Shown piece by piece: positions 1 through 64,000 of a stretch of 64,000 bases of DNA; within the stretch, counting starts at the first letter, position 1; the number at the start of each line of letters is the position of its first letter. Location: positions 51,264-115,263 of the forward strand of contig BEIL01000002.1 of the NCBI GenBank assembly GCA_002898235.1, written 5' to 3'. Made by a program: the position numbers and the translations under genes. The DNA comes from a bacterium HR35. Its GTDB lineage: Bacteria; Patescibacteriota; Minisyncoccia; UBA6257; HR35. The notes under the pieces were generated by a model that did no database searches, was not told where the DNA came from, and saw only the letters and a program-made list of their open reading frames with translations.

Positions 1-399
1 TATTTGAATATTCTTTAAAAGAGGCAGTCTGATCAAAAACAAGCCTAAAGTTAAAACTAAGAACAATAAAGAAAGAGAATTTAAGGTTAAAAATTCAGCT
101 AAAGATGGCAGTAAAGGAAAGATAAAAGAAGCAATTTCAAAAATTAGATTAAACCAAAGATTAAATAAGGTAAAGAATAAATGAAGATAATTTTCTAAAC
201 CTAATAATAGATAAAGAACGAAAATTAAAACTAAAATATCTTTTTTATTTAAAAAATAATTTTTTCCTTTTAAAGAAAAATAGTCAGCTAAAACCCGAGG
301 GAAAAGCCAGTTTTTTATTTGAAAAAGTCGAAAGATAGGTAATCCGCTTAAGAAAAAGCCAAACAAAGTTAAAACTAAACTTAAATTAATTGTTTCCAT
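1..399 (-). CDS. membrane protein, N-terminal ~130 aa only (gene runs off window start)
   Basis: Minus-strand ATG at 397-399; translation METINLSLVLTLFGFFLSGLPIF... is hydrophobic and TM-rich with no stop before the window edge. Not in the ORF track because it is incomplete. Confidence 0.35.
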   Translation of the reverse strand, partial: METINLSLVLTLFGFFLSGLPIFRLFQIKNWLFPRVLADYFSLKGKNYFLNKKDILVLIFVLYLLLGLENYLHLFFTLFNLWFNLIFEIASFIFPLLPSLAEFLTLNSLSLLFLVLTLGLFLIRLPLLKNIQI

Positions 400-1111
400 T
401 TTCTAAAATAATTTTACTTAAAATTTTGGCAAAATTTTCTGGTTCTTCTTTATGATAACTATGCCCGCCATCTAAAATTATTAGTTCAGCATCGGGCATG
501 ATTTTTTTTAAAAAATAACCATGTTTTAAAGGAGTAATTTTGTCTTTCTTTCCCCAAAGAAGATAGGTTTTGTTTTTAACCATTTTAGCCTCTTCCCTTA
601 GATCTTTTCTAATATTAGCTAAAGTTTTTCTTAAATTTTCATCAGCTAAAAAATAATCATAACTTTTAATAATAAATTTATAAAAAGCTTTTTTAATTAA
701 AAAGACAAAATTTTTTGGCAAGAACAAAAAAATTGGTTTAACTATTTTACTTAAGAAATTAAAAATTTTAATTTTAAAAGTATTTGGTCTTAAGATAGCT
801 GGATTGTATAAAATTAATTTTTCTACTTGCTGAGGATGTTTGAGGGTATAAAGCAAGGCTAAGGCTCCTCCAAAAGAATGTCCTAAAAGAATAAATTTTT
901 CGATTTTTCTTAAATGGAGCTCTTTATTTAAATGCTCTTCTAAAAATTCTAAATAATCTTCTAAAGTATAAGGTCGATTTAAAGGAACTTCGCCAAATCC
1001 TGGTAAATCAAAAATAATCGGCTCAATGCTTTTATCTAAAAATTCTAAAACAGGCAAAAAACTTTTGGAACTACTACCCCAACCATGAAGCATCACTAAG
1101 GTTTTTTTCAT
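386..1111 (-). CDS. alpha/beta-fold hydrolase (esterase/BioH-MenH-like)
   Basis: HGWGSS oxyanion region, nucleophile elbow GHSFGG, C-terminal DGGH; 241 aa. Confidence 0.7.
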   Translation of the reverse strand: MKKTLVMLHGWGSSSKSFLPVLEFLDKSIEPIIFDLPGFGEVPLNRPYTLEDYLEFLEEHLNKELHLRKIEKFILLGHSFGGALALLYTLKHPQQVEKLILYNPAILRPNTFKIKIFNFLSKIVKPIFLFLPKNFVFLIKKAFYKFIIKSYDYFLADENLRKTLANIRKDLREEAKMVKNKTYLLWGKKDKITPLKHGYFLKKIMPDAELIILDGGHSYHKEEPENFAKILSKIILENGNN

Positions 1112-1127
1112 CGTTTATAATTTTCTT

Positions 1128-3221
1128 ATGAAACTTGAAGAATTAGAAATTCCTATAAGAGAATTAAAAATAATTTCGTCCAAAGTTGCTTCAAAACTAG
1201 AAAAAAAGAAAATAAAAACAGTTAAGGACCTTCTTTTTTATTTTCCCTTTAATTATTTAGATTTTACTAAAATTAAAAAAATAAAAGAAATTAAAATTGA
1301 AGAAAAAGCTTTGATTAGTGGAAAAATTACTGATGTCCAAACATTTCTTTCACCCAAAAATAAAGTTTTTATTCTCCAAGCAACTTTAAGTGATGAAACT
1401 GGTTCAGTGAGGGTTATTTGGTTTAATCAACCTTATTTAGCTAAACAAATTAAGAGAGAAAAAAAACTTTTGGTTTTTGGCAAATTGACAAAGTCTTCAA
1501 GTCATCTCTACTTTCAGCCGATAAAATTTCATTTCTTAGAAGATGAAGGGGAAGAAATTTTTTTTCAAAAAATTGTTCCTGTTTATGAAGAAATTCAAGG
1601 CTTAAAAAGTAAATATTTAGAAAGACTCATCAATTATCTTTTTAACACTTATGAAATAGAAAACTTAGAAGACCCTTTACCTGAAATTATTTTGAAAGAA
1701 AAGAACTTCCCCTCTTTAGGTTCAGCTCTTAAAGAGATCCATCAGCCTTCAAGTTTTGAAAATTTAGAAAGAGCTAAAAAAAGACTTATTTTTGAAGAAC
1801 TTCTTTATATAGAATTAGCTCTTCTTTTGGAAAGACAAGATTTATCTCAAAATCAAGCCCCAATAATTTTAAAAGATAAAAGTTTAATCCAAGAATTTAT
1901 GAAACAATTTCCTTTTGATTTAACTCCAGGTCAAAAAAGAGTTTTAGATGAAATTTTTGCTGATTTTGAAAAAGGCAAACCAGCTAATCGCTTAATCCAA
2001 GGAGAAACTGGAGCAGGTAAGACTTTAGTTATTGAAATTGTTGCTCTTCATTTCCTTCACAATGGTTATCAAGTGGTTTTTATGGCACCAACTGAAATTT
2101 TAGCTCAACAACATTTTCAAAGATGCTTAACTCATTTTGCTTCTTATGATTTCGGCTTGGGCTTAATTACTTCAGGTCAAACTTATTTTGGTTTAAAAGG
2201 TTATCGAGTTTCAAAATCAATTTATGAACTTTTACGACTAATAGCTCAAGGAAGAATAAGTTTTTTGATAGGTACTCATGCTTTAATCGAAAATGAACTT
2301 CAATTTAAAAATGTTGGCTTAATTGTCATTGATGAACAACAGCGTTTTGGAGTAAGACAAAGACAAAAACTTTTAGAAAACACCAATCAAAATTTTTTGC
2401 CTCATTTTCTTTCAATTACCGCTACCCCTATCCCTCGAAGTTTAGCTTTGGCTCTTTATGGTGATTTAGATTTTTCCTATTTAGAAGATAAACCCCATGG
2501 CGTTAAAGAAGTAAAAACCTTTTTAATTCTCAATAAAGAAAAGGCAAAGTTAATGTATAAACTTTGTTTTCATGAGCTTCAAGAGGGCCATCAAATTTTT
2601 ATTATTTGCCCTAGAGTTGAAGATAAAGAAGATGAAAAAGCTTCAGTTAAAAAAGAATTCGAATTAGCTAAAAAAATTTTTAAAGACTATCAAGTTGCTT
2701 ATCTTTATGGCAAAATGTCTTCTTTTGAGAAAGAATCAATATTAAAAAAAATGCAAAGAAATGAAATTCAAGTTTTAGTTAGTTCTTCGGTTGTTGAAGT
2801 TGGTATTGATTTACCTTTAGCGACCGTCATTATAATCAAATCGCCAGAAAACTTTGGTTTGGCTCAACTTTATCAACTTCGCGGTCGTGTTGGTCGAAGT
2901 GTTCATCAAGGTTATTGTTTTTTAGTTCCTTCAAAATTAACCGAAAAAGCAAAATTAAGATTAAAATATTTTCTTCAAGCCAAATCAGCATTAGAACTTT
3001 CTGAATATGACCTTAAAATAAGAGGAGCCGGAGATTTTTTAGGCGAGAGACAAGCAGGTTTGCCTGATTTAGTAATGGAACATCTTAAGGATTTAAAATT
3101 AACTGCTGAAGTAAAAAAAACAGCGGAGAAAATATTAAATTTTTCTCAAGATTTAGCTCATTTCCCTAATTTAAAAAAGGAAGTTCTTAAAAGAAAAAAA
3201 GAGCTTTTAACTTTAGCCTAA
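1128..3221 (+). CDS. recG: ATP-dependent DNA helicase RecG
   Basis: Walker A GETGAGKT, DEQQ box (VIDEQQRFGV), helicase motif VI QLRGRVGRS; 697 aa with N-terminal wedge-like region. Confidence 0.85.
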   Translation: MKLEELEIPIRELKIISSKVASKLEKKKIKTVKDLLFYFPFNYLDFTKIKKIKEIKIEEKALISGKITDVQTFLSPKNKVFILQATLSDETGSVRVIWFNQPYLAKQIKREKKLLVFGKLTKSSSHLYFQPIKFHFLEDEGEEIFFQKIVPVYEEIQGLKSKYLERLINYLFNTYEIENLEDPLPEIILKEKNFPSLGSALKEIHQPSSFENLERAKKRLIFEELLYIELALLLERQDLSQNQAPIILKDKSLIQEFMKQFPFDLTPGQKRVLDEIFADFEKGKPANRLIQGETGAGKTLVIEIVALHFLHNGYQVVFMAPTEILAQQHFQRCLTHFASYDFGLGLITSGQTYFGLKGYRVSKSIYELLRLIAQGRISFLIGTHALIENELQFKNVGLIVIDEQQRFGVRQRQKLLENTNQNFLPHFLSITATPIPRSLALALYGDLDFSYLEDKPHGVKEVKTFLILNKEKAKLMYKLCFHELQEGHQIFIICPRVEDKEDEKASVKKEFELAKKIFKDYQVAYLYGKMSSFEKESILKKMQRNEIQVLVSSSVVEVGIDLPLATVIIIKSPENFGLAQLYQLRGRVGRSVHQGYCFLVPSKLTEKAKLRLKYFLQAKSALELSEYDLKIRGAGDFLGERQAGLPDLVMEHLKDLKLTAEVKKTAEKILNFSQDLAHFPNLKKEVLKRKKELLTLA

Positions 3222-3311
3222 TTTTCCACATTTTTAATTGATTTTTAAAAAAACCTTATTTAAAATTAAAAATTACTAGGGCGAAAAATTAACAAAAAAT
3301 TAACATTTTGC

Positions 3312-3340
3312 TTGACTTTTTTGAAATTGTAGGTTATAAA
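3312..3340 (+). promoter_or_regulatory. sigma70-like promoter (TTGACT, 17-bp spacer, TATAAA) upstream of surface-protein gene
   Basis: ttgact 3312-3317, tataaa 3335-3340, read directly from the sequence. Confidence 0.4.
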
Positions 3341-3394
3341 AATTTATATAAAAGGTCGTTAATTAAATCGGAAACACTAAATTAACAAATAAAA

Positions 3395-3436
3395 TTTCCT
3401 TCTGCCTTGGGGAAATTAATGAAGGTAGAAGGAAAT
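3395..3436 (+). promoter_or_regulatory. 5'-UTR hairpin (about 11-bp stem, 18-nt loop) just upstream of the start codon at 3454
   Basis: tttccttctgcc (3395-3406) pairs with ggtagaaggaaa (3425-3436) with one mismatch; no U-tract follows, so not a terminator. Confidence 0.3.
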
Positions 3437-3453
3437 AAATAAAAATTAAAACA

Positions 3454-5289
3454 ATGAAAAAACTCTCTTTATTTTTAGGTCTCTCACTTTTAGCTTTTTC
3501 TTTCTTTCCTGGTTTTGCTACTAAAGCACAAACTTGCAATCCCGATGCTTTAGTTCCAGTTGCTTATGGCCAAAGAGGAGAAGCTGTTAGAAATGCTCAG
3601 GCTTGTTTAATGGAAGCTGGTTATGATATTCCAGCTGGAGCAACTGGTTATTATGGTTCTCAAACAAAAGCAGCTGTCAAAGCTTTTTATGCTGATTGGT
3701 ATGGAAATTGGGATGGAAGCAGATTGGGTCCTCAAGGAGTTCAACATCTTAAATCAGTTTTAGCAGGAGCTCCTTCTCAACCTTCTCAACCATCCCAACC
3801 ATCTCAACCATCTCAGCAAGATCAAACAGCTGCTCTCGTTGCTGCTGTTTTAGCTGCCCTTCAGCAAATGGGACTTCTTCCTTCAACTTCTACACAACAA
3901 CAAGCTTCTAAAGAGGAAGGCTTCTTGAGAGCAGAAAAAGATCCAACGGTTGCTGCTCCAGTTTTAAGAGAAGGTGAGAGTGGAAGAGTTGCTGGCTTTA
4001 GATTTAGAGCTGATAATGGAGCAGTTACTGTCCAATCCATCTTTTTGAGATGGGGAGGTTCAGTAGCTCCATATCGAGCTATTTCTGCTCTTAAGGTTGT
4101 TGACTCTTCTGGAAATACTCTTTATCAAACTCAAGTTGGTCCTTCAACTTTCCTTCAAGATTCTTCTCTTAATTACTACTTACCTATCACTGGTTTAAAT
4201 GTTCAAGTTCCTAAAAATGGCTACACCTCTGTTTTTGTTGAAGTAACAGTTGTGGGTACTCTTCCAAGCTCCGTTTCTTCAGGTCAATTCTATGTTAATC
4301 AAAATGATGTAAGAGGAGTTGATGGTGCTGGAGTTAATAGATTTGCTCCAGATAGCCCATTAACTTGGAATTTCTCTCTTCAACCATCACTTGCTGGCAA
4401 TGCTAGATTTGTTCTTTCTCTTAATCCCAATACACCAAAACAAGGATATGTTTTTGGCGATCCAGTCGATGGAAAAGCTTATCGAGTAAAAGTTCTCTCT
4501 TTCGATCTTCAAGCTAAAAACGATAACCTAAGAGTTACTCGAGTTGAAGGTAGCGTTACAAATACTTCAACTGTAAATGCAGTTTATCTTGCTCAAGGTT
4601 CTAACGTTATGGATGTTAGAACACCTTCTGCTACCGGAACTTTTGTTTTTGATATCACTCCGTCTAATTTTGTAGTTAATCGAGACCAATCAGTAACCCT
4701 TGATGTTTTAGTTGATTTCACTGCTAATGCTGCTCCAAGCGTAGCTACCCTTACAGTCTCTGTAGCCACAACCTCTGGCGTTAATAGCCTTGGCGATAAT
4801 GTTCAAACTACTTCAACAGTTGTTACTTCTGAACTTTTGAGAGCAGTAAGACTTGGTCCTCGATTTGCAGCAGTTGAAAAAACAATATCTGTAACTCGAG
4901 ATCAAAATAATAGCACCACAACTGTTCAATCTGTTGTCTTTAGAATCAATGTTACAGCCGTAGGTGGAACTTTATATGTTCCAGTTTCTAATACAGCTAC
5001 TATTACTCTAGAAACTGCTTCTGGAACCACTTCTGAAGTTAATGTTTCACCAACAACTGTAAGAGTTGGTTCTACAGTTGTTAGCCCTTCTGGTAGCTAT
5101 TACACTGTTCCTGAGGGTTCCACCTATGAGTTTGAATTTAGAACTTCAGGACAAACATTTACTGGTGCTCAATCTGTAAGAGCTCGCTTCTCATCTTTCG
5201 CTTTTGATAATGATAATTCTGGCAGCGTAATGGATACCGCTTCATTCCTTAATGATCTTCCTGAATTCTGGACAAATTGGAGCAACTAA
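3454..5289 (+). CDS. secreted surface protein: signal peptide, PG_binding_1-like domain, (PSQ)5 linker, long S/T/V/N-rich beta-type region
   Basis: N-terminal MKKLSLFLGLSLLAFSFFPGFATKA signal; GQRGEAVRNAQACLMEAGYD...GYYGSQTKAAVKAF matches the peptidoglycan-binding domain consensus; PSQPSQPSQPSQPSQ repeat; GC and codon usage clearly higher than flanking genes. Confidence 0.6.
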   Translation: MKKLSLFLGLSLLAFSFFPGFATKAQTCNPDALVPVAYGQRGEAVRNAQACLMEAGYDIPAGATGYYGSQTKAAVKAFYADWYGNWDGSRLGPQGVQHLKSVLAGAPSQPSQPSQPSQPSQQDQTAALVAAVLAALQQMGLLPSTSTQQQASKEEGFLRAEKDPTVAAPVLREGESGRVAGFRFRADNGAVTVQSIFLRWGGSVAPYRAISALKVVDSSGNTLYQTQVGPSTFLQDSSLNYYLPITGLNVQVPKNGYTSVFVEVTVVGTLPSSVSSGQFYVNQNDVRGVDGAGVNRFAPDSPLTWNFSLQPSLAGNARFVLSLNPNTPKQGYVFGDPVDGKAYRVKVLSFDLQAKNDNLRVTRVEGSVTNTSTVNAVYLAQGSNVMDVRTPSATGTFVFDITPSNFVVNRDQSVTLDVLVDFTANAAPSVATLTVSVATTSGVNSLGDNVQTTSTVVTSELLRAVRLGPRFAAVEKTISVTRDQNNSTTTVQSVVFRINVTAVGGTLYVPVSNTATITLETASGTTSEVNVSPTTVRVGSTVVSPSGSYYTVPEGSTYEFEFRTSGQTFTGAQSVRARFSSFAFDNDNSGSVMDTASFLNDLPEFWTNWSN

Positions 5290-5318
5290 AGGTTTTATTT
5301 TTCTTTTTTAGCACCCAT

Positions 5319-5350
5319 AGCCCCTGCATCCAGCAGGGGCTATTTTTTTA
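5319..5350 (+). terminator. rho-independent terminator of the surface-protein gene
   Basis: agcccctgc/atcca/gcaggggct GC-rich hairpin followed by a T8 tract. Confidence 0.75.
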
Positions 5351-5429
5351 TGATAAAAATTTTTAATTTATAATTAACTTATGAAAGAAATAGAATTTTT
5401 AAAGAAAAAGGCACAAAAATTTTATAGAA

Positions 5430-5591
5430 ATGCAAAACAATAATCAATCACAAAAAAGCTTGACATCGATTAGAAAAAAGATAGTTGAAGAAAAAAGAAA
5501 ATATTTTGAAAATTATCTTGAATATGCGAGGAAAATAAAAGAAAAAGCAATTGAAGTTTTAGGTGAAGCAAGAGTTTTAGTTTTTGGTTGA
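5430..5591 (+). pseudogene. truncated nucleotidyltransferase (Pol-beta/MNT-like) remnant
   Basis: 53-aa ORF ...LEYARKIKEKAIEVLGEARVLVFG* stops right at the conserved G[SG]..D motif region of minimal nucleotidyltransferases. Confidence 0.3.
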
Positions 5592-5676
5592 GAAGAATTT
5601 CAAAACTGGTGGCAAAAATTTATAAAATCTGATTATCTTGAAGTATAATTAAAATTAGAAGCTAATAAGCTATTCT

Positions 5677-5749
5677 GCGGCGGTAGTTCAGCTGGTAGAA
5701 CGCCTCCCTTCCAAGGAGGAGGTCGCGGGTTCAAATCCCGTCCGCCGCT
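5677..5749 (+). tRNA. tRNA-Gly (anticodon TCC)
   Basis: 73-nt cloverleaf folded by hand: acceptor GCGGCGG/CCGCCGC, D-stem GTTC/GAAC, anticodon stem CCTCC/GGAGG with loop CTTCCAA, T-arm GCGGG-TTCAAAT-CCCGT, discriminator T, no encoded CCA. Confidence 0.9.
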
Positions 5750-5773
5750 CAAATTTTTTTAGATTTTAATTCA

Positions 5774-7873
5774 ATGTTAGTTCAAGATTTTAAAAACATT
5801 CTCCTTTTTTTAATCTTTCTAATTCCTTTTACTTTGCTTATTTTTGATCCAGCAGTTCTTTTTCCTTATATTACGACCAAGGCTTTAATTTTTAGAGTTT
5901 TAGTTACTCTTTCTTTACCTTTTCTTTTTTATATTCTCCTTTTAGACAAAAAACCATTTCAAAAAATTAAAAATTATCTTCTTTTAGCTTGTTTTTTCTA
6001 TTTTCTTGTTTATTCTCTTTCTGGCTTTTTAGGACTTAATCCTTATCGTTCTTTTTGGGGTAATGCTGAAAGAATGGAAGGAATTTGGTCTTTATTTTTC
6101 TATTTTCTTTATTTTTTTATTTTGTACCTTCTTTTCTCTTATGACCCAAAACTTAAAAAAACAATTTTTTGGTCTTTCGCTTTAGTCTCTTTTTTGATAA
6201 GCATTTTAGAAATTTATCAATATTTTACCTTGGGAGCTTTAAGGCCATCAGCTACTTTAGGTAATCCTACTTATATTGGTTTTTTTAATCTTTTAATGTT
6301 CTTTCTTTTACTTTATTTTTATTTTGAAACAAAAGATAAACTTGAAAAACCAATTTTTATTTTTTTGGCTCTTTTAAATCTTTTTTCTCTTTTTACTTCA
6401 GAAACTCGAGGAAGCATTTTGGGGCTCTTAGCTGGTCTTTTTATTTTTGGTTTTTATTATGCCATTTTTTCACAAAAAGAACTTAAAAACAGGATTAAAA
6501 TCATATCTTTATTCTTAGTTGCTATCATAGCTTTTGTTTTAATACTTTTAAGTCCAATTTCTGCTTTTCTTCCAGGAATTAATCGACTTAGTGAAACTTT
6601 AAGAAACCCAGTTTCTGTTTTTCCTCGATTGTTTGCTTGGAAAATCTTTTTTGATGGCTTTAAGTCCAGTCCATTAATTGGTTACGGTCCAGAAACAGAA
6701 CCAATTGTTTTTTTTAAGTTTTTCGACCCAAAAATTTACGAATATGAAGCGGCTATTTTTGATCGTCCCCATAATAAATTTGTTCAAATTTTAGTTAATT
6801 CAGGAATTTTAGGAATGATTAGTTGGCTTTCAATTTTTATTGCTTTTTTTTATTATCTTTTTCAAAACAAAGAAATGAATTCTCTTCAAAAAGCTTCTCT
6901 TTCAGGATTTATTTTTGCTTATCTAGTTCAAAACTTTTCTTTATTTGATATGCAAGCAAGCTATTTAGTTTTTTTCTTTGGCTTAAGTTTAGTTATTCCT
7001 AAATTAGAATTTAAGTTTGATGAAGAAAAATTTATTCGGCCTTATTTAATTTTAGTTGGTGGTTTAAGTTTAATCTTTTTAACTTTTCATTTTAGTCACT
7101 ATTACATTCTTTCCTCTTTGATTAAAACAAGTAAAATGACAGATTATAATAAAGCTGCCGAAGAATTTGAAAGACTTTCAGAAATTGCTGGACCATTTTT
7201 AACCGAGGAAGCTATTCATCTAGTCCATCCTTATTTTTTTAAAGTAATTGAAAGTGGAGATAAATCAGCTTTAGAAGCAATTTTCCGTCTTTACGAAGTA
7301 ATTAAAAAAGCCTATAAAAAAGAACCTCTTGATCAACGATTGATAACCAAATCTTCTTCTCTTGATTTATATTTAGCCAATTTATTTTTAGTTAATAATT
7401 TACCCAAATATAATGACTATTTAACTAGTTTTCAAGAAACCATAGAAAAATCGATTGAATTTTACCCAAAAAATTACGAATTAATTATTTTTTATGCCCA
7501 AAACCTTGTTTTTTTAGAAAAAAACTATCCAAAGAAATTTAATTTTAAAGATAAGGTAATAAATCTTGTAGTTTCTCGAGAAAAATATTTTGAAAATTTC
7601 CCTCCTTATTTTTTAAATGAAGCAAAAATTATTTCCTTTTATGACAAAGATTTAGCTAAAGAAAAATTAAAGTTAGCTATCAAAAAAGGCTTAAATTTAA
7701 AAAAGGAACAATATGTTTCAACTATTTTAGATGTTTTGTCAGAAATAAAGGATAAAGAAATTTTAATTCAAGTTGTTAAAATTGTGGAAAAAGAAAAATT
7801 TTCAACTCAAACTCAAGAAAAAATTGAAAAAATTAAACTTGAATTTCTTTCAACTAGCACTCTCCACAATTAA
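5774..7873 (+). CDS. Wzy_C / O-antigen ligase family polytopic membrane protein with ~280-aa C-terminal soluble helical-repeat domain (possible O-oligosaccharyltransferase)
   Basis: About 12 predicted TM helices; periplasmic-loop motif DRPHNKFVQILVNSGILGMISW resembles the Wzy_C/WaaL/PglL signature (HN.YLQ.L.E.GIIG). Confidence 0.55.
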   Translation: MLVQDFKNILLFLIFLIPFTLLIFDPAVLFPYITTKALIFRVLVTLSLPFLFYILLLDKKPFQKIKNYLLLACFFYFLVYSLSGFLGLNPYRSFWGNAERMEGIWSLFFYFLYFFILYLLFSYDPKLKKTIFWSFALVSFLISILEIYQYFTLGALRPSATLGNPTYIGFFNLLMFFLLLYFYFETKDKLEKPIFIFLALLNLFSLFTSETRGSILGLLAGLFIFGFYYAIFSQKELKNRIKIISLFLVAIIAFVLILLSPISAFLPGINRLSETLRNPVSVFPRLFAWKIFFDGFKSSPLIGYGPETEPIVFFKFFDPKIYEYEAAIFDRPHNKFVQILVNSGILGMISWLSIFIAFFYYLFQNKEMNSLQKASLSGFIFAYLVQNFSLFDMQASYLVFFFGLSLVIPKLEFKFDEEKFIRPYLILVGGLSLIFLTFHFSHYYILSSLIKTSKMTDYNKAAEEFERLSEIAGPFLTEEAIHLVHPYFFKVIESGDKSALEAIFRLYEVIKKAYKKEPLDQRLITKSSSLDLYLANLFLVNNLPKYNDYLTSFQETIEKSIEFYPKNYELIIFYAQNLVFLEKNYPKKFNFKDKVINLVVSREKYFENFPPYFLNEAKIISFYDKDLAKEKLKLAIKKGLNLKKEQYVSTILDVLSEIKDKEILIQVVKIVEKEKFSTQTQEKIEKIKLEFLSTSTLHN

Positions 7874-7944
7874 CATCCTTGACTTTAAAAAAATTTTTTT
7901 TAATAATGGAAGTACAAAAAAATTAAAAATCTATTGTTTTAAAA

Positions 7945-10900
7945 ATGAGACAAAAACAAAAAATTTCTTTTATTAAAAGGTTTTTTACCAAAGAAAATGT
8001 TCATCCCTACGACGAAGTAAATTGGATAAAAACTACAGCTGAAATTCCTGGTTCTGGTTTTAGAATGGAAGATGTAGAATTTCCTGATTTTTACAGCCAA
8101 AATGCAATTAATATCATTGCTTCTAAATATTTCAAAGTAAATAAAGGCAAACAAGAAAAAAGCTTAAAAGAACTTATTGATCGGGTTGTCAAAACCTCTA
8201 AAAAATGGGGATTAGAACAAGGATATTTTGATGAAAAAGAGGCAGAAATTTTTGAAGCAGAATTAACTTATATTTTACTTCATCAATATGCTGCTTTTAA
8301 TTCTCCTGTTTGGTTTAATTTTGGAGTTGAAGGAAGACCTCAAACTGGTGCTGCATGTTTTATCTTAGATGTTGAAGATAGTATGGAGTCAATTTTGGAT
8401 TGGATTAAAACCGAAGGAATGATTTTTAAAGGAGGTTCTGGTTCAGGAGTTAATTTATCAAAACTAAGAGCAAAAGGAGAACCACTTTCAACTGGTGGAG
8501 TTTCTTCAGGGGTTATTTCTTTTATGAAAGCAGCCGATGCTGTTGCTGGAAGTATAAAATCTGGAGGCACGACGAGGAGAGCGGCAAAAATGGTTGTTTT
8601 GAATGCTGACCATCCTGAAATTATGGATTATATTCGAGTTAAAGCTGAAGAAGAAAATAAAGTTAGAGCTTTGATGGAAGCAGGTTATGATATGACTGAT
8701 TTAAACAATCCTTTGTGGCAAAATATTTTCTTTCAAAATGCAAATAATTCAGTAAGAATTCCTGATGCTTTAATGGAGGCAGCAATGAAAGATGGTGAAT
8801 GGAAAACTTATTATCGCACCTCAGGTAAAGTAGCCCAAGTTTATAAAGCTAAAGATATTTTATGGGAAATTGCTAAAGCTGCTTGGGAATGTGGTGATCC
8901 AGGAGTTCAATTCGATGACACTATCCAAAAATGGCATACTTGTAAAAATTCAGGAAGAATTGAAGCAACTAATCCATGTGTTCCAGGTGATACCTTAATT
9001 GCAACAAATGAAGGTTGGAAAAGAATAAAAGATTTAGTTGGCAAAAATCCAATTATTATTACTCAGAAAATAGAAACGCGGACTACATACGGACTATACA
9101 CGGACTATACACGGACAGAACACAGACAACACACGGACAAAAAGGACAAAATAAATATGTCCGATAAATCTATGTCTAGTCCAAAAAAATCCATTAATAA
9201 GTCCGAACAGTCCGTGTTAAGTCCGATAGAGTCTGTTGAAAATCAGGTTGTTGAGAAAAGAGCTTTAAGAGTTTTTAAAACAGGAATCAAGCCAGTTTAT
9301 AAAATAATAACTCGTTCTGGTTATGAATTAAGAGCAACAGAGGACCACCCAATTTATATTGAAGGCAAAGGAGATGTTAAAGTTAAAGACCTTAAACCAG
9401 GAGATAAAGTAAGATTAATCGGTGCCGGCTTTGGTAATAAATCTTTAGATTCAGATATTGCTTTTATGATTGGTTATTTTGCTGGCGATGGAGCTATAAG
9501 TTATGATTACAACCATCAAAGATTTAGTATTTTCTTTACTGGAGGCAATGAAGATATTTATGCTTTAAATTACATCAAAAGCACAATAAATGAAAAACTT
9601 CAATCTAAACACAAAGCTCAAACTAATTTAAGAAGATTAATCTCAGAGTTTGTTGTTGCTACAAGTAGAGAAAATGTTGCTGAAATTTTAAATCAATATT
9701 TTGATTTTCAAAGAAAAATATTTAAAGATTCAGTTTTCGATTTAGACAAAGAATCAATCAAAAATATTCTTAAGGGATTATTTACTGCTGATGGAACAAT
9801 TACTGGTAATCCTCAAAAAGGATTTTATGTTGGTTTAGATAGTTCTTCTTTAGAGCTTTTAAAACAAGTACAGCTTTTGCTTTTAAATTTTGGCATTAAG
9901 TCAAAAATTTATAAAAATAGAAGAAGCAAATTAGAACAATACTTACCTGATTCTCAAAGAAAATTAAAACTTTATCAGGTAAAACAACAACATAGTTTAA
10001 GAATAACAAGAAGTTCAAGAGTAATTTTTGAAAAAGAAATTGGTTTTTATGAATTGCATCAAAAGCAAGAAAAATTAGAAAATATTAATCAAAAATATGA
10101 AGCTTATAAAGACCATCTTTATGATGAAATTAAAGAAATAGTTTTTGATGGCATTGAAGAAGTTTATGATTTAACTGAGCCAGAAACATCTCATTTTGTT
10201 GCTAATGGTATTTTAGTTCACAATTGTGCTGAATATATATTTCTTAACTGGACAAGCTGCAATCTTAGTTCAATTAATCTCTTAAAGTTTCTTAAAGATG
10301 ATAGTAAATTTGATGTTCCTGCATTTCTTCATACTGTTAGAGTAATGTTTTTAGCTCAAGATATTATGGTTTCTAAAGCTGATTATCCTCATCCAAAAAT
10401 TGCTGAAGAAACTAAAAAATACCGAACAATCGGCTTGGGTTATACAAATTTAGGTGCTTTGATTATGGCATTAGGCCTTCCTTATGATTCTGATGAAGCT
10501 CGAGATTTAGCTGCCAGCATTACAGCTTTAATGACAGGCGAAGCTTACAAACTTTCAACTGAAATTTCAGCCAAACTTGGTCCATTTCCTGAATATGAAA
10601 AAAATAAAGAACCAATGCTTGAAGTAATGGAGCTTCATCGTAAAGCATTAAAAAATGTTAATGAAAATGATTTTAATAAAGAGATTTTAAATAAAGCTAA
10701 AGAAGTATGGGATGAAGTAATTGAGCAAGGTAAAAAATATGGTTTTCGTAATGCTCAAGCAACAGTTATCGCGCCTACTGGGACAATAAGTTTTATGATG
10801 GATGCTGATACTACTGGAGTTGAACCTGATTTTGCTTTAGTTAAAATGAAACAACTTGTCGGCGGTGGTTATATGAAAATTGTAAATAAAACAGTTCCTC

Positions 10901-11841
10901 TTGCTTTAAGAAGGCTTGGTTATAGCGAAAAGGAAATCGAAGATATTGTTAAACACTTAGAAGAAACCCAAAATATTGAAACAGCTCCGCATCTTAAACC
11001 AGAACATTTACCTGTTTTTGATTGTGCTATTAAACCACCTGGAGGAAAAAGATATATTCATTGGTTAGGACATGTAAAGATGGTTGCTGCTATTCAACCC
11101 TTCATAAGTGGTGGAATTTCAAAAACCTTCAATATGCCTAATGAAACAACAATTCAAGAAATTTATGATGCTTACTTTACTGCTTGGAAATTAGGAATTA
11201 AATGTTTTTCTGTTTATCGTGATGGTTCAAAAGCAACTCAAGCTTTATATACTGAAAAGAAGGAAAAGAAACCTCAAGAAAAACTTGGTAGAAGAAGGTT
11301 ACCTGATATTAGGCCATCTGAAACTCATAAATTCTCAGTTGGTGGTCATGAGGGTTATCTAACTTATAGCACTTTTGAAGATGGCAGTCTTGGAGAAATC
11401 TTCATCCGAATGGCAAAGCAGGGCAGTACTTTAGCAGGCCTTTTAGATGCTTTTGCAATTGCAGTTTCAATTGCTCTTCAATATGGAGTGCCCTTAAAAG
11501 AACTTGCTAGTAAATTCATTAATATGAGATTTGAACCATTGGGCTTAACTAATAATGAAAAAATAAAAACAGCTACCTCAATAGTGGATTACATATTTAA
11601 ATATTTAGCTTACCGTTTTCTTTCTAAAGATGAATTAGAAGAATTGGGTCTTTTGACTGAAGTTGATAAAGAAAAACTAGTTTTAAAAGAACATCCAACG
11701 CTATTTGAAATAAAAAATAATCCAAACAATAATTTAGCTGAAATTTCAGGCCCCCCATGTGTTCATTGTGGAGGAATAACAATTAAAACTGGTGCTTGTT
11801 ATACTTGTATAAGTTGCGGAGAAACTACAAGTTGTGGCTAA
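7945..11841 (+). CDS. nrdJ: adenosylcobalamin-dependent (class II) ribonucleotide reductase NrdJ, interrupted by an in-frame intein
   Basis: Extein junction TNP|C..HN|CAEYIFLNWTSCNLSSINL restores the RNR active-site motif NPCAE...CNL; C-terminal CxxC..CxxC zinc ribbon; extein length about 882 aa. Confidence 0.75.
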   Translation: MRQKQKISFIKRFFTKENVHPYDEVNWIKTTAEIPGSGFRMEDVEFPDFYSQNAINIIASKYFKVNKGKQEKSLKELIDRVVKTSKKWGLEQGYFDEKEAEIFEAELTYILLHQYAAFNSPVWFNFGVEGRPQTGAACFILDVEDSMESILDWIKTEGMIFKGGSGSGVNLSKLRAKGEPLSTGGVSSGVISFMKAADAVAGSIKSGGTTRRAAKMVVLNADHPEIMDYIRVKAEEENKVRALMEAGYDMTDLNNPLWQNIFFQNANNSVRIPDALMEAAMKDGEWKTYYRTSGKVAQVYKAKDILWEIAKAAWECGDPGVQFDDTIQKWHTCKNSGRIEATNPCVPGDTLIATNEGWKRIKDLVGKNPIIITQKIETRTTYGLYTDYTRTEHRQHTDKKDKINMSDKSMSSPKKSINKSEQSVLSPIESVENQVVEKRALRVFKTGIKPVYKIITRSGYELRATEDHPIYIEGKGDVKVKDLKPGDKVRLIGAGFGNKSLDSDIAFMIGYFAGDGAISYDYNHQRFSIFFTGGNEDIYALNYIKSTINEKLQSKHKAQTNLRRLISEFVVATSRENVAEILNQYFDFQRKIFKDSVFDLDKESIKNILKGLFTADGTITGNPQKGFYVGLDSSSLELLKQVQLLLLNFGIKSKIYKNRRSKLEQYLPDSQRKLKLYQVKQQHSLRITRSSRVIFEKEIGFYELHQKQEKLENINQKYEAYKDHLYDEIKEIVFDGIEEVYDLTEPETSHFVANGILVHNCAEYIFLNWTSCNLSSINLLKFLKDDSKFDVPAFLHTVRVMFLAQDIMVSKADYPHPKIAEETKKYRTIGLGYTNLGALIMALGLPYDSDEARDLAASITALMTGEAYKLSTEISAKLGPFPEYEKNKEPMLEVMELHRKALKNVNENDFNKEILNKAKEVWDEVIEQGKKYGFRNAQATVIAPTGTISFMMDADTTGVEPDFALVKMKQLVGGGYMKIVNKTVPLALRRLGYSEKEIEDIVKHLEETQNIETAPHLKPEHLPVFDCAIKPPGGKRYIHWLGHVKMVAAIQPFISGGISKTFNMPNETTIQEIYDAYFTAWKLGIKCFSVYRDGSKATQALYTEKKEKKPQEKLGRRRLPDIRPSETHKFSVGGHEGYLTYSTFEDGSLGEIFIRMAKQGSTLAGLLDAFAIAVSIALQYGVPLKELASKFINMRFEPLGLTNNEKIKTATSIVDYIFKYLAYRFLSKDELEELGLLTEVDKEKLVLKEHPTLFEIKNNPNNNLAEISGPPCVHCGGITIKTGACYTCISCGETTSCG
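8977..10224 (+). mobile_element. intein (416 aa) with LAGLIDADG homing-endonuclease domain inserted at the RNR catalytic Cys
   Basis: Block A CVPGDTLIATNEG, block B ATEDHPIYIEG, two LAGLIDADG motifs (IGYFAGDGAIS, LKGLFTADGTITG), block F/G ...SHFVANGILVHN followed by the +1 Cys. Confidence 0.85.
9078..9236. repeat. imperfect palindromic array of ~11-nt repeats (cggac units on the left, gtccg units on the right) lying in-frame inside the intein
   Basis: tacacggacta repeated in tandem about 6 times, then mirror-image gtccg-containing units; local centre ggacaaaataaatatgtcc near 9142-9160; GC-richer than surroundings. Confidence 0.6.
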
Positions 11842-11873
11842 AAAAATCTAAAAGTATTTTGTAAAATTGAATT

Positions 11874-13054
11874 ATGCCAAAAAGTAATGAACCCGTTAGA
11901 TTTGATGATTTTGAGAAACGTCTTAGAGAGAAAGAAAAGGAACATTTAGATTTAATCCATCTTCTTAATGATTTGAATTGGTTAAAAAACTCTTAGCTCT
12001 TTTTGAAGTTTTGTTTATTCATATAAAATCTAATTTGGATAAAATCAAAATTAGCGAAGACGACTATTTATTAAATTTAGAAAACTTTGAGAATTTAGTA
12101 GCACCTAATGTAGGAGAAGAAAATATCGGTATGATTTTAAATATTCTTAGAGAAAAAGGGGGACTACCGGCAAATATTAATGAAATAAAATGGAAAGAAT
12201 TTTTAGAATATCTCGAAAAAGCTTTTGAAAATTTATTTAATTCTATTAAAGGATTTTATGCCGACGAAGAATTAAAAAATAAAGTATTAGAAACTCTTAA
12301 CGAACTTATGTCTCAAATTGATTTATATTTAGAATGTCTCCCCGAACTTTTGCCATTTGATCAGATTTTAATTAAAGATCATTCATCTCCAATTATCAGA
12401 AATATTAGAGAAAAATATAGAGAATTTTTAAAAAGGATTAAGAAAGAAGCAGAAGATATTAAAGATATGTTTGAAGATGAGGTTTTTGGGTATTTGAGAG
12501 AAAGAATAGATGAATTTCAGGAAAGAATAAATACCAAAGTTAAATCTGGTTTTAATAATTCATTAGAAGATATAGATAAAATTATTAAACTTTCTGAAAG
12601 GCTAATAGATAACATCAAATCAAACCCTGAAATAATAGAAAAATTTATTAATGTTTTTTATAGTAGAATATGCGTCATCTATTTCGAATTATTCTATTAT
12701 AGAATTCAAGTTGGTAATATTACTAGAGATCTATCTAAGTTATCTAGAGAAGTTGATACTAGAAGATTAAAAAAGAAAGAGAAAGCCCAAAATTTATTTG
12801 ATAGTTTGAAAAAAAGTTTTGAAATAGTTTTAAAAAAAATAGAGGAAATCAAAAAGAAAATTAATTCCTTAATTTCTGAAATCAATCGGTTAGAAAATTT
12901 ATCAGTAGAAGTTCCTAAATATGAAAAAAGTCTAAAAGAATTTTTATTAAAAAATTTTGAAGATTTAATAAAATCATTAGATAATGTTCTAGATGAAATT
13001 CAAAATTTATTTAAAGTGATAGAATCAATAAAAGAGAGTATATCTTCAAAATAA
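11874..13054 (+). CDS. hypothetical all-alpha/coiled-coil protein; apparent frameshift at an A6 run (11984-11989) splits a 40-aa ATG-initiated N-terminal piece from the 358-aa track ORF (11978-13054, TTG start)
   Basis: Adding one A joins ...LNDLNWLKK to LLALFEV...; the upstream ORF has a proper ATG and no other reason to exist. Confidence 0.4.
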
Positions 13055-13099
13055 GAAATAAAAAATGAAATTTGAAAAATTCGGGAAATTTTTAAAACA

Positions 13100-13597
13100 A
13101 TGAAAAGAAGCCCAGAAAGAAGAAAAAATATAAGAAGACAAATTGAACAAAGAACAAATATACCAGAAGATTATAAAGTGATAATTGAGCAAATTGAAAA
13201 ATTAATTAAAGATTTAAAAGAGTCAGTTGAAAGTTTATTAATAACCTGCCAAACACTAGTTGAAAGTTTACAATATCTTATAGGTCTGCTTAATAGAATC
13301 ATCACTCGTCAAGCCCGTGAGGGAAATATAATATACAAAGGAGGAAGTTTAAATCCAGAAATATTTCGAGATGACTTAGAAGGAGGAGAAAATTTAGAAA
13401 GCTATTTGAATGAAGTTTTTGGAATAGAAGGAGGCAGAAATATTACTTTAGAAGATATAAAAAAGCGAATTGAGGAATTATTAGGGATAGAGGAAAAAGT
13501 AGATGAAATTATAAAATTAATAAATGAATTAGAAGAAAAGAAACAATATTTTCAAAGTTTAGATAAACCACAAAAAAGCCACTGCAACCAAGATTAA
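13100..13597 (+). CDS. hypothetical protein (165 aa, K/E-rich)
   Basis: ORF only; no recognisable motif. Confidence 0.35.
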   Translation: MKRSPERRKNIRRQIEQRTNIPEDYKVIIEQIEKLIKDLKESVESLLITCQTLVESLQYLIGLLNRIITRQAREGNIIYKGGSLNPEIFRDDLEGGENLESYLNEVFGIEGGRNITLEDIKKRIEELLGIEEKVDEIIKLINELEEKKQYFQSLDKPQKSHCNQD

Positions 13598-13602
13598 ATG
13601 TA

Positions 13603-13905
13603 GTGCAAAGAGAAATAAATAGAATCAAATCTGATAGAGAATTATTACAATTACCTCGGACTTTTAGAGACCTTGAATCAAAAATAAAGTCTTCTAAGTT
13701 AAAGCCAACATTTGATAATTTTTCTAAGCTAGTGTCAGGATTAAATAATCATCCAAATCTTTCGTCTTACAGAGATTTTTTTGTTCAGCTTGAAGGAGAA
13801 ATAAGAGGATGGTTAGAAAACATAAGAGGATTTATAGAAAATATCTCTCGTAAAATTAATGATTTAATTCAAAATTTAGAAGAAAACTCATCTAATCTCT
13901 TTTAG
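13603..13905 (+). CDS. hypothetical protein (100 aa)
   Basis: ORF 5 nt after the previous one, likely co-transcribed. Confidence 0.35.
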   Translation: MQREINRIKSDRELLQLPRTFRDLESKIKSSKLKPTFDNFSKLVSGLNNHPNLSSYRDFFVQLEGEIRGWLENIRGFIENISRKINDLIQNLEENSSNLF

Positions 13906-13934
13906 TAATTTAATTCCTTTAATCTTTCTAATTC

Positions 13935-14342
13935 TTAATGTAATCGTTCTAGAAGCTTCTTTTTTAAGGTAGATAAAGCTTCTTCAAATTCCTCCTGACC
14001 AGGAAGTTGTGCTGGCTTATTTTCAAATTGTCCTAATTTTTCTAGAAATCCATTTCTTCCTCTATTAAGTGTTTCTTCAGAAAAATAGGCAGATAATATT
14101 GCTTTTGTTTGTTCGTCTAGGGAGCCTGCAATTTCATTAAAAATTGTATTAAAGTCTTTTATAGGCATTTCGCCCATCATGCCAAAGGCGGAAAGGTAAC
14201 CTTGCTTTCTTATCCCATCCATAACAGTATCAATAAAAGCAATTAATTGTTTTTTTACTTTTTCTAATTCTTCATCTAATTTTTTTTGTTCTACTCGACC
14301 CCCTTCTTCTCGTTTTAAAAACTTTGTCATCTTTTCGTTCAA
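13935..14342 (-). CDS. hypothetical protein (135 aa)
   Basis: ORF directly downstream of the recombinase gene on the minus strand. Confidence 0.35.
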   Translation of the reverse strand: MNEKMTKFLKREEGGRVEQKKLDEELEKVKKQLIAFIDTVMDGIRKQGYLSAFGMMGEMPIKDFNTIFNEIAGSLDEQTKAILSAYFSEETLNRGRNGFLEKLGQFENKPAQLPGQEEFEEALSTLKKKLLERLH

Positions 14343-14374
14343 TTATTAATTATCGCCCCTTATGTTTAAAATAA

Positions 14375-15271
14375 TTATAAAATATTTTTCCTCCTTTTGC
14401 CATGGAAGGCGCGGTGAATTTCTTTAAGTTCTTTATTGGTTAAATGAGTATAAATTTGGGTTGTTTGTAAATTTTTATGGCCTAATAATAGTTGAATAGC
14501 TCTTAAATCAGCTCCAGCCATCAATAAATCAGTTGCAAATTGATGCCTTAGGGTATGAGGAGTTATTTTTTTTAAGATTCCTGATTTTTTTGCATAATAC
14601 TTAATTATTTTTTGAACTCCCCGAGGAGTTATTCTAGTAAATTTTTTGTTTTTGCTTAAATTAATAAAAAGAGCTGGATTATTATCAGTTCTTTTCTCTA
14701 AATATTTTTTTAAATAAAGTTTAGCTAAGGGTGATAAAAAAACAATTCTTATTTTTCCGCCTTTTCCTTTGACTGGTATTTCTCCCTTTTTTAAATCAAT
14801 ATCTCTGTTTAAACTACAAATTTCAGAAACCCTAAGTCCAGTACTAAATAAAGTTTCTAATAAAGCTCGGTCTCTTAAAGATTTTAAATCTTCACCTTCA
14901 GCTGATTTTAAAAATCTATCTAATTCTTCATCGGTTAGAATATTAATTTCTCTTTCAGGAATTTTAGGTAATTCAATTTTTTCTGGATCAAGAACTTCAT
15001 AGCCTTTTTTCTTTAAAAATCTTAAAAAACTTCTTAAAGTAATTAAATAATAACTTTGGGTTTTGATTGAGATGTTTTTTTTGTCAAGATAAAAACGGAA
15101 TTTAAAAATACTTTCTTCATCTAAAGAAGTAAAATTGTTAGTTTTTAACCAGTCAATAATTTTTTTTAATCGTGAAAGATAAACCTTAATTGTTCCTTGG
15201 CTTTTATTTTTTTCCAATCTTAAATAGGCTTCGAAACGAGGTAAAAACGACTCTATTTGTTTTAAATCCAT
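14375..15271 (-). CDS. tyrosine site-specific recombinase (XerC/XerD family)
   Basis: C-terminal catalytic region HTLRHQFATDLLMAGADLRAIQLLLGHKNLQTTQIYTHL (R, H-x-x-R, Y); N-terminal SAM-like core-binding domain. Confidence 0.8.
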   Translation of the reverse strand: MDLKQIESFLPRFEAYLRLEKNKSQGTIKVYLSRLKKIIDWLKTNNFTSLDEESIFKFRFYLDKKNISIKTQSYYLITLRSFLRFLKKKGYEVLDPEKIELPKIPEREINILTDEELDRFLKSAEGEDLKSLRDRALLETLFSTGLRVSEICSLNRDIDLKKGEIPVKGKGGKIRIVFLSPLAKLYLKKYLEKRTDNNPALFINLSKNKKFTRITPRGVQKIIKYYAKKSGILKKITPHTLRHQFATDLLMAGADLRAIQLLLGHKNLQTTQIYTHLTNKELKEIHRAFHGKRRKNIL

Positions 15272-15295
15272 TTTATGTTAAAATAATTATAAACT

Positions 15296-15559
15296 ATGCC
15301 AATTACAAAAGAAAAAATTAGAGAAATTATTAAAAAATATGGGAAGAATGAAAATGATTCCGGTTCTCCTGAAGTTCAAATTGCTTTATTGACAGAAGAA
15401 ATCCTAAATTTAGCTGAACATTTGAAAAAACATAAAAAAGATAAAAATTCTAAGAGAGGATTGATTTTAAAAATTGCTCATCGAAAAAAACTTCTAAAAT
15501 ATTTACAAAAAGTTTCTTTTGAAAGATATAAGAAAATTACTAAAGAATTAGGATTATGA
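15296..15559 (+). CDS. rpsO: 30S ribosomal protein S15
   Basis: 87 aa, ...[25 protein letters not shown].. typical S15. Confidence 0.9.
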
Positions 15560-16062
15560 ACTTTTTCGCTACTCCAGATCAAAGGGTTAATATTTTTATC
15601 GATACTCAAAATATCTATCATTCAGCTAAAAATCTTTATAATAAAAAGGTTGATTTTGGTAAATTAGTTTCTCTTTTAGTTGGACCAAGAAAACTAATTA
15701 AAGCTTTTGCTTATGTGATTAAATCAGATTTTACTCCTAAAGAAATTGATTTTTTTGAAGCTTTAATTAATCAAGGAATCCAACTGAGAATTAAGGAACT
15801 CCAAGTTTATCCTGATGGTAGCAAGAAGGCTGATTGGGATGTCGGTATAGCTGTTGATGTTATTCGCTTTAGTCAGTTGGTTGATGTTGTTATTTTAGTT
15901 ACTGGCGATGGTGATTTTTCTCATCTTGTTGAATATTTACAAAATCAAGGTAAACAAGTTGAAATTGCTGGTTTTTCTCAGACAACTTCAGTAAAATTAA
16001 AAGAATTAGCTGATTTTTATTATGACCTTAATGAATTGAGAAATATAATCTTAATATCATGA
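15556..16062 (+). CDS. NYN-domain (LabA-like, PIN-fold) protein
   Basis: [12 protein letters not shown]...[28 protein letters not shown]; ATGA overlaps with rpsO upstream and pnp downstream. Confidence 0.75.
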
Positions 16063-18125
16063 AAAAGAATTTTGTTTATCAAAGTCCGAAATATAATTAT
16101 GAAATTGAATTTGAAATTAATGATTGGGCAGAAAGATCTTTTTTATCTTTATTGACTAAATTTAAAGATACAAGAATTTTGACTATTTTAAATTTCGGTT
16201 CAGAAATTCCTGATTTAGAATTTTTACCCTTAACAGTTGATTATGAAGAAAAATTTTATGCTGTTGGTAAAATTTATGGCAGTCGATTTATTAGGCGTGA
16301 AGGAAAACCGTCAATTAACGCTATTTTAAATGCAAGACTTATTGATAGAGCCATTCGCCCTCTTTTTCCTCCTATTTTTAGAAAACAACTCCATTTAGTT
16401 AATATTGTCTTATCTTATGATTTTAGTTTAGATCCTGGAGTTTTGGCTCTTTTAGGCTCTTCTTTAGCCCTTCATTTAGCTGGTATCCCCCTTATTTCAC
16501 CAATCGGTGCTATTAAAGTCATTTATAAAGATGGTGAATTTTTCTTTAATCAAAATTTAGATGATTTTCAAATGGAACTTCTTTTTTCAGCAACTTCAAA
16601 TAAAGTTAATATGATTGAACTCGAGGGTAAGGAAATAAAAGAAGAAATAGTTTTAGAAGGATTGAAATTGGGTTTTGAGGAAATTAAAAATTTTGTTAGT
16701 TTTGTAAAATCAATCGAACCCCTATTTAAAGACCAAATTAAAATCGAAGAAGATTTATTTAATCAAGGAGAAGCAGCTTTAAATAAGTTTTTAGAAGAAA
16801 ATAAATTTGATTTAGAAAAGAAACTTTTTAGTTTTGAAGAAGGGGATAGGCCATGGCAAGAAGTTTTTGAATTAGTTAATCAAGAAGAAAAATTTGGTGA
16901 GCTTAAACCTTATGTAATTAATGCTTTAAATAGGAGATTTAAAAAAATATTTCAAGAAAAAATTTTAAAAGATGGAATTAGGCCAGATGGCAGAAAGCTG
17001 GATGAAATTAGATCTTTGAAAATGGAAATTGGAATTTTGCCTCGAGTTCATGGTTCGGCTTTATTTATGAGAGGTTTAACTCATATTCTTTCAACTGTCA
17101 CTTTAGCTGCTCCTGGAGAAGAACTTTGGTTAAGAGATATTGAATATGAAGGTTTTAAAAGATTTATTCATCATTATAATTTTCCTCCTTTTTCTACCGG
17201 CGAATTAGGTAGCTCTAAAGGACCTTCAAGAAGAGAGATCGGTCATGGTGAATTAGCTGAAAAGGCTTTAAGAAATTTAATTCCTCCTCAAGAAGAATTT
17301 CCTTATACTATTAGAGTTGTTTCTGAGGTTTTATCTTCAAATGGTTCAACTTCAATGGGTTCTGTTTGTGGCTCTTCTTTGGCTTTAATGGATGCCGGTG
17401 TGCCCCTTAAAAAACATATAGCCGGAATTAGTATCGGTATGGTTTATCAAGATGATGACAATTATAAACTTTTGACTGATATTCAAGGACCAGAAGATTT
17501 TTTTGGAGCTATGGATTTTAAAGTAGCTGGAACCGATCTAGGAATTACTGCTATTCAACTTGATGTTAAAATTGAGGGTTTAACTTTAAAACAAATAGAA
17601 GAAACTTTTGAAAAGGCTAAACAAGCCAGAATTTTTCTTTTAGAAAAAATGTCATCTTTGATTGAAAAACCAAAATCTTTAAGCATTTATGCTCCTCAAA
17701 TAGAAGTTTTGAAAATTGATCCTTTAAAAATAGGTTTAGTTATAGGAACAGGTGGTAGAACAATTAATGAAATTATTGCAGCTACTAATGTTAAGATTGA
17801 TATTCATCCCGATGGCCTTCTTTATATTATTGGCGATAAAAATTCTAATTTTGAATTAGCTAAGAATTGGATTAAAAGTATTGCTGAAGCTTTTAATGTT
17901 GGAGATTTAGTTAAAGGAAAGGTTACTAAAATTTTGCCTTTTGGAGCAATTTTAGAATTAGCACCCAATAGAACAGCTTTGCTTCATATTTCCGAAATAA
18001 CTAACAAAAAAATAGAAAACATTGAAGAAGAAATAAAGATAGGCGATGAACTTTTAGTGATGATAAAGAATATTAGCGAAGACGGAAAAATTTATGTTTC
18101 TTTAAAAGATGTCCGAGGAAAGTAA
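16059..18125 (+). CDS. pnp: polynucleotide phosphorylase
   Basis: Two RNase-PH domains, KH and C-terminal S1 (GDLVKGKVTKILPFGAILEL); 688 aa. Confidence 0.9.
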   Translation: MKKNFVYQSPKYNYEIEFEINDWAERSFLSLLTKFKDTRILTILNFGSEIPDLEFLPLTVDYEEKFYAVGKIYGSRFIRREGKPSINAILNARLIDRAIRPLFPPIFRKQLHLVNIVLSYDFSLDPGVLALLGSSLALHLAGIPLISPIGAIKVIYKDGEFFFNQNLDDFQMELLFSATSNKVNMIELEGKEIKEEIVLEGLKLGFEEIKNFVSFVKSIEPLFKDQIKIEEDLFNQGEAALNKFLEENKFDLEKKLFSFEEGDRPWQEVFELVNQEEKFGELKPYVINALNRRFKKIFQEKILKDGIRPDGRKLDEIRSLKMEIGILPRVHGSALFMRGLTHILSTVTLAAPGEELWLRDIEYEGFKRFIHHYNFPPFSTGELGSSKGPSRREIGHGELAEKALRNLIPPQEEFPYTIRVVSEVLSSNGSTSMGSVCGSSLALMDAGVPLKKHIAGISIGMVYQDDDNYKLLTDIQGPEDFFGAMDFKVAGTDLGITAIQLDVKIEGLTLKQIEETFEKAKQARIFLLEKMSSLIEKPKSLSIYAPQIEVLKIDPLKIGLVIGTGGRTINEIIAATNVKIDIHPDGLLYIIGDKNSNFELAKNWIKSIAEAFNVGDLVKGKVTKILPFGAILELAPNRTALLHISEITNKKIENIEEEIKIGDELLVMIKNISEDGKIYVSLKDVRGK

Positions 18126-19341
18126 AAAAGAAGAATTCAAATATACTTTTATTGGACCAGGTTCTTTAATAGGCAAAGAGGAAGACGAAAAAAAAGAAAT
18201 GACTGAATTTAAATCTGTTTCCTTTTCTAAAGAGGAAATACCAATAAATGAACAAGTTATTGCTTCCTCTCCTCCTTTAGAGGAAAAAACTGAAATTAAA
18301 GAAGGCAAATTAACTCTTCAAACGCCTCCAGAAAGAATAGAAGAATTGAAATTAGAAGAAGAGAAAAAAGAAAGTTTTCAACCACCAAATTTAAGCGAAA
18401 TTACTTTTAAAAGAGAAGAGAGGTTTACTCGTCCACGAAAAGAACTTTTAGAAGAAGCAGCAGCTAATTTACCAGAAGAAAAATCTCGTAAAATTGATTT
18501 TTCTAGGTATCTACTTTACCTAATTCCTGCTCTTGTCTTTTTCGTTTTAATTTTTCTTATTATTTATTTCAAGCCTTATCAAGAAATTGTTAAACTATTT
18601 CAAACTAAAAAAGAACCAACTCCTCCGCCTCCAGAAGAACCAATAATCTTACCTAAAGCTGAAGAAAAACAATCAGAAACTAGCACTGAAGAAAAAAGAG
18701 TTGAAACAATTTCTTTGCCTATTGAAAAGCAAAAAACTGAAAATCAAATTTTAAATCAACCACTAACTCCTTCCCAACCAACTTCTCAAATAAAATTATT
18801 TCCCTTTCTTCCTCAATATCAAATTAAATTAACTAACCCAACAGAAGGAGAAATTCAAAAAGCTTTAGAAGAATTTAATTCTCGTTATCAACTTCCAAAT
18901 AACTTCTTAGTTTTAAATTTAAATTACCAAAATCAAAAACTTCCTATTGATTTACTTCTAAATTATTTTTTCAAAGATAAAAACTTCCAGGAAAAAATAA
19001 AACCCAATCTTTCAACCAATTATGAAATTTTAGTTTACCAATCTCTATCTCGTAAATATTTAGTTTTAGTTTTTGAAATAAATAATTTTCAAGAAATAGA
19101 AAAATTAAATTTAGCTTGGGAAAAAACTTTTTCTTTAGAAAAAATAAAGAATTTTTATTTTGATTTTAAACCGACGAAAGTTTTGTCTAAAAACTTTATT
19201 TCTGAAAGTTATGATAAGATTAAATATAGGGTGATTTTTTTAGACAATAATAATGTTTTCGCTTGGTTTATTTTTAAAAATTATTTAGTTTATTTGACTT
19301 CAGAAAAAACAATTCCTCAATTAAATAATCTTCTTAGATGA
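18109..19341 (+). CDS. hypothetical single-pass membrane-anchored protein
   Basis: E/K-rich N-terminus, one TM (YLLYLIPALVFFVLIFLIIYF), Pro-rich linker. Confidence 0.4.
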   Translation: MSEESKKEEFKYTFIGPGSLIGKEEDEKKEMTEFKSVSFSKEEIPINEQVIASSPPLEEKTEIKEGKLTLQTPPERIEELKLEEEKKESFQPPNLSEITFKREERFTRPRKELLEEAAANLPEEKSRKIDFSRYLLYLIPALVFFVLIFLIIYFKPYQEIVKLFQTKKEPTPPPPEEPIILPKAEEKQSETSTEEKRVETISLPIEKQKTENQILNQPLTPSQPTSQIKLFPFLPQYQIKLTNPTEGEIQKALEEFNSRYQLPNNFLVLNLNYQNQKLPIDLLLNYFFKDKNFQEKIKPNLSTNYEILVYQSLSRKYLVLVFEINNFQEIEKLNLAWEKTFSLEKIKNFYFDFKPTKVLSKNFISESYDKIKYRVIFLDNNNVFAWFIFKNYLVYLTSEKTIPQLNNLLR

Positions 19342-19670
19342 AGGATTTAGAAACATTTAAAGCAAAATTAATTAAAGAAAGAGAAGAGATAGCTTTTCTT
19401 TTAGAAACTTTAAACAAAGAAGAGACCGATGTTCTTAGGGAAGAAGCCTACGAAACTAGTGATTGGGCTAATAAATATGAATTAAGAGAAGAATTTCATT
19501 TACAAAAAGAAGATTTAGAGAAGAGACTGGAATTAATAGATAAAGCTTTAAAGAAAATCGAAAATAACTCTTATGGTTTTTGTGAAAATTGCGGCAAGGA
19601 AATTGAAGAAGCTCGATTAGAAATTGATCCAGCTGCTCCTTATTGTCGAAACTGCGCTTCTAAATTTTAA
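19338..19670 (+). CDS. DksA/TraR-family C4 zinc-finger protein
   Basis: CENCGKEIEEARLEIDPAAPYCRNC preceded by a coiled-coil region. Confidence 0.6.
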   Translation: MKDLETFKAKLIKEREEIAFLLETLNKEETDVLREEAYETSDWANKYELREEFHLQKEDLEKRLELIDKALKKIENNSYGFCENCGKEIEEARLEIDPAAPYCRNCASKF

Positions 19671-20119
19671 CTTAAAAAAATTTGAATTTCTTTACTTGGG
19701 TTTGAGATTTCTTTAAGGTTTTTAAAAATAAGAGAGTTCTGGAGATTATTTTTTTCTACTTCTATTTCAAAGAAAAGATAAAGCTCCCCATCCTTTAATT
19801 TTGATTTCAATAAATTTCTTATTTTCGAAATTAAAACCTTATTTTTTTCCCAAACTCTTTTTCTTAAAGCCTCAAATAAGCCCTCACCTTTTTTCCAAAG
19901 ACCGCCACAAAATTCATATTGCCCATTATTTTGCCACACTAAATATTTATCATCCAATTTTTTAGTTCCATAGATAAAAACTTTTTTAGGCCCAAATTTT
20001 AAAAAATGTTTAAGAATAAACTCATCCTTTTTAACTTTCATTTTTATAAAAAAGAGAATAAAGACCGCTTTTAATATTATTTTATCATAAAACTGAGCTT
20101 TCTCTTGGATAAACTTCAA
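19667..20119 (-). CDS. hypothetical protein, weak NUDIX-box-like segment
   Basis: GGLWKKGEGLFEALRKRVWEKNKV loosely fits Gx5Ex7REVxEExGV. Confidence 0.3.
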   Translation of the reverse strand: MKFIQEKAQFYDKIILKAVFILFFIKMKVKKDEFILKHFLKFGPKKVFIYGTKKLDDKYLVWQNNGQYEFCGGLWKKGEGLFEALRKRVWEKNKVLISKIRNLLKSKLKDGELYLFFEIEVEKNNLQNSLIFKNLKEISNPSKEIQIFLS

Positions 20120-21125
20120 TTTCTTCCGGTTTTTTAATTAATACTTTTGTTTTGAAAAGTAAATAACCACCAATAGCAATATTAAGACCATTATCAGTTG
20201 ATAATTCTCTTTGGGGGAAAATTATTTTTTTATTCTTTAAAACTTTTTTAGTCAATTTTCTTAAAGTTTGATTAGCGGCCACTCCGCCAGTAATAACAAT
20301 TGTTTTTGGTTTGTAAATTTCTTCGGCTTTTTTTAATTTATAAAGTAAGATTTCAAAAATTGTTTTTTGTAAAGAAGCCGAGAGATTATTAATGTCTTTT
20401 TCCTCTAAATCGCCTTTAATTTTTTTGATTTCGTTAATTGTTTCAATAAAAGCAGTTTTTAAACCAGAAAAACTAAAATTAAATCCTTTTTCTAAAAGGG
20501 GCTTGGGTAGAGCATAGAAATTTTTTGCTAATTTAGCTCTTCTTTCGATAATTGGACCACCAGGATAACCTAAACCTAAAGCTCTAGCTCCTTTATCCAA
20601 TGTTTCACCAGCAGCATCATCAATTGTTTGCCCAATTCTTTTATAATTTATCCAATCTTTAAATAGATAAAGATTAGTATGACCACCAGAAACTATTAAA
20701 ACCAAAGCAGGGAATTCAATTTTTTTAATAGTTTGCCAAACATTAAGTCTATTTTTTATAACCACTGAAGCAAAATGAGCAAAAAGATGATTAACAGGAA
20801 TAATATTTTTATTTAGTTTCTTAGCTAAAGAAGCAACAAATTCTTTACCGCTAACTAGAGCGGGTAAAAGTCCTGGTCCAACTGAAAAAGATAAATAGTC
20901 AATTTTTTTTAAATCAAAAAATTTTTTAACTCTTTCAAGTAAAATAGGCAAATTTTTTCTATGTTCCCGAGCAGCTAAAATTGGAACCACTCCACCATAA
21001 GGAGAATGGATTTTTATTTGGCTTCTTAGCTCATTAGCTAAAATTTTAATTTTATTTTCTTGAGCTTCAATTAAAGCAATGCCGCTTTCATCACAAGTTG
21101 ATTCAATGCCTAAAATGTAAACCAT
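20085..21125 (-). CDS. tsaD: tRNA N6-adenosine threonylcarbamoyltransferase TsaD (Kae1/YgjD)
   Basis: MVYILGIESTCDESGIALIE..., HxxAH region (HLFAHFA), ASKH/actin-like fold. Confidence 0.85.
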   Translation of the reverse strand: MVYILGIESTCDESGIALIEAQENKIKILANELRSQIKIHSPYGGVVPILAAREHRKNLPILLERVKKFFDLKKIDYLSFSVGPGLLPALVSGKEFVASLAKKLNKNIIPVNHLFAHFASVVIKNRLNVWQTIKKIEFPALVLIVSGGHTNLYLFKDWINYKRIGQTIDDAAGETLDKGARALGLGYPGGPIIERRAKLAKNFYALPKPLLEKGFNFSFSGLKTAFIETINEIKKIKGDLEEKDINNLSASLQKTIFEILLYKLKKAEEIYKPKTIVITGGVAANQTLRKLTKKVLKNKKIIFPQRELSTDNGLNIAIGGYLLFKTKVLIKKPEEIEVYPRESSVL

Positions 21126-21217
21126 ATACTAAATTTTAGCAAATTGTGTTATAATTAAAAAACCCAGTCGAAGAAGAGATATTTTTTTATTTTTTAAAAC
21201 TGATAGATCCAGAAATA

Positions 21218-21697
21218 TTGAAATTAAAGCCGAAAGAGGTAAGATTAATTGGAGTTGATGGTAAACAGAAGGGAATATTTAGTTTTGAAGAAGCTCAGAA
21301 AATTGCTGAAAGTGAAAATCTTGATTTAATTTTGGTGAATGCTAATCAAAAACCAATAATTGTTAAACTGGGTAATTATAAAGAGTGGCTTTATCAAAAG
21401 AAGAAAAAAGAAAAAAGCATAAAAAAGAAACCTAAAGAAACAAAAGAAATAAGAATAGGTTTTAATGAGGCTTTGCATGATTTTGAAAGAAAAGCTAAGC
21501 AGGCAGCTGAATTTTTAGAAGAAGGCCATCAAGTACAAATCAGAATGGTTTTAAAGTCAAGAGAAAAATTGTTTATTGATTTAGCGGAAAAAAAATTAAA
21601 TCAATTTTTAGAACTAATCCCTATTCCTTTTAAAATAACTAGCCCACTGAAAAAATTTCCTGGTCTTTTAGTTATTACCATAGCAAAACAAAAATGA
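21218..21697 (+). CDS. infC: translation initiation factor IF-3
   Basis: VRLIGVDGKQKGIFSFEEAQKIAESENLDLILV...; non-ATG start (TTG at 21218, or in-frame ATA at 21215). Confidence 0.85.
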   Translation: MKLKPKEVRLIGVDGKQKGIFSFEEAQKIAESENLDLILVNANQKPIIVKLGNYKEWLYQKKKKEKSIKKKPKETKEIRIGFNEALHDFERKAKQAAEFLEEGHQVQIRMVLKSREKLFIDLAEKKLNQFLELIPIPFKITSPLKKFPGLLVITIAKQK

Positions 21698-21870
21698 ACC
21701 GAAAAGCTTTTTTAAAAAGATTCAAAATTACTAAGAAAGGAAAATTGATAAGAAGAATAGCTGGTGTTGGTCATAATTTTAGCAAAAAGCGAGCTTTAGA
21801 AATTTTAAGAAAAAGAAAAAAAGTTAGGGAAGACAAATTGGTTCTTAATTATTCAAAGCTTCCTAAATAA
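21694..21870 (+). CDS. rpmI: 50S ribosomal protein L35
   Basis: 58-aa basic ORF MNRKAFLKRFKITKKGKLIRRIAGVGHNF...; ATGA overlap with the infC stop; below the ORF-track length cutoff. Confidence 0.7.
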   Translation: MNRKAFLKRFKITKKGKLIRRIAGVGHNFSKKRALEILRKRKKVREDKLVLNYSKLPK

Positions 21871-22439
21871 TGATTGAACCTATTTTTTCTAATATCAAAA
21901 TTGTTATTTCTGGAGCTGCAGTAACTACTCCTTGCCGAGAAGATGTTCATCAACTAGCATATGAAATTGGTAAAGAATTAGCTAATCATCGAGTAATTGT
22001 TTTAACTGGAGCTACTACTGGTACTCCTCTTTGGGCAGCTAAAGGAGCTTATGAAAATGGAGGAATAGTTATTGGTCTTTCTCCAGCCCGAAGCTATAAA
22101 GAACATCTTAATGTTTATAAATTGCCAATTGATTATCATCACACTATTTTATATACCGGTGAGGGTTATAGTGGAAGAAATTTGCTTTTAACTAAAATGG
22201 GTGATGGAGTAATTTTTATTTGTGGAAGGATTGGAACTTTAAATGAATTTACCATTGCTTTTGAAGAGGAAAAACCAATGGGTGTTTTAGTTGGTTCTGG
22301 AGGAACAGAAGAATATTTTATGGAAATAGTTGAAAAAGCTAAAAGGGGAAGGGGAAAAATAATTTGGGAAAGAGACCCAAAAGTTTTAGTAGAAAAATTA
22401 ATTGAACTTGTTAAAATAGAGATAGAGGAAAAAATTTAA
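21870..22439 (+). CDS. LOG/SLOG (TIGR00725-like) Rossmann-fold protein
   Basis: VLTGATTGTPLWAAKGA and ICGRIGTLNEF resemble the GGGxG / PGGxGTxxE elements of the LOG/DprA-like fold; occupies the position where rplT usually sits. Confidence 0.45.
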   Translation: MIEPIFSNIKIVISGAAVTTPCREDVHQLAYEIGKELANHRVIVLTGATTGTPLWAAKGAYENGGIVIGLSPARSYKEHLNVYKLPIDYHHTILYTGEGYSGRNLLLTKMGDGVIFICGRIGTLNEFTIAFEEEKPMGVLVGSGGTEEYFMEIVEKAKRGRGKIIWERDPKVLVEKLIELVKIEIEEKI

Positions 22440-22441
22440 TA

Positions 22442-22867
22442 ATGGAAAAAATAGAAATTATTTACCGTTTTATTTTAGCAGCTATTTTGGGAGGAATTAT
22501 TGGTACTGAAAGGAGCTTTTTTAAAAAACAAGCTGGTTTAAGAACTTTTGCTTTAGTAAGTTTGGGGGCTTGTCTTTTTGGTTATTTGGGTTATCGACTT
22601 TCTTTTATTGATCCAGCTTCAACTTCAAGAATAATTTCTAACTTAGTTGTAGGTATTGGTTTTTTAGGAGCTGGTCTTATTTTTTTACATGAAGAAAAAA
22701 TTTTTGGCTTAACAACAGCTGCTGCTCTTTGGACAACAGCTGCTATTGGCGGAGCAGTTGGTTTAGGCTATTATTTTGAAGCTTTTTTAGTTACGCTGCT
22801 GACGGTCATCATTTTAACTTTATGGTACTATTTTGAAAAGTTAATAAAGAAAGATGAAAATCAGTAA
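22442..22867 (+). CDS. MgtC/SapB-family membrane protein
   Basis: ILAAILGGIIGTERSFFKKQAGLRTFALVSLGACLF matches the MgtC N-terminal signature. Confidence 0.65.
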   Translation: MEKIEIIYRFILAAILGGIIGTERSFFKKQAGLRTFALVSLGACLFGYLGYRLSFIDPASTSRIISNLVVGIGFLGAGLIFLHEEKIFGLTTAAALWTTAAIGGAVGLGYYFEAFLVTLLTVIILTLWYYFEKLIKKDENQ

Positions 22868-23948
22868 AGAAATTGAAAGTATTTTTATTTTTTTAAGCAC
22901 AATTATTGGTTTAGGAGTTTTTGTTTTACCTTATGCTTTTTTACAAGGCAAGTTGTGGTTTATTTTTTGGTTAGGTTTTTGGTTTATTGTTTTTTATATA
23001 ATCCATTTAATTTTTGCTGAAATTATTTTTCAAACAAAAGAAAAACATAATTTACCTGGTTTAGCTGCAATTTATCTTCATCCTAATCTTAAGCATTTAG
23101 TATGGATTTTTGATTATTTTGGAATGATGGGTGTTTTTTGGATTTATCTTTTATCCTTAGAAAAATTTTGGGGGACTATCTTTCCTGATAAAACTTTCTT
23201 AGTTAAACTTATTTTTGTCTTTTTTAATCTTTTTTTTATTACTAAAAATCTCAAAATTTTTGCTGGCTTTGAAACTATTTTAGGAATAAGCATTATTTTT
23301 CTTTTTTTGATAATTTCTTTTTGGTTCGGAATTAAAGCTGATATTAATAACTTTACCAATCTTTTTAATTTCCAAGGAGATTTCTTTTTGCCTTACGGAG
23401 TTCTACTTTTTGCTTTTTCAGGTATTTCAGCTGTACCCCTTGTTTTTGATCTTGTTGGCAAAGAAAAAGAAAAATTCAGAAAAATCAATTTATTTTCTTT
23501 AGTTTTAGTGACTTCAATTTATCTTTTTTATTCTTTAAGTATCATTGGCTTTTTAGGAAATAAAACTTCCGAAATTTCTTTAGATGTTTTAAAACCCTTT
23601 ATCCCCTTGCCTCTTTTTCTATTTATTTTGATTTTAGTTACTTTTAATATTATGTTAGTTGATTTAGCTTTTTATTTAAAAAGAGGTCTGCAAGCTGATT
23701 ATGGTCTTTCAGAAAGAAGAACTAATTTAATATTAATTTTTTCGATTTTACTTCTCCTTTTTCTTCCCGCAAATTCTTTAATTAAAATTATTAGTCTTAT
23801 TAGCGATGTTTTTCTTGGTTTCAATCTTTTGATTTTAAATTTAATTTATTTAAAACTTAAAGAAAAAAAATTTTTTATTTTCCCTAAGTTTTTAATTATT
23901 TTTATTTCTTTAATTTTGTTTTTGGGAATGATCTATGAAATTTTTTAA
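22854..23948 (+). CDS. polytopic membrane protein (about 10 TM), possible permease
   Basis: Hydrophobic ORF; no diagnostic motif identified. Confidence 0.35.
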   Translation: MKISKEIESIFIFLSTIIGLGVFVLPYAFLQGKLWFIFWLGFWFIVFYIIHLIFAEIIFQTKEKHNLPGLAAIYLHPNLKHLVWIFDYFGMMGVFWIYLLSLEKFWGTIFPDKTFLVKLIFVFFNLFFITKNLKIFAGFETILGISIIFLFLIISFWFGIKADINNFTNLFNFQGDFFLPYGVLLFAFSGISAVPLVFDLVGKEKEKFRKINLFSLVLVTSIYLFYSLSIIGFLGNKTSEISLDVLKPFIPLPLFLFILILVTFNIMLVDLAFYLKRGLQADYGLSERRTNLILIFSILLLLFLPANSLIKIISLISDVFLGFNLLILNLIYLKLKEKKFFIFPKFLIIFISLILFLGMIYEIF

Positions 23949-25161
23949 ACCTAAAGGATTTACTATTATTGAAATTTTAATTGTACTTTTTGTAATTTCA
24001 GTTTTGGCTGTTATTTTATTTTTTGCCTTTAACACTACTGACATTATTAAAAGAACTAGAGATGCTAAAAGACTTAATGATCTTCAAGCAATTAATTCTG
24101 CTATTCAAGCTTTACTTAATCAAAATCCTGAAATCAATCTGGGTACAGATAATTTGGTTTATCTTTCCTTGCCTGATTCTAATCCTAATTGCTCTTCTTA
24201 TCCAAATTTACCGCCCATATTTTCTCCTTTTTCTTATCGCTGTGCTTCTACTTCAACTTTTAGAAAAACTGATGGTAATGGTTGGCTACCTTTAAATTTT
24301 TCCAGCTCTCTTTTTTCTTTTTCTTCTTTACCAATCGATCCTTTAAATAATGGTGATTATTTTTATGTTTATTTTAAGCAAGGAAATAAATATAAACTGA
24401 CAGCCAGAATGGAATCAGAAGCCTTTGGTTATCAAATGATTAATGATGGTGGCATTGAACCTCTTTTATATGAGTTAGGAAATGATTTAAGTTTGCCAAC
24501 ACCCCAAAGCGGTTTGGTTTTATATTTACCTTTTGAAGAAGGAACAGGAACAATAACTTACGATTTAAGTGGATATAATAATAACGGCACTCTTTATAAT
24601 TTTAATTTTACTACTTCTTCGGGCTGGGTAAAGGGAAAAATAGGTTGGGGTTTAGCTTTCGATGGTGTGGATGATTATGTAAGTGTAGCCACCTCAACCA
24701 CTTTGGATTTAAGAAATAAAGATTTTTCAGTTATCTATTGGATTTATAGATTTTCTACGACTTCTAATTATCAAAGAGTTTTTTCTCAAAACGAAGAAAG
24801 CAGTACTGATTGTACTAATTTGAATTTTGGTATTTCTAATTCAGATACTGCTTATTTTGATATTTATAATTGTGGAGGTACTACAGGTTTAAGAGGAACT
24901 ATTTTTTTAAATAAAAATCAGTGGTGGAATTTAGTATTTGTTAATAATAAATCAACTTCTATCAATGATTATGTTTTTGTAAATGGAAAATTAGATATTA
25001 ATGGCTACAGGGATCCTTATCAAGGGCCTCCTGGTGATATTAAACTAAGCGTTCCTTGGACAGCTTATCAATTTTATGGAGTTATCGATGAAGTGAGGGT
25101 TTATTTAAGATCACTTAATAATCTTGAAGCAAAATTGATTTACCTTTATGGTATTAAATAG
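23935..25161 (+). CDS. type IV pilin-like protein with C-terminal LamG/concanavalin-like domain
   Basis: Prepilin leader and N-terminal helix KG|FTIIEILIVLFVISVLAV; beta-rich C-terminal domain. Confidence 0.6.
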   Translation: MKFFKPKGFTIIEILIVLFVISVLAVILFFAFNTTDIIKRTRDAKRLNDLQAINSAIQALLNQNPEINLGTDNLVYLSLPDSNPNCSSYPNLPPIFSPFSYRCASTSTFRKTDGNGWLPLNFSSSLFSFSSLPIDPLNNGDYFYVYFKQGNKYKLTARMESEAFGYQMINDGGIEPLLYELGNDLSLPTPQSGLVLYLPFEEGTGTITYDLSGYNNNGTLYNFNFTTSSGWVKGKIGWGLAFDGVDDYVSVATSTTLDLRNKDFSVIYWIYRFSTTSNYQRVFSQNEESSTDCTNLNFGISNSDTAYFDIYNCGGTTGLRGTIFLNKNQWWNLVFVNNKSTSINDYVFVNGKLDINGYRDPYQGPPGDIKLSVPWTAYQFYGVIDEVRVYLRSLNNLEAKLIYLYGIK

Positions 25162-25178
25162 TGAGTTAAAATAAAAAG

Positions 25179-26960
25179 ATGATGGAAAAAATAAGAAATT
25201 TTGCTATTATTGCTCATATTGATCATGGAAAATCAACTTTAGCTGATAGATTTTTAGAAATTACTGGAACTATACCTAAAGAAAAACTCGAACCTCAATA
25301 TTTAGATAGATTGTCATTGGAAAGAGAAAGAGGAATAACAATTAAAATGCAGCCCGTAACAATGGAATATCGGGGTTATCTTTTGAACTTAATTGATACT
25401 CCCGGTCATGTAGATTTTTCTTATGAAGTTTCAAGAGCTTTAGCAGCAGTTGAGGGAGTTATTTTACTTATTGATGGCACTCAAGGAATTCAGGCTCAAA
25501 CAATAGCTAATTTAGAATTAGCTAAAAAACAAAACTTAGTTATTATTCCAGCAATTAATAAAATTGACTTAGATATAAAAAATTTGGATGATCTTTTAGA
25601 AGAAATTTTTTATTTAACCGGAGAAGAAAATGTTTATCTTATATCAGCAAAATTAGGAACAGGCGTTGAAGAATTATTAAAAGCAATTATTGAAAAAATT
25701 CCACCACCAAAAGAGTATAAAAATCACCCGGATAGCATAAGGGGAAAAGCATTAGTTTTTGATTCTCATTTTGATTCTTATAAAGGAATAATTGCTCATG
25801 TAAGAGTTTTTTCTGGAGAATTTTCTAAAAATCAATTAGCTTATTTTCGAAGAAAAAAATATCAATTCAAAATTTTGGAAGTTGGTATTTTTAAACCAGA
25901 TTTAAAAGAAAAAGATAAACTTGAAGCAGGAATGATTGGCTATATAGCTACGGGGATTAAAGATGCTGGTATTTTAAAAATTGGAGAAACAATAACTTTA
26001 GATTTAGAAACAGAGCCATTACCTGGCTATGAAGAACCTTTACCAAATGTTTTTGCCAATATTTATCCTGCTCAAGAAGAAAAATTCGAATCTTTTGAAG
26101 AAAGCATTCGTCAACTCTGTCTTAACGATCCGGCTATCTTTTTAGAAAAAATCTCTCATCCGATTTTAGGTAGAGGTTTTCAAGTAGGAGCTTTGGGGTT
26201 ATTACACTTAGATATTTTTCAAGAAAGATTAAAAAGAGAATTCGGAACAGAAATTATTATAACCCTACCTTCGGTTAAATATTTAATTAAATTAAAAAAT
26301 GGAAGCCAACAAGAAATAACAAATCCCCAAGATTTACCTTCGATTGATCAAATTCTTGAAATTCAAGAACCAATTGCTAAAGTTGAAATTTTTACACCTC
26401 AAGAATATTTAGAAGGAATTTCGGAAATAATTAAAAAGTCAAGGGGCAAAATAGTTGAAATTAATTATGAAGCCAAAATTTTAAAAATAGAATCTTTTTT
26501 GCCTTTAGATGAATTAATTGCTGGTTTTTTCGATGAATTAAAATCAATCTCTTCAGGTTATGCGTCTTTGAGATGGCAACTTTCTCATTATGAAAAATCT
26601 GATTTAGTTAAACTTGATATTTTAATAGCGGAAGAAAAAGAACCCAGTCTTTCAAGATTAGTTCATAGAAGCCAAGCTCAAGCTATTGGAAGAAAAATTT
26701 TATTGGTTTTAAAAGAAAATTTAGAAAGAAGAGAATTTCCCATTAAACTTCAGGCAAGTATTAACGGAAAAATTATTGCCCGGGAAACAATCCCGGCTAT
26801 TTATCGAGATATAGCTGGTTGGCTTTATGGTGGTGATCGAACAAGAAAAATGAAGTTGTGGCAAAAACAAAAAAAGGGCAAAAAGAAATTAGAAAAACTT
26901 TTTAAAGGAAAAGTTAAAATTCCTAATGAAGTTCTAATTAAGGTTTTTAAAGTTAAATGA
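25179..26960 (+). CDS. lepA: elongation factor 4 (LepA)
   Basis: NFAIIAHIDHGKSTLADRFL, DTPGHVDF, LepA-specific C-terminal domain. Confidence 0.9.
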   Translation: MMEKIRNFAIIAHIDHGKSTLADRFLEITGTIPKEKLEPQYLDRLSLERERGITIKMQPVTMEYRGYLLNLIDTPGHVDFSYEVSRALAAVEGVILLIDGTQGIQAQTIANLELAKKQNLVIIPAINKIDLDIKNLDDLLEEIFYLTGEENVYLISAKLGTGVEELLKAIIEKIPPPKEYKNHPDSIRGKALVFDSHFDSYKGIIAHVRVFSGEFSKNQLAYFRRKKYQFKILEVGIFKPDLKEKDKLEAGMIGYIATGIKDAGILKIGETITLDLETEPLPGYEEPLPNVFANIYPAQEEKFESFEESIRQLCLNDPAIFLEKISHPILGRGFQVGALGLLHLDIFQERLKREFGTEIIITLPSVKYLIKLKNGSQQEITNPQDLPSIDQILEIQEPIAKVEIFTPQEYLEGISEIIKKSRGKIVEINYEAKILKIESFLPLDELIAGFFDELKSISSGYASLRWQLSHYEKSDLVKLDILIAEEKEPSLSRLVHRSQAQAIGRKILLVLKENLERREFPIKLQASINGKIIARETIPAIYRDIAGWLYGGDRTRKMKLWQKQKKGKKKLEKLFKGKVKIPNEVLIKVFKVK

Positions 26961-27385
26961 AATTTTTAATTCAAAAAGTAAAAAATATAAAGATTGAAAG
27001 TGATTTAGAAGATGTCTATCCAAATAACATATTATTAATTTATATTGGCGTTGGAAGAGGAGATGAGAAAAAGAATTTAGAAGAAATTGTAAGTTTTTTA
27101 GAAAATTTACAAATAATTGATGAAAATAATAAATTCCTTCGAAAATTAAAGGAAGTAAAGCCAACCTTAATTTTTATTTCCAACATAACATTATTAGCTA
27201 GTTTCGAAAAAGGAAGAATAAATTTTAATCAAGCTTTAGAGCCAAAATTAGCCAAAGAAATTTACGAGAAGCTAATTGGGATTTTTAAAAAAAGAAATTA
27301 TCAAGTTTTTTCAAAAGAATTTGGCAGTTATTTAGAAATAACTTCAACAAACATCGGCCCAATAAACTTCTTTATTGAAATCTAA
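26957..27385 (+). CDS. dtd: D-aminoacyl-tRNA deacylase
   Basis: Overall fit to Dtd; SNITLLAS (compare SQFTL) and NIGPINF (compare NDGPVT). Confidence 0.7.
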   Translation: MKFLIQKVKNIKIESDLEDVYPNNILLIYIGVGRGDEKKNLEEIVSFLENLQIIDENNKFLRKLKEVKPTLIFISNITLLASFEKGRINFNQALEPKLAKEIYEKLIGIFKKRNYQVFSKEFGSYLEITSTNIGPINFFIEI

Positions 27386-27429
27386 CATACCACCCAACTT
27401 TTTGTTTTAAATTTTACTATAAGATTGTG

Positions 27430-27794
27430 GGGTGGAAATTACGATTTTTATAGAAAGAAAAGAACAGAAGAATTTGAAGCCAGAACGAGAGCTTGCGAAG
27501 CTCAAGAAAAAAAGAAGAAACAACTTTTAGAATCTATTGAAAAATTAAAAAAACAAGCTCAAAGGTTTGAAAAAATAAACGTAGATGCTTTTTAGAAGAA
27601 TACAAATAGCGGCTATTCTTTCAAAGAACTCTTATGTTTTAATTTTAGATGAACCAACTAATCATTTAGATGTTTATACTGTTGAAGAATTAGTGGAAGC
27701 TTTAAGAGATTATCAAGGAACAATAATTCTTGTCTCTCATGACGAATCTTTTATTAACGATATCCAACCCAATAAGGTTATAGATTTGCTATAA
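27430..27794 (+). pseudogene. ABC-F ATPase remnant (linker-like segment plus Walker B/H-loop) with internal deletion and frameshift
   Basis: ...EKLKKQAQRFEKINVDAF* then ..RRIQIAAILSKNSYVLILDEPTNHLD...ILVSHDESFIN; Walker A and signature regions are missing. Confidence 0.55.
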
Positions 27795-27879
27795 AAATTA
27801 AATTTTTACTTCAGGATTATTTCTACATTATTTCTCAATTTCTTAAGAAATTAAGAAATATAGAAAACTAATAAAACCC

Positions 27880-28160
27880 TCAATTTCCCTTCAATTTTTA
27901 ATCTTGGTTATTGCAATGTATAATTAGCGATCCACAATACCATTCGTGAGATAGCAAAGAGCGCCAGCATTGAAGGCCGGCGATCTCTTCGCCGAACTCT
28001 ATCGGTATGTAATCGGACAAGATTGCAGACCGAAGGTCGGTTGGCTCTTCGAAACATTGGGACGAGACAAAGTTCTCCATCTTCTTGCGTAAAACTTGAG
28101 AGCGGAGTATACTGCTTCGTCATCTTTTAATTTAATTCTTTAATCCTATAAGTTTTATCC
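27880..28160. other. GC-rich (~45-50%) segment of unknown nature between two pseudogenes; open in three of six reading frames, several GC hairpins
   Basis: For example cggcga-tctct-tcgccg hairpin; composition very different from flanking ~28% GC DNA. Confidence 0.3.
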
Positions 28161-28790
28161 TATAGCTGTCGCCCTTTGCTGTTTATTATAATGGTTTGTG
28201 AATTCGAAATACTAATAACTTTATTTGATGTAGTCTTTTGATAGTAAGACAATTCTCTACCATAAGAAGGATTATAATGAGGCAAAATTTCAAAGTCAAT
28301 TAATACAAGACCTTCAAAATCAGTTAAACCAACATCATTGTGGTCAGGATCTATTGAAACTGCAATTTGGATTGTTGGTGCAAGTATAATTGCTCCAATA
28401 CTTCCGCCAATATATATTTCCGCCGCTATCAAGTAATTTTACTATCGTATCTTTAAAATGTGCTTCGCGAGCATACTTTAATAACCTAAACGTATTACCA
28501 CCGCAGACATAAATTAAGTTTTATTTTGAAAAATCTGCATGCGGTTTATTTTCAATATCGATAAAATCGATAGTACTAAAACCAAAGCTCCGAAATTGGG
28601 ACTCAGATAGTTTTGAATATTTGTTATTCTCTTTTCCCTCGGCGGCTGTAGTTACAACAGCAACAGATTTATGTGGTAATAAATTAAAAAATCTTTCTGC
28701 TGCCTGTTGGACTGGTTCGGCTGACAAACCCGTTGAAGTAAGGATAATTATTCCTCGGTTATTCGTTGTAAAAATAATTTATAAGAATTA
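28160..28790 (-). pseudogene. peptidase S51 (PepE/cyanophycinase-like) pseudogene, interrupted by stop/frameshift
   Basis: IYIGGSIGAIILAPTIQIAVSIDPDHNDVGLTDFEGLVLIDFEILPHYNP aligns with PepE [43 protein letters not shown]; N-terminal piece SVAVVTTAAEGKE lies in another frame. Confidence 0.6.
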
Positions 28791-28839
28791 TGATGATATT
28801 AGAAGATCGTTTAATATTAATAATATTTTTGATATTTAT

Positions 28840-30141
28840 TTATGCATAATTTTGTTTTCTAAGTTGAGAAAGATCTCTCTGAAAATTTTTTATAAAATCA
28901 TAAGTGTTATATCTAATAAGATGTTTTTTATAATAAAATGCGATTAGAATGTAGCCTATACATAAAAACAAAAAATTTTTATCCAAGGTAGAGTATGCTA
29001 AAAGATTATGGATCATTTTATGCAAATAAATTTTTTTAACTTGTTTATATATTCTTTTTTTGTCAGGATTCATTAAAGAATAGGCTTTGTTCCAAGAATT
29101 TTTATATTTTATCCTCGTTATTGACCAAGATAATAAAGAGTCTTTTACAGGATGGACTACTAAATTATTTTTGCTTGTACCTATAAACTCACAGCTTTTT
29201 GTCTCTTTAATTTTTAGTATATCTTGAGTACTTAAATTGTTAAAAGAATACGTGTTTAAATAAATTCCTGGTAGAATTAAATTTGGTATTTTTGATGGAA
29301 GGTTCATTAAATTAACTAAAGTTCCACCCCCACCGCCCCGACAATATGGAACTTCATATAGTATTGCCGTTTGTTTATGATAAGGAAAACTAGCAAAACT
29401 ATGGAAGTTAGTAATGTTTGCTCTTCCATCAATACACTCACCGCTTATAAGCTTTTTACCACATTGAAGTTCTAGAATCAAATTATCAAAATGATTGTTA
29501 GTGCTACTATTGTTTATAATTGTACAATCATCATCTATAAGAGCTAAAAATTTTTTTTCTTTATTTTTAAAATGAAGTTTGTTTATGATTGTTAATATGA
29601 CTGATATAAATGTTGAGTAATCATAATTACCCTTGCATTTTATATTTACTAATGTTATGATTTTTTCTTTTTGTTTGAGATTACGTATCTTAGCTCTCCA
29701 AATATTTTCATTATTAATAAATTTTATAATAAGAAAAGAGGTCGTTAAAGTTGAATTACAACAAGCTTTTAATACATTTCTAAAATTATATGAGGAGAGT
29801 TTATTTTTTAAAGAATCAACAAAAACAACAACTACCGAAAATTTGTCGTTGTCAATATGATTAAAGATTTTATTATTAAACAGGATCCTTTTAATAAATA
29901 ATTTTAATTCTGTATCTGCTTTTTCGCTAATATCAAAATTTTTAAATTTATTTAGAAATTTAATAGCTTTATAAAAATTTTTTTCAGCAAAAATCTCATC
30001 TAGTAATAGAAAAACAATATGGTTTATATATCTTTTCAATTCACTTAGTTTTATAAAATTTTTATATAAACAAAAATAATCTTCTAAGAAATCGTTCTTA
30101 GCTTTTTCAAATAGAAATTTCACAAAAGATGTCCTGAACAT
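28840..30141 (-). CDS. hypothetical protein, possibly nucleotide-sugar (GT-A-like) transferase
   Basis: FSVVVVFVD... and LALIDDDCTII resemble a GT-A N-terminal strand and DxD motif; unusual G5 run. Confidence 0.3.
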   Translation of the reverse strand: MFRTSFVKFLFEKAKNDFLEDYFCLYKNFIKLSELKRYINHIVFLLLDEIFAEKNFYKAIKFLNKFKNFDISEKADTELKLFIKRILFNNKIFNHIDNDKFSVVVVFVDSLKNKLSSYNFRNVLKACCNSTLTTSFLIIKFINNENIWRAKIRNLKQKEKIITLVNIKCKGNYDYSTFISVILTIINKLHFKNKEKKFLALIDDDCTIINNSSTNNHFDNLILELQCGKKLISGECIDGRANITNFHSFASFPYHKQTAILYEVPYCRGGGGGTLVNLMNLPSKIPNLILPGIYLNTYSFNNLSTQDILKIKETKSCEFIGTSKNNLVVHPVKDSLLSWSITRIKYKNSWNKAYSLMNPDKKRIYKQVKKIYLHKMIHNLLAYSTLDKNFLFLCIGYILIAFYYKKHLIRYNTYDFIKNFQRDLSQLRKQNYA

Positions 30142-30315
30142 TTGAGCACATTTTAAAATCTATTTATTGGCATAATTTCTTTATTCTTTTTAAAATTATT
30201 TATAATATATAGTATAGTATAAATAGTATAACATATATTATAATGATTATTATTTAAATGTTTATAATTAAAGCTATATAAAAAGCTTCATTAATATCGT
30301 TTTTTATTTCGCAAA

Positions 30316-31089
30316 ATGAATTACATGTGGCCGTATAGTAAAAGCTCCCCGTTCGTAGACATCTTATCGGCTAATAAAACTGCAAGGCAAATTAATTTTA
30401 TTAAAAAGATTATAACCACTTATTTTTATAATAAAAAAATAATAATAATAGATGCAGGCTGTGGTACTGGTAGATTGACTATACCTCTGTGTAGACTATC
30501 GCAAGTTAAAGAAATTATAGGTTTTGATAAAAGTGTAAAAATGTTGGAAATAGCTCAAAAAAAAGCCGCTGAGTGTAAAAGTATGAAAATTAAATTTATA
30601 AAAGGGGATTTAACTAAGCCTTTACTTTTGCCAAAAGCAGATCTAGTAATATGTATGTATACTACTTTTAATTATTTAACAAAAGATAGTGATATTATAA
30701 GCGGTTTAAAAAATATTAAAAATTACCTCAAAGGAACGGGGCTTGCTCTTATAGATTTAAGTAACTTATTCTATTATTCTTTCATATCGCAACCTAATAA
30801 GCCGATTATAAAAATATATAAACGCGGTTCTTTGCTTATCAAGGAAGTAATAACTGTAGAATACCAAATATCTAAAAATATATGGTTACACAAAATGAAA
30901 TTGATGGTTAAAAATAAATCTAATCAAAAATATACCGTTATTAAAGAACTTCATAAATTGAGATATATTTCTATTACAGAAATGAAATACTTTGCTAAAG
31001 AAGCTGGTTTAAATATAGAAAAGATTTTTTTTGATTATAATTTTAAAAATTTAAATGGCCATCGATTAATTTTTTTATTAAAAAAATGA
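30316..31089 (+). CDS. class I SAM-dependent methyltransferase
   Basis: Motif I IIDAGCGTGRLT, motif post-I IGFDKS. Confidence 0.75.
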   Translation: MNYMWPYSKSSPFVDILSANKTARQINFIKKIITTYFYNKKIIIIDAGCGTGRLTIPLCRLSQVKEIIGFDKSVKMLEIAQKKAAECKSMKIKFIKGDLTKPLLLPKADLVICMYTTFNYLTKDSDIISGLKNIKNYLKGTGLALIDLSNLFYYSFISQPNKPIIKIYKRGSLLIKEVITVEYQISKNIWLHKMKLMVKNKSNQKYTVIKELHKLRYISITEMKYFAKEAGLNIEKIFFDYNFKNLNGHRLIFLLKK

Positions 31090-32078
31090 GAGATATCCAC
31101 ATATCTATTATAATACCCACCTTTAACTCAGCTACGTATATCAAAAGAGGTTTTTTTGATAAATATATAAAAAATTGTAAAAAGCTAATAAGAAATAGAT
31201 ATCGAGTATCATTTATAGTATTTGATAATGCCTCTGGTGACAATACTAGAGATTTAATAGTTTCTAAGTATCCGAATATAGATTTAATATATTCATTTTA
31301 TAATCTGGGATACGCTAAAGCTGTTAATTATGCTATCCAGTACTCGTTTCATAAATATAATAGTGACTTTTTTATAGTAAGCGATCATGATGCTTATCCC
31401 GGTAATGGTTGTTTTTATAAAATAATAAAATTCATGGAAAATGATCCTAAAGCAGCATTCGTACAGCCTTTAGTTAAACAATTACCTAATAAAAAGAAAA
31501 TTTATTCAGCTGGGCATACTTACTTGTCCAATGGGAATTGTGTAACCATCAAAAATTACAATAAATCTTTAGAATTTGTAGAAATACTGAGCGGTTCAAT
31601 TTTATGTACCGGAATTAAAGCTAAAGCTCTTTTAAAAACTGGTTTATTGGATGAAAGGTTTTATATTTATTTTGAAAGCAATGATATATGTTTTAGATTC
31701 AGAAAGGCTGGATTTAAAAATTATTGTTTATTAAAAGCCACGGCATATCACGAAAGAGATTTAGATAGAAATACGCTTATTCAAAAATTTTTTATTAAAA
31801 GGAATAAATTATTATTTTGGTATAAACACGATAAGAAAAAATTTAAAAAATTTCTCGATTTAGCAAAGAGGGAATTTAAAGAATTTGAAAAATATTTCAA
31901 CAAAGTTGATTATATTACTACTCAAGATGAGGTAAACCTGGTTAAATATCTAGCGCTTAAAGAATCACTTTGCTATCTATCAGAGTTAAAACATAGTAAA
32001 TATAAAGAGCCTTCGTTAAAAGATTTTGCAAAGTTTAATCAAATTGTGTATAATGATAAAAAAGTATTTATAAGTTAA
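31086..32078 (+). CDS. glycosyltransferase family 2
   Basis: SIIIPTFNSATYI, FDNASGDNT (DxD region), GYAKAVNYA. Confidence 0.7.
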   Translation: MRDIHISIIIPTFNSATYIKRGFFDKYIKNCKKLIRNRYRVSFIVFDNASGDNTRDLIVSKYPNIDLIYSFYNLGYAKAVNYAIQYSFHKYNSDFFIVSDHDAYPGNGCFYKIIKFMENDPKAAFVQPLVKQLPNKKKIYSAGHTYLSNGNCVTIKNYNKSLEFVEILSGSILCTGIKAKALLKTGLLDERFYIYFESNDICFRFRKAGFKNYCLLKATAYHERDLDRNTLIQKFFIKRNKLLFWYKHDKKKFKKFLDLAKREFKEFEKYFNKVDYITTQDEVNLVKYLALKESLCYLSELKHSKYKEPSLKDFAKFNQIVYNDKKVFIS

Positions 32079-32113
32079 AAACAAAAATTAGTTTTTATAT
32101 TAAAATTTAAAAA

Positions 32114-35086
32114 ATGGAATCATTAATTAACAATATAGAACAAAAAATCCTAGAATTTTGGAAAAAAGAAAATATATTTAAGAAATCATTAGCGCAAAAT
32201 AGAAAAGGAAATTTTTTTAGCTTTTTTGATGGCCCTCCCTTTGCCACTGGTTTGCCTCACTACGGTCACATTTTAGCATCTACGCTTAAAGATTTGTATT
32301 GCAGATATGCTTCTATGAAAGGTTATTATGTACCAAGAAGATGGGGGTGGGACTGTCACGGACTACCAATTGAAAACTTAGTAGAGCAAGAAATGGAGGT
32401 TAAAACCAAAAAAGATATCGAGAAAATTGGGATAGAAAAATTTAACGCTATTTGTAAATCTAAGGTTTTAAAATTTGCTAGTGAATGGGAAGATATGGTA
32501 GATAGAATAGGGAGATGGATAGAATTTAAAAATGCTTATAAAACTATGGATACTTCTTATATGGAGTCTGTTTGGTGGGCATTTAAGCAATTTTGGAATA
32601 AGGGATTAATTTATGAAGGAATAAAACCTCTTTTATACTGTCCTAGGTGCCAAACTCCGGTTTCTAAATTTGAAATTATAATGGACAAAAATTATAAAGA
32701 AATAGAAGTAGATTCCATCGTTGTCAAATTCCCGCTTGTTAAAGAAAAAACTCAATTACTAAAAAAGCAAAATTTATCAAAACCGGTTTATCTTTTAGTA
32801 TGGACTACCACTCCTTGGACTTTACCGAGTAATGTGGCTATAGGAATAAGGAAAGATTTGGATTATTTATTGGTAGAAAATGATGAGGGTTTTTTTATAA
32901 TTCATAAACAAGCTTTAAAATTATTTGATAGACGTCCGAGATTAATAAAAGTTATAAAAGGTAAGGAATTAATAGGGAGTAAATATCTATTATTGTTTTC
33001 TAGAAAAGATCATGAAACGGGATTGATTATAGAAGATCCTTACATTACAGAAGAGGGAACTGGGTTAGTTCATTTAGCCCCCGCGTATGGAGAAGAAGAT
33101 TTTCATCTATGCAGAAAACACAGATTACCTATAATCACCACATTGAATGAAGGGGGTATTTTTGAATTTAATTGTCCAGATTTTCTAAAAGGAGCATATT
33201 TTGAAAAGGCGAATGAAATTATTATTAATTTTCTTTCTTCTAATAATATGCTCTTTAAAGTAATAAAATTTAAACACAGATATCCTTTTTGTTGGAGATG
33301 TGGAACAGCTTTATACTATAATGCAGTTACTTCTTGGTTTATAGATATTAAAAAAATAAAAAAAATGCTAGTGGAGCTTAATAAAACAATAGATTGGCAC
33401 CCAGCCCATCTTAAATATGGTAGATTTCTTAAGGGTTTGCAAAGTGCGCCTGATTGGAATATTTCCCGATGGAGATTCTGGGCTACACCGATCCCTTTAT
33501 GGAGATGTCAAAATATTAATTGTAGAAATATAGTCTGTATCGGAAGTATAAAAGAACTTCGTAATAAAGCAATTAATTTTGATAAAGTCTATCCTGATTA
33601 TCATAAGAATATAATCGATTTACATAGGCCTTATATAGATATGGTTTTATTGAGATGCGAAAAATGTAAAGATATTATGGTAAGAGTAAAAGATGTTCTT
33701 GATTGTTGGTTTGAATCAGCTAGTATGCCGTTTGCTGAAATTCATTATCCATTTGAGAATAAAAAATTTTTTGAAAAGAGATATCCGGCCGATTTCGTAG
33801 CTGAATATATAGCCCAAACAAGGGCGTGGTTTTATGTTATGCTTGTAGTAAACGGTGTTTTATTTCATCAAGCTCCGTTTAAACATGTATTAACGACAGG
33901 CACTGTACTTAACGAAAAAGGAGAAAAGCTTTCCAAATCTAGAAAGAATTTTCCAGACCCATGGCATATTATTCACAAATACGGAGCAGATGCTCTAAGG
34001 TTCTATCTTTTATCGTCTCCTGTAATTGAAGCTAGAGATTTGTTTTTTTCAGAAGAAGGAGTAAAAAATGTTTATAGAAAAATAGTTAATATTCTCTTGA
34101 ATCTAGTAGCTCTATACAAATTTTATGAAATGGGCGCTTTGGCTAAAAAATTAAATATAGAAAAATTTAACTTTAAAACTGGTATTAAAGATACTCTTCA
34201 TAAATGGATTTTATCTTATATTTACTATAAAAAGAATCTAATTAAAGATGCTCTTGATAATTATGAAACTAAAAAGGCTTGTAAAGAGATAGAAAATTGT
34301 ATTAATATGATTTCTCTATGGTATGTTAAGTTTATAAAGGATTTAATTAAAATTAAAGATCAAGAGAGTATTGTGGTATACAGTTGGATTCTTTATCAGT
34401 TATCTAAAATAATAGCTCCGTTTATGCCATTTATGGGGGAATATTTATATCAATCATTGAATTTTGTGACAAAAAAATCTGTTCACTTAGAAAAATTGGA
34501 AGATATTAATTATTTAGTAAATAAAAAACTTATTGACGATATGGAGAAGGTAAAAAAAATAATACAATTAGGCTTATCAGCAAAAAAACCAGTGGTATAA
34601 AATTAAAATATCCTGTAAGCCAAATTATAATCAATATTAAATTAAAGCCTAGCTTAATTTCTTTAATTAAAAAAATATTAAATGTTGAGAAGGTTATAGT
34701 AGATCCAAATGCTGAATACGAAAATTACAAAGAAGATTATATAAAAGCAGAAGATGGTAATGTTAAAATTTTTATTAAAAAAACCGCTGATTTTAATTTA
34801 ATTATAAAAGGAATTTTAAGAGAATTTACAAGATATATAAATTCAATTAGAAAAAAACTACAACTTACGCCAAAAGACAAAATAATTACAGAAATTTTTA
34901 TTTATGATGAGACGTTATTTAAAAATTTAACTGAAACTAGTTTAAGTGAACTAAAGACTAATACATATTCTGAAGACCTTAAAATAACAAAAATTGAAAA
35001 AGAAATATATGAACCGAATGTTTTAGAGTTTAAAGTAGGCCCCAATAAAGAATTTAAAGTTAAAATTAAAATCACTAAAATATGAA
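32114..35086 (+). CDS. ileS: isoleucyl-tRNA synthetase, eukaryote-like type 2; reading frame broken at an A7 run (34582-34588). Track ORF is 32114-34600; the C-terminal ~160 aa continue to 35086 in another frame
   Basis: GPPFATGLPHYGHIL (HIGH), KLSKS, CP1 editing domain; adding one A gives ...LSAKKTSGIKLKYPVSQ... matching the IleRS ..GIKVRQPL.. region. Confidence 0.8.
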
Positions 35087-36196
35087 GTACAAAATACCTA
35101 TTTTGAGACCTTTTATGCCTAAAGGCATTATAAATAAACTAAGAAAGGTTTTATACTCAGGATGGATAGGCGAAGGTCCTGTAGTTAAACAATTTGAACA
35201 AGCTTTGAAAGATTACCTAGGAAATAGATACATTGTTTCTGTTAATAGCGGAACTAGTGCTCTTTGGATAGCTTATCATTTAGCTGGGATTAAAAAGGGT
35301 GATGTTGTAATAACAACCCCCCTAACTTGTAGTGCTACAAATATACCCTTGTTACATTTGGGAGCTAAAATAGTCTGGGCAGATATAGACATCAATACCG
35401 GTAATATAGACCCTCTTGATGTTGAAAATAAAGTTAAAAAGATAAAAAAAGTAAAAGCTATTGTAATTGTAGATTATGGTGGTATGCCGTGTGATATGGA
35501 TCGATTAATATTTATTTCAAAAAAATATAAAATACCTATAATAGAAGATGCTGCTCAGGCATTGGGAGCAGAATATAAAGGCATTAAGATAGGAAATCAT
35601 AATGATTATGTTTGTTTTAGCTTTCAAGCTGTTAAAACTATTACTACTGTAGACGGAGGCGCTCTATGTCTTAAAAATAGAAAAGATTATGAAAGAGCAA
35701 AAAACTTAGGTGGTTTGGTATTGATAGAGATAAAAAATATTCGAAGAAAAAACCCTGGCAATACAATATAACAGAAGCGGGATATAAAATGCATTTAAAT
35801 GATGTTTTAGCTACAATAGGCTTAGAACAATTAAAGTATGTAGATTTATTAGTAAATAAACAACGGCGTGGGGCTGAATATTACTATAAAAACCTACAAA
35901 ATATGAAAGAAATTAGAGTTTTGAAAGAACCCGATGGCTGTAAGTCTTCTTATTGGTTATTTACTGTGTTAGTCGAGCGGAGAGAAAAATTTATTAATAC
36001 ATTAAATGCGTATGGAATAGAATGTAGTCCAGTTCATCAAAGAAATGATAAACTCTCTATATTTGGCAAACTTGATAAATCATTAAAAAATACTGATATT
36101 TTTAACAAAAAAGCAGTATGTTTACCTAATGGCTATTGGGTTAGCCAAAAAGATAGAAGATTTATAGTGGACACTATTAAAAGAAATTTTGCTTAG
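35082..36196 (+). CDS. DegT/DnrJ/EryC1/StrS-family PLP-dependent sugar aminotransferase; frame broken at an A6 run (35699-35704); track ORFs are 35082-35771 and 35789-36196
   Basis: SFQAVKTITT (PLP-lysine); corrected frame gives ...ERAKKLRWFGIDRDKKYSKKKPWQYNITEAGYKMHLNDVLATIGLEQL matching the family consensus. Confidence 0.75.
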
Positions 36197-36231
36197 GGGT
36201 TAGTATAAAAAATAGGCCTTTTAGTTAAAAT

Positions 36232-37317
36232 CTAAAAATCAATTCTCCGTTTCATCTTTTCTAACAAGATTTTTCTAATATCTAGGAAGGTTTTTCTGAA
36301 ACATATTGAATGACATACATTAAATTCTTGTCTCTTTAGCACATTATCTATAATTCGGTTAAAAATAAAACTTATTTGTAAAGGATTTATATAAAAAGCA
36401 TTTTTATTTCCAGCCTTTAAAATTCTTAAATAAAATTCACTAAAAATTCTATGGAGTACCATAAGGTTAGTTAATTTTAAAAAATATTTTGCTAAGCTAG
36501 TGTCTATTGTTTTATAAATAATTTTATCTATTATTTCAAAAATTTTTTGGCATTCATTCATGCTGTACTCTAACGCACGACGTTTAAGAATACTATAATC
36601 TATGGCTTGAGAGGATATGCACGATCTTTTCCAATCAGTAATAATAAATTTACTGCCATTTTTTATTACGTGTTCATCCTTTAAGTTGCCGTTAATTAAA
36701 CAAAGTGTTTTATTGAAAACATCTTTAGAATCTAAATAACTATACTCGTAATGATCCCAAAAGCAACTATTCCCTATAAGAAGTTTTCTGTATTTATTTA
36801 TTATTGATTTTACGGAGCTATATGTCTCTTTAGATCCTTTATAAAAATAAATTTTCCAATCTCTAAAAGGGAATATTTTTAAAAAGATTTTATTTTTATG
36901 ATTATTTTCATAAATTGTTTTTAGAGTTAACAGTATACTTTTTAGTAGTGCCGAATTATATAAAAATTGTGGTTGTTCAAAATCGGTATTTTGGTAATAT
37001 CTGCTCAAAAAAATACTTCCGTATCTTGTTTTAAATATTCCCAAATTTTGTGGCACTTTTATCCTGGTATTTTTTAATTTTATTAGTGAGTTGTGTAGAA
37101 ATTCTGTTTTTAACCTCTCTTCATTTAAAATTATATTAATTTCTTCATCGTAACCTATTTTGGCTAAATAAAAACCCTTGCCTTTTTTCAAAATAAAACA
37201 ATCATAGTGTTTAATGAAACCTGCGCGATAATAATTAGCAAATTGAATACATTTTTTTACTTTAAATCCCTTACTCTGTAAAATTTTGATTATTTTATAC
37301 CTTTTTTTATTAAACAT
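36232..37317 (-). CDS. kinase-fold protein (APH/choline-kinase/LPS-kinase-like) with degenerate catalytic loop
   Basis: LCLINGNLKDEHVIKNGSKFIITDWKRS parallels LCHGDLHPGNIL....IDWE, with HGD replaced by NGN. Confidence 0.35.
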   Translation of the reverse strand: MFNKKRYKIIKILQSKGFKVKKCIQFANYYRAGFIKHYDCFILKKGKGFYLAKIGYDEEINIILNEERLKTEFLHNSLIKLKNTRIKVPQNLGIFKTRYGSIFLSRYYQNTDFEQPQFLYNSALLKSILLTLKTIYENNHKNKIFLKIFPFRDWKIYFYKGSKETYSSVKSIINKYRKLLIGNSCFWDHYEYSYLDSKDVFNKTLCLINGNLKDEHVIKNGSKFIITDWKRSCISSQAIDYSILKRRALEYSMNECQKIFEIIDKIIYKTIDTSLAKYFLKLTNLMVLHRIFSEFYLRILKAGNKNAFYINPLQISFIFNRIIDNVLKRQEFNVCHSICFRKTFLDIRKILLEKMKRRIDF

Positions 37318-37330
37318 TCTTTAATTTTTA

Positions 37331-37370
37331 TTATAAATTAACATTGTTTATTGTAAATTAACATTGTATA
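37331..37370. repeat. tandem direct repeat, 2 copies of ~17 bp (taaattaacattgt core) in the upstream region of the kinase-like gene
   Basis: ttataaattaacattgttta / ttgtaaattaacattgtata. Confidence 0.5.
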
Positions 37371-37377
37371 GTCTATC

Positions 37378-37993
37378 TTATATGAATAAAGGCTTTATCT
37401 TTTCAAAAATTTTTTGATGTCCTTTTTCATTAGGATGAATTCCATCCTCAGAGAGTAAATCTAAATAATCAATTTTTAGCCACTCCTCAATTACGCTAAA
37501 TAAAAATGTATTTCGTTTCTTACATTCCTCGCTAATAATTTCTTCATATTCCTTAATTCTTTCATTTAGGAAATAAAAATCATCTATAGACATTGTTTTT
37601 TGTTCATTAACTGGGGTTAAGCCAACAAAGATAATATGATCAGTATATTTTTTTGCCTTTTCAATAAGTAAATTTATGTTATTTTTAAAAACTTCTTTGC
37701 TTGTAATAGGATTATCTTTGGATTTTTATACCTTTTGTGTCATTTAAGCCTATAGCAAAAATAATTGAAGAATGATCATTAGGATAAATTTTCCTACACC
37801 TCGCTTTAGCCTCAACTTGAAATCTTTCAAGTACATCGTTGATTGTGTTTCCAGGAATACTTAAATTATGAATTAAAGTAAAGTCTTTATCTTTTTCATC
37901 AAAAAACTGGGCTAAAAGAAAAGGCCAGGATTTTGCTTTATTTACTCTTCTTCCTGCTGCAATACTATCATCAAATATTAATATGTTATACAT
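37378..37993 (-). CDS. SGNH/GDSL hydrolase; frame broken at a T5/A5 run (37723-37727); track ORFs are 37712-37993 and 37378-37593
   Basis: Block I FDDSIAAG, block III GLNDT, block V DGIHPN..GH; the middle segment KDNPITSKEVFKNNINLLIEKAKKYTDHIIFVGLTPV is in-frame with the 3' ORF. Confidence 0.65.
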
Positions 37994-38195
37994 TGGTAAT
38001 TTTCAAATAAATTTAATTTTTCCTTACGATTATTTAATATAATTCTAACTTAAAAATTAAAAAGTTTAAAATATTAAAGTACAACATAAATTATCTTTTA
38101 GAAAATTAAAATCAGAAAAAATTTAAAAAATTAAGATATAATTAAATAATGAGAAATTGATCAGTTGATTTAAAGGGGATGAGATCAAATTAAAC

Positions 38196-38726
38196 ATGAA
38201 AATTGTTTTGCTTGGTGGCAATAGTTCTAAAAATATTTTTTGGCTTGAGTCTATAGAAGCTGAACTTAAAAAGAAATATAATGATGTTTTTATTCATTAT
38301 TATTCTCATTGGAATACAAATTCTCCAACTATTGATCTTGATAAAGAAATAGAAAGTCTTAGAAAAGAGTTAGAAAATATAAAACAGTATGTAATTATAG
38401 CTAAATCAGCTGGAGTTCTTTTAGCCTTAAAGGGAGTTTCTGAACAAAAACTTTTTCCTGCAGTATGTGTTTTTATCGGGATTTCGGTAATGTGGGCTCG
38501 GGAAAATAATTTTAATATCAATCAATGGCTGAAAAGTTTTTTTATACCAACATTTTTTATTCAAGAGGTAAATGATCCAGCTATATCATCAAATGAACTT
38601 GAAGATTTATTAAAAGAATTGGAAGTTCAGAATTATAAAATTCAAACAATCCCCGGGGATAAACATGAATATTCACAATACCAAGAATTGGGTAAAATAA
38701 TAATCTCCTTTTTAGAAAACCTATAG
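38196..38726 (+). CDS. hypothetical protein, possible small alpha/beta serine hydrolase
   Basis: IIAKSAGVLLAL (GxSxG-like AKSAG). Confidence 0.3.
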   Translation: MKIVLLGGNSSKNIFWLESIEAELKKKYNDVFIHYYSHWNTNSPTIDLDKEIESLRKELENIKQYVIIAKSAGVLLALKGVSEQKLFPAVCVFIGISVMWARENNFNINQWLKSFFIPTFFIQEVNDPAISSNELEDLLKELEVQNYKIQTIPGDKHEYSQYQELGKIIISFLENL

Positions 38727-38789
38727 GAAAACCTCGTTGGTTTTTATTTTTGGTGAAAAATTTTTGATTATTGATTAAAATAATTTATT

Positions 38790-40619
38790 ATGGAAAAAAA
38801 TTTGGAAAATATTAGACATTCATTAGCTCATCTTTTAGCTTCAGCTGTTTTAAGGATTGATCCTCAAGCAAAATTAGGAATTGGGCCAACAACTGAAGAT
38901 GGTTTTTATTATGATTTTCTTTTTTCAATTAAAGTTGATGAAAGTTTTTTGCCAAAATTGGAGTCGATAATGAAAGATTTAATTTCTCAAAATTTAAGAT
39001 TTGTTGGTAAAAAAGTTTCTTTTGCTCAGGCAAAAAAAATTTTTCAAAATCAACCATTTAAATTAGAGTTAATTAATGATTTAAAAAAATATGGCACAAC
39101 TGATTTTAATGAAATTCAATTAATTAAAGCTAAGAAGAAAAAAGCAAAAAAATTAAAGCAAGTGACAATTTATCAGACAGGAGATTTTATTGATTTATGT
39201 CGCGGAGGTCATATTAAAAGCACTAAAGAAATAAATCCTCAAGCTTTTAAATTAATAAAGATCGCTGGTGCCTATTGGCGAGGAGATGAAAAAAATCCAA
39301 TGCTAACAAGAATTTATGGTGTTGCTTTTGAAACTGAAGAGGAGCTTCAAGAATATCTAAAAAGACAAGAAGAAGCAGAAAAATATAATCATCGAGTTTT
39401 AGGAGAAAAATTAAAAATTTTTATGATTTCAGAAGAAGTAGGAAGAGGATTGCCCCTTTTGCTTCCAAATGGTGAAAAGATAAAAAATATCTTAATTGAT
39501 TTTATGAGAGAAAAAGAAGAAAAAAGAGGTTATAAGTATGTAGCCACACCCCATTTGGCTTCAGCTAAACTTTATGAGAGAAGCGGTCATTTAGCCTATT
39601 ATCGAGAAAATATGTTTAGAGTTTTAGATCCTGAAGGAGAAGAATATTTTGTTAAACCAATGAATTGTCCTCATCACCATATGATTTTCCAAAAATTGGT
39701 CAGAAGTTATCGAGATTTACCATTAAAGTTAGCTGAAGCTGGAGCTGTTTATCGTTATGAAAAATCAGGAGAACTTGTAGGTTTAATGAGAGTTAGAGGA
39801 CCAATTACTCAAAATGATTCTCATATTTATGTTGATCCAGAAAATTTAGAAAACGAATTTTTAGATGTTATTGAGCTTTTTGAAGAAACATTTAAGGAGC
39901 TTAAAGTCTTTGAAAACAAGTATTGGTTTCGACTTTCATTGCCTGATTTTAAAGGAAAAAATAAAGAAAAATACGGAGGTGATTTAAAGTTATGGCAATG
40001 GGCAAGTAAAGTAATTGAAAATGCTTGCAAGAAAAAAAATTTAAATTTAGTTCCTGGAATAGGTGAAGCTGCTTTTTATGGACCAAAGCTCGATATTCAA
40101 ATAAGAAATATTTATGGAAAAGAAGAAACATTAGCAACAGTTCAAATTGATATCTTGGTTCCTAAAAGAATGGGACTTTATTATTTTGATAAGAATAATA
40201 AAAAAGAATCGCCTATAGTTATTCATCGAGCAATTGTTGGTTCTTATGAAAGATTTATTGGTTTTCTTTTAGAGGTGACTAAGGGAGAATTACCGTTTTG
40301 GCTTTCACCAATCCAATTTGTTATTTTGCCGGTAAGTGAGAGAAATTTAAAATATACTAATGAGGTCAATTATCTCTTAAAAGAAAAGGGTTTTCGAGGA
40401 GAGATAAGGGTTGAGGAGACTCTTTCTAAAAGAATTTTGGTAGCTGAGGAAGAAAAAATTCCTTTTATTTTAGTTATTGGTGATAAGGAAGAAAGTAATA
40501 GTTCAGTAGCTTTAAGAGTAAGAAAAAAGGGAGATTTGGGAGAGAAGAAAATAGAAGAGGTAGTTAAAATATTTGAAAAATTAGAAGAAAATAAAGATTG
40601 GGAGATAAAAATAAATTGA
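38790..40619 (+). CDS. thrS: threonyl-tRNA synthetase
   Basis: RHSLAHLLASAV second-additional-domain motif, class II core, C-terminal anticodon-binding domain; 609 aa, lacks the N-terminal TGS domain. Confidence 0.9.
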   Translation: MEKNLENIRHSLAHLLASAVLRIDPQAKLGIGPTTEDGFYYDFLFSIKVDESFLPKLESIMKDLISQNLRFVGKKVSFAQAKKIFQNQPFKLELINDLKKYGTTDFNEIQLIKAKKKKAKKLKQVTIYQTGDFIDLCRGGHIKSTKEINPQAFKLIKIAGAYWRGDEKNPMLTRIYGVAFETEEELQEYLKRQEEAEKYNHRVLGEKLKIFMISEEVGRGLPLLLPNGEKIKNILIDFMREKEEKRGYKYVATPHLASAKLYERSGHLAYYRENMFRVLDPEGEEYFVKPMNCPHHHMIFQKLVRSYRDLPLKLAEAGAVYRYEKSGELVGLMRVRGPITQNDSHIYVDPENLENEFLDVIELFEETFKELKVFENKYWFRLSLPDFKGKNKEKYGGDLKLWQWASKVIENACKKKNLNLVPGIGEAAFYGPKLDIQIRNIYGKEETLATVQIDILVPKRMGLYYFDKNNKKESPIVIHRAIVGSYERFIGFLLEVTKGELPFWLSPIQFVILPVSERNLKYTNEVNYLLKEKGFRGEIRVEETLSKRILVAEEEKIPFILVIGDKEESNSSVALRVRKKGDLGEKKIEEVVKIFEKLEENKDWEIKIN

Positions 40620-40644
40620 CTTTAAAATAAAAGAATGTTAAAAT
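40616..40644 (+). promoter_or_regulatory. sigma70-like promoter (TTGACT, 17 bp, TAAAAT) ahead of tuf/S10 operon
   Basis: ttgact 40616-40621, taaaat 40639-40644. Confidence 0.4.
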
Positions 40645-40692
40645 ATTATTTAAGCTTCGAGGTCGTTTTTTATTTTCACTTAAAAAATTGAA

Positions 40693-41889
40693 ATGGCAGC
40701 CAAATTTGAAAGAACAAAACCTCATATTAATGTCGGAACAATTGGTCATATTGATCACGGAAAAACAACCCTAACTTCGGCTATAACTCATATTTTAAAA
40801 CTTAAAGGATTAGCTGAAAGAGCTTTGGCTTATGAAGAAATTGATAAGGCACCAGAAGAAAAAGCTCGAGGAATTACTATTAATATCCATCACTGTGAAT
40901 ATGAAACAGAAAAAAGACACTATGCTCATATTGACTGTCCAGGACATGCTGACTATGTTAAGAATATGATTGTTGGTGCTGCTCAAATGGATGGAGCTAT
41001 TTTAGTTGTTGCTGCTAATGATGGGGTAATGGCTCAAACAAGAGAACATATTTTACTTGCTCGTCAGGTTAATGTTCCAGCAATTGTTGTTTTTATTAAT
41101 AAAGTTGATTTGGTTCTTGATAAAGAATTGATTGATTTAGTCGAAGAAGATGTTAGGGCTGAACTTAAAAAACATGGTTATCCTGGAGATGAAGTTCCAG
41201 TTATTCGTGGTTCAGCTTTAAAAGCTTTGGAAGCTAAATCATTAGATGATCCTTGGGCTAAGCCTATTTTAGAGCTTTTAGATGCTTTGGATAATTACAT
41301 TCCTGAACCAGTAAGAGAAATTGATAAACCATTTCTTCTTCCAATTGAAGATATTTTTGTTATTGAAGGACGAGGTACAGTAGTTACCGGAAGAGTTGAA
41401 AGAGGAAAAATTACCCTTAACGAAGAAGTTGAATTAGTTGGTTTAAGACACGAGCCATTTAAAACAGTAGTTACCGGTATTCAAATGTTCCATAAAGATA
41501 TGGATGAAGCAATTGCTGGTGATAACGTTGGATTACTTTTAAGAGGGGTTAAAAAAGAAGATGTTGAAAGAGGAATGGTAGTAGCTAAACCAGGAACAAT
41601 TACTCCACATACTGAATTTGAAGCTGAGGTTTATGTTTTAACTCCAGAAGAAGGAGGAAGACATACTCCTTTTACTTCAGGTTATAAACCTCAATTCTAT
41701 TTCCGAACTACTGATGTTACTGGTGAAATTAAGCTATCAGAAGGAATTGAATTTATCAATCCTGGTGACAATGCTAAAATTAAAGTAACTTTGATTTATC
41801 CCATTGCCTTAGAAGAAGGCTTAAGGTTTGCTATTCGTGAAGGAGGAAAAACCGTAGGAGCTGGAGTAGTAACGAAGATTATAAAGTAA
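40693..41889 (+). CDS. tuf: elongation factor Tu
   Basis: [23 protein letters not shown]; 398 aa. Confidence 0.95.
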
Positions 41890-41904
41890 AATAAAAGATT
41901 AAAA

Positions 41905-42234
41905 ATGCCAAAAGCAACCTCAAAAACAGAAAATAAAGTTAGAATTAGATTTAAATCTTACGACCACCGTCTTTTAGATAAATATCTTAAAGAAATAGTT
42001 AATTTGCTAGCAAAAGAAGGAATTCAAGTTATTGGTCCTATTCCTTTACCTACTGAGTATCGCCGCTATACAGTTAACAGATCGCCTTTTATTTACAAAG
42101 ATTCACGAGAGCAATTCGAAATTACCATTCATAAAAGAATTATTGATATAGTTAATCCAAGTCAAAGAGTTTTAGAACTTTTAAATTCACTTGATTTACC
42201 GGCAGGTATTGAAGTAGAAATTAAACTTCTTTAA
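41905..42234 (+). CDS. rpsJ: 30S ribosomal protein S10
   Basis: IRIRFKSYDHRLLDKY... Confidence 0.9.
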   Translation: MPKATSKTENKVRIRFKSYDHRLLDKYLKEIVNLLAKEGIQVIGPIPLPTEYRRYTVNRSPFIYKDSREQFEITIHKRIIDIVNPSQRVLELLNSLDLPAGIEVEIKLL

Positions 42235-42251
42235 AAGATAGAATTTCAAAA

Positions 42252-42941
42252 ATGATTTCAGTTGAAAATTTAAAACCAAAATTTTTATTAGGAAGAAAAA
42301 TTGGAATGACTCAAATTTTTAAGGATGATTTTCTTATTCCAGTAACTGTTATTTTAGCTGGTCCTTGTAAGGTTATCGGTTTGAAATTTAAAGAAAAAGA
42401 TGGTTATTCAGCTGTAGTTTTGGGTTTTGAAGAAAGCAAAAAAATACCTAAACCAGTTAAGGGTATTTTGAAAGATTTAGGCAATTTCAGAATTTTGAAA
42501 GAATTCCGTTTACCTCAAGATCCTAATGATTTTCAAATAGGCGATGTTTTGGATGTTGATATTTTTCAAGTAGGTGAATTTGTTAATGTTACTTCTAAAA
42601 GAAAAGCTAAAGGTTTTCAGGGACCAGTTAAAAGGCATGGCTTTTCCGGTGGACCTAAATCTCATGGACAGGAAGATAGATTAAGACATCCTGGTTCAAT
42701 TGGAGCAACAACTCCCCAAAGAGTGATTAAAGGAAAAAAAATGGCTGGCAAGGTTTCAATGCAAAAAGTAACAGTGAAAAATTTAGAGATAGTTGATATT
42801 TTGCCAGAAGACCACCTTTTGGTAGTTAAAGGTAGTGTTCCTGGATCTAATGGTCGATTGGTGGAAATCAGAAGCAATTTTCTTTCAAATAGAGGAAATA
42901 TTTTTCTAACAAGAGAAATTATTAAAACTCTAAAGAAGTAA
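42252..42941 (+). CDS. rplC: 50S ribosomal protein L3
   Basis: LGRKIGMTQIF...KGKGFQG. Confidence 0.9.
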   Translation: MISVENLKPKFLLGRKIGMTQIFKDDFLIPVTVILAGPCKVIGLKFKEKDGYSAVVLGFEESKKIPKPVKGILKDLGNFRILKEFRLPQDPNDFQIGDVLDVDIFQVGEFVNVTSKRKAKGFQGPVKRHGFSGGPKSHGQEDRLRHPGSIGATTPQRVIKGKKMAGKVSMQKVTVKNLEIVDILPEDHLLVVKGSVPGSNGRLVEIRSNFLSNRGNIFLTREIIKTLKK

Positions 42942-42942
42942 A

Positions 42943-43593
42943 ATGAAAGTTCCGGTTTATAATAAAGAAGGACAAGTGATTGAAGAGATTGAAATTCCTA
43001 AAGAAATAAGTGAACTTGAATTTAATAAAGATTTAGTTCATCAAGTAATGAGATGGCAAATGCTGAATAGCTATTTTCCTTATGCTCACACTAAAACAAG
43101 AGCCGAAGTTAGAGGAGGAGGAAGAAAGCCTTGGCCCCAAAAACATACCGGTCGAGCTCGCCATGGTTCTATTAGATCACCCATTTGGAGAAAAGGAGGA
43201 GTAACTTTTGGTCCAAGAAAAGAAAAGATAAGAAATATTAAAGTTAATAAAAAAATGAGAAGAAAAGCAATTTTAATGGTTTTAGCTGAAAAATTAAGAA
43301 GGAATTATTTAAAAATTTTTGATGATTTAAATTTTGCTAATGGTAAAACTAAAGAAGTAGCAAAATTTTTAGCAAAATTTTTAGCAAAAAGAAAAACAAA
43401 GAAAAAAAGAGAAACAGCCCTTTTGGTTTTAGAAAATAATAATCGAGAAACAATTAGAGGAACAAGAAACTTGCCTTATGCTGATGCTATTGAGGCAAGA
43501 AATTTAAATATCTTATCTTTACTTAATCACAAATATGTTTTTTTAGAAAAGAGAGCAATTAATAAAATTTTGACAACTTTTAAAATAAAATAA
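42943..43593 (+). CDS. rplD: 50S ribosomal protein L4 (contains 12-nt tandem duplication encoding AKFLAKFLAK at ~43359-43388)
   Basis: RGGGRKPWPQKHTGRARHGS. Confidence 0.9.
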   Translation: MKVPVYNKEGQVIEEIEIPKEISELEFNKDLVHQVMRWQMLNSYFPYAHTKTRAEVRGGGRKPWPQKHTGRARHGSIRSPIWRKGGVTFGPRKEKIRNIKVNKKMRRKAILMVLAEKLRRNYLKIFDDLNFANGKTKEVAKFLAKFLAKRKTKKKRETALLVLENNNRETIRGTRNLPYADAIEARNLNILSLLNHKYVFLEKRAINKILTTFKIK

Positions 43594-43594
43594 A

Positions 43595-43996
43595 ATGTCT
43601 TTATGGGATAAAATCTGGGGAGGTAAAATTTGGGGTAAAAAGAAAGAAGAGGAAGAGAAAAAGAAAAAAGAAGAAGATTTTAAAGTTGATGAGAAAAAAA
43701 TTTCTTTAAAATCGTCTTTGACAGCTAATTATCTATTTGTGCCTTTAATTACTGAGAAATCGATGAATCTTATTAGGGAGCAAAATGCTTATACTTTTAT
43801 TGTTGATCATCGACTGAATAAAAACCAAATAAAAAAAATTGTCAAAGAGCTTTTTGGAGTAAAAATTAAGAAGATAAGAACAGCTAATTATAAAAAAAGA
43901 GTTAGAGGAATTTATTTAATTAAATCAACTCGACCAAGGTTTAAAAAAGCTGTTATTTTTCTTGAAGCTGGAGAAAAAATCCCTATTTTTGAATAA
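43595..43996 (+). CDS. rplW: 50S ribosomal protein L23 with K/E-rich N-terminal extension
   Basis: PLITEKSMNL... Confidence 0.85.
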   Translation: MSLWDKIWGGKIWGKKKEEEEKKKKEEDFKVDEKKISLKSSLTANYLFVPLITEKSMNLIREQNAYTFIVDHRLNKNQIKKIVKELFGVKIKKIRTANYKKRVRGIYLIKSTRPRFKKAVIFLEAGEKIPIFE

Positions 43997-44055
43997 ATAA
44001 TTTTATGTTATAATTAAAAAATAGCGCGAAAAAGTTTTTTTATTTTGCTTATAAA

Positions 44056-44892
44056 ATGCCGGTTAAAACAGTTAAATCAAGAAGTAAAAGCAAGATTGTT
44101 AAGACAGTTATTGATTATAAGAGTGTTTTGACTACTGATGAACCTTATAAGCCCCTTTTAATTAGTTTAAAAAAAAGAATAGCTCGCAATAATCAGGGAA
44201 GAATTACTACTCGGTTTCGAGCTAATCCTTACCACCGAAGACTTTATCGTTTGATTGATTTTTCTCGAAGAGATAGATTAAATATTCCAGCTAAAGTAGA
44301 AACAATCGAATATGATCCTAATCGAACTGCCTTTATTATGCTTGTTTGTTATCAAGATGGTGTCCGAAGATATCATTTGGCTCCTGAAGGAATTAAAGTA
44401 GGAGAAACTATTATTTGTAGTGAAAATGCTGAACAAAAAATTGGAAATAGATTGCCCTTAAAAAACATTAATCCAGGAACAGAAATTTATGAAATTGAAA
44501 TTTTCCCAGGTTCTGGAGGAAAACTTGTTAGAGCTGCTGGTAGTTTCGCTACCATGATGGGAATTGAAGGTGATTACGCAATTATTAAAATGCCATCAAA
44601 AGAAATAAGAAAATTTCATAAAGACTGTTTGGCAACAATTGGCAGAGTTTCTAATTCTGATCATCGAAATGTGAGAAGAGGTAAAGCTGGAAGAAATAGA
44701 TGGAAAGGTATTAGACCAAATGTTCGAGGAAGTGCTATGAATGCCCGTGATCATCCATATGGTGGTGGTGAAGGTAAAACCACAAGGGGTACCAGAAAGC
44801 CAAAAGATAAATGGGGAAATGTTACCGGTGGAAGAAAAACAAGAAATCCAAGAAAACCGTCAACTAAATTTATTATCCAAAGAAGAAAATAA
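44056..44892 (+). CDS. rplB: 50S ribosomal protein L2
   Basis: [22 protein letters not shown].., GGGEGK. Confidence 0.95.
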
Positions 44893-44894
44893 AA

Positions 44895-45221
44895 ATGGGA
44901 AGAAGCCTAAAAAAAGGACCATTTGTTGATTCCAAACTTTTAAAGAAAGTAATGAAAGTTAGAAGTTTGCCAAGAGATGAATGGGATAAATATCCAATAA
45001 AAACTTATTCTCGTGCTTCAATGATTACTCCTGAAATGGTTGGCTTAACATTTTTAGTTCATAATGGCAAAGATTTTGTTAAAGTTAAAGCAATTGATGA
45101 TATGGTTGGTCATCGATTAGGTGAATTTGCTTTGACAAGAAAATTCATTCGCCATGGTGGTAAAGCATTTCGAGAATTAGAAAAGAAATTAGGTCAAGCT
45201 TCAACAGCAATGAAACAATAA
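44895..45221 (+). CDS. rpsS: 30S ribosomal protein S19
   Basis: [11 protein letters not shown]...HNGKDF. Confidence 0.9.
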
Positions 45222-45223
45222 AA

Positions 45224-45559
45224 ATGGCTGAGATTAAAGCTATTTTAAGATATTTCAGAATGTCACCCAGAAAAGTTAGAATGGTAGCCAAGATGATAAA
45301 AGGTTTACCAGTTAAAAGAGCTGAAAAAGAGCTTTTGTTTAGAAATAAGAAAGCAGCTAAAGCTTTGCTTAAACTTTTAAAATCAGCAGTAAATAATGCA
45401 GTTAATAAGGGTTTAGCTGAAGATGAATTAGTAGTTAAAAATGTCTTAGTCAATAAAGGACCGGTTTATAAAAGATATTATCCTAAAGCTCAGGGAAGAG
45501 TTGGTTTGATTAATAGGCAAACGTCGCATATCGAAATTATTTTAGAAAACAAAAAATAA
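45224..45559 (+). CDS. rplV: 50S ribosomal protein L22
   Basis: MSPRKVRMV. Confidence 0.9.
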   Translation: MAEIKAILRYFRMSPRKVRMVAKMIKGLPVKRAEKELLFRNKKAAKALLKLLKSAVNNAVNKGLAEDELVVKNVLVNKGPVYKRYYPKAQGRVGLINRQTSHIEIILENKK

Positions 45560-45560
45560 A

Positions 45561-46244
45561 ATGGGTCATAAAGTTTCCCCTTATGCTTTAAGAATTGGAA
45601 TTAATCGTAATTGGCGTTCTCGCTGGTTTTTTAGCAAATTCCTTCCCGTTTTTCTGGAAGCTGATTATCTTATTAGAAAAGAGATTGAGAAAGCATTTCC
45701 TCGCCACGGAATTATTGATGTTATTATTGAAAGAAAAAGTTTAGATCAATGTAAAGTTGAAATTTACGCTGCTAAACCAGGAGTTATTGTTGGTAAAGAA
45801 GGTCAAAATTTAAAAAACCTTTACCAAAAACTTAATAAAGTTCTTAAACCTCTTTTTGAAAAAACTAAACTGACTTATCCTCAATTAGAAATCGCAGTTA
45901 TTGAAATTAAAAAACCATATCTTTATGCTCCTTATTTAGCTGAACAGGTGGCTCTTCAAATCGAAAAAGGAGTTCGAACAAGAATTGCTATTAAAAATAT
46001 TATTAATAAGGTAAAAGAAATTAAAGAAATTCAGGGAATTAAAGTTAAAGTTTCTGGAAGAATTGATGGTGCTACTATTCATCGCCAAGAAACTTTAAGT
46101 TGGGGAAAACTTCCTTTATCTAAATTAACAGCTGATATAGATTATGGTTTTAAAGTGGCTATGACAAAATATGGAACAATTGGTGTTAAGGTTTGGCTTT
46201 ATCGGGGCGATAAAAAGGGTTATTTAGAAAATGCTCCAGCCTAG
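45561..46244 (+). CDS. rpsC: 30S ribosomal protein S3
   Basis: GHKVSPYALRIGINRNWRSRWF, KH domain. Confidence 0.95.
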   Translation: MGHKVSPYALRIGINRNWRSRWFFSKFLPVFLEADYLIRKEIEKAFPRHGIIDVIIERKSLDQCKVEIYAAKPGVIVGKEGQNLKNLYQKLNKVLKPLFEKTKLTYPQLEIAVIEIKKPYLYAPYLAEQVALQIEKGVRTRIAIKNIINKVKEIKEIQGIKVKVSGRIDGATIHRQETLSWGKLPLSKLTADIDYGFKVAMTKYGTIGVKVWLYRGDKKGYLENAPA

Positions 46245-46644
46245 AAAATTAAAATATCGAAAAGCTTTTAAAGGAAGGTCTTTAAATAGAAAGATAACTA
46301 CCAAAGGCCATCTTTTAGCTTATGGAGAAATGGGGCTTAAGGCTTTAGAAACTAAAATGGTTGATTCTCGAGAAATCGAAGCAGTAATTAATGAACTTAA
46401 AAGAAGATTGGGGAAAAGAGGTAGATATTGGTTAAGAATTTTTCCTCATAAACCAAAAACTAAAAAACCTCCGGAAGTAAGAATGGGTGGTGGCAAAGGA
46501 GATGTTGAAACCTATGTTGCTCTTGTAAGGCCAGGAACAATTATGTTTGAAGTAAGCGGTCTGCCCAAAGAAACCCTTAAGGAAATTCTTAGAGGAGTTC
46601 AGCATAAACTTTCGGTCAAAACAAAAATTGTTAGTGAAGAATGA
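46231..46644 (+). CDS. rplP: 50S ribosomal protein L16
   Basis: MLQPRKLKYRKAFKGR. Confidence 0.9.
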   Translation: MLQPRKLKYRKAFKGRSLNRKITTKGHLLAYGEMGLKALETKMVDSREIEAVINELKRRLGKRGRYWLRIFPHKPKTKKPPEVRMGGGKGDVETYVALVRPGTIMFEVSGLPKETLKEILRGVQHKLSVKTKIVSEE

Positions 46645-46835
46645 AAGCCAAAGAATTAAGAAATAAATCATTGGAAGAACTTAAAAGATTAGAAGGAGAA
46701 TTAAGAAAAAAAATCCAAGAATTAAAAATGCTTAAAGCTTTAAAAAAACTTGATAAACCCCATCTTTTAAAATTAACTCGAAAAGATTTAGCTCGGGTCT
46801 TAACTGTTATTAAAGAAAAATTAATTCAAAAATGA
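46641..46835 (+). CDS. rpmC: 50S ribosomal protein L29
   Basis: ELRNKSLEELKRLEGELRKKI. Confidence 0.85.
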   Translation: MKAKELRNKSLEELKRLEGELRKKIQELKMLKALKKLDKPHLLKLTRKDLARVLTVIKEKLIQK

Positions 46836-47077
46836 GAAAACAAGTTATTGGAAAAGTAATTTCAGATAAGATGCAAAAAACAAGAGTAGTTGTAAGTGAA
46901 ACTTTAAGAAAGCATCCTTTATATAAGAAATATTATCGTCATCGAACTAAATATTATGTTCATGATGAAAGAGAAGAATCAAAAATTGGTGATCTTGTTT
47001 TAATCGAAGAAACTCGACCTTTATCTAAGCTTAAAAGGTGGCGTTTAGTAAAAATTATTAAAAGAAGCGAAAAATGA
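46832..47077 (+). CDS. rpsQ: 30S ribosomal protein S17
   Basis: QVIGKVISDKMQKTRVV. Confidence 0.85.
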   Translation: MRKQVIGKVISDKMQKTRVVVSETLRKHPLYKKYYRHRTKYYVHDEREESKIGDLVLIEETRPLSKLKRWRLVKIIKRSEK

Positions 47078-47442
47078 TTCAAAGAAGAACAATTTTAAAA
47101 TGCGCCGATAACTCAGGAGCAATTAAGCTTCAATGTATAGGAATTGTTGGTAAAGGAAATGCTAAATATGCCCAGATTGGTGATATTATTACTTGTTCAG
47201 TTAAAGAAGCTGAACCGAGAAGAGAAGTTAAAAAAGGAATGGTGGTTAGATGTTTAGTTGTAAGGCAAAAAAAACCTTTTAGACGAAAAGATGGTACTTA
47301 TATTCGTTTTGAAGAGAATAGTTGTGTTATTTTAAAAGGAGATAAAGATATTTATGGAACCAGAATTTTTGGTCCAATTCCTCGAGAAATTAAAGATTTG
47401 GGATACGATAAAATCGCTAATTTAGCCCCAGAAATTGTTTAA
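47074..47442 (+). CDS. rplN: 50S ribosomal protein L14
   Basis: MIQRRTILKCADNSGA. Confidence 0.95.
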   Translation: MIQRRTILKCADNSGAIKLQCIGIVGKGNAKYAQIGDIITCSVKEAEPRREVKKGMVVRCLVVRQKKPFRRKDGTYIRFEENSCVILKGDKDIYGTRIFGPIPREIKDLGYDKIANLAPEIV

Positions 47443-47755
47443 AATGCAAAAATTTAAAAAAGGTGATACAGTTTTAATTAAAAAAGGAAAAGATAGAGGA
47501 AAAACTGGCAAAATTTTAAAAGTTTTTCCAAAAGAAATGAAAGTTTTAGTTGAGGGTTTAAATTTAGTGAAAAAACACTTAAAACCAAAAAGAGTTGGCG
47601 AGAAAGGTAAAATTATTGAAATACCTGCTCCAATTTCTTGGGCTAATTTAAGACTTATCTGTCCTTCTTGCCAAAAACCAACAAGAGTAGGTTTTCGTTT
47701 TGAAAATGAAAAAAAGGTCAGATATTGTAAAAAATGTAATAAGAGAATAGATTAA
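47435..47755 (+). CDS. rplX: 50S ribosomal protein L24 with C-terminal C4 zinc-ribbon extension
   Basis: KOW GDTVLIKKGKDRGKTGKI; CPSCQ...CKKC tail. Confidence 0.85.
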   Translation: MFKMQKFKKGDTVLIKKGKDRGKTGKILKVFPKEMKVLVEGLNLVKKHLKPKRVGEKGKIIEIPAPISWANLRLICPSCQKPTRVGFRFENEKKVRYCKKCNKRID

Positions 47756-47757
47756 TC

Positions 47758-48315
47758 ATGAGCCTAAGAGAAAAATTTTACCAAGAAATTTTACCTCAGC
47801 TTAAGAAAGAATTAAACTTAAAGAATGATTTAAGAGTGCCTCGCCCAATTAAAGCAATTGTTCAAATTGGAATTGGAAAAATGATAGCTAATCATCCTGA
47901 GGCTAAAGACAAAATTATTGAAGATGCTTCTTACGTTCTTTCAATGATGACTGGGCAAAAACCAAAAATAGTTACTGCTAAAAAATCAGTTGCAGGTTTT
48001 AAGCTTAGAAAGGGAATGCCAGTTGCTGTTTTGGTAACTTTAAGAAGAAAAAGGCTCTTAGATTTTATCGAAAGACTTTTAGTTTACGCTTTGCCTCGAG
48101 CAAAAGATTTTAAGGGTTTGACAAATGATAATTTTGATAGCAAAGGAAATATTAATTTAGGCTTAAGAGAAACCAATATCTTTCCAGAGACAATTTCTGA
48201 TAAAATTAAATATAGCTTTGGTTTTAGTGTTAATTTGGTCGGTTCAGGAAAAACAAAAGAAGAAAATCTTAAACTTTGGGAAAAATTAGGTTTTCCCTTA
48301 AAGATTAAAAAATAA
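47758..48315 (+). CDS. rplE: 50S ribosomal protein L5
   Basis: Typical L5 order and sequence. Confidence 0.9.
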
Positions 48316-48500
48316 TGCCTAGCAAAGCCCAAATTGAGAGGTGGAAAAAAGAACCAAAATTTAAAACTAGAAAAAGAAATTTTTGCTTTCGCTGTGGTCG
48401 AACTCGAGGTTACTTTCGAGATTTTAATTTGTGTCGAATTTGTTTAAGAGAAATGGCTCACCGGGGAGAAATTCCCGGTTTGAAAAAAGCCAGCTGGTAA
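48315..48500 (+). CDS. rpsN: 30S ribosomal protein S14 type Z (zinc-binding)
   Basis: [10 protein letters not shown]...CRIC, 61 aa. Confidence 0.9.
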
Positions 48501-48502
48501 TC

Positions 48503-48901
48503 ATGACAATGACTGATCCAATTGCTGACTTTTTGACAAGAATTAGAAATGGTTTAAGAGTTAAAAAGAAAAAGACATCTGCTCCTTATTCAAAATTAAA
48601 ATTAGCTATTTGCAAAATTTTAAAGGAGAAAGAATTAATTAACGATTTTAAAATTCAAGAAAATGAAGGTAAAAAAACTTTAATTGTTTTTTTGAAATAT
48701 GATGAAAACGGGGAACCTTTAATTGAAGATATCAAAAGAATTTCTAAACCAGGCAGAAGAGTATATTTAGGCTATCGAGAACTTAAACCTGTAAGGGGTG
48801 GTTTTGGCTTTAGGATTATTTCAACTTCTCGAGGAATAATGACCGATGTTGAGGCTCGAAAAAGAAAACTTGGCGGCGAAGTAATTTGCGAAATTATATA
48901 A
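48503..48901 (+). CDS. rpsH: 30S ribosomal protein S8 (start trimmed from track ORF 48431)
   Basis: MTMTDPIADFLTRIRNG; in-frame ATG at 48503 right after the rpsN stop. Confidence 0.85.
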   Translation: MTMTDPIADFLTRIRNGLRVKKKKTSAPYSKLKLAICKILKEKELINDFKIQENEGKKTLIVFLKYDENGEPLIEDIKRISKPGRRVYLGYRELKPVRGGFGFRIISTSRGIMTDVEARKRKLGGEVICEII

Positions 48902-48904
48902 TTA

Positions 48905-49465
48905 ATGTCCAAAATAGGCAAAAAACCAATAATTATTCCAGAAAAAGTTGAGATTGTAAGAAGAAATAGTGAAATTTTAATTAAAGGTCCTTTGGGTGAG
49001 CTAAATTTTTCTTATCCTGAAGATATTTTTAAAATTGAAATAACCAATAAAGAAATTAAAATTTTTCCTAAAAATCTTGAAGAATTAGATAGAAAAACAA
49101 AGGCTTTATGGGGAACTTTAAGAGCTTTGCTCCAAAATAAAATAACTGGAGTTACAACTGGTTTTTCTAAAACTTTAATACTTCAAGGTTTAGGATACAA
49201 TGCTGAAGTTAAAGGTAGAGAGATAATTTTTAAGCTTGGTTATTCTCATCCAGTATCTTTACCAATTCCCGAAGGAATTGAAGTGGAAATAAAACAAGAA
49301 AAAGGAAGGGTTTTAATTATTGTTAAAGGAATTGATAAAGAAAAAGTCGGTAATTTTGCAGCTAAAATTAAAGAACTTAAACCAGCTGATCGTTATCATC
49401 TGAAAGGCTTTATGTACGAAGGCGAATTCATTCCTACTAAACCAGTTAAAAAATTAGGTAAATAA
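48905..49465 (+). CDS. rplF: 50S ribosomal protein L6
   Basis: SKIGKKPIIIP..., two-domain L6. Confidence 0.9.
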   Translation: MSKIGKKPIIIPEKVEIVRRNSEILIKGPLGELNFSYPEDIFKIEITNKEIKIFPKNLEELDRKTKALWGTLRALLQNKITGVTTGFSKTLILQGLGYNAEVKGREIIFKLGYSHPVSLPIPEGIEVEIKQEKGRVLIIVKGIDKEKVGNFAAKIKELKPADRYHLKGFMYEGEFIPTKPVKKLGK

Positions 49466-49469
49466 AAAG

Positions 49470-49826
49470 ATGATTAATAAACTAAGTAAAAAAGAAAAAA
49501 GAATTAGAAGACACAAAAAGATAAGAAAGAAAATCAGAGGAACAGTTGAAAGACCACGTTTGAGTTTCTTTAAATCCAATCAACATGTTTATGCTCAAGT
49601 AATTAATGATGATGAAGGAAGAACTTTAGTTTCGGCTTCAAGTTTAGAATTGAAGAAAGAAAAATTAACCAATAAAGAAAAAGTTATAAAAACTGCTGAA
49701 ATTTTAGCTCAAAGGTTAAAGGAAAAAGGAATTACCCAGATAGTTTTTGACAGAGGTGGTTTTTCTTATAAAGGTCGAACAAAGCTTTTTGCTGAGAAAT
49801 TAAGAGAATTAGGGATTAAATTTTAA
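49470..49826 (+). CDS. rplR: 50S ribosomal protein L18
   Basis: Basic N-terminus, RPRLSFFKSNQHVYAQV. Confidence 0.9.
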   Translation: MINKLSKKEKRIRRHKKIRKKIRGTVERPRLSFFKSNQHVYAQVINDDEGRTLVSASSLELKKEKLTNKEKVIKTAEILAQRLKEKGITQIVFDRGGFSYKGRTKLFAEKLRELGIKF

Positions 49827-49828
49827 AA

Positions 49829-50341
49829 ATGACTATTAAAGACGATTTTGAACATTTTGTCGTTGATTTAGCTCGGGTAGCTAAAGTAACTGAGGGAGGT
49901 AAAACTTTAAGAATTAGAGCAGCGGTGGTTATTGGCGATCGTCAAGGAAATGTTGGTTTTGGTATAGGTAAAGGTTATGATACAGCCGAAGCTGTTAGAA
50001 AAGCTATTAATGAAGCTAAGAAAAATTTAATTAAAGTACCAATTGTTAATGGAACAGTTCCTTTTGAAATTAAAGCTAAATTTAAAAGTGCAGCTGTTTT
50101 GATAAAACCAGCAAGACCAGGTAAAGGTTTAATTGCTGGCAGTGTTATTAGGTCAATTCTTTATTTAGCTGGCTATACTGATGTAAGCGCAAAAATCATT
50201 GGGGTAACTAAAAATTCCTTAGTTAATGCTTTAGCTGGAATTAGAGCTTTAGAGAAATTAGCTAAAACTTATGAAAATAAATTAAAATTAAAAGAGCAAT
50301 TAGCCGTTAAAAAGAAAAATGATTCAAATACATCAAATTGA
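49829..50341 (+). CDS. rpsE: 30S ribosomal protein S5
   Basis: RVAKVTEGGKTLRIRAAVVIGD...GIGKG. Confidence 0.9.
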   Translation: MTIKDDFEHFVVDLARVAKVTEGGKTLRIRAAVVIGDRQGNVGFGIGKGYDTAEAVRKAINEAKKNLIKVPIVNGTVPFEIKAKFKSAAVLIKPARPGKGLIAGSVIRSILYLAGYTDVSAKIIGVTKNSLVNALAGIRALEKLAKTYENKLKLKEQLAVKKKNDSNTSN

Positions 50342-50747
50342 TTTTAAATTAAAAAAGAAAAAAAGAATTGGTCGGGGAGGAAAAAGAGGTAATTATTCGG
50401 GTAGAGGAATAAAAGGACAAAAAGCAAGAGCTGGAGCTAGAATTCGTCCAGCTTTAAGGGATGTTATTTTAAAGTTTCCTAAATTAAGAGGAAGTGGCAA
50501 TAAAAAAATTGAAAAAAAATTAATAACTATCAATATTGAAGCAATAGATAAAAATTTTCAAGCTGGAGAATCGGTTAATCAGGAAACACTTCGAAGAGTT
50601 ATTAAAATTCCTAAAAGTTGGAAAAGCTTTCGAGTTAAAATTTTAGGTAAAGGTAAATTAACCAAATCTTTAATCTTTTCAAAGGATTTTCTTTTTTCAG
50701 CCAAAGCTTTAGAAGAAATTAAAAAAAGCGGCAGTGAAATTAAATGA
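50319..50747 (+). CDS. rplO: 50S ribosomal protein L15 (directly after rpsE; no rpmD/L30)
   Basis: GRGGKRGNYSGRGIKGQKARAG. Confidence 0.9.
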   Translation: MIQIHQIDFKLKKKKRIGRGGKRGNYSGRGIKGQKARAGARIRPALRDVILKFPKLRGSGNKKIEKKLITINIEAIDKNFQAGESVNQETLRRVIKIPKSWKSFRVKILGKGKLTKSLIFSKDFLFSAKALEEIKKSGSEIK

Positions 50748-52018
50748 ATTTTTTAAAAGTTTTAACTAATATTTTCAAAATAAAAGATTTGCGAAAAAGA
50801 TTTTTGATAGTTATTTTTTTTCTTTTAATTTATCGTTTTTTCGTTCATATTCCTTTACCTAATGTTGATTTAGAGAGATTCAGAGAACTTTTTTCTGCTA
50901 ATCAATTTTTCGGTCTAGTTAATATTTTTTCTGGTGGAGCTCTAGCCCAAGCTTCAATTTTTTCTTTAGGAGTTGGTCCTTATATTACTGCTTCGATTAT
51001 TATTCAATTATTAACTTTAATTAATCCTCAACTTAAGAGACTTTATTATGAAGAAGGAGAAACTGGGAGAGCAAAAGTTAATCAATATGCTCGCTATCTT
51101 ACTTTTCCAATCGCTCTTATTCAAGGAATTGGATTTCTTAATCTTCTTAATTTGAATAATATTGTTTTTTTTGAATCTTATTGGGAAATTATTAGAGATG
51201 CTCTTTTAATGGGAGTAGGTTCTCTGATAATGATGTGGCTAGGAGAATTGATTACCGAACAAAAAATTGGTAATGGAATTTCTTTACTTGTTTTTTCAGG
51301 AATTGTTGCCTCCTTGCCTCAAGCTTTATTAGCCCTCTACCTTACTTTTACTTTAGATAAACTATTAATCTACTTACCATTTTTGATTGTCTCTTTAGCA
51401 ACAATTGCTTTGGTAGTTTTTGTTAATGAAGCTGAAAAAAGGATACCCCTTGTTTCTGCTAAAAGAGTTATGGGTAGAAGGCTTTACGGTGGAGTTAATA
51501 CTTATCTACCTTTAAAAATTACTCAAGCAGGTGTTATTCCTATTATCTTTGCCATTGCTCTTCTTGTTTTTCCTCAAACCTTAGCTCAATTTCTTTCAAT
51601 TTTTAGAATAGAATTTTTAAATTTGGTAGCTCAAGAAATTAATAGTTTTCTATCGAATAAAATAATTTTTGCTTCTCTTTATTTTGGTCTAGTTTTTGGT
51701 TTTACTTATCTTTATACTAAAGCTACTTTTAATTCTGAAGAAATAGCTAAAAACTTTCAAAAAAGCGGGGTTTTTATTCCGGGTATCAGACCTGGTTTAG
51801 AAACTCAAAAGTATTTAGAAAATAGTCTTAATAAAATTAATTTTTTTGGAGGGATATTTTTAGGCTTTTTAGCTCTTCTTCCTTATTTAACAAGTTATTT
51901 AACCCAAACTAATTTTTTGGCTATTGGCGGAACTTCACTTTTAATTTTGATCTCTGTAGCTATTGAAACAATTAACCAAATTAAAGCTGAAATTTCTCTT
52001 CATCGTTATGAAGTTTAA
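50744..52018 (+). CDS. secY: preprotein translocase subunit SecY
   Basis: 10-TM profile, 424 aa, in the conserved position after rplO. Confidence 0.9.
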   Translation: MNFLKVLTNIFKIKDLRKRFLIVIFFLLIYRFFVHIPLPNVDLERFRELFSANQFFGLVNIFSGGALAQASIFSLGVGPYITASIIIQLLTLINPQLKRLYYEEGETGRAKVNQYARYLTFPIALIQGIGFLNLLNLNNIVFFESYWEIIRDALLMGVGSLIMMWLGELITEQKIGNGISLLVFSGIVASLPQALLALYLTFTLDKLLIYLPFLIVSLATIALVVFVNEAEKRIPLVSAKRVMGRRLYGGVNTYLPLKITQAGVIPIIFAIALLVFPQTLAQFLSIFRIEFLNLVAQEINSFLSNKIIFASLYFGLVFGFTYLYTKATFNSEEIAKNFQKSGVFIPGIRPGLETQKYLENSLNKINFFGGIFLGFLALLPYLTSYLTQTNFLAIGGTSLLILISVAIETINQIKAEISLHRYEV

Positions 52019-52625
52019 TAAGGGATTAATTATTTTTTTAACTGGAGGACCAGCTTCTGGTAAAGATACTCAAGCAGCTCTTTTGGCTAAAAAACTAAAA
52101 GCTAAAAAACTAAATGTTTCTGAAATTTTGGATAGTTTTTTTCAACAAACTAAAAAAAGATATTTACGAATAGGTAAAAAATTGATTAATCTTCAAAGAG
52201 AAAGGGAAAAAAGATTTAGTGGTAATTTGGTTTCTTTTGATTTAGTTGCTTATTTAATGAAAGAAGAAATTTTTAAAAATTTTTCTCTTAACCGACCATT
52301 AATAGTTTTAGGCGGTCCTCGGAGTTTAAAAGAGGCTAAAACCTATCTTAATTTAGTTAAAAAATTAAAATGTTCATTTCTTTTTATTTATTTAGAAGTA
52401 AGTGAAGAAGAAATGATAAGAAGATCGCTTAAAAGACAAAGAAGCGATGCTCTTGACGAGCCAGCTAAAATTAAAAAAAGAATAGAACTCTTTAAAAAAT
52501 ATACCCTACCAGCTTTAAATTTTTTGAAAAAAAGAAAACTTTTAACTCAAATTAATGGCGAGGGGGAAGTAAAAGAAATTCATCAAGAGATTTGGCAAAA
52601 AATAAAAAATTTTTCAAATTTCTAA
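52008..52625 (+). CDS. adk: adenylate kinase (start trimmed from track ORF 51963)
   Basis: P-loop GGPASGKDTQA; short-LID form; follows secY. Confidence 0.7.
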   Translation: MKFNKGLIIFLTGGPASGKDTQAALLAKKLKAKKLNVSEILDSFFQQTKKRYLRIGKKLINLQREREKRFSGNLVSFDLVAYLMKEEIFKNFSLNRPLIVLGGPRSLKEAKTYLNLVKKLKCSFLFIYLEVSEEEMIRRSLKRQRSDALDEPAKIKKRIELFKKYTLPALNFLKKRKLLTQINGEGEVKEIHQEIWQKIKNFSNF

Positions 52626-54350
52626 TGGGTTAATTTTTATTTTTTCAAATTGATAAATCTTTAAAACTTCTTGAAGTTTGAAATCCTCTTTTTGAGTTCG
52701 AATAATAATTTCTAAAAAATATCTTTTTTTAAATCTAAAAGGTTTAGCTAAAATAGGTCCGATAACTTCAGCTTCTTTCAAAATATTTTTAAGTTCTTGA
52801 CTAATTTTCAGCATTTGTTTTTGAAGTTTATCAAAATCGCTACTTCCGTTAATTAGCTTAATTATTTTATAAAAAGGATTCAATCTTAAAAGTTCTCGTT
52901 CTTTAATTATTTCTTGAAAATAACTGCCTTGATAAATTTTTTTTTCAATTTCTAAATTTCTTAAATTGCTAACCAAAAAAATATTTTTGACTTTTTCCTG
53001 AAAGAAAGCTAGGATTCTTAAATACTTTTCTCTTAAAAAAGGATCAGAAGTCAAATAAAAGTTTTCAAAATTAAAGAAAATTAAAACTTCGGCTTCTGGT
53101 AAATGACCAGAAATAAGATTTAAACTGCCTAGAAGAAAAAATTTACTTTTGTTTTTTAAGACCTTTAAAATTTTTTTTCTCTTTTTTAGCACTAAATAAG
53201 TTTCTTCAGGATAATTTTTTTTAAGGAATTTATAAAAAGAAATTAAACCTAATCTTTTAAAACCCAATTCGAGCTTTTGCTGACAAAAAGGACAAAGGTT
53301 TTTATCAAATTTTATCTCTCGAGAACAAAGAAGACAAAAAATTTTATCTTCTTTAAAAACTAAATTGCTTTGACATCGAGGACACTTTAGAGAATTGAAA
53401 CAAAGTTCGCATCTAAGACCATAAACTATTTTTTGGGGGAAAAAGAAAATTATTTTTTGATAAGTTTTGATTATTTTTAAAATTTCTTCTAAATCATTAA
53501 TTACTTCGATTTTTAACGGCAGTTTAATTTCTAGTTTTAAAAACTTTACTGATTGCAAAGAAGGCAGGCGGTCTATTAAAATGAGAGGTATTCTCTTTAT
53601 TTGGGCTAACTTAAAAATTAAATCACGATAATCAAAATTAACTTTTTTAAAATTATCATAATAGAAAAAACTACCTTCTCGAAAAACAATTAACTGATCA
53701 ATATTTTTCCAAGGCAAAAAAACTAAATGCTTAGGAATTAAAATTGTTTTCTTATCTCTTTTTTCTAATTCCTGGGCTAATTTTTTTATTTTTTCTTTAT
53801 TCCAAGGCGGAGAGAATTTTAAATAAGGCAATTTTAGTTTTTCAAAGAATTGAGAAACTTCTTCGAAAAAACTAATTTCTGGCACAATTAAAAGATTTCT
53901 TTTTTTAACTAAAATCTTTGAATCTAAATCTTCTCTAAAAGAAATTTTAAAATTTCTCTTTATTTTTTTTTCAGAAGCTTGACTATTAATTTCTAAAAAA
54001 GCTTTAGCTGGAAAATAAAAAAAGGAAAATATCGAAGCTAAAGAAAAACCAAAATAACCAGCCAAAAATTGAGCAAATTGAATTTCTTCTTTTCTGATTA
54101 GAGTTTTTTCTTTAATTATTTTTCTTATTTTTTTTAATTTAGGAATCAAGTTAATTATTTCTTGACGAGATTTTTCTAATTCTTTTATCTCGAAAACATA
54201 CCCAGGGATAATTTTTTTCCGAAAATCAATTTCTACCAAAGCTCCCTTTTTTAAGGGAAAATCAGAAAAATAAGTAAAGTAGTCTGGCGAATTGGGAGGT
54301 AAAGGAATTAGTGGTATAATATTAGCAATTAAATATTTTCTTTTAATCAT
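52614..54350 (-). CDS. PriA-like primosomal protein N' homolog with degenerate helicase motifs
   Basis: N-terminal 3'-DNA-binding-like region; LLIVPEISFFEEV resembles motif Ia LVLVPEIALTPQ; LIVFREGSFFYY in place of VVVDEEHDSSYK; four CxxC zinc-binding pairs; PriA-like C-terminus; no GxGKT Walker A. Confidence 0.5.
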   Translation of the reverse strand: MIKRKYLIANIIPLIPLPPNSPDYFTYFSDFPLKKGALVEIDFRKKIIPGYVFEIKELEKSRQEIINLIPKLKKIRKIIKEKTLIRKEEIQFAQFLAGYFGFSLASIFSFFYFPAKAFLEINSQASEKKIKRNFKISFREDLDSKILVKKRNLLIVPEISFFEEVSQFFEKLKLPYLKFSPPWNKEKIKKLAQELEKRDKKTILIPKHLVFLPWKNIDQLIVFREGSFFYYDNFKKVNFDYRDLIFKLAQIKRIPLILIDRLPSLQSVKFLKLEIKLPLKIEVINDLEEILKIIKTYQKIIFFFPQKIVYGLRCELCFNSLKCPRCQSNLVFKEDKIFCLLCSREIKFDKNLCPFCQQKLELGFKRLGLISFYKFLKKNYPEETYLVLKKRKKILKVLKNKSKFFLLGSLNLISGHLPEAEVLIFFNFENFYLTSDPFLREKYLRILAFFQEKVKNIFLVSNLRNLEIEKKIYQGSYFQEIIKERELLRLNPFYKIIKLINGSSDFDKLQKQMLKISQELKNILKEAEVIGPILAKPFRFKKRYFLEIIIRTQKEDFKLQEVLKIYQFEKIKINPLEI

Positions 54351-55359
54351 GATTTTTAAATTAGGAATTGATTTGGGAACAGCTAATTCTAATGTTTATC
54401 TTCCGGAAAGAGGAGTAGTTTTAAGCGAACCAACAGTTGTTGCTTATGATGAAAAGACTAATAGAATAATTGCTGTTGGGAAAGAAGCAAAAGAAATGAT
54501 TGGCAAAACTCCAAGAGAGATTAAAATTTATAGACCTCTGAAGGAAGGTGTTATTGCTGATTATAAGGCTACTTTAGCTATTTTAAGATACTTTCTAAGT
54601 AAAGTCAAAATTACTAGATTTTTTAAACCAATTTTAGTAATTTCAGTTCCAGCCGGAATTAGTTCAACTGAAAGACGAGCTATAATTGATGCCGGTCTAG
54701 AAGCTGGTGCTCGAGAAGTTTATCCAATTAAAGAACCAATTTTAGCTGCTTTAGGAGCAGAAATGCCAATTCAAAGTCCGGCTGGAAATATGATTGTTAA
54801 TATTGGTGGAGGTACAAGTGAAATAGCTGTTATTTCTTTGGGAGGAATAGTTACTTTTGAATCACTAAAGATTGCTGGAGATAAAATGGATGAAGCTATT
54901 AGGGAGTACTTGAGAAGGAAATTTAATTTAGCTGTTGGTGAAAAAACAGCTGAGATGATCAAAATTCAAGTTGGTTCAGCTTTGCCTTTAAGAAACAATA
55001 ATCATAAAAACGGAGAATTAGAAATGGTAGTTAATGGTGTAGATTATTTAACTGGTCTACCCAAAAGTATTAAAATTAATTCTAATCAAGTAGCTGAAGC
55101 TTTGCAAAAAGAATTAAAAGAAATAATTAATGGCATAAAAAGAGTTTTGGCATTAACCCCACCAGAACTCGTAGCGGATGTTATGGAAAGGGGAATTGTT
55201 CTTTCAGGAGGAGGGGCTCTTTTAAGAAAAATTGATGAGCTTATTAGTCTTCAAACTTCAATTAAATCTATTGTAGCTGAAGATCCTTTATTTGCAGTTG
55301 CTCGAGGAACTGGTAAAGTTTTAGAAAAAATTGACCTCTATCAAAAATTAGTTTCATGA
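54349..55359 (+). CDS. MreB/Mbl-family actin-like protein (paralog 1; start trimmed from track ORF 54292)
   Basis: GIDLGTANSNVYL..., phosphate-binding loops, NIGGGTSEIAV. Confidence 0.85.
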   Translation: MIFKLGIDLGTANSNVYLPERGVVLSEPTVVAYDEKTNRIIAVGKEAKEMIGKTPREIKIYRPLKEGVIADYKATLAILRYFLSKVKITRFFKPILVISVPAGISSTERRAIIDAGLEAGAREVYPIKEPILAALGAEMPIQSPAGNMIVNIGGGTSEIAVISLGGIVTFESLKIAGDKMDEAIREYLRRKFNLAVGEKTAEMIKIQVGSALPLRNNNHKNGELEMVVNGVDYLTGLPKSIKINSNQVAEALQKELKEIINGIKRVLALTPPELVADVMERGIVLSGGGALLRKIDELISLQTSIKSIVAEDPLFAVARGTGKVLEKIDLYQKLVS

Positions 55360-56207
55360 TTTATGGCAACGAAGAAGCCCAAAAATTAGTTAAAGATTGG
55401 TTAGAAACGGAAAAAAGAGGAGCTTTGCTTATAGCTGGTCCTGAAGGTGTAGGTAAATTTTCTTTTGTTAAGGAATTTCTTAAAACAAAAATCGATTGGG
55501 AAGTTATTACTTTAAGGTCAGAGAAAAAAATGTTTTACATTGAAACTGCTCGCTTTTTTACTAAAATTACCCAAACTAAAACTAAAAATAAAAGAGTTAT
55601 TTTAATTGATGAAGTTCATAAATTTCGTGAAGAAAGCCAAAATGTTCTTTTAAAAACAATTGAGGAACCCTCCTCGACAACCTTGTTTGTTTTAATTTCT
55701 CATCGAACTCAGAAAATATTACCAACTATCCGTTCAAGATCTTTAGCTGTTAAATTTACTTTTGTTCCTCAGGAGCTAAATTTTAAATTTTTAAAAGAAA
55801 AAAATTTTTCTGAAGCTGAAATCGATTTTGCTCTTCTTTTTTATCCTTATCAACCAGGAAAAGCTTATCATCTTATTAAGGATAAACATAAAATTGATTT
55901 TTTTAAAAGGTTTTTAAATCTATCGACTACAGCTGAAAAAATTGAAATCTTAAAAGAGGCTACTAGTTATTTTAAATTAGATGAAAATTTAAATTTTAGT
56001 GACAAATTTAGTAAAATTTATAAAGAAATAATAGAAATCTTGATTTTAAAAAAAAGAAAAAATTTGATTGAAAAATTAAAAAATAAAAAACAGCTTAATT
56101 ATCACGAAATTGAAGAAATAAAAGAATTAATCGATTTTTATAATGAAACTGAATATGATTATCATTGGTTTTTACAATTAACTAATTTTTTGCTCACCTA
56201 TGGATAA
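55356..56207 (+). CDS. holB: DNA polymerase III delta-prime-like clamp-loader subunit
   Basis: LLIAGPEGVGKFSF (P-loop), ILIDEVHKF, SRC-like TIRSRS. Confidence 0.7.
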   Translation: MIYGNEEAQKLVKDWLETEKRGALLIAGPEGVGKFSFVKEFLKTKIDWEVITLRSEKKMFYIETARFFTKITQTKTKNKRVILIDEVHKFREESQNVLLKTIEEPSSTTLFVLISHRTQKILPTIRSRSLAVKFTFVPQELNFKFLKEKNFSEAEIDFALLFYPYQPGKAYHLIKDKHKIDFFKRFLNLSTTAEKIEILKEATSYFKLDENLNFSDKFSKIYKEIIEILILKKRKNLIEKLKNKKQLNYHEIEEIKELIDFYNETEYDYHWFLQLTNFLLTYG

Positions 56208-56358
56208 AGCCTGGTCGGTTCTTAAAAAATATTTTCTTTTTATTCTTATTCTTTTTATTTTAAAAACAATTTTTCAAATCCCAACAGTTAATAAAGAAAT
56301 GAAAAAAATCTGGGAAAAGGAGATTAAAGTTTATTTTAAAAGTCGATCGGTTAAATAA
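56200..56358 (+). CDS. small hydrophobic protein (52 aa), hypothetical
   Basis: ATG overlaps the holB stop; one TM segment FLFILILFILKTIF; below the track cutoff. Confidence 0.2.
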   Translation: MDKAWSVLKKYFLFILILFILKTIFQIPTVNKEMKKIWEKEIKVYFKSRSVK

Positions 56359-56368
56359 CTAATAAGAA

Positions 56369-56911
56369 ATGATTAATGACTTTAAAAAAGCTTTAGAAAG
56401 TCTGTTAAATGAATTTAAAGAAAAATTAAAAGAAATAAGAGGTCACCGCTTAAATTTAACTTTTTTAGAAAATTTGGAAATTGAAGTTTATGGCAAAGAT
56501 TATCCCTTAAAAGCCTTAGGTTTTCTATCGCAACTTGATCCTTTAACTTTTAAACTTGATGTTTTTGATGAAACTCTTTTGAGTTCAATTGAAGCTGGTT
56601 TAAATAATAGAAATCTAGGTTTATCTTTATCAAAAGAAAAAAGAAGTTTAATAATTAAATTTCCTCCCTTAACCGAAGAAACAAGAAAGAAAATTATTAA
56701 AAATTTAAACGAACTTAAAGAAGAAATCAGAATTAAAGCAAGAAAATTAAGAGATGATTTTTTAAAGGATTTGAAAGCTCAAAAAGAAAAAAAAGAAATC
56801 TCTGAAGATAATTTTTATAAAACTAAAGAAGCTTTTGACAAGGAAATCGAGAATTTTAATAAAAAAGTCGAAGAGTTATTTCAAGCTAAGGAGAAAGAGA
56901 TTTTAAGCTAA
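56369..56911 (+). CDS. frr: ribosome recycling factor
   Basis: RINLTFLENLEIEVYGKDYPLKALG... Confidence 0.85.
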   Translation: MINDFKKALESLLNEFKEKLKEIRGHRLNLTFLENLEIEVYGKDYPLKALGFLSQLDPLTFKLDVFDETLLSSIEAGLNNRNLGLSLSKEKRSLIIKFPPLTEETRKKIIKNLNELKEEIRIKARKLRDDFLKDLKAQKEKKEISEDNFYKTKEAFDKEIENFNKKVEELFQAKEKEILS

Positions 56912-57951
56912 TGGAAATAGTTTTAAGCTTTCTTTTTTTTCTTAACTTAATAATTTTTTTTCACGAACTTGGTCATTTTCTTTTAGCTAAAAAAATGAAA
57001 GTTGATGTGCTTGAATTTTCTCTAGGTTTTCCTCCTTTTATTTTTAGAAAAAAAATTGGCGAAACTATTTATAGTTTAGGTTTAACTCTTTTAGGTGGCT
57101 ATGTTAAACTCAAAGGTGAAGAAAATCTAGAAGAAAATGGTTTTTTAGCTTCACCTCCAAAAGTGAGAAGCTTTATAGTTTTAGGAGGAATTTTGATGAA
57201 TGTTTTTTTAGCTTATTTTCTTTTTTCTTTAAGTTATTTAATAGCTTTTCCTCAACCTTCAGAAAAAATAATTGTTAGCGGTTTTTTAGAAGGAAGTCCA
57301 GCTAAGGGTTTTTTAAATAAAGGAGATGTTTTAAGAAGCTTTCAAATTGAGAACAAAAAATATTATTTTAAAGATCCTTTAGAGGTTTCTCAGTTTTTTA
57401 GAAATAATTTAGGCAAAGAAATAAAAATAGAAATTGAAAGGCAGGGAGAAATAAAAGAAATAACTTTACGTTTACCAGAAAAACCATTAAATTCGCAAGC
57501 TGTTTTAGGAATTTATCTTTCTAATTTCGAATTGGTTAAGAAAAGCTTTCCTCTTAATTTTTATTTTGCCCTAAAAGAGTTGGTCAATCAGACCAAAAAA
57601 ACAATTTTTGGTTTTTATTTAATCTTTAAAAATTTTTTTACCAAAGAAAAAGCACCAGTTGAAGTTGTTGGTCCAGTAGGTATCTTTAATTATTATCGAA
57701 ATATTCAAGAATTTGGTTTGGGTTACATTTTTTATTTTATTGGCAGTCTTTCTCTTTATTTAGCTTTCTTTAATCTTTTACCTCTACCAGCTTTAGATGG
57801 TGGAAGATTAATTTTTATTCTTTTTGAGATGATTTTCAAAAAGAGATTGGAGCTAAAGATAGAAGCTTTAATCCATTCTCTTGGTTTCTTACTTCTTTTC
57901 TCTCTTTTAGTTTTGATAACCTTAAAAGATATTTTAAAATTATTTAGATGA
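56911..57951 (+). CDS. rseP: RseP-type site-2 protease (M50)
   Basis: HELGHF zinc motif, PDZ-like segment, LPLPALDGGRL. Confidence 0.85.
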   Translation: MEIVLSFLFFLNLIIFFHELGHFLLAKKMKVDVLEFSLGFPPFIFRKKIGETIYSLGLTLLGGYVKLKGEENLEENGFLASPPKVRSFIVLGGILMNVFLAYFLFSLSYLIAFPQPSEKIIVSGFLEGSPAKGFLNKGDVLRSFQIENKKYYFKDPLEVSQFFRNNLGKEIKIEIERQGEIKEITLRLPEKPLNSQAVLGIYLSNFELVKKSFPLNFYFALKELVNQTKKTIFGFYLIFKNFFTKEKAPVEVVGPVGIFNYYRNIQEFGLGYIFYFIGSLSLYLAFFNLLPLPALDGGRLIFILFEMIFKKRLELKIEALIHSLGFLLLFSLLVLITLKDILKLFR

Positions 57952-59372
57952 TTAGTTTTAAAAAAGAAGAAAATTTATCTGATTGGTATTTAGAGGTTTT
58001 AACCAAAGCTGATATTTTTGATTATGGTCCAGTAAAGGGAACGATTATTTTTAAACCTTATGGTTATGCTCTTTGGGAAAATATCCAAAAAATTTTAGAT
58101 TCTTTGATAAAAAAAGAAATTGGTGCTTTAAATTCTTATTTTCCTTTATTTATTCCTGAAAGTTATCTAAAGAAAGAAAAAGAGCATCTAGAAGGTTTTA
58201 GTCCAGAAGTAGCAGTTGTTACCTATGCAGGCGGCGAAGAACTTCAGGAAAAACTAATTGTTAGACCAACTTCAGAAACAATTATGTATGCTGCTTTTTC
58301 AAAATGGATAAAATCTTACCGAGATTTACCTTTAATTGTTAATCAATGGTGTAATGTCGTCAGATGGGAAAAAAGGCCATTTCCCTTTTTAAGAAATACG
58401 GAATTTCTTTGGCAAGAAGGCCATGGAGTCCATGCTACTCATGAAGATTCTTTAGAAACAGTTTTTAAAGCTTTAACTGTTTATCTTAAGGTTTATCAAG
58501 AATACTTAGGAATTTTTGGTTTTGGGGGACAAAAATCTGAAAGCGAAAAGTTTGCTGGCGCTTTAAAAACTTTTACTTATGAAATTTTAATGCCCGATGG
58601 CAAAGCTCTTCAAGGTTGTACTTCTCATGATTTAGGTCAAAACTTTTCTTTGCCTTTTGAAATTAGATTCCAGGATAAAGATATGAATTTAAAATATGTT
58701 TGGCAAAACTCTTGGGGATTTTCAACTAGATCTTTAGGTGCCATTTTTATGGTTCATGGAGATGAAAATGGTTTAATTTTGCCACCAACCATTGCTCCTT
58801 ATCAATTTGTTATTATTCCTATCTATGATGGACGGGTGGATAGAGAAATTGATGATTGGGCTAAAAAAATTATGGCTAGTCTTAAAGAAAAAAACTTTTC
58901 TGTTTTTTATGATACTTCAGAAGAAACACCTGGTTTTAAGTTTAATTTCTGGGAATTGAAAGGAGCTCCCTTTCGAATTGAGATTGGCAAAAAGGAGTTA
59001 GAAAATAAAAAGTTGACTTTGTTTAGAAGGGATAACAAAGAAAAAGAAACTTTAACTTTAGAAAACTTGATTGATAACTATCCTCGGTTGGAAAAAAATT
59101 TCATTCAAAATCTTTTTCAAAGATCTAAAGAATTTACCCTGAAAAATATTTCTGAACCTTCATCTTATTCAGAATTTAAAGAAATTATGGAAACTAAAAG
59201 GGGTTTTTTGAGGGTTTTCTGGTGCGAAAATGAAAAATGCGAAGCTAAAATTAAAGAAGAAACAAAAGCTACTACTCGTTGTTTACCTTTAGAGGAGAAA
59301 GAAGAGAAAGGAAAATGTATTTATTGCGGAAAAGAAGCTAAACGTCGCTGGCTTTTTGCTCAGGCTTACTAA
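57948..59372 (+). CDS. proS: prolyl-tRNA synthetase, archaeal/eukaryotic-type
   Basis: Class II motifs, RPTSETIMY, C-terminal Zn-binding tail ending ...AQAY. Confidence 0.85.
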   Translation: MISFKKEENLSDWYLEVLTKADIFDYGPVKGTIIFKPYGYALWENIQKILDSLIKKEIGALNSYFPLFIPESYLKKEKEHLEGFSPEVAVVTYAGGEELQEKLIVRPTSETIMYAAFSKWIKSYRDLPLIVNQWCNVVRWEKRPFPFLRNTEFLWQEGHGVHATHEDSLETVFKALTVYLKVYQEYLGIFGFGGQKSESEKFAGALKTFTYEILMPDGKALQGCTSHDLGQNFSLPFEIRFQDKDMNLKYVWQNSWGFSTRSLGAIFMVHGDENGLILPPTIAPYQFVIIPIYDGRVDREIDDWAKKIMASLKEKNFSVFYDTSEETPGFKFNFWELKGAPFRIEIGKKELENKKLTLFRRDNKEKETLTLENLIDNYPRLEKNFIQNLFQRSKEFTLKNISEPSSYSEFKEIMETKRGFLRVFWCENEKCEAKIKEETKATTRCLPLEEKEEKGKCIYCGKEAKRRWLFAQAY

Positions 59373-59374
59373 TA

Positions 59375-60391
59375 ATGGTTAAATTTTTAAAGGAGCTTTT
59401 TTTAGGAATTGATTTAGGCACAGCAACTACCAAAATTTATCTTAAAGGTAAAGGATTTCTTAAGGAAGTGCCAACAGTTATTGCTTTTAATAAAAGAAAT
59501 AACGAAATAATTGCTATTGGTTATGAAGCTCAAAAAATGCTCGGCCGAAGTCCGGCTAATATTGAAGTTGTTAAACCATTGACTCACGGAGTAGTGACTA
59601 ATTTTGATGAAGCTCTTTATTTTCTCAATTTTCTTTTAGAAGAATTAAAAAAAGATTATTTACCAATTTTGGGTACTAAATTTTTGATTGGAATTCCGTT
59701 AGATTTAACCGAGGTTCAAAAAAGAGGAGTTGTTGATGTAGGTTTAGGTGCTGGAGCTAATAAAGTTTATTTAATTGAAGAACCTATTGCCTTTGCTTTA
59801 GGAGCTAATCTTGACATCGAAGAAGCTAAGGGGCTTTTAGTTGTTGATATTGGCGGAGGTACAACTGATATTGCTTTAATTTCCTTAGGAGGCATTGTTT
59901 TAGGTAGAAGTATTAGAATTGGTGGAGAGACTTTTAATCAAAATATAATTGATTATTTAAAAGAAAAATATGAGGTAGTTATTGGCGAAGGTCAAGCAGA
60001 AAGAGCAAAAATCTCTATAGGGACAATTATTGAAAAAAACCCGAATACTTTTTTGATTAAGGGGAGAGATATTTATTCTGGCTTACCAAAAGAAATCAAT
60101 TTTACCTCTCAGGACTTAAAAGAAAGTATTACTGATTCTCTTTTAGAAATAGCTAACCATCTTAGGGATATAATAAATTTAGCTCCCCCAGATCTTTTAG
60201 GCGATATTAGTTCTTTGGGGATTTTTTTAGGAGGCGGTGGTTCTTTAATTGAGGGCATCGGCCAATTTTTAGAAAAAGAAATAAAAGTTAAAGTTAATTT
60301 AGTTGAGGAATCAAAATTTTCGGTTATTCGAGGTTTAGGTAAAATTATAGAAGATTTTAATCATTATCAAAAACTTCTTTTGAATATTTAA
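59375..60391 (+). CDS. mreB: rod-shape protein MreB (paralog 2, heads the mreB-mreC-mreD-mrdA cluster)
   Basis: GIDLGTATTKIYL, VDIGGGTTDIALIS. Confidence 0.85.
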   Translation: MVKFLKELFLGIDLGTATTKIYLKGKGFLKEVPTVIAFNKRNNEIIAIGYEAQKMLGRSPANIEVVKPLTHGVVTNFDEALYFLNFLLEELKKDYLPILGTKFLIGIPLDLTEVQKRGVVDVGLGAGANKVYLIEEPIAFALGANLDIEEAKGLLVVDIGGGTTDIALISLGGIVLGRSIRIGGETFNQNIIDYLKEKYEVVIGEGQAERAKISIGTIIEKNPNTFLIKGRDIYSGLPKEINFTSQDLKESITDSLLEIANHLRDIINLAPPDLLGDISSLGIFLGGGGSLIEGIGQFLEKEIKVKVNLVEESKFSVIRGLGKIIEDFNHYQKLLLNI

Positions 60392-60393
60392 TC

Positions 60394-61104
60394 ATGAAAA
60401 AGCTAATTATTTTTTTTCTAATTGGTTTAATTATTTTTAATCTGAGTAATCGAGTTTTAGCCGAAGAAGTAAACAATCTTCAATTTGTTTCTTTAAAAAT
60501 TCAAAAATTTTTTAATGATTTAGGAGAAGCAATTTTTACTTCTTTTTTAAAAAAAGAAGATGACCAATATAAAGAAAAATATTTTAGTCTTCTTCAAGAA
60601 TTAGCCGAATTGAAGCTTAATTTAAAAACAGCCGAAGAAAATCTTAAAGAACTATCCAGTTTAAAAAATCTTCAAAAACTCAATTTTCTTAAAAATGATA
60701 ATGTTGGTTATTATTATTTTGAAAATCTGGAAAAAGCCGAAGAAGGAGATATTGTAGTTGATAGAAAGTTAACTCTAATTGGTTTTATTTTAAAGAAAAC
60801 CAAAAACTACTTAATAGTTAAATCTTTGCTTTTTCCAGATTTAGAGTTTAATTTAGCTGATGCTGAAGGCGAGTTTTTAGGTTCTGGTAAAACCGTTGGT
60901 AACGGTTTTTTAGAAATTAATTATCCTCAAGCTAAAAAAATAGAAAAAAATCAACCAGTTTTTACTTTTGGCAATGATAATCTTTTCCCAGCTAACTTCT
61001 TAGTAGGTACAGTTTATGAAATTAAAAAAACTAATAATTCAGAAAGAGTTATTGTTAAACTTGAGGGAGCTTTTGAAGAAAAAGAATTTTATCTTTATAA
61101 ATGA
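60394..61104 (+). CDS. mreC: rod-shape protein MreC
   Basis: Signal/TM, coiled-coil, C-terminal beta domain with FPANFLVGTV. Confidence 0.65.
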   Translation: MKKLIIFFLIGLIIFNLSNRVLAEEVNNLQFVSLKIQKFFNDLGEAIFTSFLKKEDDQYKEKYFSLLQELAELKLNLKTAEENLKELSSLKNLQKLNFLKNDNVGYYYFENLEKAEEGDIVVDRKLTLIGFILKKTKNYLIVKSLLFPDLEFNLADAEGEFLGSGKTVGNGFLEINYPQAKKIEKNQPVFTFGNDNLFPANFLVGTVYEIKKTNNSERVIVKLEGAFEEKEFYLYK

Positions 61105-61502
61105 TTTATTTTCTCTTTTTACTTTTTCTTTTTTTAAATTTATTTTTGCCTTCAATTTTTTGGTTTAATTATCTTTTGTGGTTTTATTTTTTAAATAGAG
61201 AAGAGAAGAATTTTTTTAGCTTGCTCCTTTTTACTTCCTTTTTTTATGATTTTTACTATTTAAAAGATTTTGGTTATTTTTTAATGATTTTTTCGTTTCT
61301 TTTTTTAGTAATAAGCTTATTGAGAAAATTTTTACCTTTAGAAAATCCTCCTTTTCTTTTTTTGACATTCGCTTTTTTTCTTTTTTGTTTTTTAATAGCC
61401 TTTTTTTATCCTTTAAGTTTTCTAATTAAAATTTTTCTTTTAAACTTTTTAATATTTTTTCTTATCTTCCTCTTTTTACGCATTTTTCTTAAAATAATCT
61501 AG
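61101..61502 (+). CDS. mreD: MreD-like small polytopic membrane protein
   Basis: F/L-rich 133-aa membrane ORF between mreC and PBP2. Confidence 0.5.
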   Translation: MIYFLFLLFLFLNLFLPSIFWFNYLLWFYFLNREEKNFFSLLLFTSFFYDFYYLKDFGYFLMIFSFLFLVISLLRKFLPLENPPFLFLTFAFFLFCFLIAFFYPLSFLIKIFLLNFLIFFLIFLFLRIFLKII

Positions 61503-61505
61503 AAA

Positions 61506-63281
61506 ATGGATTTTCTTTTTTTGCCTCGAGGAAAAAAAGTTTTTCTTAATTTAAACTTCGCTTATCTTTATTTAATTATTTTTTTTATCTTAACTTTTTT
61601 TTTATCATTTATTGTTTTTTTAAACCTTCAATTTTTTTATAAAAGCGAAGCTCAGGAGGTTTTAAATTCTTCACGTTATTTAACATTTTTTTATTTCCCA
61701 CCAAGAGGTAAAATTTTTGATCGTTATGGAAAACTTTTAGCCGATTCTCGAAAGGTTTATGATCTTTATGCTAATTTTCAAAGTTTAACAGAAGAAGAAA
61801 AAAATATGTTAACAGAAATTTTAGAAAAAGAAAAACCGCTTTATTTTTATTGGGGAGATGAACTAATAATTAGATTTTTAGAGCTTAATCAAGTAAGTAA
61901 AATTTTAGCTAATAAAGAAAAATATCCTAATATTTTTTTGATTCCCAGTTATAAGAGAGTTTACTATGGCGGCGAGGCTTTTGGTAATCTAATAGGCTAT
62001 TTAGGCCTAAGCGAAAAAAACAATTTGGAATTTGAAGGAAAAATTGGGATTGAGTCTTTTTATGATGAAGTTTTAAAAGGTAAGCCTGGCAAAATAGTTT
62101 ATCAAAAAATTAAAGGTAAATTAGTAAAAGTTTTAGAAGAAGAACCGATTTCCGGGAATGATATTTATTTAACAATTGATAAAGAACTTCAAGAAGCTAT
62201 TTACCAAGAGTTTAAAAATTATTTTCAAGAAACTGGCTATCAAAAAGGTAGCTTTATTTTAACTGATCCTCGTAATGGAGAAGTAATAGCTCTGATTTCT
62301 TATCCTTCTTTTGATTCAAATATCTTCTTAGAAAAAAGAAAAGAAATTCAAAAAATTTTAACCAACCAAAATAATCCTCTCTTTAATAGAGCTATTAGTG
62401 GCCTTTATTCTCCCGGTTCAACTATTAAAATAATAATTGGTGGAGCTGCTTTAGAAGAAAAAGTTGTTACTCCTCAAACAAAAATTTATTCAGCCGGAGA
62501 AATTAGAATACCTCATCCTTATTTTCCAGGAATTTATTCTGTTTTTAAAGATAACAAAGTCCATGGCTGGACAGATATTTATAAAGCTATTTCTAATTCT
62601 GTTAATGTTTATTTTTATTTAGTAGGCGGTGGTTATCCTTATCCCAATGAAGAACTACCCATTAAGAACGGTTTAGGAATTGAGAGGCTTGTTAATTATT
62701 TTAAAAAATTCAATTTAGGAGAAAAGACCGGAATTGATTTTCCTGGAGAAAAAGCAGGAATTTTACCTCAGTGGGAAAACAAAACTTGGAGACTAGGAGA
62801 TACTTATAATGTTTCTATCGGTCAAGGAGAAATATTAGTAACTCCTTTGCAAATAAATCTTTGGACTTCTTATTTTACTTATGGGAAAATTTATCGTCCT
62901 CATCTTCTAAAAAAAATTGTGGATAATCAAGGAAAAACTGTTTTTGAAGCTAAAAGTTTAGTTTTGAGAGAAAATATTATTTCAGAAGAAAATTGGAAGA
63001 TAATTAAGGAAGCAATGAAATTAACAGTCACTCAAGGGACAGCCAAAATGTTAAACGATCTTCCTTTGAAATTGGCTGGCAAAAGCGGTTCTCCTCAAAT
63101 TTTAGGTAAAGAAAAGTTGAATGCTATTTTTACTGGCTTTGCTCCTTTTGATAAACCAGAAATAACAGCTACCATTTTAATCGAAGAAGTTCCTTATGGA
63201 TCAGTAGCTTCTTTGCCTTTATTTAAAAATATAATGGCTCTTTATTATCAATTAAAAGTAAATGGAAGAAATTCTTTTTAA
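61506..63281 (+). CDS. mrdA: penicillin-binding protein 2 (elongasome transpeptidase)
   Basis: N-terminal TM, dimerisation domain, SPGSTIK (SxxK), SNS, KSG motifs. Confidence 0.85.
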   Translation: MDFLFLPRGKKVFLNLNFAYLYLIIFFILTFFLSFIVFLNLQFFYKSEAQEVLNSSRYLTFFYFPPRGKIFDRYGKLLADSRKVYDLYANFQSLTEEEKNMLTEILEKEKPLYFYWGDELIIRFLELNQVSKILANKEKYPNIFLIPSYKRVYYGGEAFGNLIGYLGLSEKNNLEFEGKIGIESFYDEVLKGKPGKIVYQKIKGKLVKVLEEEPISGNDIYLTIDKELQEAIYQEFKNYFQETGYQKGSFILTDPRNGEVIALISYPSFDSNIFLEKRKEIQKILTNQNNPLFNRAISGLYSPGSTIKIIIGGAALEEKVVTPQTKIYSAGEIRIPHPYFPGIYSVFKDNKVHGWTDIYKAISNSVNVYFYLVGGGYPYPNEELPIKNGLGIERLVNYFKKFNLGEKTGIDFPGEKAGILPQWENKTWRLGDTYNVSIGQGEILVTPLQINLWTSYFTYGKIYRPHLLKKIVDNQGKTVFEAKSLVLRENIISEENWKIIKEAMKLTVTQGTAKMLNDLPLKLAGKSGSPQILGKEKLNAIFTGFAPFDKPEITATILIEEVPYGSVASLPLFKNIMALYYQLKVNGRNSF

Positions 63282-64000
63282 AAAACCAATATTTACAGAA
63301 GAAGAGGAATTTCTTTTGAAGCCATTTTTTACCAATCTAGATAAATCAGTCTATGCTCTTACTCTTTTGCCTCCAGAGCTTGTAGGAGCTCTAGCCTCTC
63401 GAGCTTCTCGGGCAAAAGATGATTTGAGGATAGTTTTTTTAAATGATTTTATTAAACCATTTTTAGACACACCTTCGGGACAAGCTTTTTATCAACTTTC
63501 TAATTTTTTTCATCAGTATCCTTACGAAGTTTTATTTGCTAATCCTAAAGCTCGAGAGTTTTATTTAAAGTGGTTAGCGGATTATGGCGATGATTCGATA
63601 GCTCAAATGAGTGGAGTCCATCTTGTTTTTTCTTCCTTGTCTCAAATAGCAATTAAACATTTTGAAAATCAAAGAATTGGTTTAGCGCCAATTGAAAAAT
63701 CAACTCGCTATGTTGATTTTTCGGAAAAGATAAATGGTCATTTTCTTTATTTGACTCCACCAGAAATCAAAAAATTAAATTTAGAAAAAGAATACGAAAA
63801 TTTAATGGATCAAGCTTTTACTCTTTATCTTTTAGCTTCAGAAAAATATTTAGAATTTTTAAAGAAAGAATATCCAGAAGAAAAAGAAAGAGTTTTAAAA
63901 ACTAAAGTTTACGATGAACTAAGAAGAATTTTGCCCTTGAGTACTTTAAGTCAAGTTGCTTTTTTTGGAAATGGTCAAGCTTTTGAATATTTAATTAATC
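63263..64000 (+). CDS. ThyX-family (flavin-dependent thymidylate synthase-like) protein, 5' part only
   Basis: FENQRIGLAPIEKSTRYV aligns to the ThyX FRHRIAS..ELSGRY motif, but RHR is replaced by NQR. Confidence 0.35.

Follow-up and report, generated by a model that had tools for sequence, protein, structure and literature searches.

Introduction

Do two neighbouring genes of a tiny uncultivated CPR bacterium (Paceibacteria-type), one for a 611-aa surface protein (gene 1) and the other for a 699-aa membrane enzyme of the Wzy_C family (gene 2), constitute a system for the O-glycosylation of surface proteins? A large part of bacterial diversity belongs to the CPR/Patescibacteria, and how their envelope is structured and put together has been described as unclear. 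S-layers were seen in some CPR species and not tied to genes, a glycosylated S-layer has so far only been speculated upon, and a search of the literature on CPR protein glycosylation or on Wzy_C in Patescibacteria returned essentially nothing relevant.

Both genes lie in a window of 64 kb (i.e., the whole stretch of DNA that was analysed), for which an original prediction, made from the letters alone, had proposed an O-linked protein glycosylation pair. In this work, we present the comparative genomics, domain, fold and topology analyses of the pair, whose features are listed in Table 1. Our answer is a tentative one: we assign a probability of roughly 0.4 to the reading in which the enzyme is an O-oligosaccharyltransferase (O-OTase) and the neighbouring 611-aa protein is its substrate. 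As the first O-OTase/substrate candidate found for CPR, the pair is plausible but unproven.

Table 1. Positions, in the 64-kb window, of the gene pair, its control signals and related features
Feature	Position	Strand	Remarks
sigma-70-type promoter of gene 1	3312..3340	+	near-consensus; TTGACT, 17-nt spacer, TATAAA; read from sequence
Conserved leader motif AGGTCGTTAATTAA	3353..3366	+	directly 3' of the -10 box
5'UTR hairpin	3394..3436	+	15-bp stem; ends 18 nt 5' of the start codon
Gene 1, surface protein	3454..5289	+	611 aa
Signal peptide	3454..3528	+	aa 1-25; MKK and hydrophobic core; predicted cleavage after ATKA
Peptidoglycan-binding domain	3535..3768	+	aa 28-105; PG_binding_1 fold
Low-complexity S/T/P/Q-rich linker	3769..3912	+	aa 106-153; candidate O-glycosylation region
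(PSQ)5 repeat	3772..3816	+	within the linker
Three tandem beta-sandwich domains	3913..5289	+	Ig/cohesin-like; S+T 22.6%, V 14%, K 1.8%
Intrinsic terminator	5317..5350	+	strong; 11-bp stem with 7 G-C pairs, then T7
HEPN/MNT toxin-antitoxin module relic	5390..5609	+	HEPN part at 5390-5434; nucleotidyltransferase part at 5451-5609, closed by a stop at the G-S motif
tRNA-Gly(TCC)	5677..5750	+	23 nt 5' of the Wzy_C start codon; ARAGORN; Rfam 74 bits
Gene 2, Wzy_C enzyme	5774..7873	+	699 aa
WaaL-fold membrane domain	5774..7135	+	13 TM helices; Pfam, PDB 7TPG match, AF2
Pfam Wzy_C (PF04932) match	6365..6829	+	aa 198-352
DRPHN...G..G loop	6761..6814	+
C-terminal TPR-like helical-repeat domain	7136..7873	+	aa 455-699; AF2 helices; predicted extracytoplasmic
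Pilin-like protein	23935..25161		N_methyl and LamG domains

Results

Conservation of the gene pair in two genomic backbones

The surface-protein gene and the Wzy_C gene are adjacent on the same strand in 14 of 15 genomes, so that the co-occurrence on which the original prediction could be checked holds among the relatives. The pair is found in two distinct settings, namely backbone A (RecG...RNR; 9 genomes) and backbone B (FtsK on the minus strand...rpoB-rpoC; 5 genomes, with gaps of 82-337 nt between the two genes). Its neighbours are RecG, RNR, FtsK and rpoB, and LPS genes were found neither among the Pfam-scanned ORFs of the window nor in the neighbourhoods of the relatives. The enzyme gene adjoins, in the same orientation and outside any LPS locus, a gene for a plausible substrate; same-strand adjacency of an O-OTase gene and its substrate gene has been recorded in 21 of 31 cases, most of them involving pilins. 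In backbone A, the linkage of Wzy_C to RNR is as stable as its linkage to the surface-protein gene; therefore, synteny by itself counts for little in these genomes, and the use of adjacency as proof of function was tempered; the one fact that adds weight is that the pair has also survived in backbone B (FtsK/rpoB). In one genome (L014), both Wzy_C and RNR are gone from the site and the surface protein keeps its linker; as a test of linker degeneration after loss of the enzyme this locus was uninformative, since the linker is kept and the enzyme may sit elsewhere in that genome.

The predominance of pilins among the known adjacencies also fits another possibility, namely that the enzyme is a protein O-OTase that is either general or has its main targets elsewhere, e.g., in type IV pilins. 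The 611-aa protein would then be no more than one of many substrates, and its position beside the enzyme would be incidental. A pilin-like protein is indeed encoded in the window, pilin-type genes are found a few kb upstream in relatives, paralogs carrying the same peptidoglycan-binding (PGB) and linker module are located elsewhere without a Wzy_C neighbour, and PglL of Neisseria offers a precedent of a general O-OTase that does not adjoin pilE. However, pilin-type genes adjoin the enzyme in no locus examined, whereas the PGB protein does so in 14 of the 15 genomes and on both backbones, and we consider this the least probable of the readings discussed here.

In backbone A, the two genes are separated by a tRNA and by variable inserts as long as 7.4 kb. 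Every backbone-A relative has the tRNA-Gly directly 5' of Wzy_C, and backbone B lacks it. The intergenic region had been suspected of being prone to recombination and of harbouring a nucleotidyltransferase relic; both suspicions were confirmed, as the site is an insertion hot spot among the relatives, and the relic is the remnant of a HEPN/MNT module that is intact at the same site in one of them (L002). In tblastn comparisons with this intact module, the nucleotidyltransferase fragment displayed 74% identity over 53 aa (E = 5e-24), and the HEPN fragment 60% over 15 aa (E = 8e-5).

The 611-aa surface protein

Gene 1 encodes a secreted protein in which a peptidoglycan-binding domain, a low-complexity linker and three beta-sandwich domains follow one another, bearing out the earlier description of a secreted product with a PG-binding domain, a (PSQ)5 linker and an S/T-rich body. 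Among its homologs, C28 and C51 do not vary and A25 hardly does; the two Cys likely form an extracytoplasmic disulfide. The linker is disordered in the AF2 model except for a conserved amphipathic helix (aa 126-138); S/T/P/Q-rich segments occupy this position in 66 of 66 homologs, with the central helix in nearly all, so that the Ser/Pro-rich region proposed as the glycosylated segment is a constant trait of the family. The protein displays a profile of S-layer type, i.e., it is secreted, equipped with a wall-anchor module, acidic (pI 5.2), Cys-poor (2 Cys) and rich in hydroxylated and hydrophobic residues, with 2% K and with S+T making up 20.5% of the mature protein; a fold similarity to a known S-layer protein was not found. 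The JGI label of gene 1, "peptidoglycan hydrolase-like", was ruled out, as the protein carries the binding domain only, without a catalytic domain.

The GC content of gene 1 (0.395) stands above the window average (0.288). Its GC3 (0.163) is at the genome level, with the excess located in GC1 and GC2, and the same was observed in 13 of 13 orthologs; consequently, the high GC derives from amino-acid composition only, and horizontal transfer was ruled out as its source.

Expression signals of gene 1

Upstream of the surface-protein gene, a TTGAC(A/T)...TATAA(T/A) promoter is present in 16 of 16 orthologs examined, in tandem in 7 of them. In each of the 10 upstream regions inspected, a variant of the leader motif AGGTCGTTAATTAA directly follows the -10 box. 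A strict pattern detects the motif in 10 of the 16 loci, one of them having it beside the start codon instead. The 5'UTR hairpin (dG -21.7 kcal/mol; z = -6.7 versus shuffles) has counterparts at the matching position in 13 of 16 orthologous loci, with unrelated stem sequences. Rfam searches of the 5'UTR and the intergenic region matched the tRNA alone, which rules out a known RNA element there and leaves the hairpin without a family assignment. All 15 loci carry an equivalent terminator (dG -20 to -30), 4-46 nt 3' of the stop codon; this strong terminator rules out an operon in which the pair is co-transcribed. Read from the sequence, the often tandem promoters, the 5'UTR hairpin and the universal terminator are consistent with high monocistronic expression of the surface protein, which on the strength of these signals is probably very abundant.

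Fold, catalytic residues and topology of the enzyme

Gene 2 matches Pfam Wzy_C with 73.6 bits (cut-off 31.7; E = 1.9e-20). Its AF2 model (pLDDT 94, pTM 0.91) displays a polytopic WaaL-like fold in which TM9 is followed by a large external loop, in agreement with the Foldseek and topology results. The WaaL structure PDB 7TPG, the sole solved structure detectably related to the enzyme, was matched both by sequence (E = 1.8e-5) and by Foldseek (E = 1.2e-5; target TM-score 0.66; 437 aligned columns). Residues R212, R285 and H333 do not vary across 63 homologs and align with the conserved R/R/H motif positions of 7TPG; given that R215/R288/H338 of E. coli WaaL are equivalent to R224/R298/H349 of PglL, the three residues correspond to the Arg/Arg/His triad of both enzymes. 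The original description of a Wzy_C membrane protein with a WaaL/PglL-like loop and C-terminal helical repeats was accurate.

The helical repeats form a TPR-like domain, with TPR Pfam families being matched in homologs of the enzyme; its Foldseek neighbours include AspH, LbcA and the TPR domains of SPY/OGT, which bind peptides or proteins. All 63 homologs possess TM13 followed by a C-terminal tail that is 160 aa long or longer, and all of them obey the positive-inside rule, with a K+R count of 18.3 in predicted cytoplasmic loops versus 4.8 in external ones; together, TM13 and these counts place the TPR domain on the catalytic face, outside the cell. Across the family, 14 residues are invariant and the TPR domain is conserved in homologs down to ~20% identity, and a metagenome scan yielded more than 500 relatives of this CPR Wzy_C+TPR family.

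The subfamily assignment had a different outcome. The enzyme is a generic Wzy_C protein: neither PglL_A (PF15864) nor Wzy_C_2 (PF11846) was matched at E<=1 in Pfam, and NCBIfam yielded no PglL-type or O-OTase-specific match, only a weak one to IctB (E = 1.8e-4) far below the cut-off. An assignment to the PglL subfamily by HMM was thus rejected. Since PilO, a bona fide O-OTase, also lacks the PglL motifs, the missing PglL_A excludes the PglL clade and not O-OTase activity.

Distant homologs and glycan-assembly genes

We also inspected 68 loci harbouring distant homologs of the enzyme (27-34% identity). There the gene lies mainly alongside glycan-assembly genes, MurB and SecA, with a Wzx-like flippase in 10 loci, an initiating transferase of Bac_transf type in 9, GT4s in 10 and NDP-sugar enzymes in 12, neighbours that tie the enzyme family to an Und-P glycan pathway. 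A check of the reverse co-occurrence in distant CPR found a surface protein of PGB type within 3 genes of the enzyme in only 3 of the 68 loci, and S/T-rich secreted proteins directly beside the enzyme are weakly enriched (6/81 vs 7/302, p = 0.036). A search of the window for glycan-assembly genes yielded one GT2, one methyltransferase and a DegT that is apparently split, with neither a flippase nor an initiating transferase being found, and none of the loci of the window's own clade has flippase, initiating transferase or GT genes flanking the enzyme.

These distant clusters are of the classic Wzx/Wzy type, and they would fit an enzyme that polymerises, in the manner of Wzy, a wall or capsular polysaccharide made by a Wzx/Wzy-dependent route. 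An LCP enzyme would attach the product to peptidoglycan, with the TPR domain contacting a chain-length regulator or the wall. Pfam Wzy_C includes some polymerases too, an LCP gene lies close to the pair in one relative (L006), and the tandem paralogs of the enzyme seen in 5 distant loci could represent a polymerase and a ligase. Against this stand the absence of such flanking genes in the own clade and the invariant His of the HN-x9-G-xx-G loop which, with the two Arg, matches the ligase triad of WaaL/PglL. Wzy polymerases diverge with each repeat unit, and the unusually high conservation of the family would be atypical of them. Taken together, we find a polymerase distinctly unlikely.

The same loci, grouping the enzyme with glycan-assembly genes, MurB and SecA and not with surface proteins, are also compatible with a ligase that moves an Und-PP-linked polymer to a non-protein acceptor, e.g., a membrane glycolipid in the manner of an LTA-type ligase such as TacL, with the adjacency reflecting a conservative order of envelope genes. 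TacL itself demonstrates that a Wzy_C enzyme can be a glycolipid ligase in a monoderm; in addition, the closest solved structure is that of the lipid-acceptor WaaL, the enzyme lacks the PglL_A motif, and the terminator insulates the two genes from each other. Conversely, neither WaaL nor TacL possesses the external TPR domain that is universal in this family, the pair is kept across two unrelated backbones, and no teichoic-acid-type genes were seen near it. We consider a glycolipid ligase rather unlikely.

Discussion

The prediction of an O-glycosylation pair was sustained in part: co-occurrence, fold and triad, the external TPR domain, the linker and the location outside an LPS locus speak for it, while the PglL HMMs, the insulating terminator and the distant loci do not. 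The known systems close to the pair include those glycosylating Gram-positive S-layers. A Wzy_C protein with a C-terminal TPR has been reported for the S-layer O-OTase WsfB, which acts on SpaA in Paenibacillus alvei, and also for PglL; in Geobacillus stearothermophilus, WsaB (with WsaA), acting on SgsE, has its TPR on a separate adjoining protein, whereas both parts are fused here. These systems and our pair share a monoderm host and an abundant secreted wall-associated surface protein, for the 611-aa protein a probable abundance and a putative role as acceptor. The donor of WsfB/WsaB is a lipid-linked glycan built by an initiating Gal-1-P-type transferase and GTs encoded in a dedicated slg glycan cluster; here, glycan genes flank the distant homologs only and not the pair. 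Unlike SpaA and SgsE, the surface protein carries a PG_binding_1 anchor and Ig/cohesin-like domains, and the likeness to WsfB/WsaB is by description only.

PglL (Neisseria, Acinetobacter) and PilO/TfpO (Pseudomonas) resemble the enzyme in the Wzy_C core, the Arg/Arg/His triad and the frequent same-orientation gene adjacency, and they modify low-complexity Ser-rich regions; PglL additionally has a reported C-terminal TPR motif and differs in its PglL_A and Wzy_C_2 domains. Their hosts, however, are diderm Proteobacteria and their adjacent substrates type IV pilins; the genes studied here are split by a strong terminator and a tRNA. WaaL has 12 TM helices, no TPR and a lipid A-core acceptor, with its gene in a core/LPS locus, in contrast to the 13 TM helices, external TPR domain and non-LPS locus of the enzyme; moreover, CPR genomes have been reported to lack lipid A/LPS genes (lpxC/kdsA), and thus the canonical WaaL acceptor would be absent. 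TacL, the LTA ligase of Streptococcus pneumoniae, is likewise a monoderm Wzy_C enzyme; working at the external face of the membrane, it passes an Und-PP-linked polymer to a glycolipid acceptor; at 397 aa it is too short for a C-terminal domain of the size seen here, and the 699-aa enzyme departs from the TacL type, defined by ~400 aa, no extra domains and a teichoic-acid pathway. TPR domains are also known from polysaccharide-export scaffolds, a point against the protein-glycosylation reading. In OGT and SPINDLY, a glycosyltransferase is combined with a TPR array that selects protein substrates, and TMTC is likewise a TPR-bearing protein glycosyltransferase; their catalytic folds and sugar donors are unrelated to those of the enzyme, and the analogy is one of design only.

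Under the preferred reading, gene 1 would give rise to a secreted, peptidoglycan-anchored coat protein, either S-layer-like or a stalk adhesin, transcribed alone from its strong promoter with a putatively stabilising 5' hairpin and the strong terminator, while gene 2 is probably co-transcribed with the tRNA-Gly. At the external face of the membrane, the WaaL-fold enzyme would take a preassembled glycan off its presumed undecaprenyl-pyrophosphate (Und-PP) carrier, the external TPR domain most likely recruiting the putative protein acceptor, and would transfer it to Ser/Thr (or Tyr) residues of the neighbouring surface protein as the candidate substrate, most plausibly within the low-complexity linker. 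The enzyme would then be an O-OTase functionally similar to WsfB/WsaB or to PilO/PglL. A broader version, in which the 611-aa family is the long-observed surface-layer (coat) protein of a Paceibacteria lineage and the ubiquitous CPR Wzy_C+TPR family is a phylum-wide O-glycosylation machine choosing surface proteins via its external TPR domain, seems doubtful to us.

The locus supplies a concrete, testable gene pair, a wall-anchored surface protein and a WaaL-fold enzyme with an outward TPR domain. Should the link to glycosylation fail, the latter would still be a conserved, unexplained envelope enzyme in LPS-free bacteria. If the link holds, the coat glycoprotein that these episymbionts show to their hosts and phages would become defined, and glycoengineering would gain a compact O-OTase that brings its own domain for substrate recognition. 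If the phylum-wide version were true, CPR bacteria would have their first defined glycoprotein system and a first rule of envelope assembly.

Conservation of the gene pair and variation of the insert between its members

By the names of its homologs, the AT-rich window (GC 0.288) belongs to the CPR/Patescibacteria, of the Parcubacteria/Paceibacteria/Minisyncoccia type. The original prediction, a candidate O-linked protein glycosylation pair formed by a PSQ-repeat surface protein and a neighbouring O-oligosaccharyltransferase (O-OTase)-like enzyme, listed two plus-strand ORFs, a tRNA-Gly, a PG_binding_1 domain, a (PSQ)5 repeat, a Wzy_C domain with its loop, a TPR-like C-terminus and a nucleotidyltransferase relic, all of which were found (see table). 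The two genes are neighbours on the same strand as described, yet a strong terminator lies between them.

Features of the window and of its two encoded proteins
Feature	Position	Strand	Details
Gene 1 promoter, TTGACT	3312-3317		near-consensus; 17-nt spacer
Gene 1 promoter, TATAAA	3335-3340
Conserved expression cassette	3312-3453
5'UTR hairpin of gene 1	3394-3436		15-bp, dG -21.7, z=-6.7
Surface protein ORF (gene 1)	3454-5289	+	611 aa
PG-binding domain (AF2)	aa 28-105
PG_binding_1 (Pfam)	aa 41-78		E=5e-8
Linker	aa 106-153
(PSQ)5	aa 107-121
Amphipathic helix	aa 126-138
Insertion hot spot	5351-5676
Nucleotidyltransferase relic	5451-5609
tRNA-Gly(TCC)	5677-5750
Enzyme ORF (gene 2)	5774-7873	+	699 aa
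Wzy_C (Pfam)	aa 198-352		E=1.9e-20
Loop DRPHNKFVQILVNSGILG	aa 330-347
Class II ribonucleotide reductase (RNR)	7945-11841
Pilin-like protein	23935-25161 (and 22854-23948)
DegT/DnrJ/EryC1 aminotransferase, ORF 1	35082-35771		profile positions 7-198 of 360
DegT/DnrJ/EryC1 aminotransferase, ORF 2	35789-36196

Co-occurrence was assessed starting from the surface protein in 15 genomes with enough sequence, the window included, and the proposed pairing recurred: a Wzy_C+TPR gene lies downstream of the surface-protein gene, on the same strand, in 14. Two flanking gene orders were found, one (backbone A; 9 genomes including the window) running hydrolase (minus strand), RecG, peptidoglycan-binding (PGB) protein, variable insert, tRNA-Gly, Wzy_C and RNR, and the other (backbone B; 5 genomes) running FtsK (minus strand), PGB protein, Wzy_C, rpoB and rpoC, where gaps measure just 82-337 nt and the tRNA is missing. 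Locus L025 is intermediate, with a PGB-type protein of 1132 aa followed by Wzy_C, RNR and rpoB. Since the pair persists though both flanks change, more than backbone synteny is involved; however, Wzy_C is just as faithful to RNR in backbone A, so synteny in genomes as small as these is to be weighed cautiously. The exception is L014 (AP024681.1, a complete genome), whose site keeps the surface protein and its linker and is without Wzy_C and RNR. There, both genes are gone from between the gene for a 364-aa secreted protein and a XerC-type integrase gene, which suggests their joint excision or relocation beside a site-specific recombinase gene. The RNR itself is interrupted in the window by an intein with a LAGLIDADG endonuclease, and its orthologs differ in intein number, with none in L001 (898 aa), one in L005 (1327 aa) and two in L003 (1678 aa).

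The segment between the two genes, originally taken for a recombination-prone spot, varies in a way that supports this view: among relatives, the insert between terminator and tRNA-Gly encodes a secreted protein of ~360 aa (no Pfam domains found), a 754-aa surface-protein paralog, HicAB, ParE or an intact HEPN/MNT module. This hot spot occurs in L001-L005 and L010 as well as in the window, where only a decayed HEPN/MNT relic is left. The nucleotidyltransferase relic matches an intact MNT-type enzyme found at the corresponding site of the relative L002 (74% identity over 53 aa, E=5e-24). A stop codon truncates the relic right at the catalytic G-S motif, and a HEPN fragment of 15 aa lies ahead of it.

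A surface protein with conserved expression signals

The surface protein has a confident AF2 model (mean pLDDT 87.5), in which a signal peptide, the PG-binding domain and the linker are followed by three beta-sandwich domains; the linker is disordered save for one short amphipathic helix. Among 66 aligned homologs, S/T/P/Q-rich low-complexity linker segments are present in all, with the conserved helix between them in nearly all. The PSQ repeat, in contrast, belongs to the window protein and is not itself conserved. In all, 138 members of the family could be detected, and almost every one carries a CPR label or is a metagenome protein that bears no label. Some contigs with family members have bin assignments or labels of Thermodesulfobacteriota, Omnitrophota or 'Thermoplasmata archaeon' (L019, L023; protein P0091), and these are probably mis-binned CPR contigs.

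Ser and Thr make up 22.6% of the protein body, and the overall composition (V 12.5%, S 10.6%, T 9.9%, A 9.2%, G 8.0%, K 2.0%, I 1.4%; pI 5.2) includes two cysteines only, both invariant. The gene has a GC of 0.395, with the excess in GC1 (0.54) and GC2 (0.49), an offset shared by 13/13 orthologs examined. Foreign DNA was ruled out as its source because GC3 (0.163) equals that of the other genes; the high GC is thus due to an amino acid composition unusual for this genome.

The promoter element was found at each of the 16 orthologous loci inspected, in tandem in 7, and is followed by the leader motif AGGTCGTTAATTAA and by the hairpin, which ends 18 nt before the ATG. Hairpins occupy the equivalent place in 13 of the 16 loci (z <= -2) with unrelated stems, so that structure is conserved and sequence is not; no matching family was found in Rfam. 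This conserved cassette upstream of gene 1 also marks the equivalent regions of L001-L020 and L069. Beyond the stop codon, at a distance of 4-46 nt, 15/15 loci have an intrinsic terminator that is rich in GC (dG -20 to -30 kcal/mol). From these signals, gene 1 is predicted to be monocistronic and heavily expressed, with a stabilised mRNA. Genes for major surface or S-layer proteins classically show such a combination.

The N-terminal module (signal peptide, PG_binding_1, and Q/S/T/P linker with amphipathic helix) also recurs in many CPR genomes on unrelated, larger beta-rich bodies of about 730-750 aa (L021, L024, L026, L027, L031, L034, L036, L038, L041, L043) or more (L025, 1132 aa; L097 7xxx, 1163 aa), and paralogs are found alongside the 611-aa family within single genomes. 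The module appears to be a general-purpose wall anchor of CPR, in the manner of SLH or CWB2.

A WaaL-fold enzyme with an external TPR domain

The enzyme was modelled very confidently (pLDDT 94.1, pTM 0.91). Among solved structures, the only relative is WaaL, the O-antigen ligase (7TPG), matched by sequence (E=1.8e-5) and by Foldseek (E=1.2e-5, TM-score 0.66 on target). In 63 homologs, the most distant at about 20% identity, K36, E99, R100, N164, R212, R285, W289, G303, G305, D330, H333, G344, G347 and F391 are invariant, with D330, H333, G344 and G347 in the loop. When aligned to WaaL, R212, R285 and H333 coincide with its conserved Arg/Arg/His; in E. coli these residues (R215, R288, H338) are reported to be essential, and they are conserved in PglL as R224, R298 and H349 (Schulz et al.).

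Helix positions and the positive-inside rule yield 13 TM helices, one more than first counted. The predicted topology, which places all invariant residues and the C-terminal TPR domain on the external face, extends to the whole family: K+R averages 18.3 in predicted cytoplasmic loops versus 4.8 in external short loops, with in>out in 63/63 sequences. TM13 is present in 63/63 homologs, each with a tail of 160 aa or more, and the structural neighbours of the TPR domain are the peptide- or protein-binding TPRs of AspH, LbcA and SPY/OGT (Foldseek).

Profile searches uphold the assignment to Wzy_C at the generic level only and not to the PglL type: no Pfam match to PglL_A (PF15864) or Wzy_C_2 was found, and the NCBIfam search gave one IctB match, far sub-threshold. 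Pfam Wzy_C takes in WaaL ligases, PglL/PilO O-OTases and others, told apart only by experiments or clade-specific motifs. It is present in the monoderm S-layer O-OTases WsaB and WsfB; a C-terminal TPR motif has been reported for WsfB and PglL, and for WsaB a TPR protein is encoded just upstream. That the enzyme is instead a TacL-like ligase, with a glycolipid or other non-protein acceptor, seems doubtful. TacL, a Wzy_C enzyme that ligates teichoic acid to glycolipid, has 397 aa and no TPR, whereas the 699-aa enzyme has an external TPR whose universality, together with unusually high conservation, counts against a lipid ligase.

Glycan genes around distant homologs

An enzyme-profile scan of metagenomes returned >514 relatives. 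Around homologs of 27-34% identity, examined in 68 loci, recurrent neighbours were SecA (22), NDP-sugar epimerase/dehydratase (12), MurB (12), GT4 glycosyltransferases (10), a Wzx-like flippase (10) and a Bac_transf initiating phosphoglycosyltransferase (9), the last two mostly upstream and divergent. Two of these contexts, L070 and L071, each with a large LTD-domain surface protein nearby, were confirmed by precomputed Pfam annotations. Such glycan-assembly neighbours place the enzyme family in an undecaprenyl-type glycan pathway, and a Wzy-type polymerase of a wall polysaccharide would fit there; we consider this unlikely, given the same universal external TPR and unusually high conservation. 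Tandem Wzy_C+TPR paralogs, found in five distant CPR metagenome loci (L081, L087, L090, L095 and one more), could reflect a division of labour, e.g., polymerase and ligase, or two acceptor specificities.

Three of the 68 loci have, as a neighbour, a large protein with PGB, Q/S/P linker and beta-rich body. A PGB-protein neighbour characterises the window's clade and sister clades rather than CPR as a whole. S/T-rich secreted proteins immediately beside distant homologs were modestly enriched (6/81 versus 7/302; one-sided Fisher p=0.036). Known pglL homologs adjoin the gene of their own pilin substrate, in the same orientation, in 21/31 cases.

The 64-kb window encodes a GT2 and a methyltransferase, along with a pilin-like protein and a DegT that seems to be split into two adjacent ORFs; neither flippase nor initiating transferase was found there. 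The split DegT may reflect a frameshift or a pseudogene, and relatives have intact DegT genes a few kb upstream of RecG. The pilin-like protein, of the type IV kind, combines an N-terminal methylation motif with a LamG/concanavalin-like domain and would offer an O-OTase an alternative substrate. That the enzyme is a general O-OTase, or one directed at pilins, and lies beside the surface-protein gene only incidentally strikes us as quite improbable.

Interpretation

Our leading reading, to which we give a probability of roughly 0.4, takes the 699-aa protein for a WsfB/PilO-like O-OTase that would recruit secreted proteins through its external TPR. A principal substrate would be the PG-anchored coat protein encoded next to it, O-glycosylated most plausibly in the S/T/P/Q-rich linker. 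Terminator insulation, the missing PglL_A motif and the glycan-cluster context of distant homologs argue against over-confidence in it. The boldest version, in which the 611-aa family is the CPR coat or S-layer protein and the enzyme a phylum-wide TPR-guided O-glycosylation machine, seems rather unlikely. In the literature, lipid A/LPS genes are reported absent from CPR genomes and the CPR envelope is termed unclear, with a glycosylated S-layer speculated; S-layers have been observed in some CPR species. We found no CPR study of protein glycosylation or of the Wzy_C+TPR enzyme family. The pairing is distinctive in that a protein with a PG_binding_1 anchor stands beside an enzyme combining the WaaL fold with a 13th TM helix and an external TPR. 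If the leading reading is true, it would set an O-OTase beside its surface-protein substrate in a phylum without any defined glycoprotein system.

Follow-up and report, generated by a model that had tools for sequence, protein, structure and literature searches.

The gene for the class II ribonucleotide reductase (RNR) of bacterium HR35 is interrupted immediately ahead of its catalytic cysteine by an insertion that a sequence-only reading had taken for an intein, and within that insertion lies a 180-nt array of short repeats. The locus raises nested questions: can a working enzyme still be made from this gene, can the insertion still spread, and where did the array come from? Positions below are those of the window, the whole 64-kb stretch of DNA that was analysed. 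The gene is laid out as follows.

7945..11841, + strand: nrdJ precursor ORF, 1298 aa, predicted class II adenosylcobalamin-dependent ribonucleotide reductase containing a single intein (profile matches and database identity)
7945..8976, + strand: N-extein, aa 1-344, last residues ...GRIEATNP (alignment of the spliced protein)
8977..10224, + strand: intein, 416 aa, Hint splicing domain interrupted by a LAGLIDADG endonuclease domain (profiles, predicted structure)
10225..10227, + strand: +1 Cys codon TGT, putative C-extein splicing nucleophile and RNR thiyl-radical Cys (alignment, PMC2677866)
10225..11841, + strand: C-extein and stop codon, CAEYIFLNWTSCNL... through the Cys-rich C-terminal tail (alignment of the spliced protein)

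The 1298-aa product is 100% identical to an NCBI protein named 'Vitamin B12-dependent ribonucleotide reductase [bacterium HR35]' (P0030). In profile searches it scores above the cut-offs of NF005122 (1235 bits, cut-off 859), TIGR02504 (580 bits, cut-off 400) and the class II N-terminal domain PF08471 (60 bits, cut-off 27), and it also matches PF02867 and TSCPD. Judged by its sequence, the product is a class II RNR, NrdJ, as had been proposed, with cobalamin dependence predicted on the same grounds. A Cob_adeno_trans gene lies 3' of nrdJ in two relatives (L005 and L010) and is not in the 64-kb window. At gathering thresholds, Rfam models matched one tRNA only in the window, with no riboswitch or intron RNA at nrdJ.

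Without the intein, the protein is an 882-aa extein colinear with solved NrdJ structures. The spliced sequence aligns without gaps over the junction both to the NrdJ of 7b9p (E 1.7e-170) and to Thermotoga maritima NrdJ (1xje), which bears out the earlier claim that excision regenerates the RNR active site. The +1 Cys aligns to T. maritima C322 and to yeast Rnr1 C428, the thiyl-radical cysteines of these enzymes. In the spliced product, TNPCAE...SCNL falls opposite T. maritima residues 320-324 and 333, presumably in the usual RNR active-site roles of an N-x-C-x-E motif carrying the thiyl-radical Cys and a redox Cys downstream.

The insertion itself consists of 416 stop-free codons that begin with CVPGDTLI and end with ILVHN, preceded by TNP and followed by CAEY, all inside the single ORF; the coordinates, initial Cys and terminal VHN-Cys junction given in the sequence-only reading are exact. 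Its splicing blocks are these.

8977..9015, + strand: splicing block A, CVPGDTLIATNEG, with Cys1 as the predicted N-terminal nucleophile (TIGR01445 match)
9319..9357, + strand: splicing block B, GYELRATEDHPIY, with T121 and H124 of the T-x-x-H motif (alignment)
10150..10224, + strand: splicing blocks F and G, GIEEVYDLTEPETSHFVANG / ILVHN, with the terminal His415-Asn416 (TIGR01443 match, alignment)

Scores over the cut-offs for Intein_splicing (PF14890 of Pfam, 77.3 bits, cut-off 35.8) and for the NCBIfam models intein_Nterm (TIGR01445, 42 bits, cut-off 24.5) and intein_Cterm (TIGR01443, 28.8 bits, cut-off 15.6) mean that the intein call is not a chance resemblance. The HR35 intein has the complete set of splicing residues, C1, T121, H124, H415, N416 and the +1 Cys; an alignment of 22 sequences shows no variation at T121, H124, H415 or N416 and has the +1 Cys in at least 90% of its members. 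An AF2 model of the intein (pLDDT 85.7, pTM 0.83) finds as its best Foldseek matches PI-PfuI (E 4.3e-16), the Tli and Pho VMA inteins, PI-SceI and I-DmoI. We hold with high confidence that 8977-10224 is a genuine bifunctional intein that splices and likely has an active homing endonuclease, with the 180-nt array carried as a tolerated loop.

Going by the conserved residues and by known intein chemistry, we propose that the 1298-aa precursor is translated whole and that Cys1 then undergoes an N-S acyl shift. The thioester would be attacked by the +1 Cys, which later serves as the radical site, and cyclisation of Asn416, assisted by His415, would release the intein and leave an 882-aa NrdJ with the TNP-C-AE motif regained. 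Because that motif is restored by splicing, NrdJ under this scheme could work only once the intein has left.

Since the sequence comes from a metagenome-assembled genome, one might suppose instead that the insertion does not splice and that nrdJ is disrupted and non-functional, or that the 180-nt array is an artefact of assembly. Either would be most surprising. The frame of 1298 codons is unbroken with every splicing residue kept, and the extein has a dN/dS of 0.11-0.15, neither of which fits a disrupted gene; the array contains no stops and has a length divisible by 3, and a Logan contig assembled independently (L001) encodes the identical protein, array included.

Whether this intein can still spread depends on its second domain, the features of which are given here.

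9424..10104, + strand: LAGLIDADG homing-endonuclease domain, approximately intein aa 150-376 (PF14528, predicted secondary structure, I-DmoI match)
9451..9498, + strand: LAGLIDADG motif 1, SDIAFMIGYFAGDGAI, YFAGDG, with the putative catalytic Asp171 encoded at 9487-9489 (alignment)
9748..9801, + strand: LAGLIDADG motif 2, KESIKNILKGLFTADGTI, FTADG, with the putative catalytic Asp272 encoded at 9790-9792 (alignment)

The match to Pfam LAGLIDADG_3 (PF14528), of 79.6 bits where the cut-off is 22.5, covers a single stretch, aa 262-356; the first motif lies outside it and is placed by alignment and the model. The sequence-only reading had listed HINT blocks A, B, F and G together with both LAGLIDADG motifs, and all are present. 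D171 and D272 are nearly invariant, each retained by 90% or more of the 22 inteins in the alignment, and the model superposes on I-DmoI with a TM of ~0.7, normalised by target length. Between alleles, dN/dS is 0.10-0.25 in the endonuclease domain and 0.08-0.24 in the Hint parts, values that are rough because dS is near saturation (0.7-1.3); the endonuclease range nonetheless indicates a domain under constraint. The description of the endonuclease as probably still functional, resting on the Asp residues, dN/dS and predicted fold, is a reasonable one.

A candidate target also exists in relatives. Close relatives, with exteins 80-88% identical to that of HR35, include intein-free nrdJ alleles (889-897 aa, 82-86% identity), which supply the intein-minus comparison that had been suggested. 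In one of these, P0034, the empty site is GAAGCAACTAATCCT|TGTGCTGAATATATATTTCTTAAT, and over ~24 nt on each side it shows 2 differences, both synonymous, from the spliced HR35 junction. Other close relatives carry same-site inteins of 356 aa, 71-76% identical to the HR35 intein. The relatives further have inteins at three other nrdJ sites, four sites in total, and one relative allele holds two inteins. This presence/absence polymorphism, together with the three further sites, supports the view that nrdJ is a target of selfish-element traffic in this lineage. In the mechanism that we favour, the endonuclease most likely still cleaves intein-free nrdJ at the almost invariant sequence coding for TNP|CAE, and the cut would be repaired by copying the intein in, that is, by homing. 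Such homing would explain the patchy presence and absence of the intein among close relatives.

The HR35 intein might alternatively be late in the homing cycle, still able to splice but with an inactive or decaying endonuclease and now passed on by vertical inheritance only. We think this unlikely, though several observations lean towards it. Intein dS is about equal to extein dS, pointing to co-divergence with the host gene and not to recent transfer, and the closest inteins outside the lineage are only 40-45% identical. Endonuclease dN/dS is 0.21-0.25 in pairs with HR35 against 0.10 between the other two alleles, about twice as high, which could reflect relaxed constraint in the HR35 copy, and that copy tolerates a 180-nt insertion. 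That insertion, however, is in the Hint lobe, outside the endonuclease domain, and the domain retains a conserved core, both catalytic Asp residues and dN/dS far under 1. Moreover, relatives keep intein-free alleles with a near-identical target, which is the setting in which an active endonuclease is maintained.

Beyond its relatives, the intein belongs to a known type. All intein homologues found share the NP|C...HN|C site, and the RNRs that host them belong to a wide range of bacteria and archaea. Same-site homologues in Actinobacteria, Parcubacteria, Acidiplasma and Halorubrum are 31-49% identical, and outside its own small clade the HR35 intein is at most 49% identical to any match; a search of viral contigs for intein relatives found none. 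The insertion point has already been described as the commonest for RNR inteins, so the novelty of the find was overrated in the sequence-only reading. We infer that the site is probably allele rir1-b of InBase and Soucy et al., an allele recorded in 55 bacteria, 15 Halobacteria and 5 other Euryarchaeota (PMC4071816). The intein is thus a textbook case, a Parcubacteria/CPR example for the best-populated RNR intein site. What it adds is a record of active-looking homing polymorphism within one small hot-spring lineage, useful to intein surveys but unsurprising.

The sole feature able to change thinking is the nested repeat, which the sequence-only reading overlooked.

9070..9249, + strand: nested in-frame insertion, 180 nt / 60 aa, intein residues 32-91, boundaries uncertain by a few bases (allele alignment)
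9079..9149, + strand: left arm of the foldback array, ~7 direct copies of the 11-nt unit CGGACTATACA (repeat analysis)
9157..9236, + strand: right arm, 5-6 inverted copies, more degenerate, core GTCCG, pairing with the left arm in the predicted ssDNA fold (repeat analysis, folding)

The HR35 intein is 60 aa longer than each of seven close alleles, and the insertion is missing from all of these (7/7) and from 9 distant ones. Its GC content is 0.39, against 0.28 in the remaining intein, and its predicted ssDNA fold has z-scores of -3.5 to -4.1 relative to mononucleotide shuffles, where control segments give -1.1 and -1.9. In the AF2 model, residues 36-88 have pLDDT <50 and are predicted to be a disordered loop joining strands 26-30 and 92-96. 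The array would lie at a beta-hairpin tip within the N-terminal lobe of the Hint domain, where it was presumably acquired and is tolerated as a disordered surface loop; an insertion of 60 aa in the Hint domain could slow splicing. An intron can be set aside as an identity for the 180 nt: they keep the reading frame, contain no stop codon and have a length divisible by 3, and the same holds for three arrays in relatives' exteins.

These extein arrays, of like architecture and in frame in nrdJ, are at L005 4211-4384, L005 4756-4921 and L009 11507-11663. L009 also has two homologous intergenic arrays, at 9669-9913 and 15032-15299, 5 kb apart in one genome, with 74% column identity in a three-row alignment that included the second copy in both orientations. 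The arrays in relatives have hairpin z-scores of -4 to -12. No array was found in the 54 kb scanned from three further relatives (L008, L010 and L011).

Searches with the HR35 array itself returned little. No second copy was found in the 64-kb window by 16-mer matching with up to 3 mismatches, TRF, inverted-repeat search or k-mer scan. The 60-aa peptide had no match among 5.8 billion proteins, and blastn of the array against plasmids gave none. The exact 20-mer CGGACTATACACGGACTATA was absent from viral contigs and had three unrelated matches in genome and metagenome contigs: one in an Oscillospiraceae sequence with only two units (L002), one in an intergenic hairpin of a soil contig (L003) and one in an 11-nt array on an AT-rich 1.6-kb contig (L004). 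We rejected these as members of an array family and ascribe them to a short unit shared by chance. Literature searches on in-frame palindromes in CPR and on MITEs nested in inteins found nothing relevant.

How did the array arise? It may be a non-autonomous mobile element, MITE-like or foldback and comparable to the Rickettsia palindromic elements (RPEs), that transposed in and survived in frame in a permissive loop. The like arrays of the relatives, three of them in nrdJ exteins in frame and two of them homologous and intergenic in L009, point this way, as do the strong hairpins in all arrays, the GC of the window array above that of its surroundings and the orthologous site without an array in every close allele. 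A mobile family is harder to reconcile with a single copy in the window, a peptide unmatched in the protein search and 54 kb of three other relatives without arrays. The core sequence is also private to each array, so that no single family is evident. Nor was a clean terminal inverted repeat or target-site duplication found at the ends of the insertion, the only direct repeat there being TCAG, 4 nt, 180 nt apart; at ~20% DNA divergence from the relatives the boundaries of the insertion are blurred, and no target-site duplication could be made out for the three extein arrays either. We rate transposition as a credible origin with somewhat less than an even chance of being correct.

Several of the same observations can be turned around. 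If replication slippage had amplified an 11-nt unit on the spot and an intrastrand template switch had then produced the inverse copies, no mobile element would be needed. Local amplification predicts a private core for each array with homogeneous units within it, as is seen, and would leave the array without a second copy in the window or a match among proteins, and with no clear target-site duplication. Yet several unrelated positions show this unusual architecture, 5-9 direct units at a spacing of ~11-13 nt and then inverted units, and the cores look mutually related (ACACGRAMT-like). Two homologous copies 5 kb apart in L009 are hard to obtain through independent local events. A local origin is likewise a serious candidate, if one that we would not quite call probable.

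A broader proposal, which we put forward tentatively and consider rather unlikely, is that 11-nt-periodic foldback arrays of 150-300 nt are an undescribed mobile or self-expanding palindromic DNA of thermophilic Parcubacteria that colonises coding sequence in frame, as RPEs do. If this were true, the locus would display selfish nesting at three levels: a repeat element in an intein in the catalytic centre of an essential enzyme.

The nearest known systems are the contiguous inteins that immediately precede the thiyl-radical Cys in class I and II RNRs and that share with the HR35 intein both the insertion point, NP|C...HN|C(S/A/G)E, and the architecture of Hint and LAGLIDADG endonuclease. The HR35 intein differs from them in its host, a hot-spring Parcubacteria-like (CPR) genome, and in the 60-aa repeat-derived loop, which it alone has among same-site alleles. 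By structure, the best match is PI-PfuI (PDB 1dq3, titled 'archaeal intein-encoded homing endonuclease'; TM 0.56-0.61), which has the same bifunctional Hint and LAGLIDADG organisation, although sequence identity in the structural alignment is only 12%. We take PI-PfuI to be the homing endonuclease encoded by the intein of a Pyrococcus furiosus RNR gene and to have an additional Stirrup domain.

For the array, two comparisons suggest themselves. Foldback (FB) transposons of eukaryotes have long inverted terminal repeats made from short tandem subrepeats, and are kilobase-scale and non-coding. There is no sign of a transposase or of mobility for the HR35 array, but it resembles them in its run of short direct repeats and the inverse array that comes after it, which together make a long imperfect hairpin. 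RPEs are palindromic MITE-like repeats inserted in frame in the protein-coding genes of Rickettsia (PMC10969869), and like the HR35 array they are hairpin-forming, ~150-180 bp long, in frame, stop-free and placed in a tolerated surface loop (PMC10969869). They differ in forming multi-copy families with conserved sequence and peptide, whereas the HR35 array is a singleton in the window without a protein-level homologue, has arms made of 11-nt subrepeats and is hosted by an intein, a sequence that is itself selfish. Should the arrays prove to be a mobile family, the phenomenon seen in RPEs, of in-frame selfish DNA reshaping proteins, would extend to ultra-small CPR genomes, and the HR35 intein would offer a natural example, relevant to intein engineering, of the size of disordered loop that Hint tolerates between blocks A and B.

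The intein is enclosed by a single ORF whose product, judged by profile matches, is a class II cobalamin-dependent ribonucleotide reductase (NCBIfam NF005122, 1235 bits with a cut-off of 859, and TIGR02504, 580 bits with a cut-off of 400; Pfam Ribonuc_red_lgC, E 3e-139, together with the class II N-terminal domain PF08471 and TSCPD).

7945-11841 (+): nrdJ, 1298 aa, ATG to TAA
8977-10224 (+): intein, 416 stop-free codons, CVPGDTLI at the start and ILVHN at the end
14375-15271 (minus strand): XerC/D-like integrase gene

The precursor matches P0030, NCBI's 'Vitamin B12-dependent ribonucleotide reductase [bacterium HR35]', at every residue; NCBI lists HR35 as an unclassified bacterium, and the closest NrdJ relatives carry the names Parcubacteria or Patescibacteria. 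The window is ordinary chromosome, with RecG, a peptidoglycan-binding protein, a tRNA, a Wzy_C protein, nrdJ, the integrase, PNPase, aminoacyl-tRNA synthetases and PriA, and is syntenic with a related Parcubacteria MAG (L009, GCA_026004535.1). Between nrdJ and the integrase gene, at 11978-14300, HR35 has ORFs without a counterpart at that position in L009: one for a 358-aa coiled-coil-like protein (no Pfam match above threshold), one of 165 aa, and two small ones. The C-terminal tail of NrdJ is Cys-rich (CVHCGG...CYTCISCGETTSCG, about 11760-11838), and its ending varies among close relatives (GETTSCG or GESSGGCG).

The boundaries proposed by the sequence-only reading, a 416-aa insertion from CVPGDTLI to VHN followed by Cys, are exact; the flanks read ...GRIEATNP before and CAEYIFLNWTSCNL after. 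Deleting the 416 residues leaves a spliced NrdJ of 882 aa that aligns to the solved NrdJ 7b9p with no gap over the junction (E 1.7e-170; ...ieatnpcaeyiflnwtscnlss... in the extein, ...irgsnpcseymflddtacnlas... in 7b9p). A focused alignment places the +1 Cys at residue 322 of Thermotoga maritima NrdJ (1xje) and residue 428 of yeast Rnr1, and the flanking Asn and Glu and a downstream Cys match T. maritima residues 320, 324 and 333. In the established RNR literature, 322 and 428 are the thiyl-radical Cys, 320 and 324 its Asn and Glu partners, and 333 one of the redox Cys. The reading's placement of the intein at the catalytic cysteine is thus correct, with the TNPCAE motif restored, and one cysteine appears from these alignments to double as splicing nucleophile and then radical site. 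The 1298-aa precursor would follow standard class 1 intein splicing, in which Cys1 makes an N-S acyl shift, the +1 Cys effects trans-thioesterification, Asn416 cyclises with the aid of His415, and an S-N shift finishes the peptide bond, to give 882-aa NrdJ in which TNP-C-AE is whole again. As the radical site is the +1 Cys itself, NrdJ would necessarily be inactive before splicing. A LAGLIDADG endonuclease acting on intein-free alleles would be supplied by the free intein or possibly by the precursor.

The HINT blocks A, B, F and G and both LAGLIDADG motifs that had been read from the sequence are borne out by profiles, residues and fold. All four profiles score above cut-off (Pfam Intein_splicing, 77.3 bits, cut-off 35.8, and LAGLIDADG_3, 79.6 bits, cut-off 22.5; NCBIfam intein_Nterm, 42 bits, cut-off 24.5, and intein_Cterm, 28.8 bits, cut-off 15.6). 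Cys1, block B (T121-E-D-H124), block F/G (...SHFVANGILVH415N416), LAGLIDADG-1 (...YFAGD171G) and LAGLIDADG-2 (...FTAD272G) are all found; among 22 aligned same-site inteins T121, H124, H415 and N416 never vary, and at least 90% keep D171 and D272. An AlphaFold2 model built from this 22-sequence alignment (mean pLDDT 85.7, pTM 0.83) has PI-PfuI (1dq3) as its best Foldseek PDB match (E 4e-16), with the Tli and Pho VMA inteins, PI-TkoII and PI-SceI also among the top matches, and its endonuclease half matches I-DmoI with a TM of about 0.7, normalised by target length.

Nei-Gojobori estimates that drew on the DNA of two other alleles (L008, L005) put dN/dS at 0.10-0.25 in the endonuclease domain, at 0.08-0.24 in the Hint parts and at 0.08-0.15 in the exteins; the ratios are rough because dS is close to saturation. 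In dS the intein (0.25-1.3; 0.85-1.3 in its endonuclease domain and N-terminal Hint part) broadly resembles the extein (0.7-1.2), which, taken with the low dN/dS, indicates that the intein has diverged for the most part in step with its host gene, under purifying selection. The endonuclease domain (9424-10104) has roughly twofold higher dN/dS in HR35 pairs (0.21-0.25) than in the L008-L005 pair (0.10), which may reflect relaxed constraint on the HR35 copy, though dS is near saturation.

Compared with each of the seven close alleles, the window intein has 60 aa more, an extra length that the sequence-only reading had not reported. The added residues 32-91 (IETRTTYGLYTDYTRTEHRQHTDKKDKINMSDKSMSSPKKSINKSEQSVLSPIESVENQV) are absent from 16 of 16 same-site inteins compared, seven close and nine distant, and are encoded by a repeat array.

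9070-9249: nested array, 180 nt, in frame, direct 11-nt repeats then inverted copies
9079-9149: direct arm, about seven copies of the 11-nt unit CGGACTATACA
9157-9236: inverted arm, five or six more degenerate copies with GTCCG cores

The segment has a GC content of 0.39 against 0.28 for the remaining intein, and as single-stranded DNA folds with z = -3.5 (dinucleotide shuffles) or -4.1 (mononucleotide shuffles), as against -1.1 and -1.9 for two control segments from nrdJ. It is predicted to encode a disordered 60-aa loop: the model gives residues 36-88 a pLDDT below 50 and no secondary structure, with the loop protruding from a hairpin formed by strands 26-30 and 92-96 in the N-terminal Hint lobe. 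The independently assembled Logan contig L001 carries the same array sequence, which makes an assembler artefact unlikely.

Similar arrays occur in relatives, including three in-frame, stop-free ones in nrdJ exteins (P0066, P0048), each with its own core; two of the three share one variable loop after MHRxAL.

L005 4211-4384: extein array, core GCGAAC/GTTCGC, +180 nt
L005 4756-4921: extein array, core ACACGAAT/ATTCGTG, +165 nt
L009 11507-11663: extein array, core ACAGAACT/AGTTCTG, +147 nt
L009 9669-9913 and 15032-15299: intergenic arrays, core ACC(C)GGAT, about 250-300 nt

The intergenic pair, alternating ACCCGGAT / ACCGGAT units and then their inverse, flanks nrdJ and a XerC/D-like integrase gene, and its members are homologous over their full length (74% column identity in a three-row alignment including both strands of the second copy). 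Hairpin z for the relatives' arrays is -4.5 to -11.9. We make no claim of enrichment in nrdJ, as the sample is weighted towards nrdJ loci. An unrelated, AT-rich metagenomic contig (L004, Ga0256838_1031318) has, at 640-790 in apparently non-coding DNA, about nine tandem copies of an 11-nt unit almost identical to that of the window array (CGGACCATACA / CGGACTATACA) and then one inverted copy.

Such arrays could stem from a mobile element, like the Rickettsia palindromic element or foldback-like, with selection leaving insertions that are in frame and tolerated in loops. A simple mobile family sits poorly with the private core of each array, the lack of a second copy in the window or of any array in a total of 54 kb from three more relatives, the absence of a clean target-site duplication at the window array and the relatives' extein arrays, and an insertion peptide without a match among 5.8 billion proteins. 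These counts leave local origin by slippage and template-switch amplification about equally likely.

The sequence-only reading's view of nrdJ as a target of selfish-element traffic in this lineage gains support from relatives (P0031-P0093) surveyed with the spliced extein as query, where, at 80-88% extein identity, intein-free alleles (889-897 aa; e.g. P0034, P0036) coexist with seven close alleles carrying a same-site intein, each exactly 356 aa and 71-76% identical to the window intein, and with inteins at three other nrdJ positions, which makes four sites in the lineage; the P0093 allele has two inteins at once.

Other site: before Cys of ...SAC|FILDVED
Other site: before Ser of ...GSIK|SGGxTRRAAK
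Other site: before Thr of ...VIAPTG|TISFMMD

Within about 24 nt either side, the empty site of P0034 has only two differences from the spliced HR35 junction, both synonymous, so susceptible homing targets exist in the lineage. With the intein alone as query, every homologue found lies in RNR at the NP|C...HN|C(S/A/G)E point (31-49% identity), in hosts that include Actinobacteria, Parcubacteria, Acidiplasma and Halorubrum. From the Halorubrum match (P0017) we infer that the site is rir1-b, an allele for which Soucy et al. (2014, PMC4071816) list 55 bacteria, 15 Halobacteria and 5 other Euryarchaeota as carriers. Because its insertion site was previously described for RNR inteins, the window intein belongs to a well-known kind; site and architecture are both already known and its novelty is low, with the nested in-frame repeat array a modest curiosity.

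Follow-up and report, generated by a model that had tools for sequence, protein, structure and literature searches.

A palindromic array of 11-nt repeats inserted in frame in the nrdJ intein of bacterium HR35: a possible foldback-type, MITE-like element

Introduction

How did a palindromic array of short tandem repeats come to lie, in frame and free of stop codons, inside an intein that itself lies inside an essential gene? The question is raised by the nrdJ gene in a 64,000-nt stretch of DNA from bacterium HR35, which is called the window here. A first-pass annotation had read the array as a small insertion, either MITE-like or generated by slippage, that is tolerated inside a selfish element. 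In this work, we characterise the array, compare it with the orthologous inteins and with look-alike arrays in other genomes, and weigh the explanations for its origin.

Results

The host gene of the array, nrdJ (7945-11841, + strand), encodes, as judged from its open reading frame and the Pfam matches (Ribonuc_red_lgC, Ribonuc_red_2_N, TSCPD, Intein_splicing and LAGLIDADG_3), the 1298-aa precursor of a class II (B12-dependent) ribonucleotide reductase with one intein, and the product is identical to the NCBI protein P0040 ('bacterium HR35'). The genes around nrdJ are a Wzy_C-type gene, unknowns and XerC/D. The intein of 416 aa (CVPGDTL...GILVHN; 8977-10224, + strand), which is followed by the +1 Cys at 10225, was delimited by Pfam and by the alignment of homologues at the same extein site, and is of the LAGLIDADG type (Intein_splicing, 1.4e-21; LAGLIDADG_3, 2.1e-22). 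On the + strand it has block A with the N-terminal Cys at 8977 (8977-9006), block B with TEDHP (T-x-x-H; 9337-9351), two LAGLIDADG motifs (9457-9495 and 9766-9798) and the C-terminal HN within the junction VHN/C (10216-10227). The array is flanked by blocks A and B, as the first-pass annotation had placed it, and neither the splicing blocks nor the two LAGLIDADG motifs are disrupted by the insert.

The left arm of the array (9076-9148, + strand) consists of six to seven direct 11-nt units with the core (A)CACGGAC(T) and is open in all three forward frames. Six units of the ACACGGACTAT type occupy 9076-9141, the units in register being ACGCGGACTAC at 9076, ATACGGACTAT at 9087, ACACGGACTAT at 9098, ACACGGACAGA at 9109, ACACAGACAAC at 9120, ACACGGACAAA at 9131 and AAGGACAAAAT at 9142, and Tandem Repeats Finder gives a period of 11 nt with 5.5 copies over 9079-9138 and the consensus CGGACTATACA. 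The left-arm array then runs into AAAAAGGACAAAATAAATA, an A/T-rich centre lying between the arms. The right arm (9158-9236, + strand) is made of degenerate inverted units with irregular spacing, which show GTCCG at 9159, 9201, 9210 and 9221, GTCC at 9179 and GTCTG at 9232. The inverted arms are 82-88% complementary over 16-17 nt (88% for 9090-9106 versus 9209-9225), and in the global alignment of the whole arms 48 of 86 positions are identical, with the right arm much more degenerate than the left. Both the Tandem Repeats Finder result and the arm complementarity bear out the earlier description of ~11-nt cggac units followed by inverted gtccg units, and the segment is also GC-richer as described, with 39% GC versus 28% for the rest of the intein. 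The array with its inverted arms is far beyond chance: the pattern CGGAC-N6-CGGAC with at most one mismatch occurs 6 times, always within the array, versus 0.03 expected, and 9 of the 20 CGGAC/GTCCG pentamers in the window fall in it.

One detail of the description has to be corrected. A perfect palindrome had been placed near 9142-9160, away from the array midpoint. The sequence, ggacaaaataaatatgtcc, lies in fact at 9144-9162 and is no perfect palindrome; both the sequence and the fold give a 5-bp stem, GGACA/TGTCC, with a 9-nt A/T loop, AAATAAATA. Its centre at 9153 and that of the whole structure at 9157 are a mere 4 nt apart, so that the feature marks the hairpin apex and is not off-centre. 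The hairpin potential suggested before is upheld, since a strong hairpin is predicted for 9070-9245 both as RNA (-49.4 kcal/mol, z = -6.7) and as DNA (-23.2 kcal/mol, z = -4.8), with no shuffle equally stable in either case.

The comparison with relatives bears on whether the array is an insertion. The orthologous inteins of 356 aa at the same nrdJ site number seven (P0045, P0065, P0069, P0072, P0076, P0077 and P0103), and the four of them that were aligned are 71-76% identical to the intein in the window and exactly 60 codons shorter, reading ..IITHQG-IKKAVKVFKTG.. versus ..IITQK[60 aa]EKRALRVFKTG.. in the window. Note that these orthologues came from the search with the extein as query, the protein search with the intein as query having given only matches of <=45% identity. 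The site is 255 nt long when filled, as in the window, versus 75 nt when empty, as in L402, a locus syntenic with the window, and L398. Since the orthologous inteins of close relatives are without exactly these 60 codons, the repeat is, on this sequence comparison, a lineage-specific insertion with a net length of 180 nt (9070-9249, + strand, the boundaries being good to about one codon), in frame and encoding IETRTTYGLYTDYTRTEHRQHTDKKDKINMSDKSMSSPKKSINKSEQSVLSPIESVENQV. The first-pass annotation had looked to orthologous inteins for a check, and inteins without the array do exist, as expected for an insertion; the periodicity is real, and the same linker was not seen in homologues free of the repeat structure. 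The NrdJ relatives of odd length (917-979 aa) have terminal extensions or small loop differences and no arrays.

It is noted that short-read assembly is error-prone at palindromes and tandem repeats, as would be needed for the insert to be an artefact of assembly or a chimera. By contrast, the whole nrdJ gene, with the 174-nt core of the insert (9072-9245), is nucleotide-identical in the NCBI record and in the independent Logan assembly of run DRR101367, and this identity of the two assemblies compared holds for a unit of 11 nt, not divisible by three, inside an open reading frame. Moreover, the length of the insert is a multiple of three with the gene frame alone open, and the comparable inserts in P0076 were assembled alike by NCBI, ENA and JGI. 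An artefact is thus very hard to credit.

The translation agrees with the earlier statement that the segment is in frame, stop-free and encodes the linker peptide quoted there, the gene frame being the only one of the six frames of the insert that is open. The 11-nt unit translated through all three phases gives TRTxHGLxTDx. The right arm is without stop codons in the gene frame only, and if the left arm were completed to a perfect palindrome, that frame would have a stop; the degenerate right arm may reflect the purging of stop codons. In the AlphaFold2 model, construct residues 55-108 (nt 9079-9240) have a pLDDT of 31-42 and the remaining intein is near 90; the segment of low pLDDT (<50) coincides with the insert and is flanked by the strands 46-50 and 111-115. 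The insert is modelled at the tip of a beta-hairpin as a surface loop, and its low confidence suggests disorder. The earlier view that the insertion is tolerated within a selfish element is supported by this model, where a low-confidence loop stands in an otherwise confident intein.

The encoded loop of 60 residues, rich in T/R/Y/S/K, could itself be a selected protein feature, such as a linker that tunes splicing or homing-endonuclease activity, and its strictly kept frame and its location in the N-terminal splicing domain would fit with this. Such selection is, however, unneeded for the upkeep of the frame, because the expression of nrdJ already demands that the frame be open. The loop is absent from all the orthologous inteins, its composition is the plain translation of the DNA repeat, the predicted disorder argues in the same direction, and the 61-aa insert peptide has no homologue, with 0 phmmer matches at E <= 0.001 among 1.84 billion representative proteins. 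We therefore regard a selected loop as quite improbable.

The first-pass annotation had asked whether the unit belongs to a dispersed repeat family. In the part of the HR35 genome covered, namely the window and a further 14 kb of flank (~78 kb), there is no second copy, and further inverted arrays in the window are only AT-rich chance pairs. By contrast, related CPR genomes of the Parcubacteria type do contain palindromes built in the same way, three of them in frame in nrdJ exteins and three intergenic, the latter with stops in all frames. They are absent from the syntenic loci L402 and L405 and from the non-syntenic nrdJ loci L403 and L404.

The look-alike in another CPR MAG corresponds to the loci L152 and L153. 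L152, from a Minisyncoccia MAG of 27% GC, comprises five ACACGGACTAG units, followed by a centre rich in A/T and by inverted units; it is intergenic, adjoins tRNA-Lys and folds with -60 kcal/mol. The array, whose intergenic site is unrelated to that of the window array, shares with the latter the 9-mer core ACACGGACT. Its right arm matches 9201-9226 of the window at 23 of 26 positions, a likeness that is partly forced by the search pattern. Of the >119 matches, ~2 are expected to have the extra ACA in common by chance, and there is no enrichment of CPR genomes in this set. All six frames of L152 have stops, its units having TAG or TAA where those of the window have TAT or TAC. As for the other genomes, the nrdJ extein of L398 contains two in-frame arrays, with the cores CGAAC and CACGAAT, and L401 has one in-frame array with the core CAGAACT and two large intergenic arrays with the core CCGGAT (-128 and -152 kcal/mol), which lie just upstream of nrdJ and rpsO. 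The cores of the arrays are alike (ACACGGAC, ACGCGAAC, ACACGAAT and ACAGAAC), and two independent in-frame inserts have an equal net size of 180 nt.

These data bring in a serious rival to a mobile element, namely a local origin by slippage and fold-back. A seed in the codons of the hairpin turn would have been extended by slippage into an 11-nt array, from which a fold-back (template-switch) event would have made the inverted copy, with no mobile element taking part; the same mutational process would then have given rise to the look-alikes independently, in genomes tolerant of long palindromes. The window has an instance of simple slippage at another place, a 12-nt repeat of 2.7 copies in rplD. 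The single copy in 78 kb, the peptide without homologue and the different core in every in-frame array of the relatives, as independent local origins predict, fit with this origin and were counted against an element. The same holds for the target site and the transposase. The hexamer GAAAAT at 9066-9071 (+ strand), repeated at 9238-9243, is a possible target-site duplication by sequence, although the pair is no better than chance in A-rich DNA and implies 172 nt versus the net 180 nt; at none of the four in-frame sites, that of the window included, was a convincing duplication seen. No transposase is present among the window ORFs of >=150 aa or the annotated genes, the sole recombinase being the syntenic one of XerC/D type. 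Also counted against an element were the partly search-forced likeness of L152 and the commonness of 11-nt arrays of arbitrary hexamers in phages.

Against a local origin stand the empty sites, of the sequence ACCCACCAAGGAGTTAAAAAA, in which there is nothing like ACACGGAC as a seed, and the higher GC of the insert than of its surroundings. The cores of the independent arrays are far more alike than random 8-mers, the same 9-mer core and architecture recur in the CPR MAG at an unrelated site, and the net 180 nt is common to two independent in-frame inserts. Between a MITE-like element and slippage, the evidence leans to a dispersed element class, of unproven mobility, and we give the local origin an appreciable but minor probability.

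A period of one helical turn, an A/T-rich centre after the array and the strong predicted hairpin would also be consistent with a functional cis-element, either phased protein-binding sites (iteron, centromere or operator) or a hairpin that slows the ribosome or affects mRNA stability, with the coding position being incidental. The large L401 arrays just upstream of two genes point the same way. Iteron-type origins are known within initiator genes, such as the lambda ori in O and the SPP1 oriL in gene 38, and direct repeats phased at ~10.5-11 bp beside an A/T-rich tract are indeed found here. Phage genes for DnaD-like helicase loaders have in-frame ACACGGACTCA arrays followed by A-rich DNA, with 4 units in L001 and 7 in L004 and the frame kept, an arrangement that would suit an origin lying within such an initiator gene; the window shares with these origins the direct repeats of about a helical turn, the A/T-rich DNA that follows and the in-frame linker region. 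By contrast, the host gene in the window is no initiator, an inverted copy of the array comes directly after it, and close relatives dispense with the array at this site. No initiator or partition gene is near the array, and the cumulative GC skew climbs monotonically through position 9 kb with no switch. Moreover, no Rfam covariance model matches at E <= 1 in 8500-9800, and scanning the window element and L152 for promoters and terminators gave nothing meaningful, the former having neither a terminator-like T-run nor promoter enrichment. The decay of the right arm would also be unexpected for a selected hairpin or site array. A cis-element is thus unlikely.

In the scan of IMG/VR, ACGGAC at 11-nt spacing was found at ~110 loci, many of them in the DnaD-like genes. 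A derivation of the window element from a phage origin was considered and dropped, because two control hexamers also gave 40 and 55 loci, showing that such 11-nt arrays are a general property of phage iterons and no evidence of homology. GC-rich phage matches with inverted CGGAC clusters (L006 and others) were judged to be unrelated, operator-like sites. The insert had no blastn match in the phage and plasmid collections, a result to which the low-complexity filter possibly contributed.

Discussion

We propose, with a probability of roughly 0.55, that the segment represents one copy of a palindromic, MITE-like element of the foldback type, built of tandem repeats and carried as a disordered loop. 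Such elements would occur sporadically in Parcubacteria-type CPR genomes, and the arrays in the relatives would belong to one related class that has spread by insertion. In the HR35 lineage, ~180 nt would have landed in the tight beta-hairpin turn between intein blocks A and B. The surviving copies would be those with a length divisible by three and a stop-free gene frame, because translation of nrdJ and splicing of the intein are both indispensable. In the protein, the element would now be a disordered loop at the surface, without a function. Its presumed mobility may depend on a protein with affinity for the ACACGRAY units, which are helically phased, much as subterminal repeats are recognised by transposases. 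The insert has the look of selfish or junk DNA that is tolerated inside another selfish element.

The proposed element can be compared with several known systems. The Drosophila foldback transposons (FB/Galileo type) have long inverted arms of short tandem subrepeats around a small centre. The window element shares this architecture, whereas the FB/Galileo elements, found in eukaryotes, measure kilobases and are moved by known transposases. No prokaryotic family of foldback architecture was found in the literature searched, and no report of such repeats in CPR or in inteins was found there. The GC-cluster or palindromic elements of fungal mitochondria are GC-richer palindromes that spread in very AT-rich genomes and also enter, in frame, the ORFs of other selfish elements such as LAGLIDADG ORFs. 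The insert in the window is likewise a GC-richer palindrome in frame within the ORF of a selfish element, whereas those are organellar, 30-50 nt long and without tandem-unit arrays.

Bacterial MITEs are small, non-coding and hairpin-forming, with inverted termini, and some are intragenic with in-frame fusions; the examples include Correia/NEMIS, ERIC, BOX, RUP, the Coxiella QMITEs and a Porphyromonas gingivalis MITE with an internal minisatellite (PMC5896051, PMC10969869, PMC4596501). The insert is similarly small, hairpin-forming, intragenic and in frame, with inverted arms. By contrast, it is entirely a subrepeat array, whose terminal inverted repeat is the subrepeat itself, with no separate terminal repeat, target-site duplication or parent IS identified.

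The Rickettsia palindromic elements (RPEs) are palindromic repeats of ~100-150 nt in AT-rich, reduced genomes, which are found in frame in unrelated protein-coding genes, at sites that suit the fold of the protein, and also in intergenic DNA (PMC10969869). The insert in the window is also palindromic and lies in frame in a functional ORF at a site compatible with the fold, and its look-alikes are also intergenic. By contrast, the RPE families have a conserved sequence with conserved peptides and tens of copies per genome, whereas the insert has arms of tandem 11-nt units, a peptide without homologue and one copy in 78 kb, in a CPR bacterium and with an intein as target. The element would work like an RPE and yet is not one, because it has neither a conserved peptide family nor a phage or plasmid match. 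It is possible, though doubtful, that the Parcubacteria-type CPR have an undescribed foldback class of ~11-nt ACACGRAY units, which enters intergenic DNA and the loops of essential genes, repeatedly the extein and intein of nrdJ, as a counterpart of the RPEs that is perhaps driven by a unit-recognising protein.

Concluding remarks

The locus is a clean natural case of nested selfish DNA: an essential gene harbours an intein, which in turn harbours a repeat palindrome. For intein engineering it is of use that 60 disordered residues are accommodated in the beta-turn separating blocks A and B. Moreover, palindromes of -50 to -150 kcal/mol are kept in these genomes, raising the question of how hairpin-prone DNA is handled there. 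Finally, the CPR is a minimal-genome phylum where 'unexplained insertions' in conserved proteins are common, and the recurrence of in-frame palindromic arrays in the nrdJ genes of related CPR genomes hints at an RPE-like creation of protein loops.

The insertion in the nrdJ intein

The window (GC ~28%) is cellular and not viral, carrying recG, pnp, lepA, tuf, the S10-spc ribosomal protein cluster and secY. Its nrdJ gene (ORF 7945-11841) encodes a class II ribonucleotide reductase with one intein, and its product is identical to the deposited protein P0040, 'Vitamin B12-dependent ribonucleotide reductase [bacterium HR35]'. Since the nearest NrdJ relatives carry the labels Pacebacteria, Parcubacteria or Patescibacteria, the host is a CPR bacterium. 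The intein (8977-10224; 416 aa, CVPGDTL...GILVHN and then Cys) has block B, TEDHP, at 9337-9351 and two LAGLIDADG motifs at 9457-9495 and 9766-9798. Note also that close relatives with 76-88% extein identity (P0041, P0042, P0064, P0066, P0084, P0085, P0088, P0090, P0092, P0096) have LAGLIDADG inteins elsewhere in nrdJ, at three sites (after GSIK, QQxSA and APTG), that further close relatives have no intein and that P0103 has two; nrdJ of this clade is a hot spot of intein gain and loss.

The first-pass annotation took the array for a palindromic insertion, MITE-like or generated by slippage, and the comparison with other inteins bears out the insertion. Distant homologues of the intein (40-45% identity), located at the same nrdJ site, lack the repeat segment. 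Searching with the spliced extein found close relatives at 80-88% extein identity, some inteinless and some with an intein at the window's site or at other sites. Seven relatives (P0045, P0065, P0069, P0072, P0076, P0077, P0103) have the orthologous intein, of 356 aa, and the four that were aligned (A3) are 71-76% identical to the window's intein; where the orthologues read ..LVGKNPEIITHQG-IKKAVKVFKTG.., the window reads ..LVGKNPIIITQK, then 60 aa, then EKRALRVFKTG... In the DNA, the site measures 255 nt where it is filled and 75 nt where it is empty, which makes a net gain of 180 nt at 9070-9249. Since the orthologous inteins have empty sites, one of them (L402) in a locus syntenic with the window, the linker is not one that homologous inteins possess without the repeat structure. 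As far as possible, an artefact of assembly is excluded, a second assembly giving the same gene sequence at the nucleotide level, including the insert's 174-nt core. A reported absence of close homologues should be read with a sensitivity gap of the word-indexed protein search in mind: with the intein as query it returned nothing above 45% identity, and with the extein as query it recovered the 71-76% orthologous inteins together with the window's own protein.

Repeat structure and predicted fold

The periodic 11-nt units and inverted arms described in the first-pass annotation are confirmed, with period 11 × 5.5 copies at 9079-9138 by Tandem Repeats Finder, and with five in-register copies and inverted arms (9079-9116 against 9209-9225, 82-88% complementary) by the repeat finder. 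Allowing one mismatch at most, the 64 kb contain CGGAC-N6-CGGAC six times, always in the repeat segment, against an expectation of 0.03, and 9 of the window's 20 CGGAC/GTCCG pentamers fall there. The segment has 39% GC against 28% in the rest of the intein. The hairpin potential that had been suggested is borne out by the predicted folds of the region, -49.4 kcal/mol for RNA (z = -6.7) and -23.2 kcal/mol for DNA (z = -4.8). The central 'perfect palindrome', by contrast, is actually a stem of 5 bp closing a loop of 9 nt (9144-9162), and rather than lying off the midpoint it forms the apex of the whole hairpin (centre 9153, against 9157 for the whole structure). The right arm is far more degenerate than the left, the arms overall being identical at 48 of 86 positions.

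That the element acts in cis, whether by binding protein or as a hairpin in the mRNA, is possible but unsupported: relatives do without it, its right arm has decayed, Rfam has no match, promoter and terminator signals are lacking and the skew does not switch.

Elsewhere in the window, rplD (42943-43593) contains at 43358-43389 a perfect 12-nt tandem repeat, TAGCAAAATTTT × 2.7, encoding AKFLAKFLAK in ribosomal protein L4, which is a simple in-frame slippage duplication.

Tolerance in the protein and reading frame

In the AlphaFold2 model of the intein (14-sequence alignment, mean pLDDT 79.8, pTM 0.78) the splicing and endonuclease domains have pLDDT ~90, and construct residues 55-108, which correspond to nt 9079-9240 and exactly to the repeat, have pLDDT 31-42 and sit between beta-strands 46-50 and 111-115, strands that the orthologues join by a tight THQG turn. 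The insert is thus predicted by the model to be tolerated in the intein.

The gene frame of the insert is under selection. It is the element's only stop-free frame, in agreement with the earlier claim of an in-frame array with no stop. In the left arm, units of both types (CGGACTAT and CGGACTAC) can be read through in every forward frame, and if this arm were mirrored perfectly, a stop would fall in the gene frame of the right arm; avoidance of this stop may explain the irregularity of the right arm. Among 1.84 billion representative proteins there is no homologue of the encoded peptide, and its composition is that obtained by translating the 11-nt unit in three phases; therefore, it is not a protein module.

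Arrays in and near nrdJ of relatives

Three further arrays, with units of ~10-13 nt, lie in two variable extein loops of close NrdJ relatives, at sites empty in the window and in other relatives. P0076 (L398, GCA_023255765.1; assembled identically by NCBI, ENA and JGI) has one at L398 5559-5753 (cores CGAAC/GTTCG, +180 nt, -88 kcal/mol) and another at 6099-6290 (CACGAAT/ATTCGTG, +165 nt, -45 kcal/mol), and P0058 (L401, GCA_026004535.1) has one at L401 11495-11672 (CAGAACT/AGTTCTG, +147 nt), in the loop of the second P0076 insert. L401 also contains two intergenic palindromic arrays of ~300 nt (9669-9940 and 15040-15370; core CCGGAT/ATCCGG), in which alternating ACCCGGAT/ACCGGAT units with a 25-nt dimer period surround an A/T centre, with predicted folds of -128 and -152 kcal/mol; one is just upstream of nrdJ and the other of rpsO, and they flank nrdJ and a XerC/D-like recombinase gene. 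All the in-frame copies have zero gene-frame stops and most of their other frames have stops; in the intergenic copies no frame is free of them. No palindromic array is present in the syntenic loci L402 and L405 or in the non-syntenic nrdJ loci L403 and L404.

Look-alikes outside nrdJ

Three CGGACTA units spaced at 11 nt were sought in 185,579 species genomes and found at >119 loci. One match, L152, in a Minisyncoccia (CPR) MAG of 27% GC, combines five ACACGGACTAG-type units with inverted units across an A/T-rich centre (fold -60.2 kcal/mol, z = -9.2). It is flanked by an ORF and tRNA-Lys, and none of its six frames is free of stops; a half-copy of this type of array lies between rpsL and rpsG of the same MAG. 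The right arm of L152 (GTCCGAACTGTCCGTGTATAGTCCGA) is identical to window 9201-9226 at 23 of 26 positions. Because the search pattern partly forces the similarity, this likeness is only suggestive, and the nrdJ arrays of the relatives are stronger support.

Most of the loci are in Bacteroidota, where several genomes have many copies, and arrays in Pedobacter, Xanthomarina and Saprospiraceae adjoin conserved flanks. True palindromic arrays occur in a Bacteroidales MAG; therefore, the tandem-unit foldback architecture is not confined to CPR. In that MAG (BLK3-3.bin.96) and a relative they are made of 11-nt units and lie on several contigs (L144, L199, L215, L242), and others are at L259, L268, L283, L288, L174 and L187; an example has TTCGGACTAAA ×4, centre TTCGCTCATGAGCGAA and then TTTAGTCCGAA ×5. 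Pedobacter sp. UC225_61 (L156, L166, L201, L210) and P. planticolens (L171, L192, L193) share a multi-copy dispersed element end with conserved ..TTCGTGTTAAGGT..AGTCCGCATTTTTA..ATAAYGCGGACTAGATGCGGACTAGATGCGGACTTGCTAT..., listed also for L222-L224, L238, L240, L253 and L254, which looks like the subterminal repeat region of a mobile element. The ACGGACTATCT arrays of Xanthomarina/Aequorivita (L140, L164, L170, L179, L186, L151, L213), with up to 9 units at a contig end, adjoin a conserved 'CGTCCTAAAATAACTATACAGGTTAT..AATCCTGAT' motif and are possibly the end of an integrative element.

Scans of IMG/VR found many true 11-nt ACGGAC arrays in phages, several in frame in DnaD-like helicase-loader genes, beside a primase-helicase and with A-rich repeats after the array. 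The ACACGGACTCA array, which lies in frame within the gene of a DnaD-like helicase loader of 251 aa (phrog_2514; L001 497-540, L004 334-407; listed also for L003, L260, L265 and L281), with A-rich AAGAAT repeats and then a primase-helicase gene after it, has 4 units in L001 against 7 in L004, the 33-nt difference keeping the frame, and looks like an iteron origin inside an initiator gene. Dozens more phage contigs have ACGGACAACAA-type arrays in the context '..TATCAA..array..AAGAATGATAAGAAT'. With two control hexamers the scans found 40 and 55 loci, compared with 110 for ACGGAC; such arrays are thus common to phage iterons in general, and they are an analogy to the window element, not a sign of its ancestry. 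An intergenic cluster in a GC-rich phage contig (L006 7733-7960), with ACGGAC ×3 on one strand, its inverted copy at a distance of 90 nt and three GTCCGTGACGGAC palindromes, is operator- or origin-like and unrelated to the window element.

Discussion

The most economical reading is that a class of foldback-like palindromic tandem-repeat elements occurs sporadically in these genomes and that the window element is one of them. In coding DNA such elements would survive only in permissive loops and only when stop-free, and the window copy would be one lodged in the nrdJ intein. That they are mobile we infer. A serious rival is local origin by slippage and fold-back copying, because comparison of the sites shows no visible target duplication, no transposase is present among the window's ORFs that were annotated or scanned (at least 150 aa), the window and 14 kb of extra flank contain no second copy (one in 78 kb of the host genome) and no two in-frame arrays share a core; against it, nothing in the empty sites could serve as a seed, the insert has a higher GC content than the DNA around it and independent arrays have related cores (ACACGGAC, ACGCGAAC, ACACGAAT, ACAGAAC).

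As a whole, the view of a palindromic insertion tolerated in a selfish element is supported. The element does functionally what Rickettsia palindromic elements do (PMC10969869), but as it has no conserved family sequence or peptide it is not one of them. In-frame palindromic repeat insertion is of a known kind, and what is unusual here is the tandem-unit foldback architecture, the CPR host, the intein target and the recurrence in nrdJ of relatives.

Follow-up and report, generated by a model that had tools for sequence, protein, structure and literature searches.

Few operons under post-transcriptional regulation have been studied as thoroughly as rpsO-pnp, and PNPase holds a central place in RNA decay. 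In the genome of bacterium HR35, a member of the Patescibacteria (CPR), a radiation that accounts for much of bacterial diversity, rpsO and pnp are separated by a third gene. Within the window, by which we mean the whole stretch of 64,000 nucleotides that was analysed, rpsO, a gene for a NYN-domain protein and pnp follow one another on the plus strand, with an ATGA overlap at each junction. The features of the locus are:

14375..15271, minus strand: XerC/D-like tyrosine recombinase (PF00589, E 3e-41), divergent, 24 nt from rpsO.
15296..15559, plus strand: rpsO, 30S ribosomal protein S15, 87 aa, which opens the unit (PF00312, E 2.8e-32).
15556..15559, plus strand: ATGA overlap of the rpsO stop (TGA) and the NYN start (ATG), read from the sequence.
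15556..16062, plus strand: single-domain LabA/VPA0982-type NYN (PIN-like) protein, predicted metal-dependent endoribonuclease, 168 aa (PF01936, E 1.9e-30).
16059..16062, plus strand: ATGA overlap of the NYN stop and the pnp start, read from the sequence.
16059..18125, plus strand: pnp, polynucleotide phosphorylase, 688 aa, with two RNase PH domains, KH and S1 (Pfam domains).
18109..19341, plus strand: fast-evolving ORF, 410 aa, without significant family match, overlapping the end of pnp by 17 nt.
19338..19670, plus strand: DksA/TraR-type C4 zinc-finger protein, 110 aa (PF01258, E 9.7e-13), ATGA-overlapped with the 410-aa ORF.

Pfam and NCBIfam matches above cut-off bear out the identities (S15, NYN and PNPase) that an earlier note had assigned to the three genes. 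S15 scores 108.7 bits against TIGR00952 (cut-off 63.65), PNPase scores 730 bits against NF008805 (cut-off 471) and 723 bits against TIGR03591, and the NYN protein scores 106.7 bits against PF01936 (gathering 24.2), its residues 10-158 covering positions 1-144 of the 145-position model. The 410-aa ORF, for which Pfam gave only a sub-threshold OAD_gamma match across a hydrophobic stretch, probably belongs to the same transcription unit; relatives carry a gene of ~330-480 aa at this position, even where pnp is missing from the locus. A scan for promoters and terminators over 14300-20200 returned no more sites than in shuffled sequence, the sole Rfam match in the window was one tRNA, and rnc and other RNases were not found among the scanned ORFs of the window.

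The overlaps at 15556 and 16059 lie exactly where the earlier note had placed them. Misassembly at the junctions, which it had named as a danger, is ruled out by two further assemblies: the junction region of a Logan assembly (L088) matches the window base for base, and L087, an ENA assembly of a different sample, differs in its DNA but keeps all three genes and both 4-nt overlaps. An AGGA lies 2 nt 5' of the NYN ATG, a distance too short for a canonical Shine-Dalgarno sequence, which favours termination-reinitiation at NYN; 5' of the pnp ATG we found no Shine-Dalgarno-like motif. Neither junction of the window is structured (z 0.30 and 0.91), the stretch 15930-16110 around the NYN-pnp junction folding no better than its shuffles (z 0.30). 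Since HR35 lacks a NYN-pnp spacer, a pnp leader has nowhere to lie, and the mere 24 nt between rpsO and its divergent neighbour are likewise too few for a long S15 autoregulatory leader. The ATGA overlaps in themselves are ordinary for this genome: the window holds 53 pairs of neighbouring genes on the same strand, of which 10 have a 4-nt overlap and 33 are spaced by 10 nt or less. The part beyond chance is the gene order kept across genomes.

Among 80 NYN-anchored loci of CPR genomes, the gene immediately upstream of NYN encodes S15 in 76 of the 77 that could be evaluated, and pnp follows NYN in 67 of 76. The converse sample, drawn from metagenomes, was anchored on PNPase and therefore chosen without selection on NYN; here the order S15-NYN-PNP was found at 61 of 68 evaluable loci. 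The arrangement is thus not confined to this contig, as the earlier note had allowed that it might be; it prevails in most of the CPR lineages sampled, where a strongly conserved, predicted NYN nuclease is built into rpsO-pnp. It is retained among lineages whose PNPases are only ~40-45% identical. At two loci (L147 and L126), S15 stands immediately beside pnp. The NYN protein is more conserved than PNPase at 57 of 57 loci and than S15 at 48 of 57, a comparison biased by the choice of these loci for NYN similarity, and the CPR NYN proteins fall into very few clusters at 50% identity. Judged from these sequences, they form a CPR/Patescibacteria-specific orthologous clade under strong constraint. 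In the published CPR-wide tables the family was present in 1840 genomes, against 2009 for S15 and 2008 for PNPase, and was flagged as CPR-enriched (Méheust 2019, PMC6744442, Supplementary Data 1). The family has therefore been tabulated before, as CPR-enriched and of unknown function, and its operon context is undescribed in the literature we found: a search for the NYN domain together with rpsO/PNPase or with CPR/Patescibacteria/Saccharibacteria did not return the association. The sole paper matching 'NYN domain' and PNPase jointly concerns plant mitochondria, and an apparent match of 'LabA' with Patescibacteria (PMC9132574) was discarded, the matching word being the author name Labadie.

The synteny extends to a wider block (xerC-like, then rpsO-NYN-pnp-X-dksA) whose members are functionally unrelated. 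A XerC/D-like gene lies upstream at 35 of the 80 NYN-anchored loci, nearly always on the opposite strand, and a DksA/TraR-type gene lies downstream on the same strand at ~31 of them; both are also found at many PNPase-anchored loci. Tight coupling, by overlap or a gap of 10 nt or less, recurs in many lineages at both junctions: in two samples, S15 and NYN overlap or are spaced by no more than 10 nt in 30 of 67 and 37 of 62 relatives, and the NYN-pnp gap is 10 nt or less in 23 of 67 and 26 of 66. The median gap is 18 and 3.5 nt between S15 and NYN, against 73 and 60.5 nt between NYN and pnp. Moreover, the S15-NYN pair is kept at 9 loci from which pnp has gone, and at some loci unrelated ORFs are inserted between NYN and pnp. 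S15-NYN is, then, the tighter and more persistent pair. The layout makes it likely that S15, NYN and PNPase are co-expressed, presumably from a common transcript.

By sequence and structure prediction, the NYN protein adopts a PIN-like alpha/beta/alpha fold of the 2qip/VPA0982 and MARF1 type. It matches PDB 2qip by profile (E 2e-35), and its AF2 model (pLDDT 93.2, pTM 0.88) matches 2qip (E 3e-16, TM 0.87/0.90) and the MARF1 NYN domain (E 1e-6) in Foldseek. Residues D16, D95 and D118, together with D101 and D120, are invariant across 21 relatives; the first three align to D14, D92 and D115 of VPA0982 and to D358, D426 and D452 of MARF1, and the catalytic Asp residues of the NYN protein of B. 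fragilis correspond to those of HR35 as well. The PIN-like acidic residues, whose degeneration would have spoken against the earlier note, are thus conserved, in a confidently predicted fold. MARF1 and the CRISPR-associated NYN of B. fragilis are Mn/Mg-dependent, sequence-non-specific endonucleases of single-stranded RNA that require the first of these Asp residues (bioRxiv 10.1101/2024.04.08.588522), and the HR35 protein, equivalent to both in fold (Foldseek E 1e-6 to 6fdl and 5yaa) and catalytic Asp, appears to be a catalytically intact endoribonuclease. It differs from MARF1, to which it is ~14% identical, in lacking RRM and LOTUS domains, and from the B. fragilis protein, which is encoded in a type III CRISPR locus, in being a bare domain in a housekeeping operon.

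Its nearest counterpart of known structure, VPA0982 of Vibrio parahaemolyticus (2qip; NYN.COG1432, PF01936), shares the family, the fold and the Asp triad at 34% identity, and both are single-domain proteins of ~165 aa. VPA0982 is a structural-genomics protein without assigned function, and its NYN.COG1432 group is listed as 'function unknown' (PMC5499597); no member of this LabA-like group is described inside rpsO-pnp, and the CPR clade branches separately and is far more conserved. Against TIGR00288, an NCBIfam hypothetical equivalog, the HR35 protein reaches 30.6 bits (cut-off 178.45), over residues 67-159 only. A Pfam scan at E <= 0.01 gave PF01936 as its sole domain, with no match to PF05991 (NYN_YacP) or to the VapC-type PIN toxins of PF01850, and neither the PRORP nor the HARP architecture (PPR plus NYN; PIN_5-type HARP) is present; nor does the protein bear a scaffold or extension. 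One metagenomic ORF (P0200), which joins an N-terminal part of NYN to PNPase residues ~50-95, was considered as a Rosetta-stone fusion and rejected as a chimera or deletion, because it is a single ORF and lacks the ends of both domains.

These data also bear on whether NYN might have a role outside housekeeping, be it as a LabA-like regulator without catalysis, a toxin of the VapC kind, or a nuclease of defence or CRISPR systems. In Synechococcus, LabA acts genetically as a clock-output regulator (PMC5499597), and PADLOC NYN models do match the HR35 protein (E 1e-13). The PADLOC match, however, is confined to the shared domain (positions 149-298 of a 310-position model), every catalytic Asp is invariant, the adjacent genes encode S15 and PNPase rather than a small antitoxin, no cas or defence genes lie nearby among what are core housekeeping genes, and toxin or defence genes are not typically so close to universal, so highly conserved and so confined to one locus. 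We therefore regard any such role as very improbable.

The flanking genes, their order and their strand are as in the E. coli-type rpsO-pnp operon, but the adjacency of rpsO and pnp is not, the 168-aa gene lying between them. The E. coli-type pnp hairpin has a counterpart in many CPR relatives, whereas in the HR35 window the leader is gone, so that leader control of the E. coli type cannot work in this lineage. Where relatives do have a NYN-pnp spacer, it is almost always a long stable hairpin before pnp: in two independent samples the median folding z was -4.7 and -6.0, with 72% and 96% of spacers below -3, and compensatory changes were seen in 13 of 22 pairs. Rfam returned nothing in the spacers of 14 relatives. 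Many CPR thus retain a hairpin leader and others, including HR35, have overlapping stop and start codons instead, a contrast in which the evolution of pnp regulation in streamlined genomes can be followed as a natural experiment.

The earlier note had suggested that NYN might stand in for RNase III-dependent leader control. As an operon-specific regulator it would cut the rpsO-pnp mRNA in place of RNase III-dependent pnp autoregulation, which would suit a window without a pnp leader and without significant junction structure. For the RNase inventory we relied on published CPR-wide counts, our own scan having covered ORFs of the window. These counts place RNase III in 2068 CPR genomes, against S15 in 2009, and show RNases III, Y and J to be near-universal (Méheust 2019, PMC6744442, Supplementary Data 1). 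NYN-bearing relatives, furthermore, keep the long covarying hairpin before pnp, so NYN and a structured pnp leader occur side by side, the one not displacing the other. NYN also stays where pnp has left the locus, and its sequence conservation is far above what would be expected of a single-target regulator. On these comparative data the proposal is largely refuted, and we give it very little credence.

Some relatives are found outside the operon. In Southlakia epibionticum, a cultured Saccharibacterium, the genes for S15 (SEML1_0025), NYN (SEML1_0084) and PNPase (SEML1_0093) are dispersed; NYN tolerates transposon insertions and is non-essential at all three time points, and pnp shows a growth defect (PMC10633639, Tables S1/S2). 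A genetic system already exists for Saccharibacteria. The nearest non-CPR relatives of NYN belong to DPANN archaea, which have S15 and lack PNPase; at four Woesearchaeota loci the neighbours of the gene include neither S15 nor exosome or RNase genes, and none of them is shared between loci. An HMM sorting of 150 representatives into 'CPR' and 'DPANN' was used qualitatively only, because for distant members the more diverse profile wins by default and makes the class unreliable. Many relatives at 44-57% identity bear long K/R-rich tails. We considered these tails as degradosome-like scaffolds of CPR and dropped the idea, because the named matches that bear them are DPANN archaea.

That relatives in Saccharibacteria and DPANN function in other contexts would fit a gene order that is a frozen accident, in which a useful NYN nuclease was inserted behind the strong rpsO promoter and kept by streamlining; its substrates would then have no specific relation to S15 or PNPase. 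The same reading would explain why the wider block is syntenic despite the unrelated functions of its members, why unrelated ORFs may separate NYN from pnp, and why the overlaps and short gaps are no more than the norm of the genome. However, the order outlasts the divergence of PNPase although CPR genomes rearrange freely elsewhere, the tight junctions arise again in many separate lineages, and RNA is the common target of all three products. An accident of this kind therefore seems to us rather unlikely.

A serious rival to a partnership with PNPase is a role tied to S15 and the small subunit: trimming of pre-16S rRNA, removal of rRNA insertions, 30S quality control, or action as a ribosome-associated nuclease. 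We consider it possible, with considerable doubt. The S15-NYN junction is the most constant and the tightest, with many overlaps, the pair survives the loss of pnp from the locus, and the closest relatives, in DPANN archaea, have S15 and no PNPase. Precedents exist in Nob1, a PIN-domain nuclease of archaea and eukaryotes, and, for a ribosome-linked role, in Rae1/YacP of Bacillus, a NYN-family nuclease. Rae1/YacP of Bacillus subtilis is likewise a small bacterial endoribonuclease of the NYN superfamily, though of a different Pfam family (PF05991); its gene neighbourhood holds translation and RNA-processing genes, in an operon makeup that differs from rpsO-NYN-pnp. The 30S maturation factors RimM and RimP, moreover, are largely missing from CPR, and RbfA is absent from about half of them (main text of PMC6744442), which makes a non-standard 30S maturation plausible. 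On the other hand, the DPANN gene has no ribosomal neighbours, the Southlakia gene is distant from rpsO and dispensable, the window and the loci show no rRNA-related feature tied to NYN, and a place behind rpsO may merely mean the use of a strong promoter.

The reading that we favour, tentatively and at somewhat less than even confidence, is that NYN is active as an endoribonuclease with a housekeeping task, is expressed along with S15 and PNPase, and probably supplies PNPase with 3' ends. We know of no bacterial LabA-type NYN.COG1432 protein with an established housekeeping substrate, and the CPR clade is a concrete candidate with clear partners in PNPase, S15 and 30S subunits. Early in CPR evolution, the NYN gene may have taken up a lasting place in the operon, immediately after rpsO and ahead of the pnp leader; one transcript, that of rpsO, would then serve NYN as well as S15 and PNPase. 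Compaction in the lineage of HR35 would later have reduced the two spacers to ATGA overlaps, so that termination-reinitiation is the probable mode of translation for all three proteins. NYN would cut single-stranded RNA internally, leaving 3'-OH ends, from which PNPase, a 3'-to-5' phosphorolytic exonuclease, would digest; mRNA fragments and/or rRNA precursors could be the substrates of such an endo-exo pair. It would work beside RNases III, Y and J and not in their place; as CPR already have these enzymes, no gap in their toolkit demands another.

The cooperation that we infer has parallels in the RNase E-PNPase and RNase Y/J-PNPase degradosome pairs, in which an endonuclease and PNPase are expressed together and the same division of labour is proposed. 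HR35 NYN differs from these endonucleases in having no scaffold region and in a fold unrelated to those of RNases E, Y and J. Of the earlier note's obligatory co-expression with PNPase, the likely co-expression stands, whereas 'obligatory' is weakened by the S15-NYN pairs that outlast pnp and by the dispersed genes and non-essential NYN of Southlakia. As counterpoints to a PNPase partner we note, too, that the NYN gene is more tightly linked to rpsO, persisting with it at the 9 loci without pnp, that the Southlakia gene lies away from pnp and is dispensable, and that the DPANN relatives occur without PNPase and without a conserved neighbour.

A broader proposal, which we think unlikely, unites the CPR NYN proteins and their DPANN sister clade as an unrecognised core RNA-maturation endonuclease of ultra-small prokaryotes. 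It can take two forms. In one, NYN would make cuts in 16S/30S maturation or quality control that PNPase trims, compensating for the missing RimM, RimP and RbfA-type machinery; in the other, NYN and PNPase would form a physical, CPR-specific endo-exo machine.

The three genes of interest are all on the forward strand of the window:

15296-15559, + strand: rpsO, encoding S15 (PF00312, E 2.8e-32; TIGR00952 above cut-off)
15556-16062, + strand: the NYN gene, 168 aa (PF01936 matched from end to end at 106.7 bits; gathering score 24.2)
16059-18125, + strand: pnp, encoding full-length PNPase (NF008805, 730 bits against 471; two RNase PH domains, KH and S1)

These positions coincide exactly with those given in an earlier note, made from the sequence alone, as do the two ATGA motifs (15556-15559 and 16059-16062) in which a stop and a start codon overlap. 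Misassembly at the junctions, a concern of that note, was ruled out: the junction region of a Logan assembly is identical to the window and an ENA assembly whose DNA differs from it shows these three genes overlapping in the same way, so the junctions are genuine and not an assembly artefact. The database protein HRbin35_00337 of 'bacterium HR35' is identical to the window NYN protein, whose closest relatives are named Parcubacteria or Patescibacteria. By themselves the ATGA overlaps are unremarkable in the window (28.8% G+C), where, among 53 pairs of neighbouring genes on one strand, 10 share 4 nt and 33 are spaced by 10 nt or less. Only 24 nt (15272-15295) separate the start of rpsO from that of a divergent xerC-like gene. 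This interval has no Shine-Dalgarno motif before rpsO and contains an extended -10-like TGTTAAAAT (15276-15284), ending 11 nt before the rpsO ATG; a promoter scan of 14300-20200 returned no sites beyond chance. The rpsO leader may be very short or absent, with no space for an S15 autoregulatory 5′ UTR.

An AlphaFold2 model of the NYN protein, built on 21 relatives, was confident (pLDDT 93.2, pTM 0.88), and its best structural matches were VPA0982 (2qip; E 3e-16, TM 0.87), also the sole PDB match at sequence level (E 2e-35), and the NYN domains of human and mouse MARF1 (E ~1e-6). Five aspartates, D16, D95, D101, D118 and D120, do not vary among the aligned sequences. The fold and the catalytic aspartates, which the earlier note had proposed to check, both bear out its assignment. 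D16, D95 and D118 correspond to D14, D92 and D115 of VPA0982, to D358, D426 and D452 of MARF1, and to D13, D118 and D143 of the Bacteroides fragilis NYN protein, a Mn2+-dependent, sequence-non-specific endonuclease of single-stranded RNA whose activity is abolished by D13A (bioRxiv 10.1101/2024.04.08.588522). These fold matches and equivalent residues make it very likely that the window protein works as a nuclease; no accessory RNA-binding domain accompanies its NYN domain. Profile searches did not place it in the NYN_YacP or VapC-type PIN families, nor in TIGR00288 (30.6 bits against 178), and PADLOC matches were limited to the shared domain. A non-catalytic protein, or one with a toxin or defence role, is scarcely credible.

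A scan of one genome per species returned at least 586 relatives of the NYN protein, of which we used the best 80 (49-84% identity). All of these come from CPR/Patescibacteria metagenome-assembled genomes (MAGs), with Magasanikbacteria, Microgenomatus, Jorgensen-, Wolfe-, Colwell-, Staskawicz-, Taylor-, Zambryski-, Nomura- and Nealsonbacteria among the lineages in record titles. In 76 of the 77 loci with sufficient flank the gene immediately preceding NYN, in the same orientation, was S15, and in 67 of 76 PNPase followed on that strand. Beyond the three genes, the syntenic block extends to a divergent XerC-like recombinase ahead of rpsO and, after pnp, to a fast-evolving ORF and then a zinc-finger gene of the DksA/TraR type. 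Nine loci lacked pnp within the flank, and in seven of them (L030, L037, L038, L042, L046, L056, L069; the others are L025 and L035) the order S15-NYN-ORF-DksA was otherwise intact, indicating that pnp departed and S15-NYN remained. L025 has neither S15 nor pnp near NYN, and one or two additional ORFs separate NYN from pnp in L029, L065, L067, L076 and L009. In several relatives a tRNA gene immediately precedes rpsO on the same strand (among them L021:4595-4668, L061:4556-4627 and L073:4401-4471) and may be co-transcribed with the operon.

Since this sample had been chosen on NYN, we also collected 80 metagenome loci solely by similarity to CPR PNPase and counted the 68 with at least 900 nt upstream. 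The order S15-NYN-PNP was found in 61; two more had NYN-PNP with S15 lost to the contig end, two had NYN ~3.7 kb upstream of pnp with intervening inserted genes, two had neither S15 nor NYN, and one (L147, 3613-6097) had S15 upstream of pnp with no NYN between. S15 also directly adjoins pnp in L126 (8-2391), a locus too short to be counted; L147 and L126 represent either bacteria outside CPR or CPR lineages that lack the insertion. The arrangement is therefore not peculiar to this contig, a possibility the earlier note had left standing, but recurs across related genomes as a genuine, strongly conserved, lineage-specific three-gene variant of the rpsO-pnp operon.

Enrichment of the family in CPR is already known: Méheust et al. 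2019 (Supplementary Data 1) list it as fam00139, median 177 aa, 'unknown' and CPR-enriched, in 1840 CPR, 264 other bacterial, 29 DPANN and 7 other archaeal genomes (PMC6744442). In a survey of the PIN superfamily NYN.COG1432 is entered as 'function unknown', with no reference to S15 or PNPase (PMC5499597), and we found no searchable literature linking 'NYN domain' with rpsO or with CPR terms. The conserved operon position thus appears to be undescribed so far, and is a useful, apparently unreported clue to NYN function. The position is not universal within CPR. In the Saccharibacterium Southlakia epibionticum the NYN gene SEML1_0084, of a core, Patescibacteria-enriched family (Tables S1, S2), is surrounded by cell-envelope genes, at a large distance from S15 (SEML1_0025) and ~5 kb away from PNPase (SEML1_0093); in Tn-seq it was non-essential at all three time points, while PNPase went from non-essential through growth-defective to essential (PMC10633639). 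Dispensability in one cultured CPR bacterium lowers expectations of the protein. That the gene order is a frozen accident, with no specific link behind it, is unlikely. L009, L012, L026, L036, L049, L057 and many 'binchicken' loci, one of them a complete 0.93-Mb chromosome, are titled 'uncultured Gammaproteobacteria' or 'Candidatus Saccharibacteria' and carry the CPR-type xerC, rpsO-NYN-pnp synteny. Southlakia, a cultured Saccharibacterium, does not have the arrangement, and these taxonomic labels look unreliable.

Both junctions were measured in the two samples. The median S15-NYN gap was 18 nt in the NYN-anchored and 3.5 nt in the PNPase-anchored sample (10 nt or less in 30/67 and 37/62), and the median NYN-pnp gap 73 and 60.5 nt (10 nt or less in 23/67 and 26/66). 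Folding z (stability relative to shuffled sequences) of 40-300 nt spacers had medians of -4.7 (72% below -3) and -6.0 (96% below -3) for NYN-pnp, and -1.65 and -3.8 for S15-NYN; the NYN-pnp spacers are the more structured (Mann-Whitney p 0.001, PNPase-anchored sample). Where NYN and pnp do not overlap, CPR relatives have a very stable long hairpin directly upstream of pnp (L019:5585-5650, L040:4362-4435, L066:5556-5620, L054:5540-5610, L057:5640-5712, L024:3815-3885; also L080, L073, L061, L021). Six ABY1/Magasanikbacteria-like loci have in common a hairpin of ~22 bp, in which 13 of 22 pairs are altered on both sides in at least one sequence with pairing kept. The spacers of 14 relatives matched no Rfam family, and a U-tract follows some of the hairpins, which may represent a leader of pnp, an attenuator or a site for RNase III that has so far escaped annotation. 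In many lineages NYN is thus flanked by rpsO on one side and a structured pnp leader on the other; no spacer is left in the HR35 lineage and several others, and folding of both window junctions revealed no compensating structure.

The earlier note had suggested that NYN might replace RNase III-dependent leader control of pnp. This is unsupported, because RNase III is ubiquitous in CPR (2068 genomes, beside 2009 with S15, 2008 with PNPase, 2025 with RNase J, 1977 with RNase Y and 2 with RNase E/G; PMC6744442), NYN is found alongside hairpin leaders, and it has been retained at loci that pnp has left; such an autoregulator is very improbable. The comparative data support a functional, co-expressed predicted nuclease; the co-expression with PNPase that the earlier note proposed is likely. 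An obligatory partnership with PNPase is weakened, since the constant partner is rpsO and the contexts in Saccharibacteria and DPANN differ. Tentatively, we favour a housekeeping endonuclease of single-stranded RNA that would generate 3′ ends for PNPase to work on as RNA is turned over and processed. A rival and less probable reading centres its role on the 30S subunit or 16S rRNA; in its favour, RimM and RimP are mostly missing from CPR genomes, and RbfA is present in under half (PMC6744442).

When 1.84 billion representatives clustered at 50% identity were searched with the NYN protein, the CPR-type clade comprised very few clusters, which points to strong sequence constraint. Similarity to the window protein was higher for NYN than for PNPase in 57/57 and than for S15 in 48/57 loci with all three genes well covered, figures inflated by selection of the loci on NYN. 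The nearest non-CPR relatives (44-57% identity) are from DPANN archaea named Woesearchaeota, Nanoarchaeota or Nanobdellota, and a rough neighbour-joining tree, without support values, places the CPR and DPANN clades as sisters. One NYN subfamily is thus common to two groups of ultra-small episymbionts, across domains. In four archaeal contexts NYN had no shared neighbour and no ribosomal or RNase gene around it, making the S15-NYN-pnp linkage a CPR feature; the DPANN loci (L081-L086) have no conserved gene neighbourhood. Many DPANN proteins (P0193, P0167, P0274, P0388 and others) end in a long, K/R/P/S-rich low-complexity C-terminal tail, rich in K/R, of up to ~250 aa. P0201, P0206 and P0232 (~470-560 aa) combine a long, coiled-coil-rich N-terminal region without a Pfam domain with a C-terminal NYN that shares ~40% identity with the window protein. 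P0200 (194 aa), one metagenomic ORF in which the first ~128 NYN residues run into PNPase residues ~50-95, looks more like a deletion or an assembly chimera spanning the NYN-pnp junction than a true fusion.

Elsewhere in the window, four consecutive ORFs without a Pfam match (358, 165, 100 and 135 aa; 11978-14342), E/K/L/I-rich and coiled-coil-like, closely precede the xerC-like gene. Two ORFs in different frames (35082-35771 and 35789-36196) together make up a DegT/DnrJ/EryC1-type aminotransferase (profile positions 7-198 and 221-359 of 360), a frameshift that marks a pseudogene or else comes from a sequencing error. The 1298-aa product of 7945-11841 is a class II (B12-dependent) ribonucleotide reductase into which an intein carrying a LAGLIDADG homing-endonuclease domain is inserted (PF14890, PF14528).
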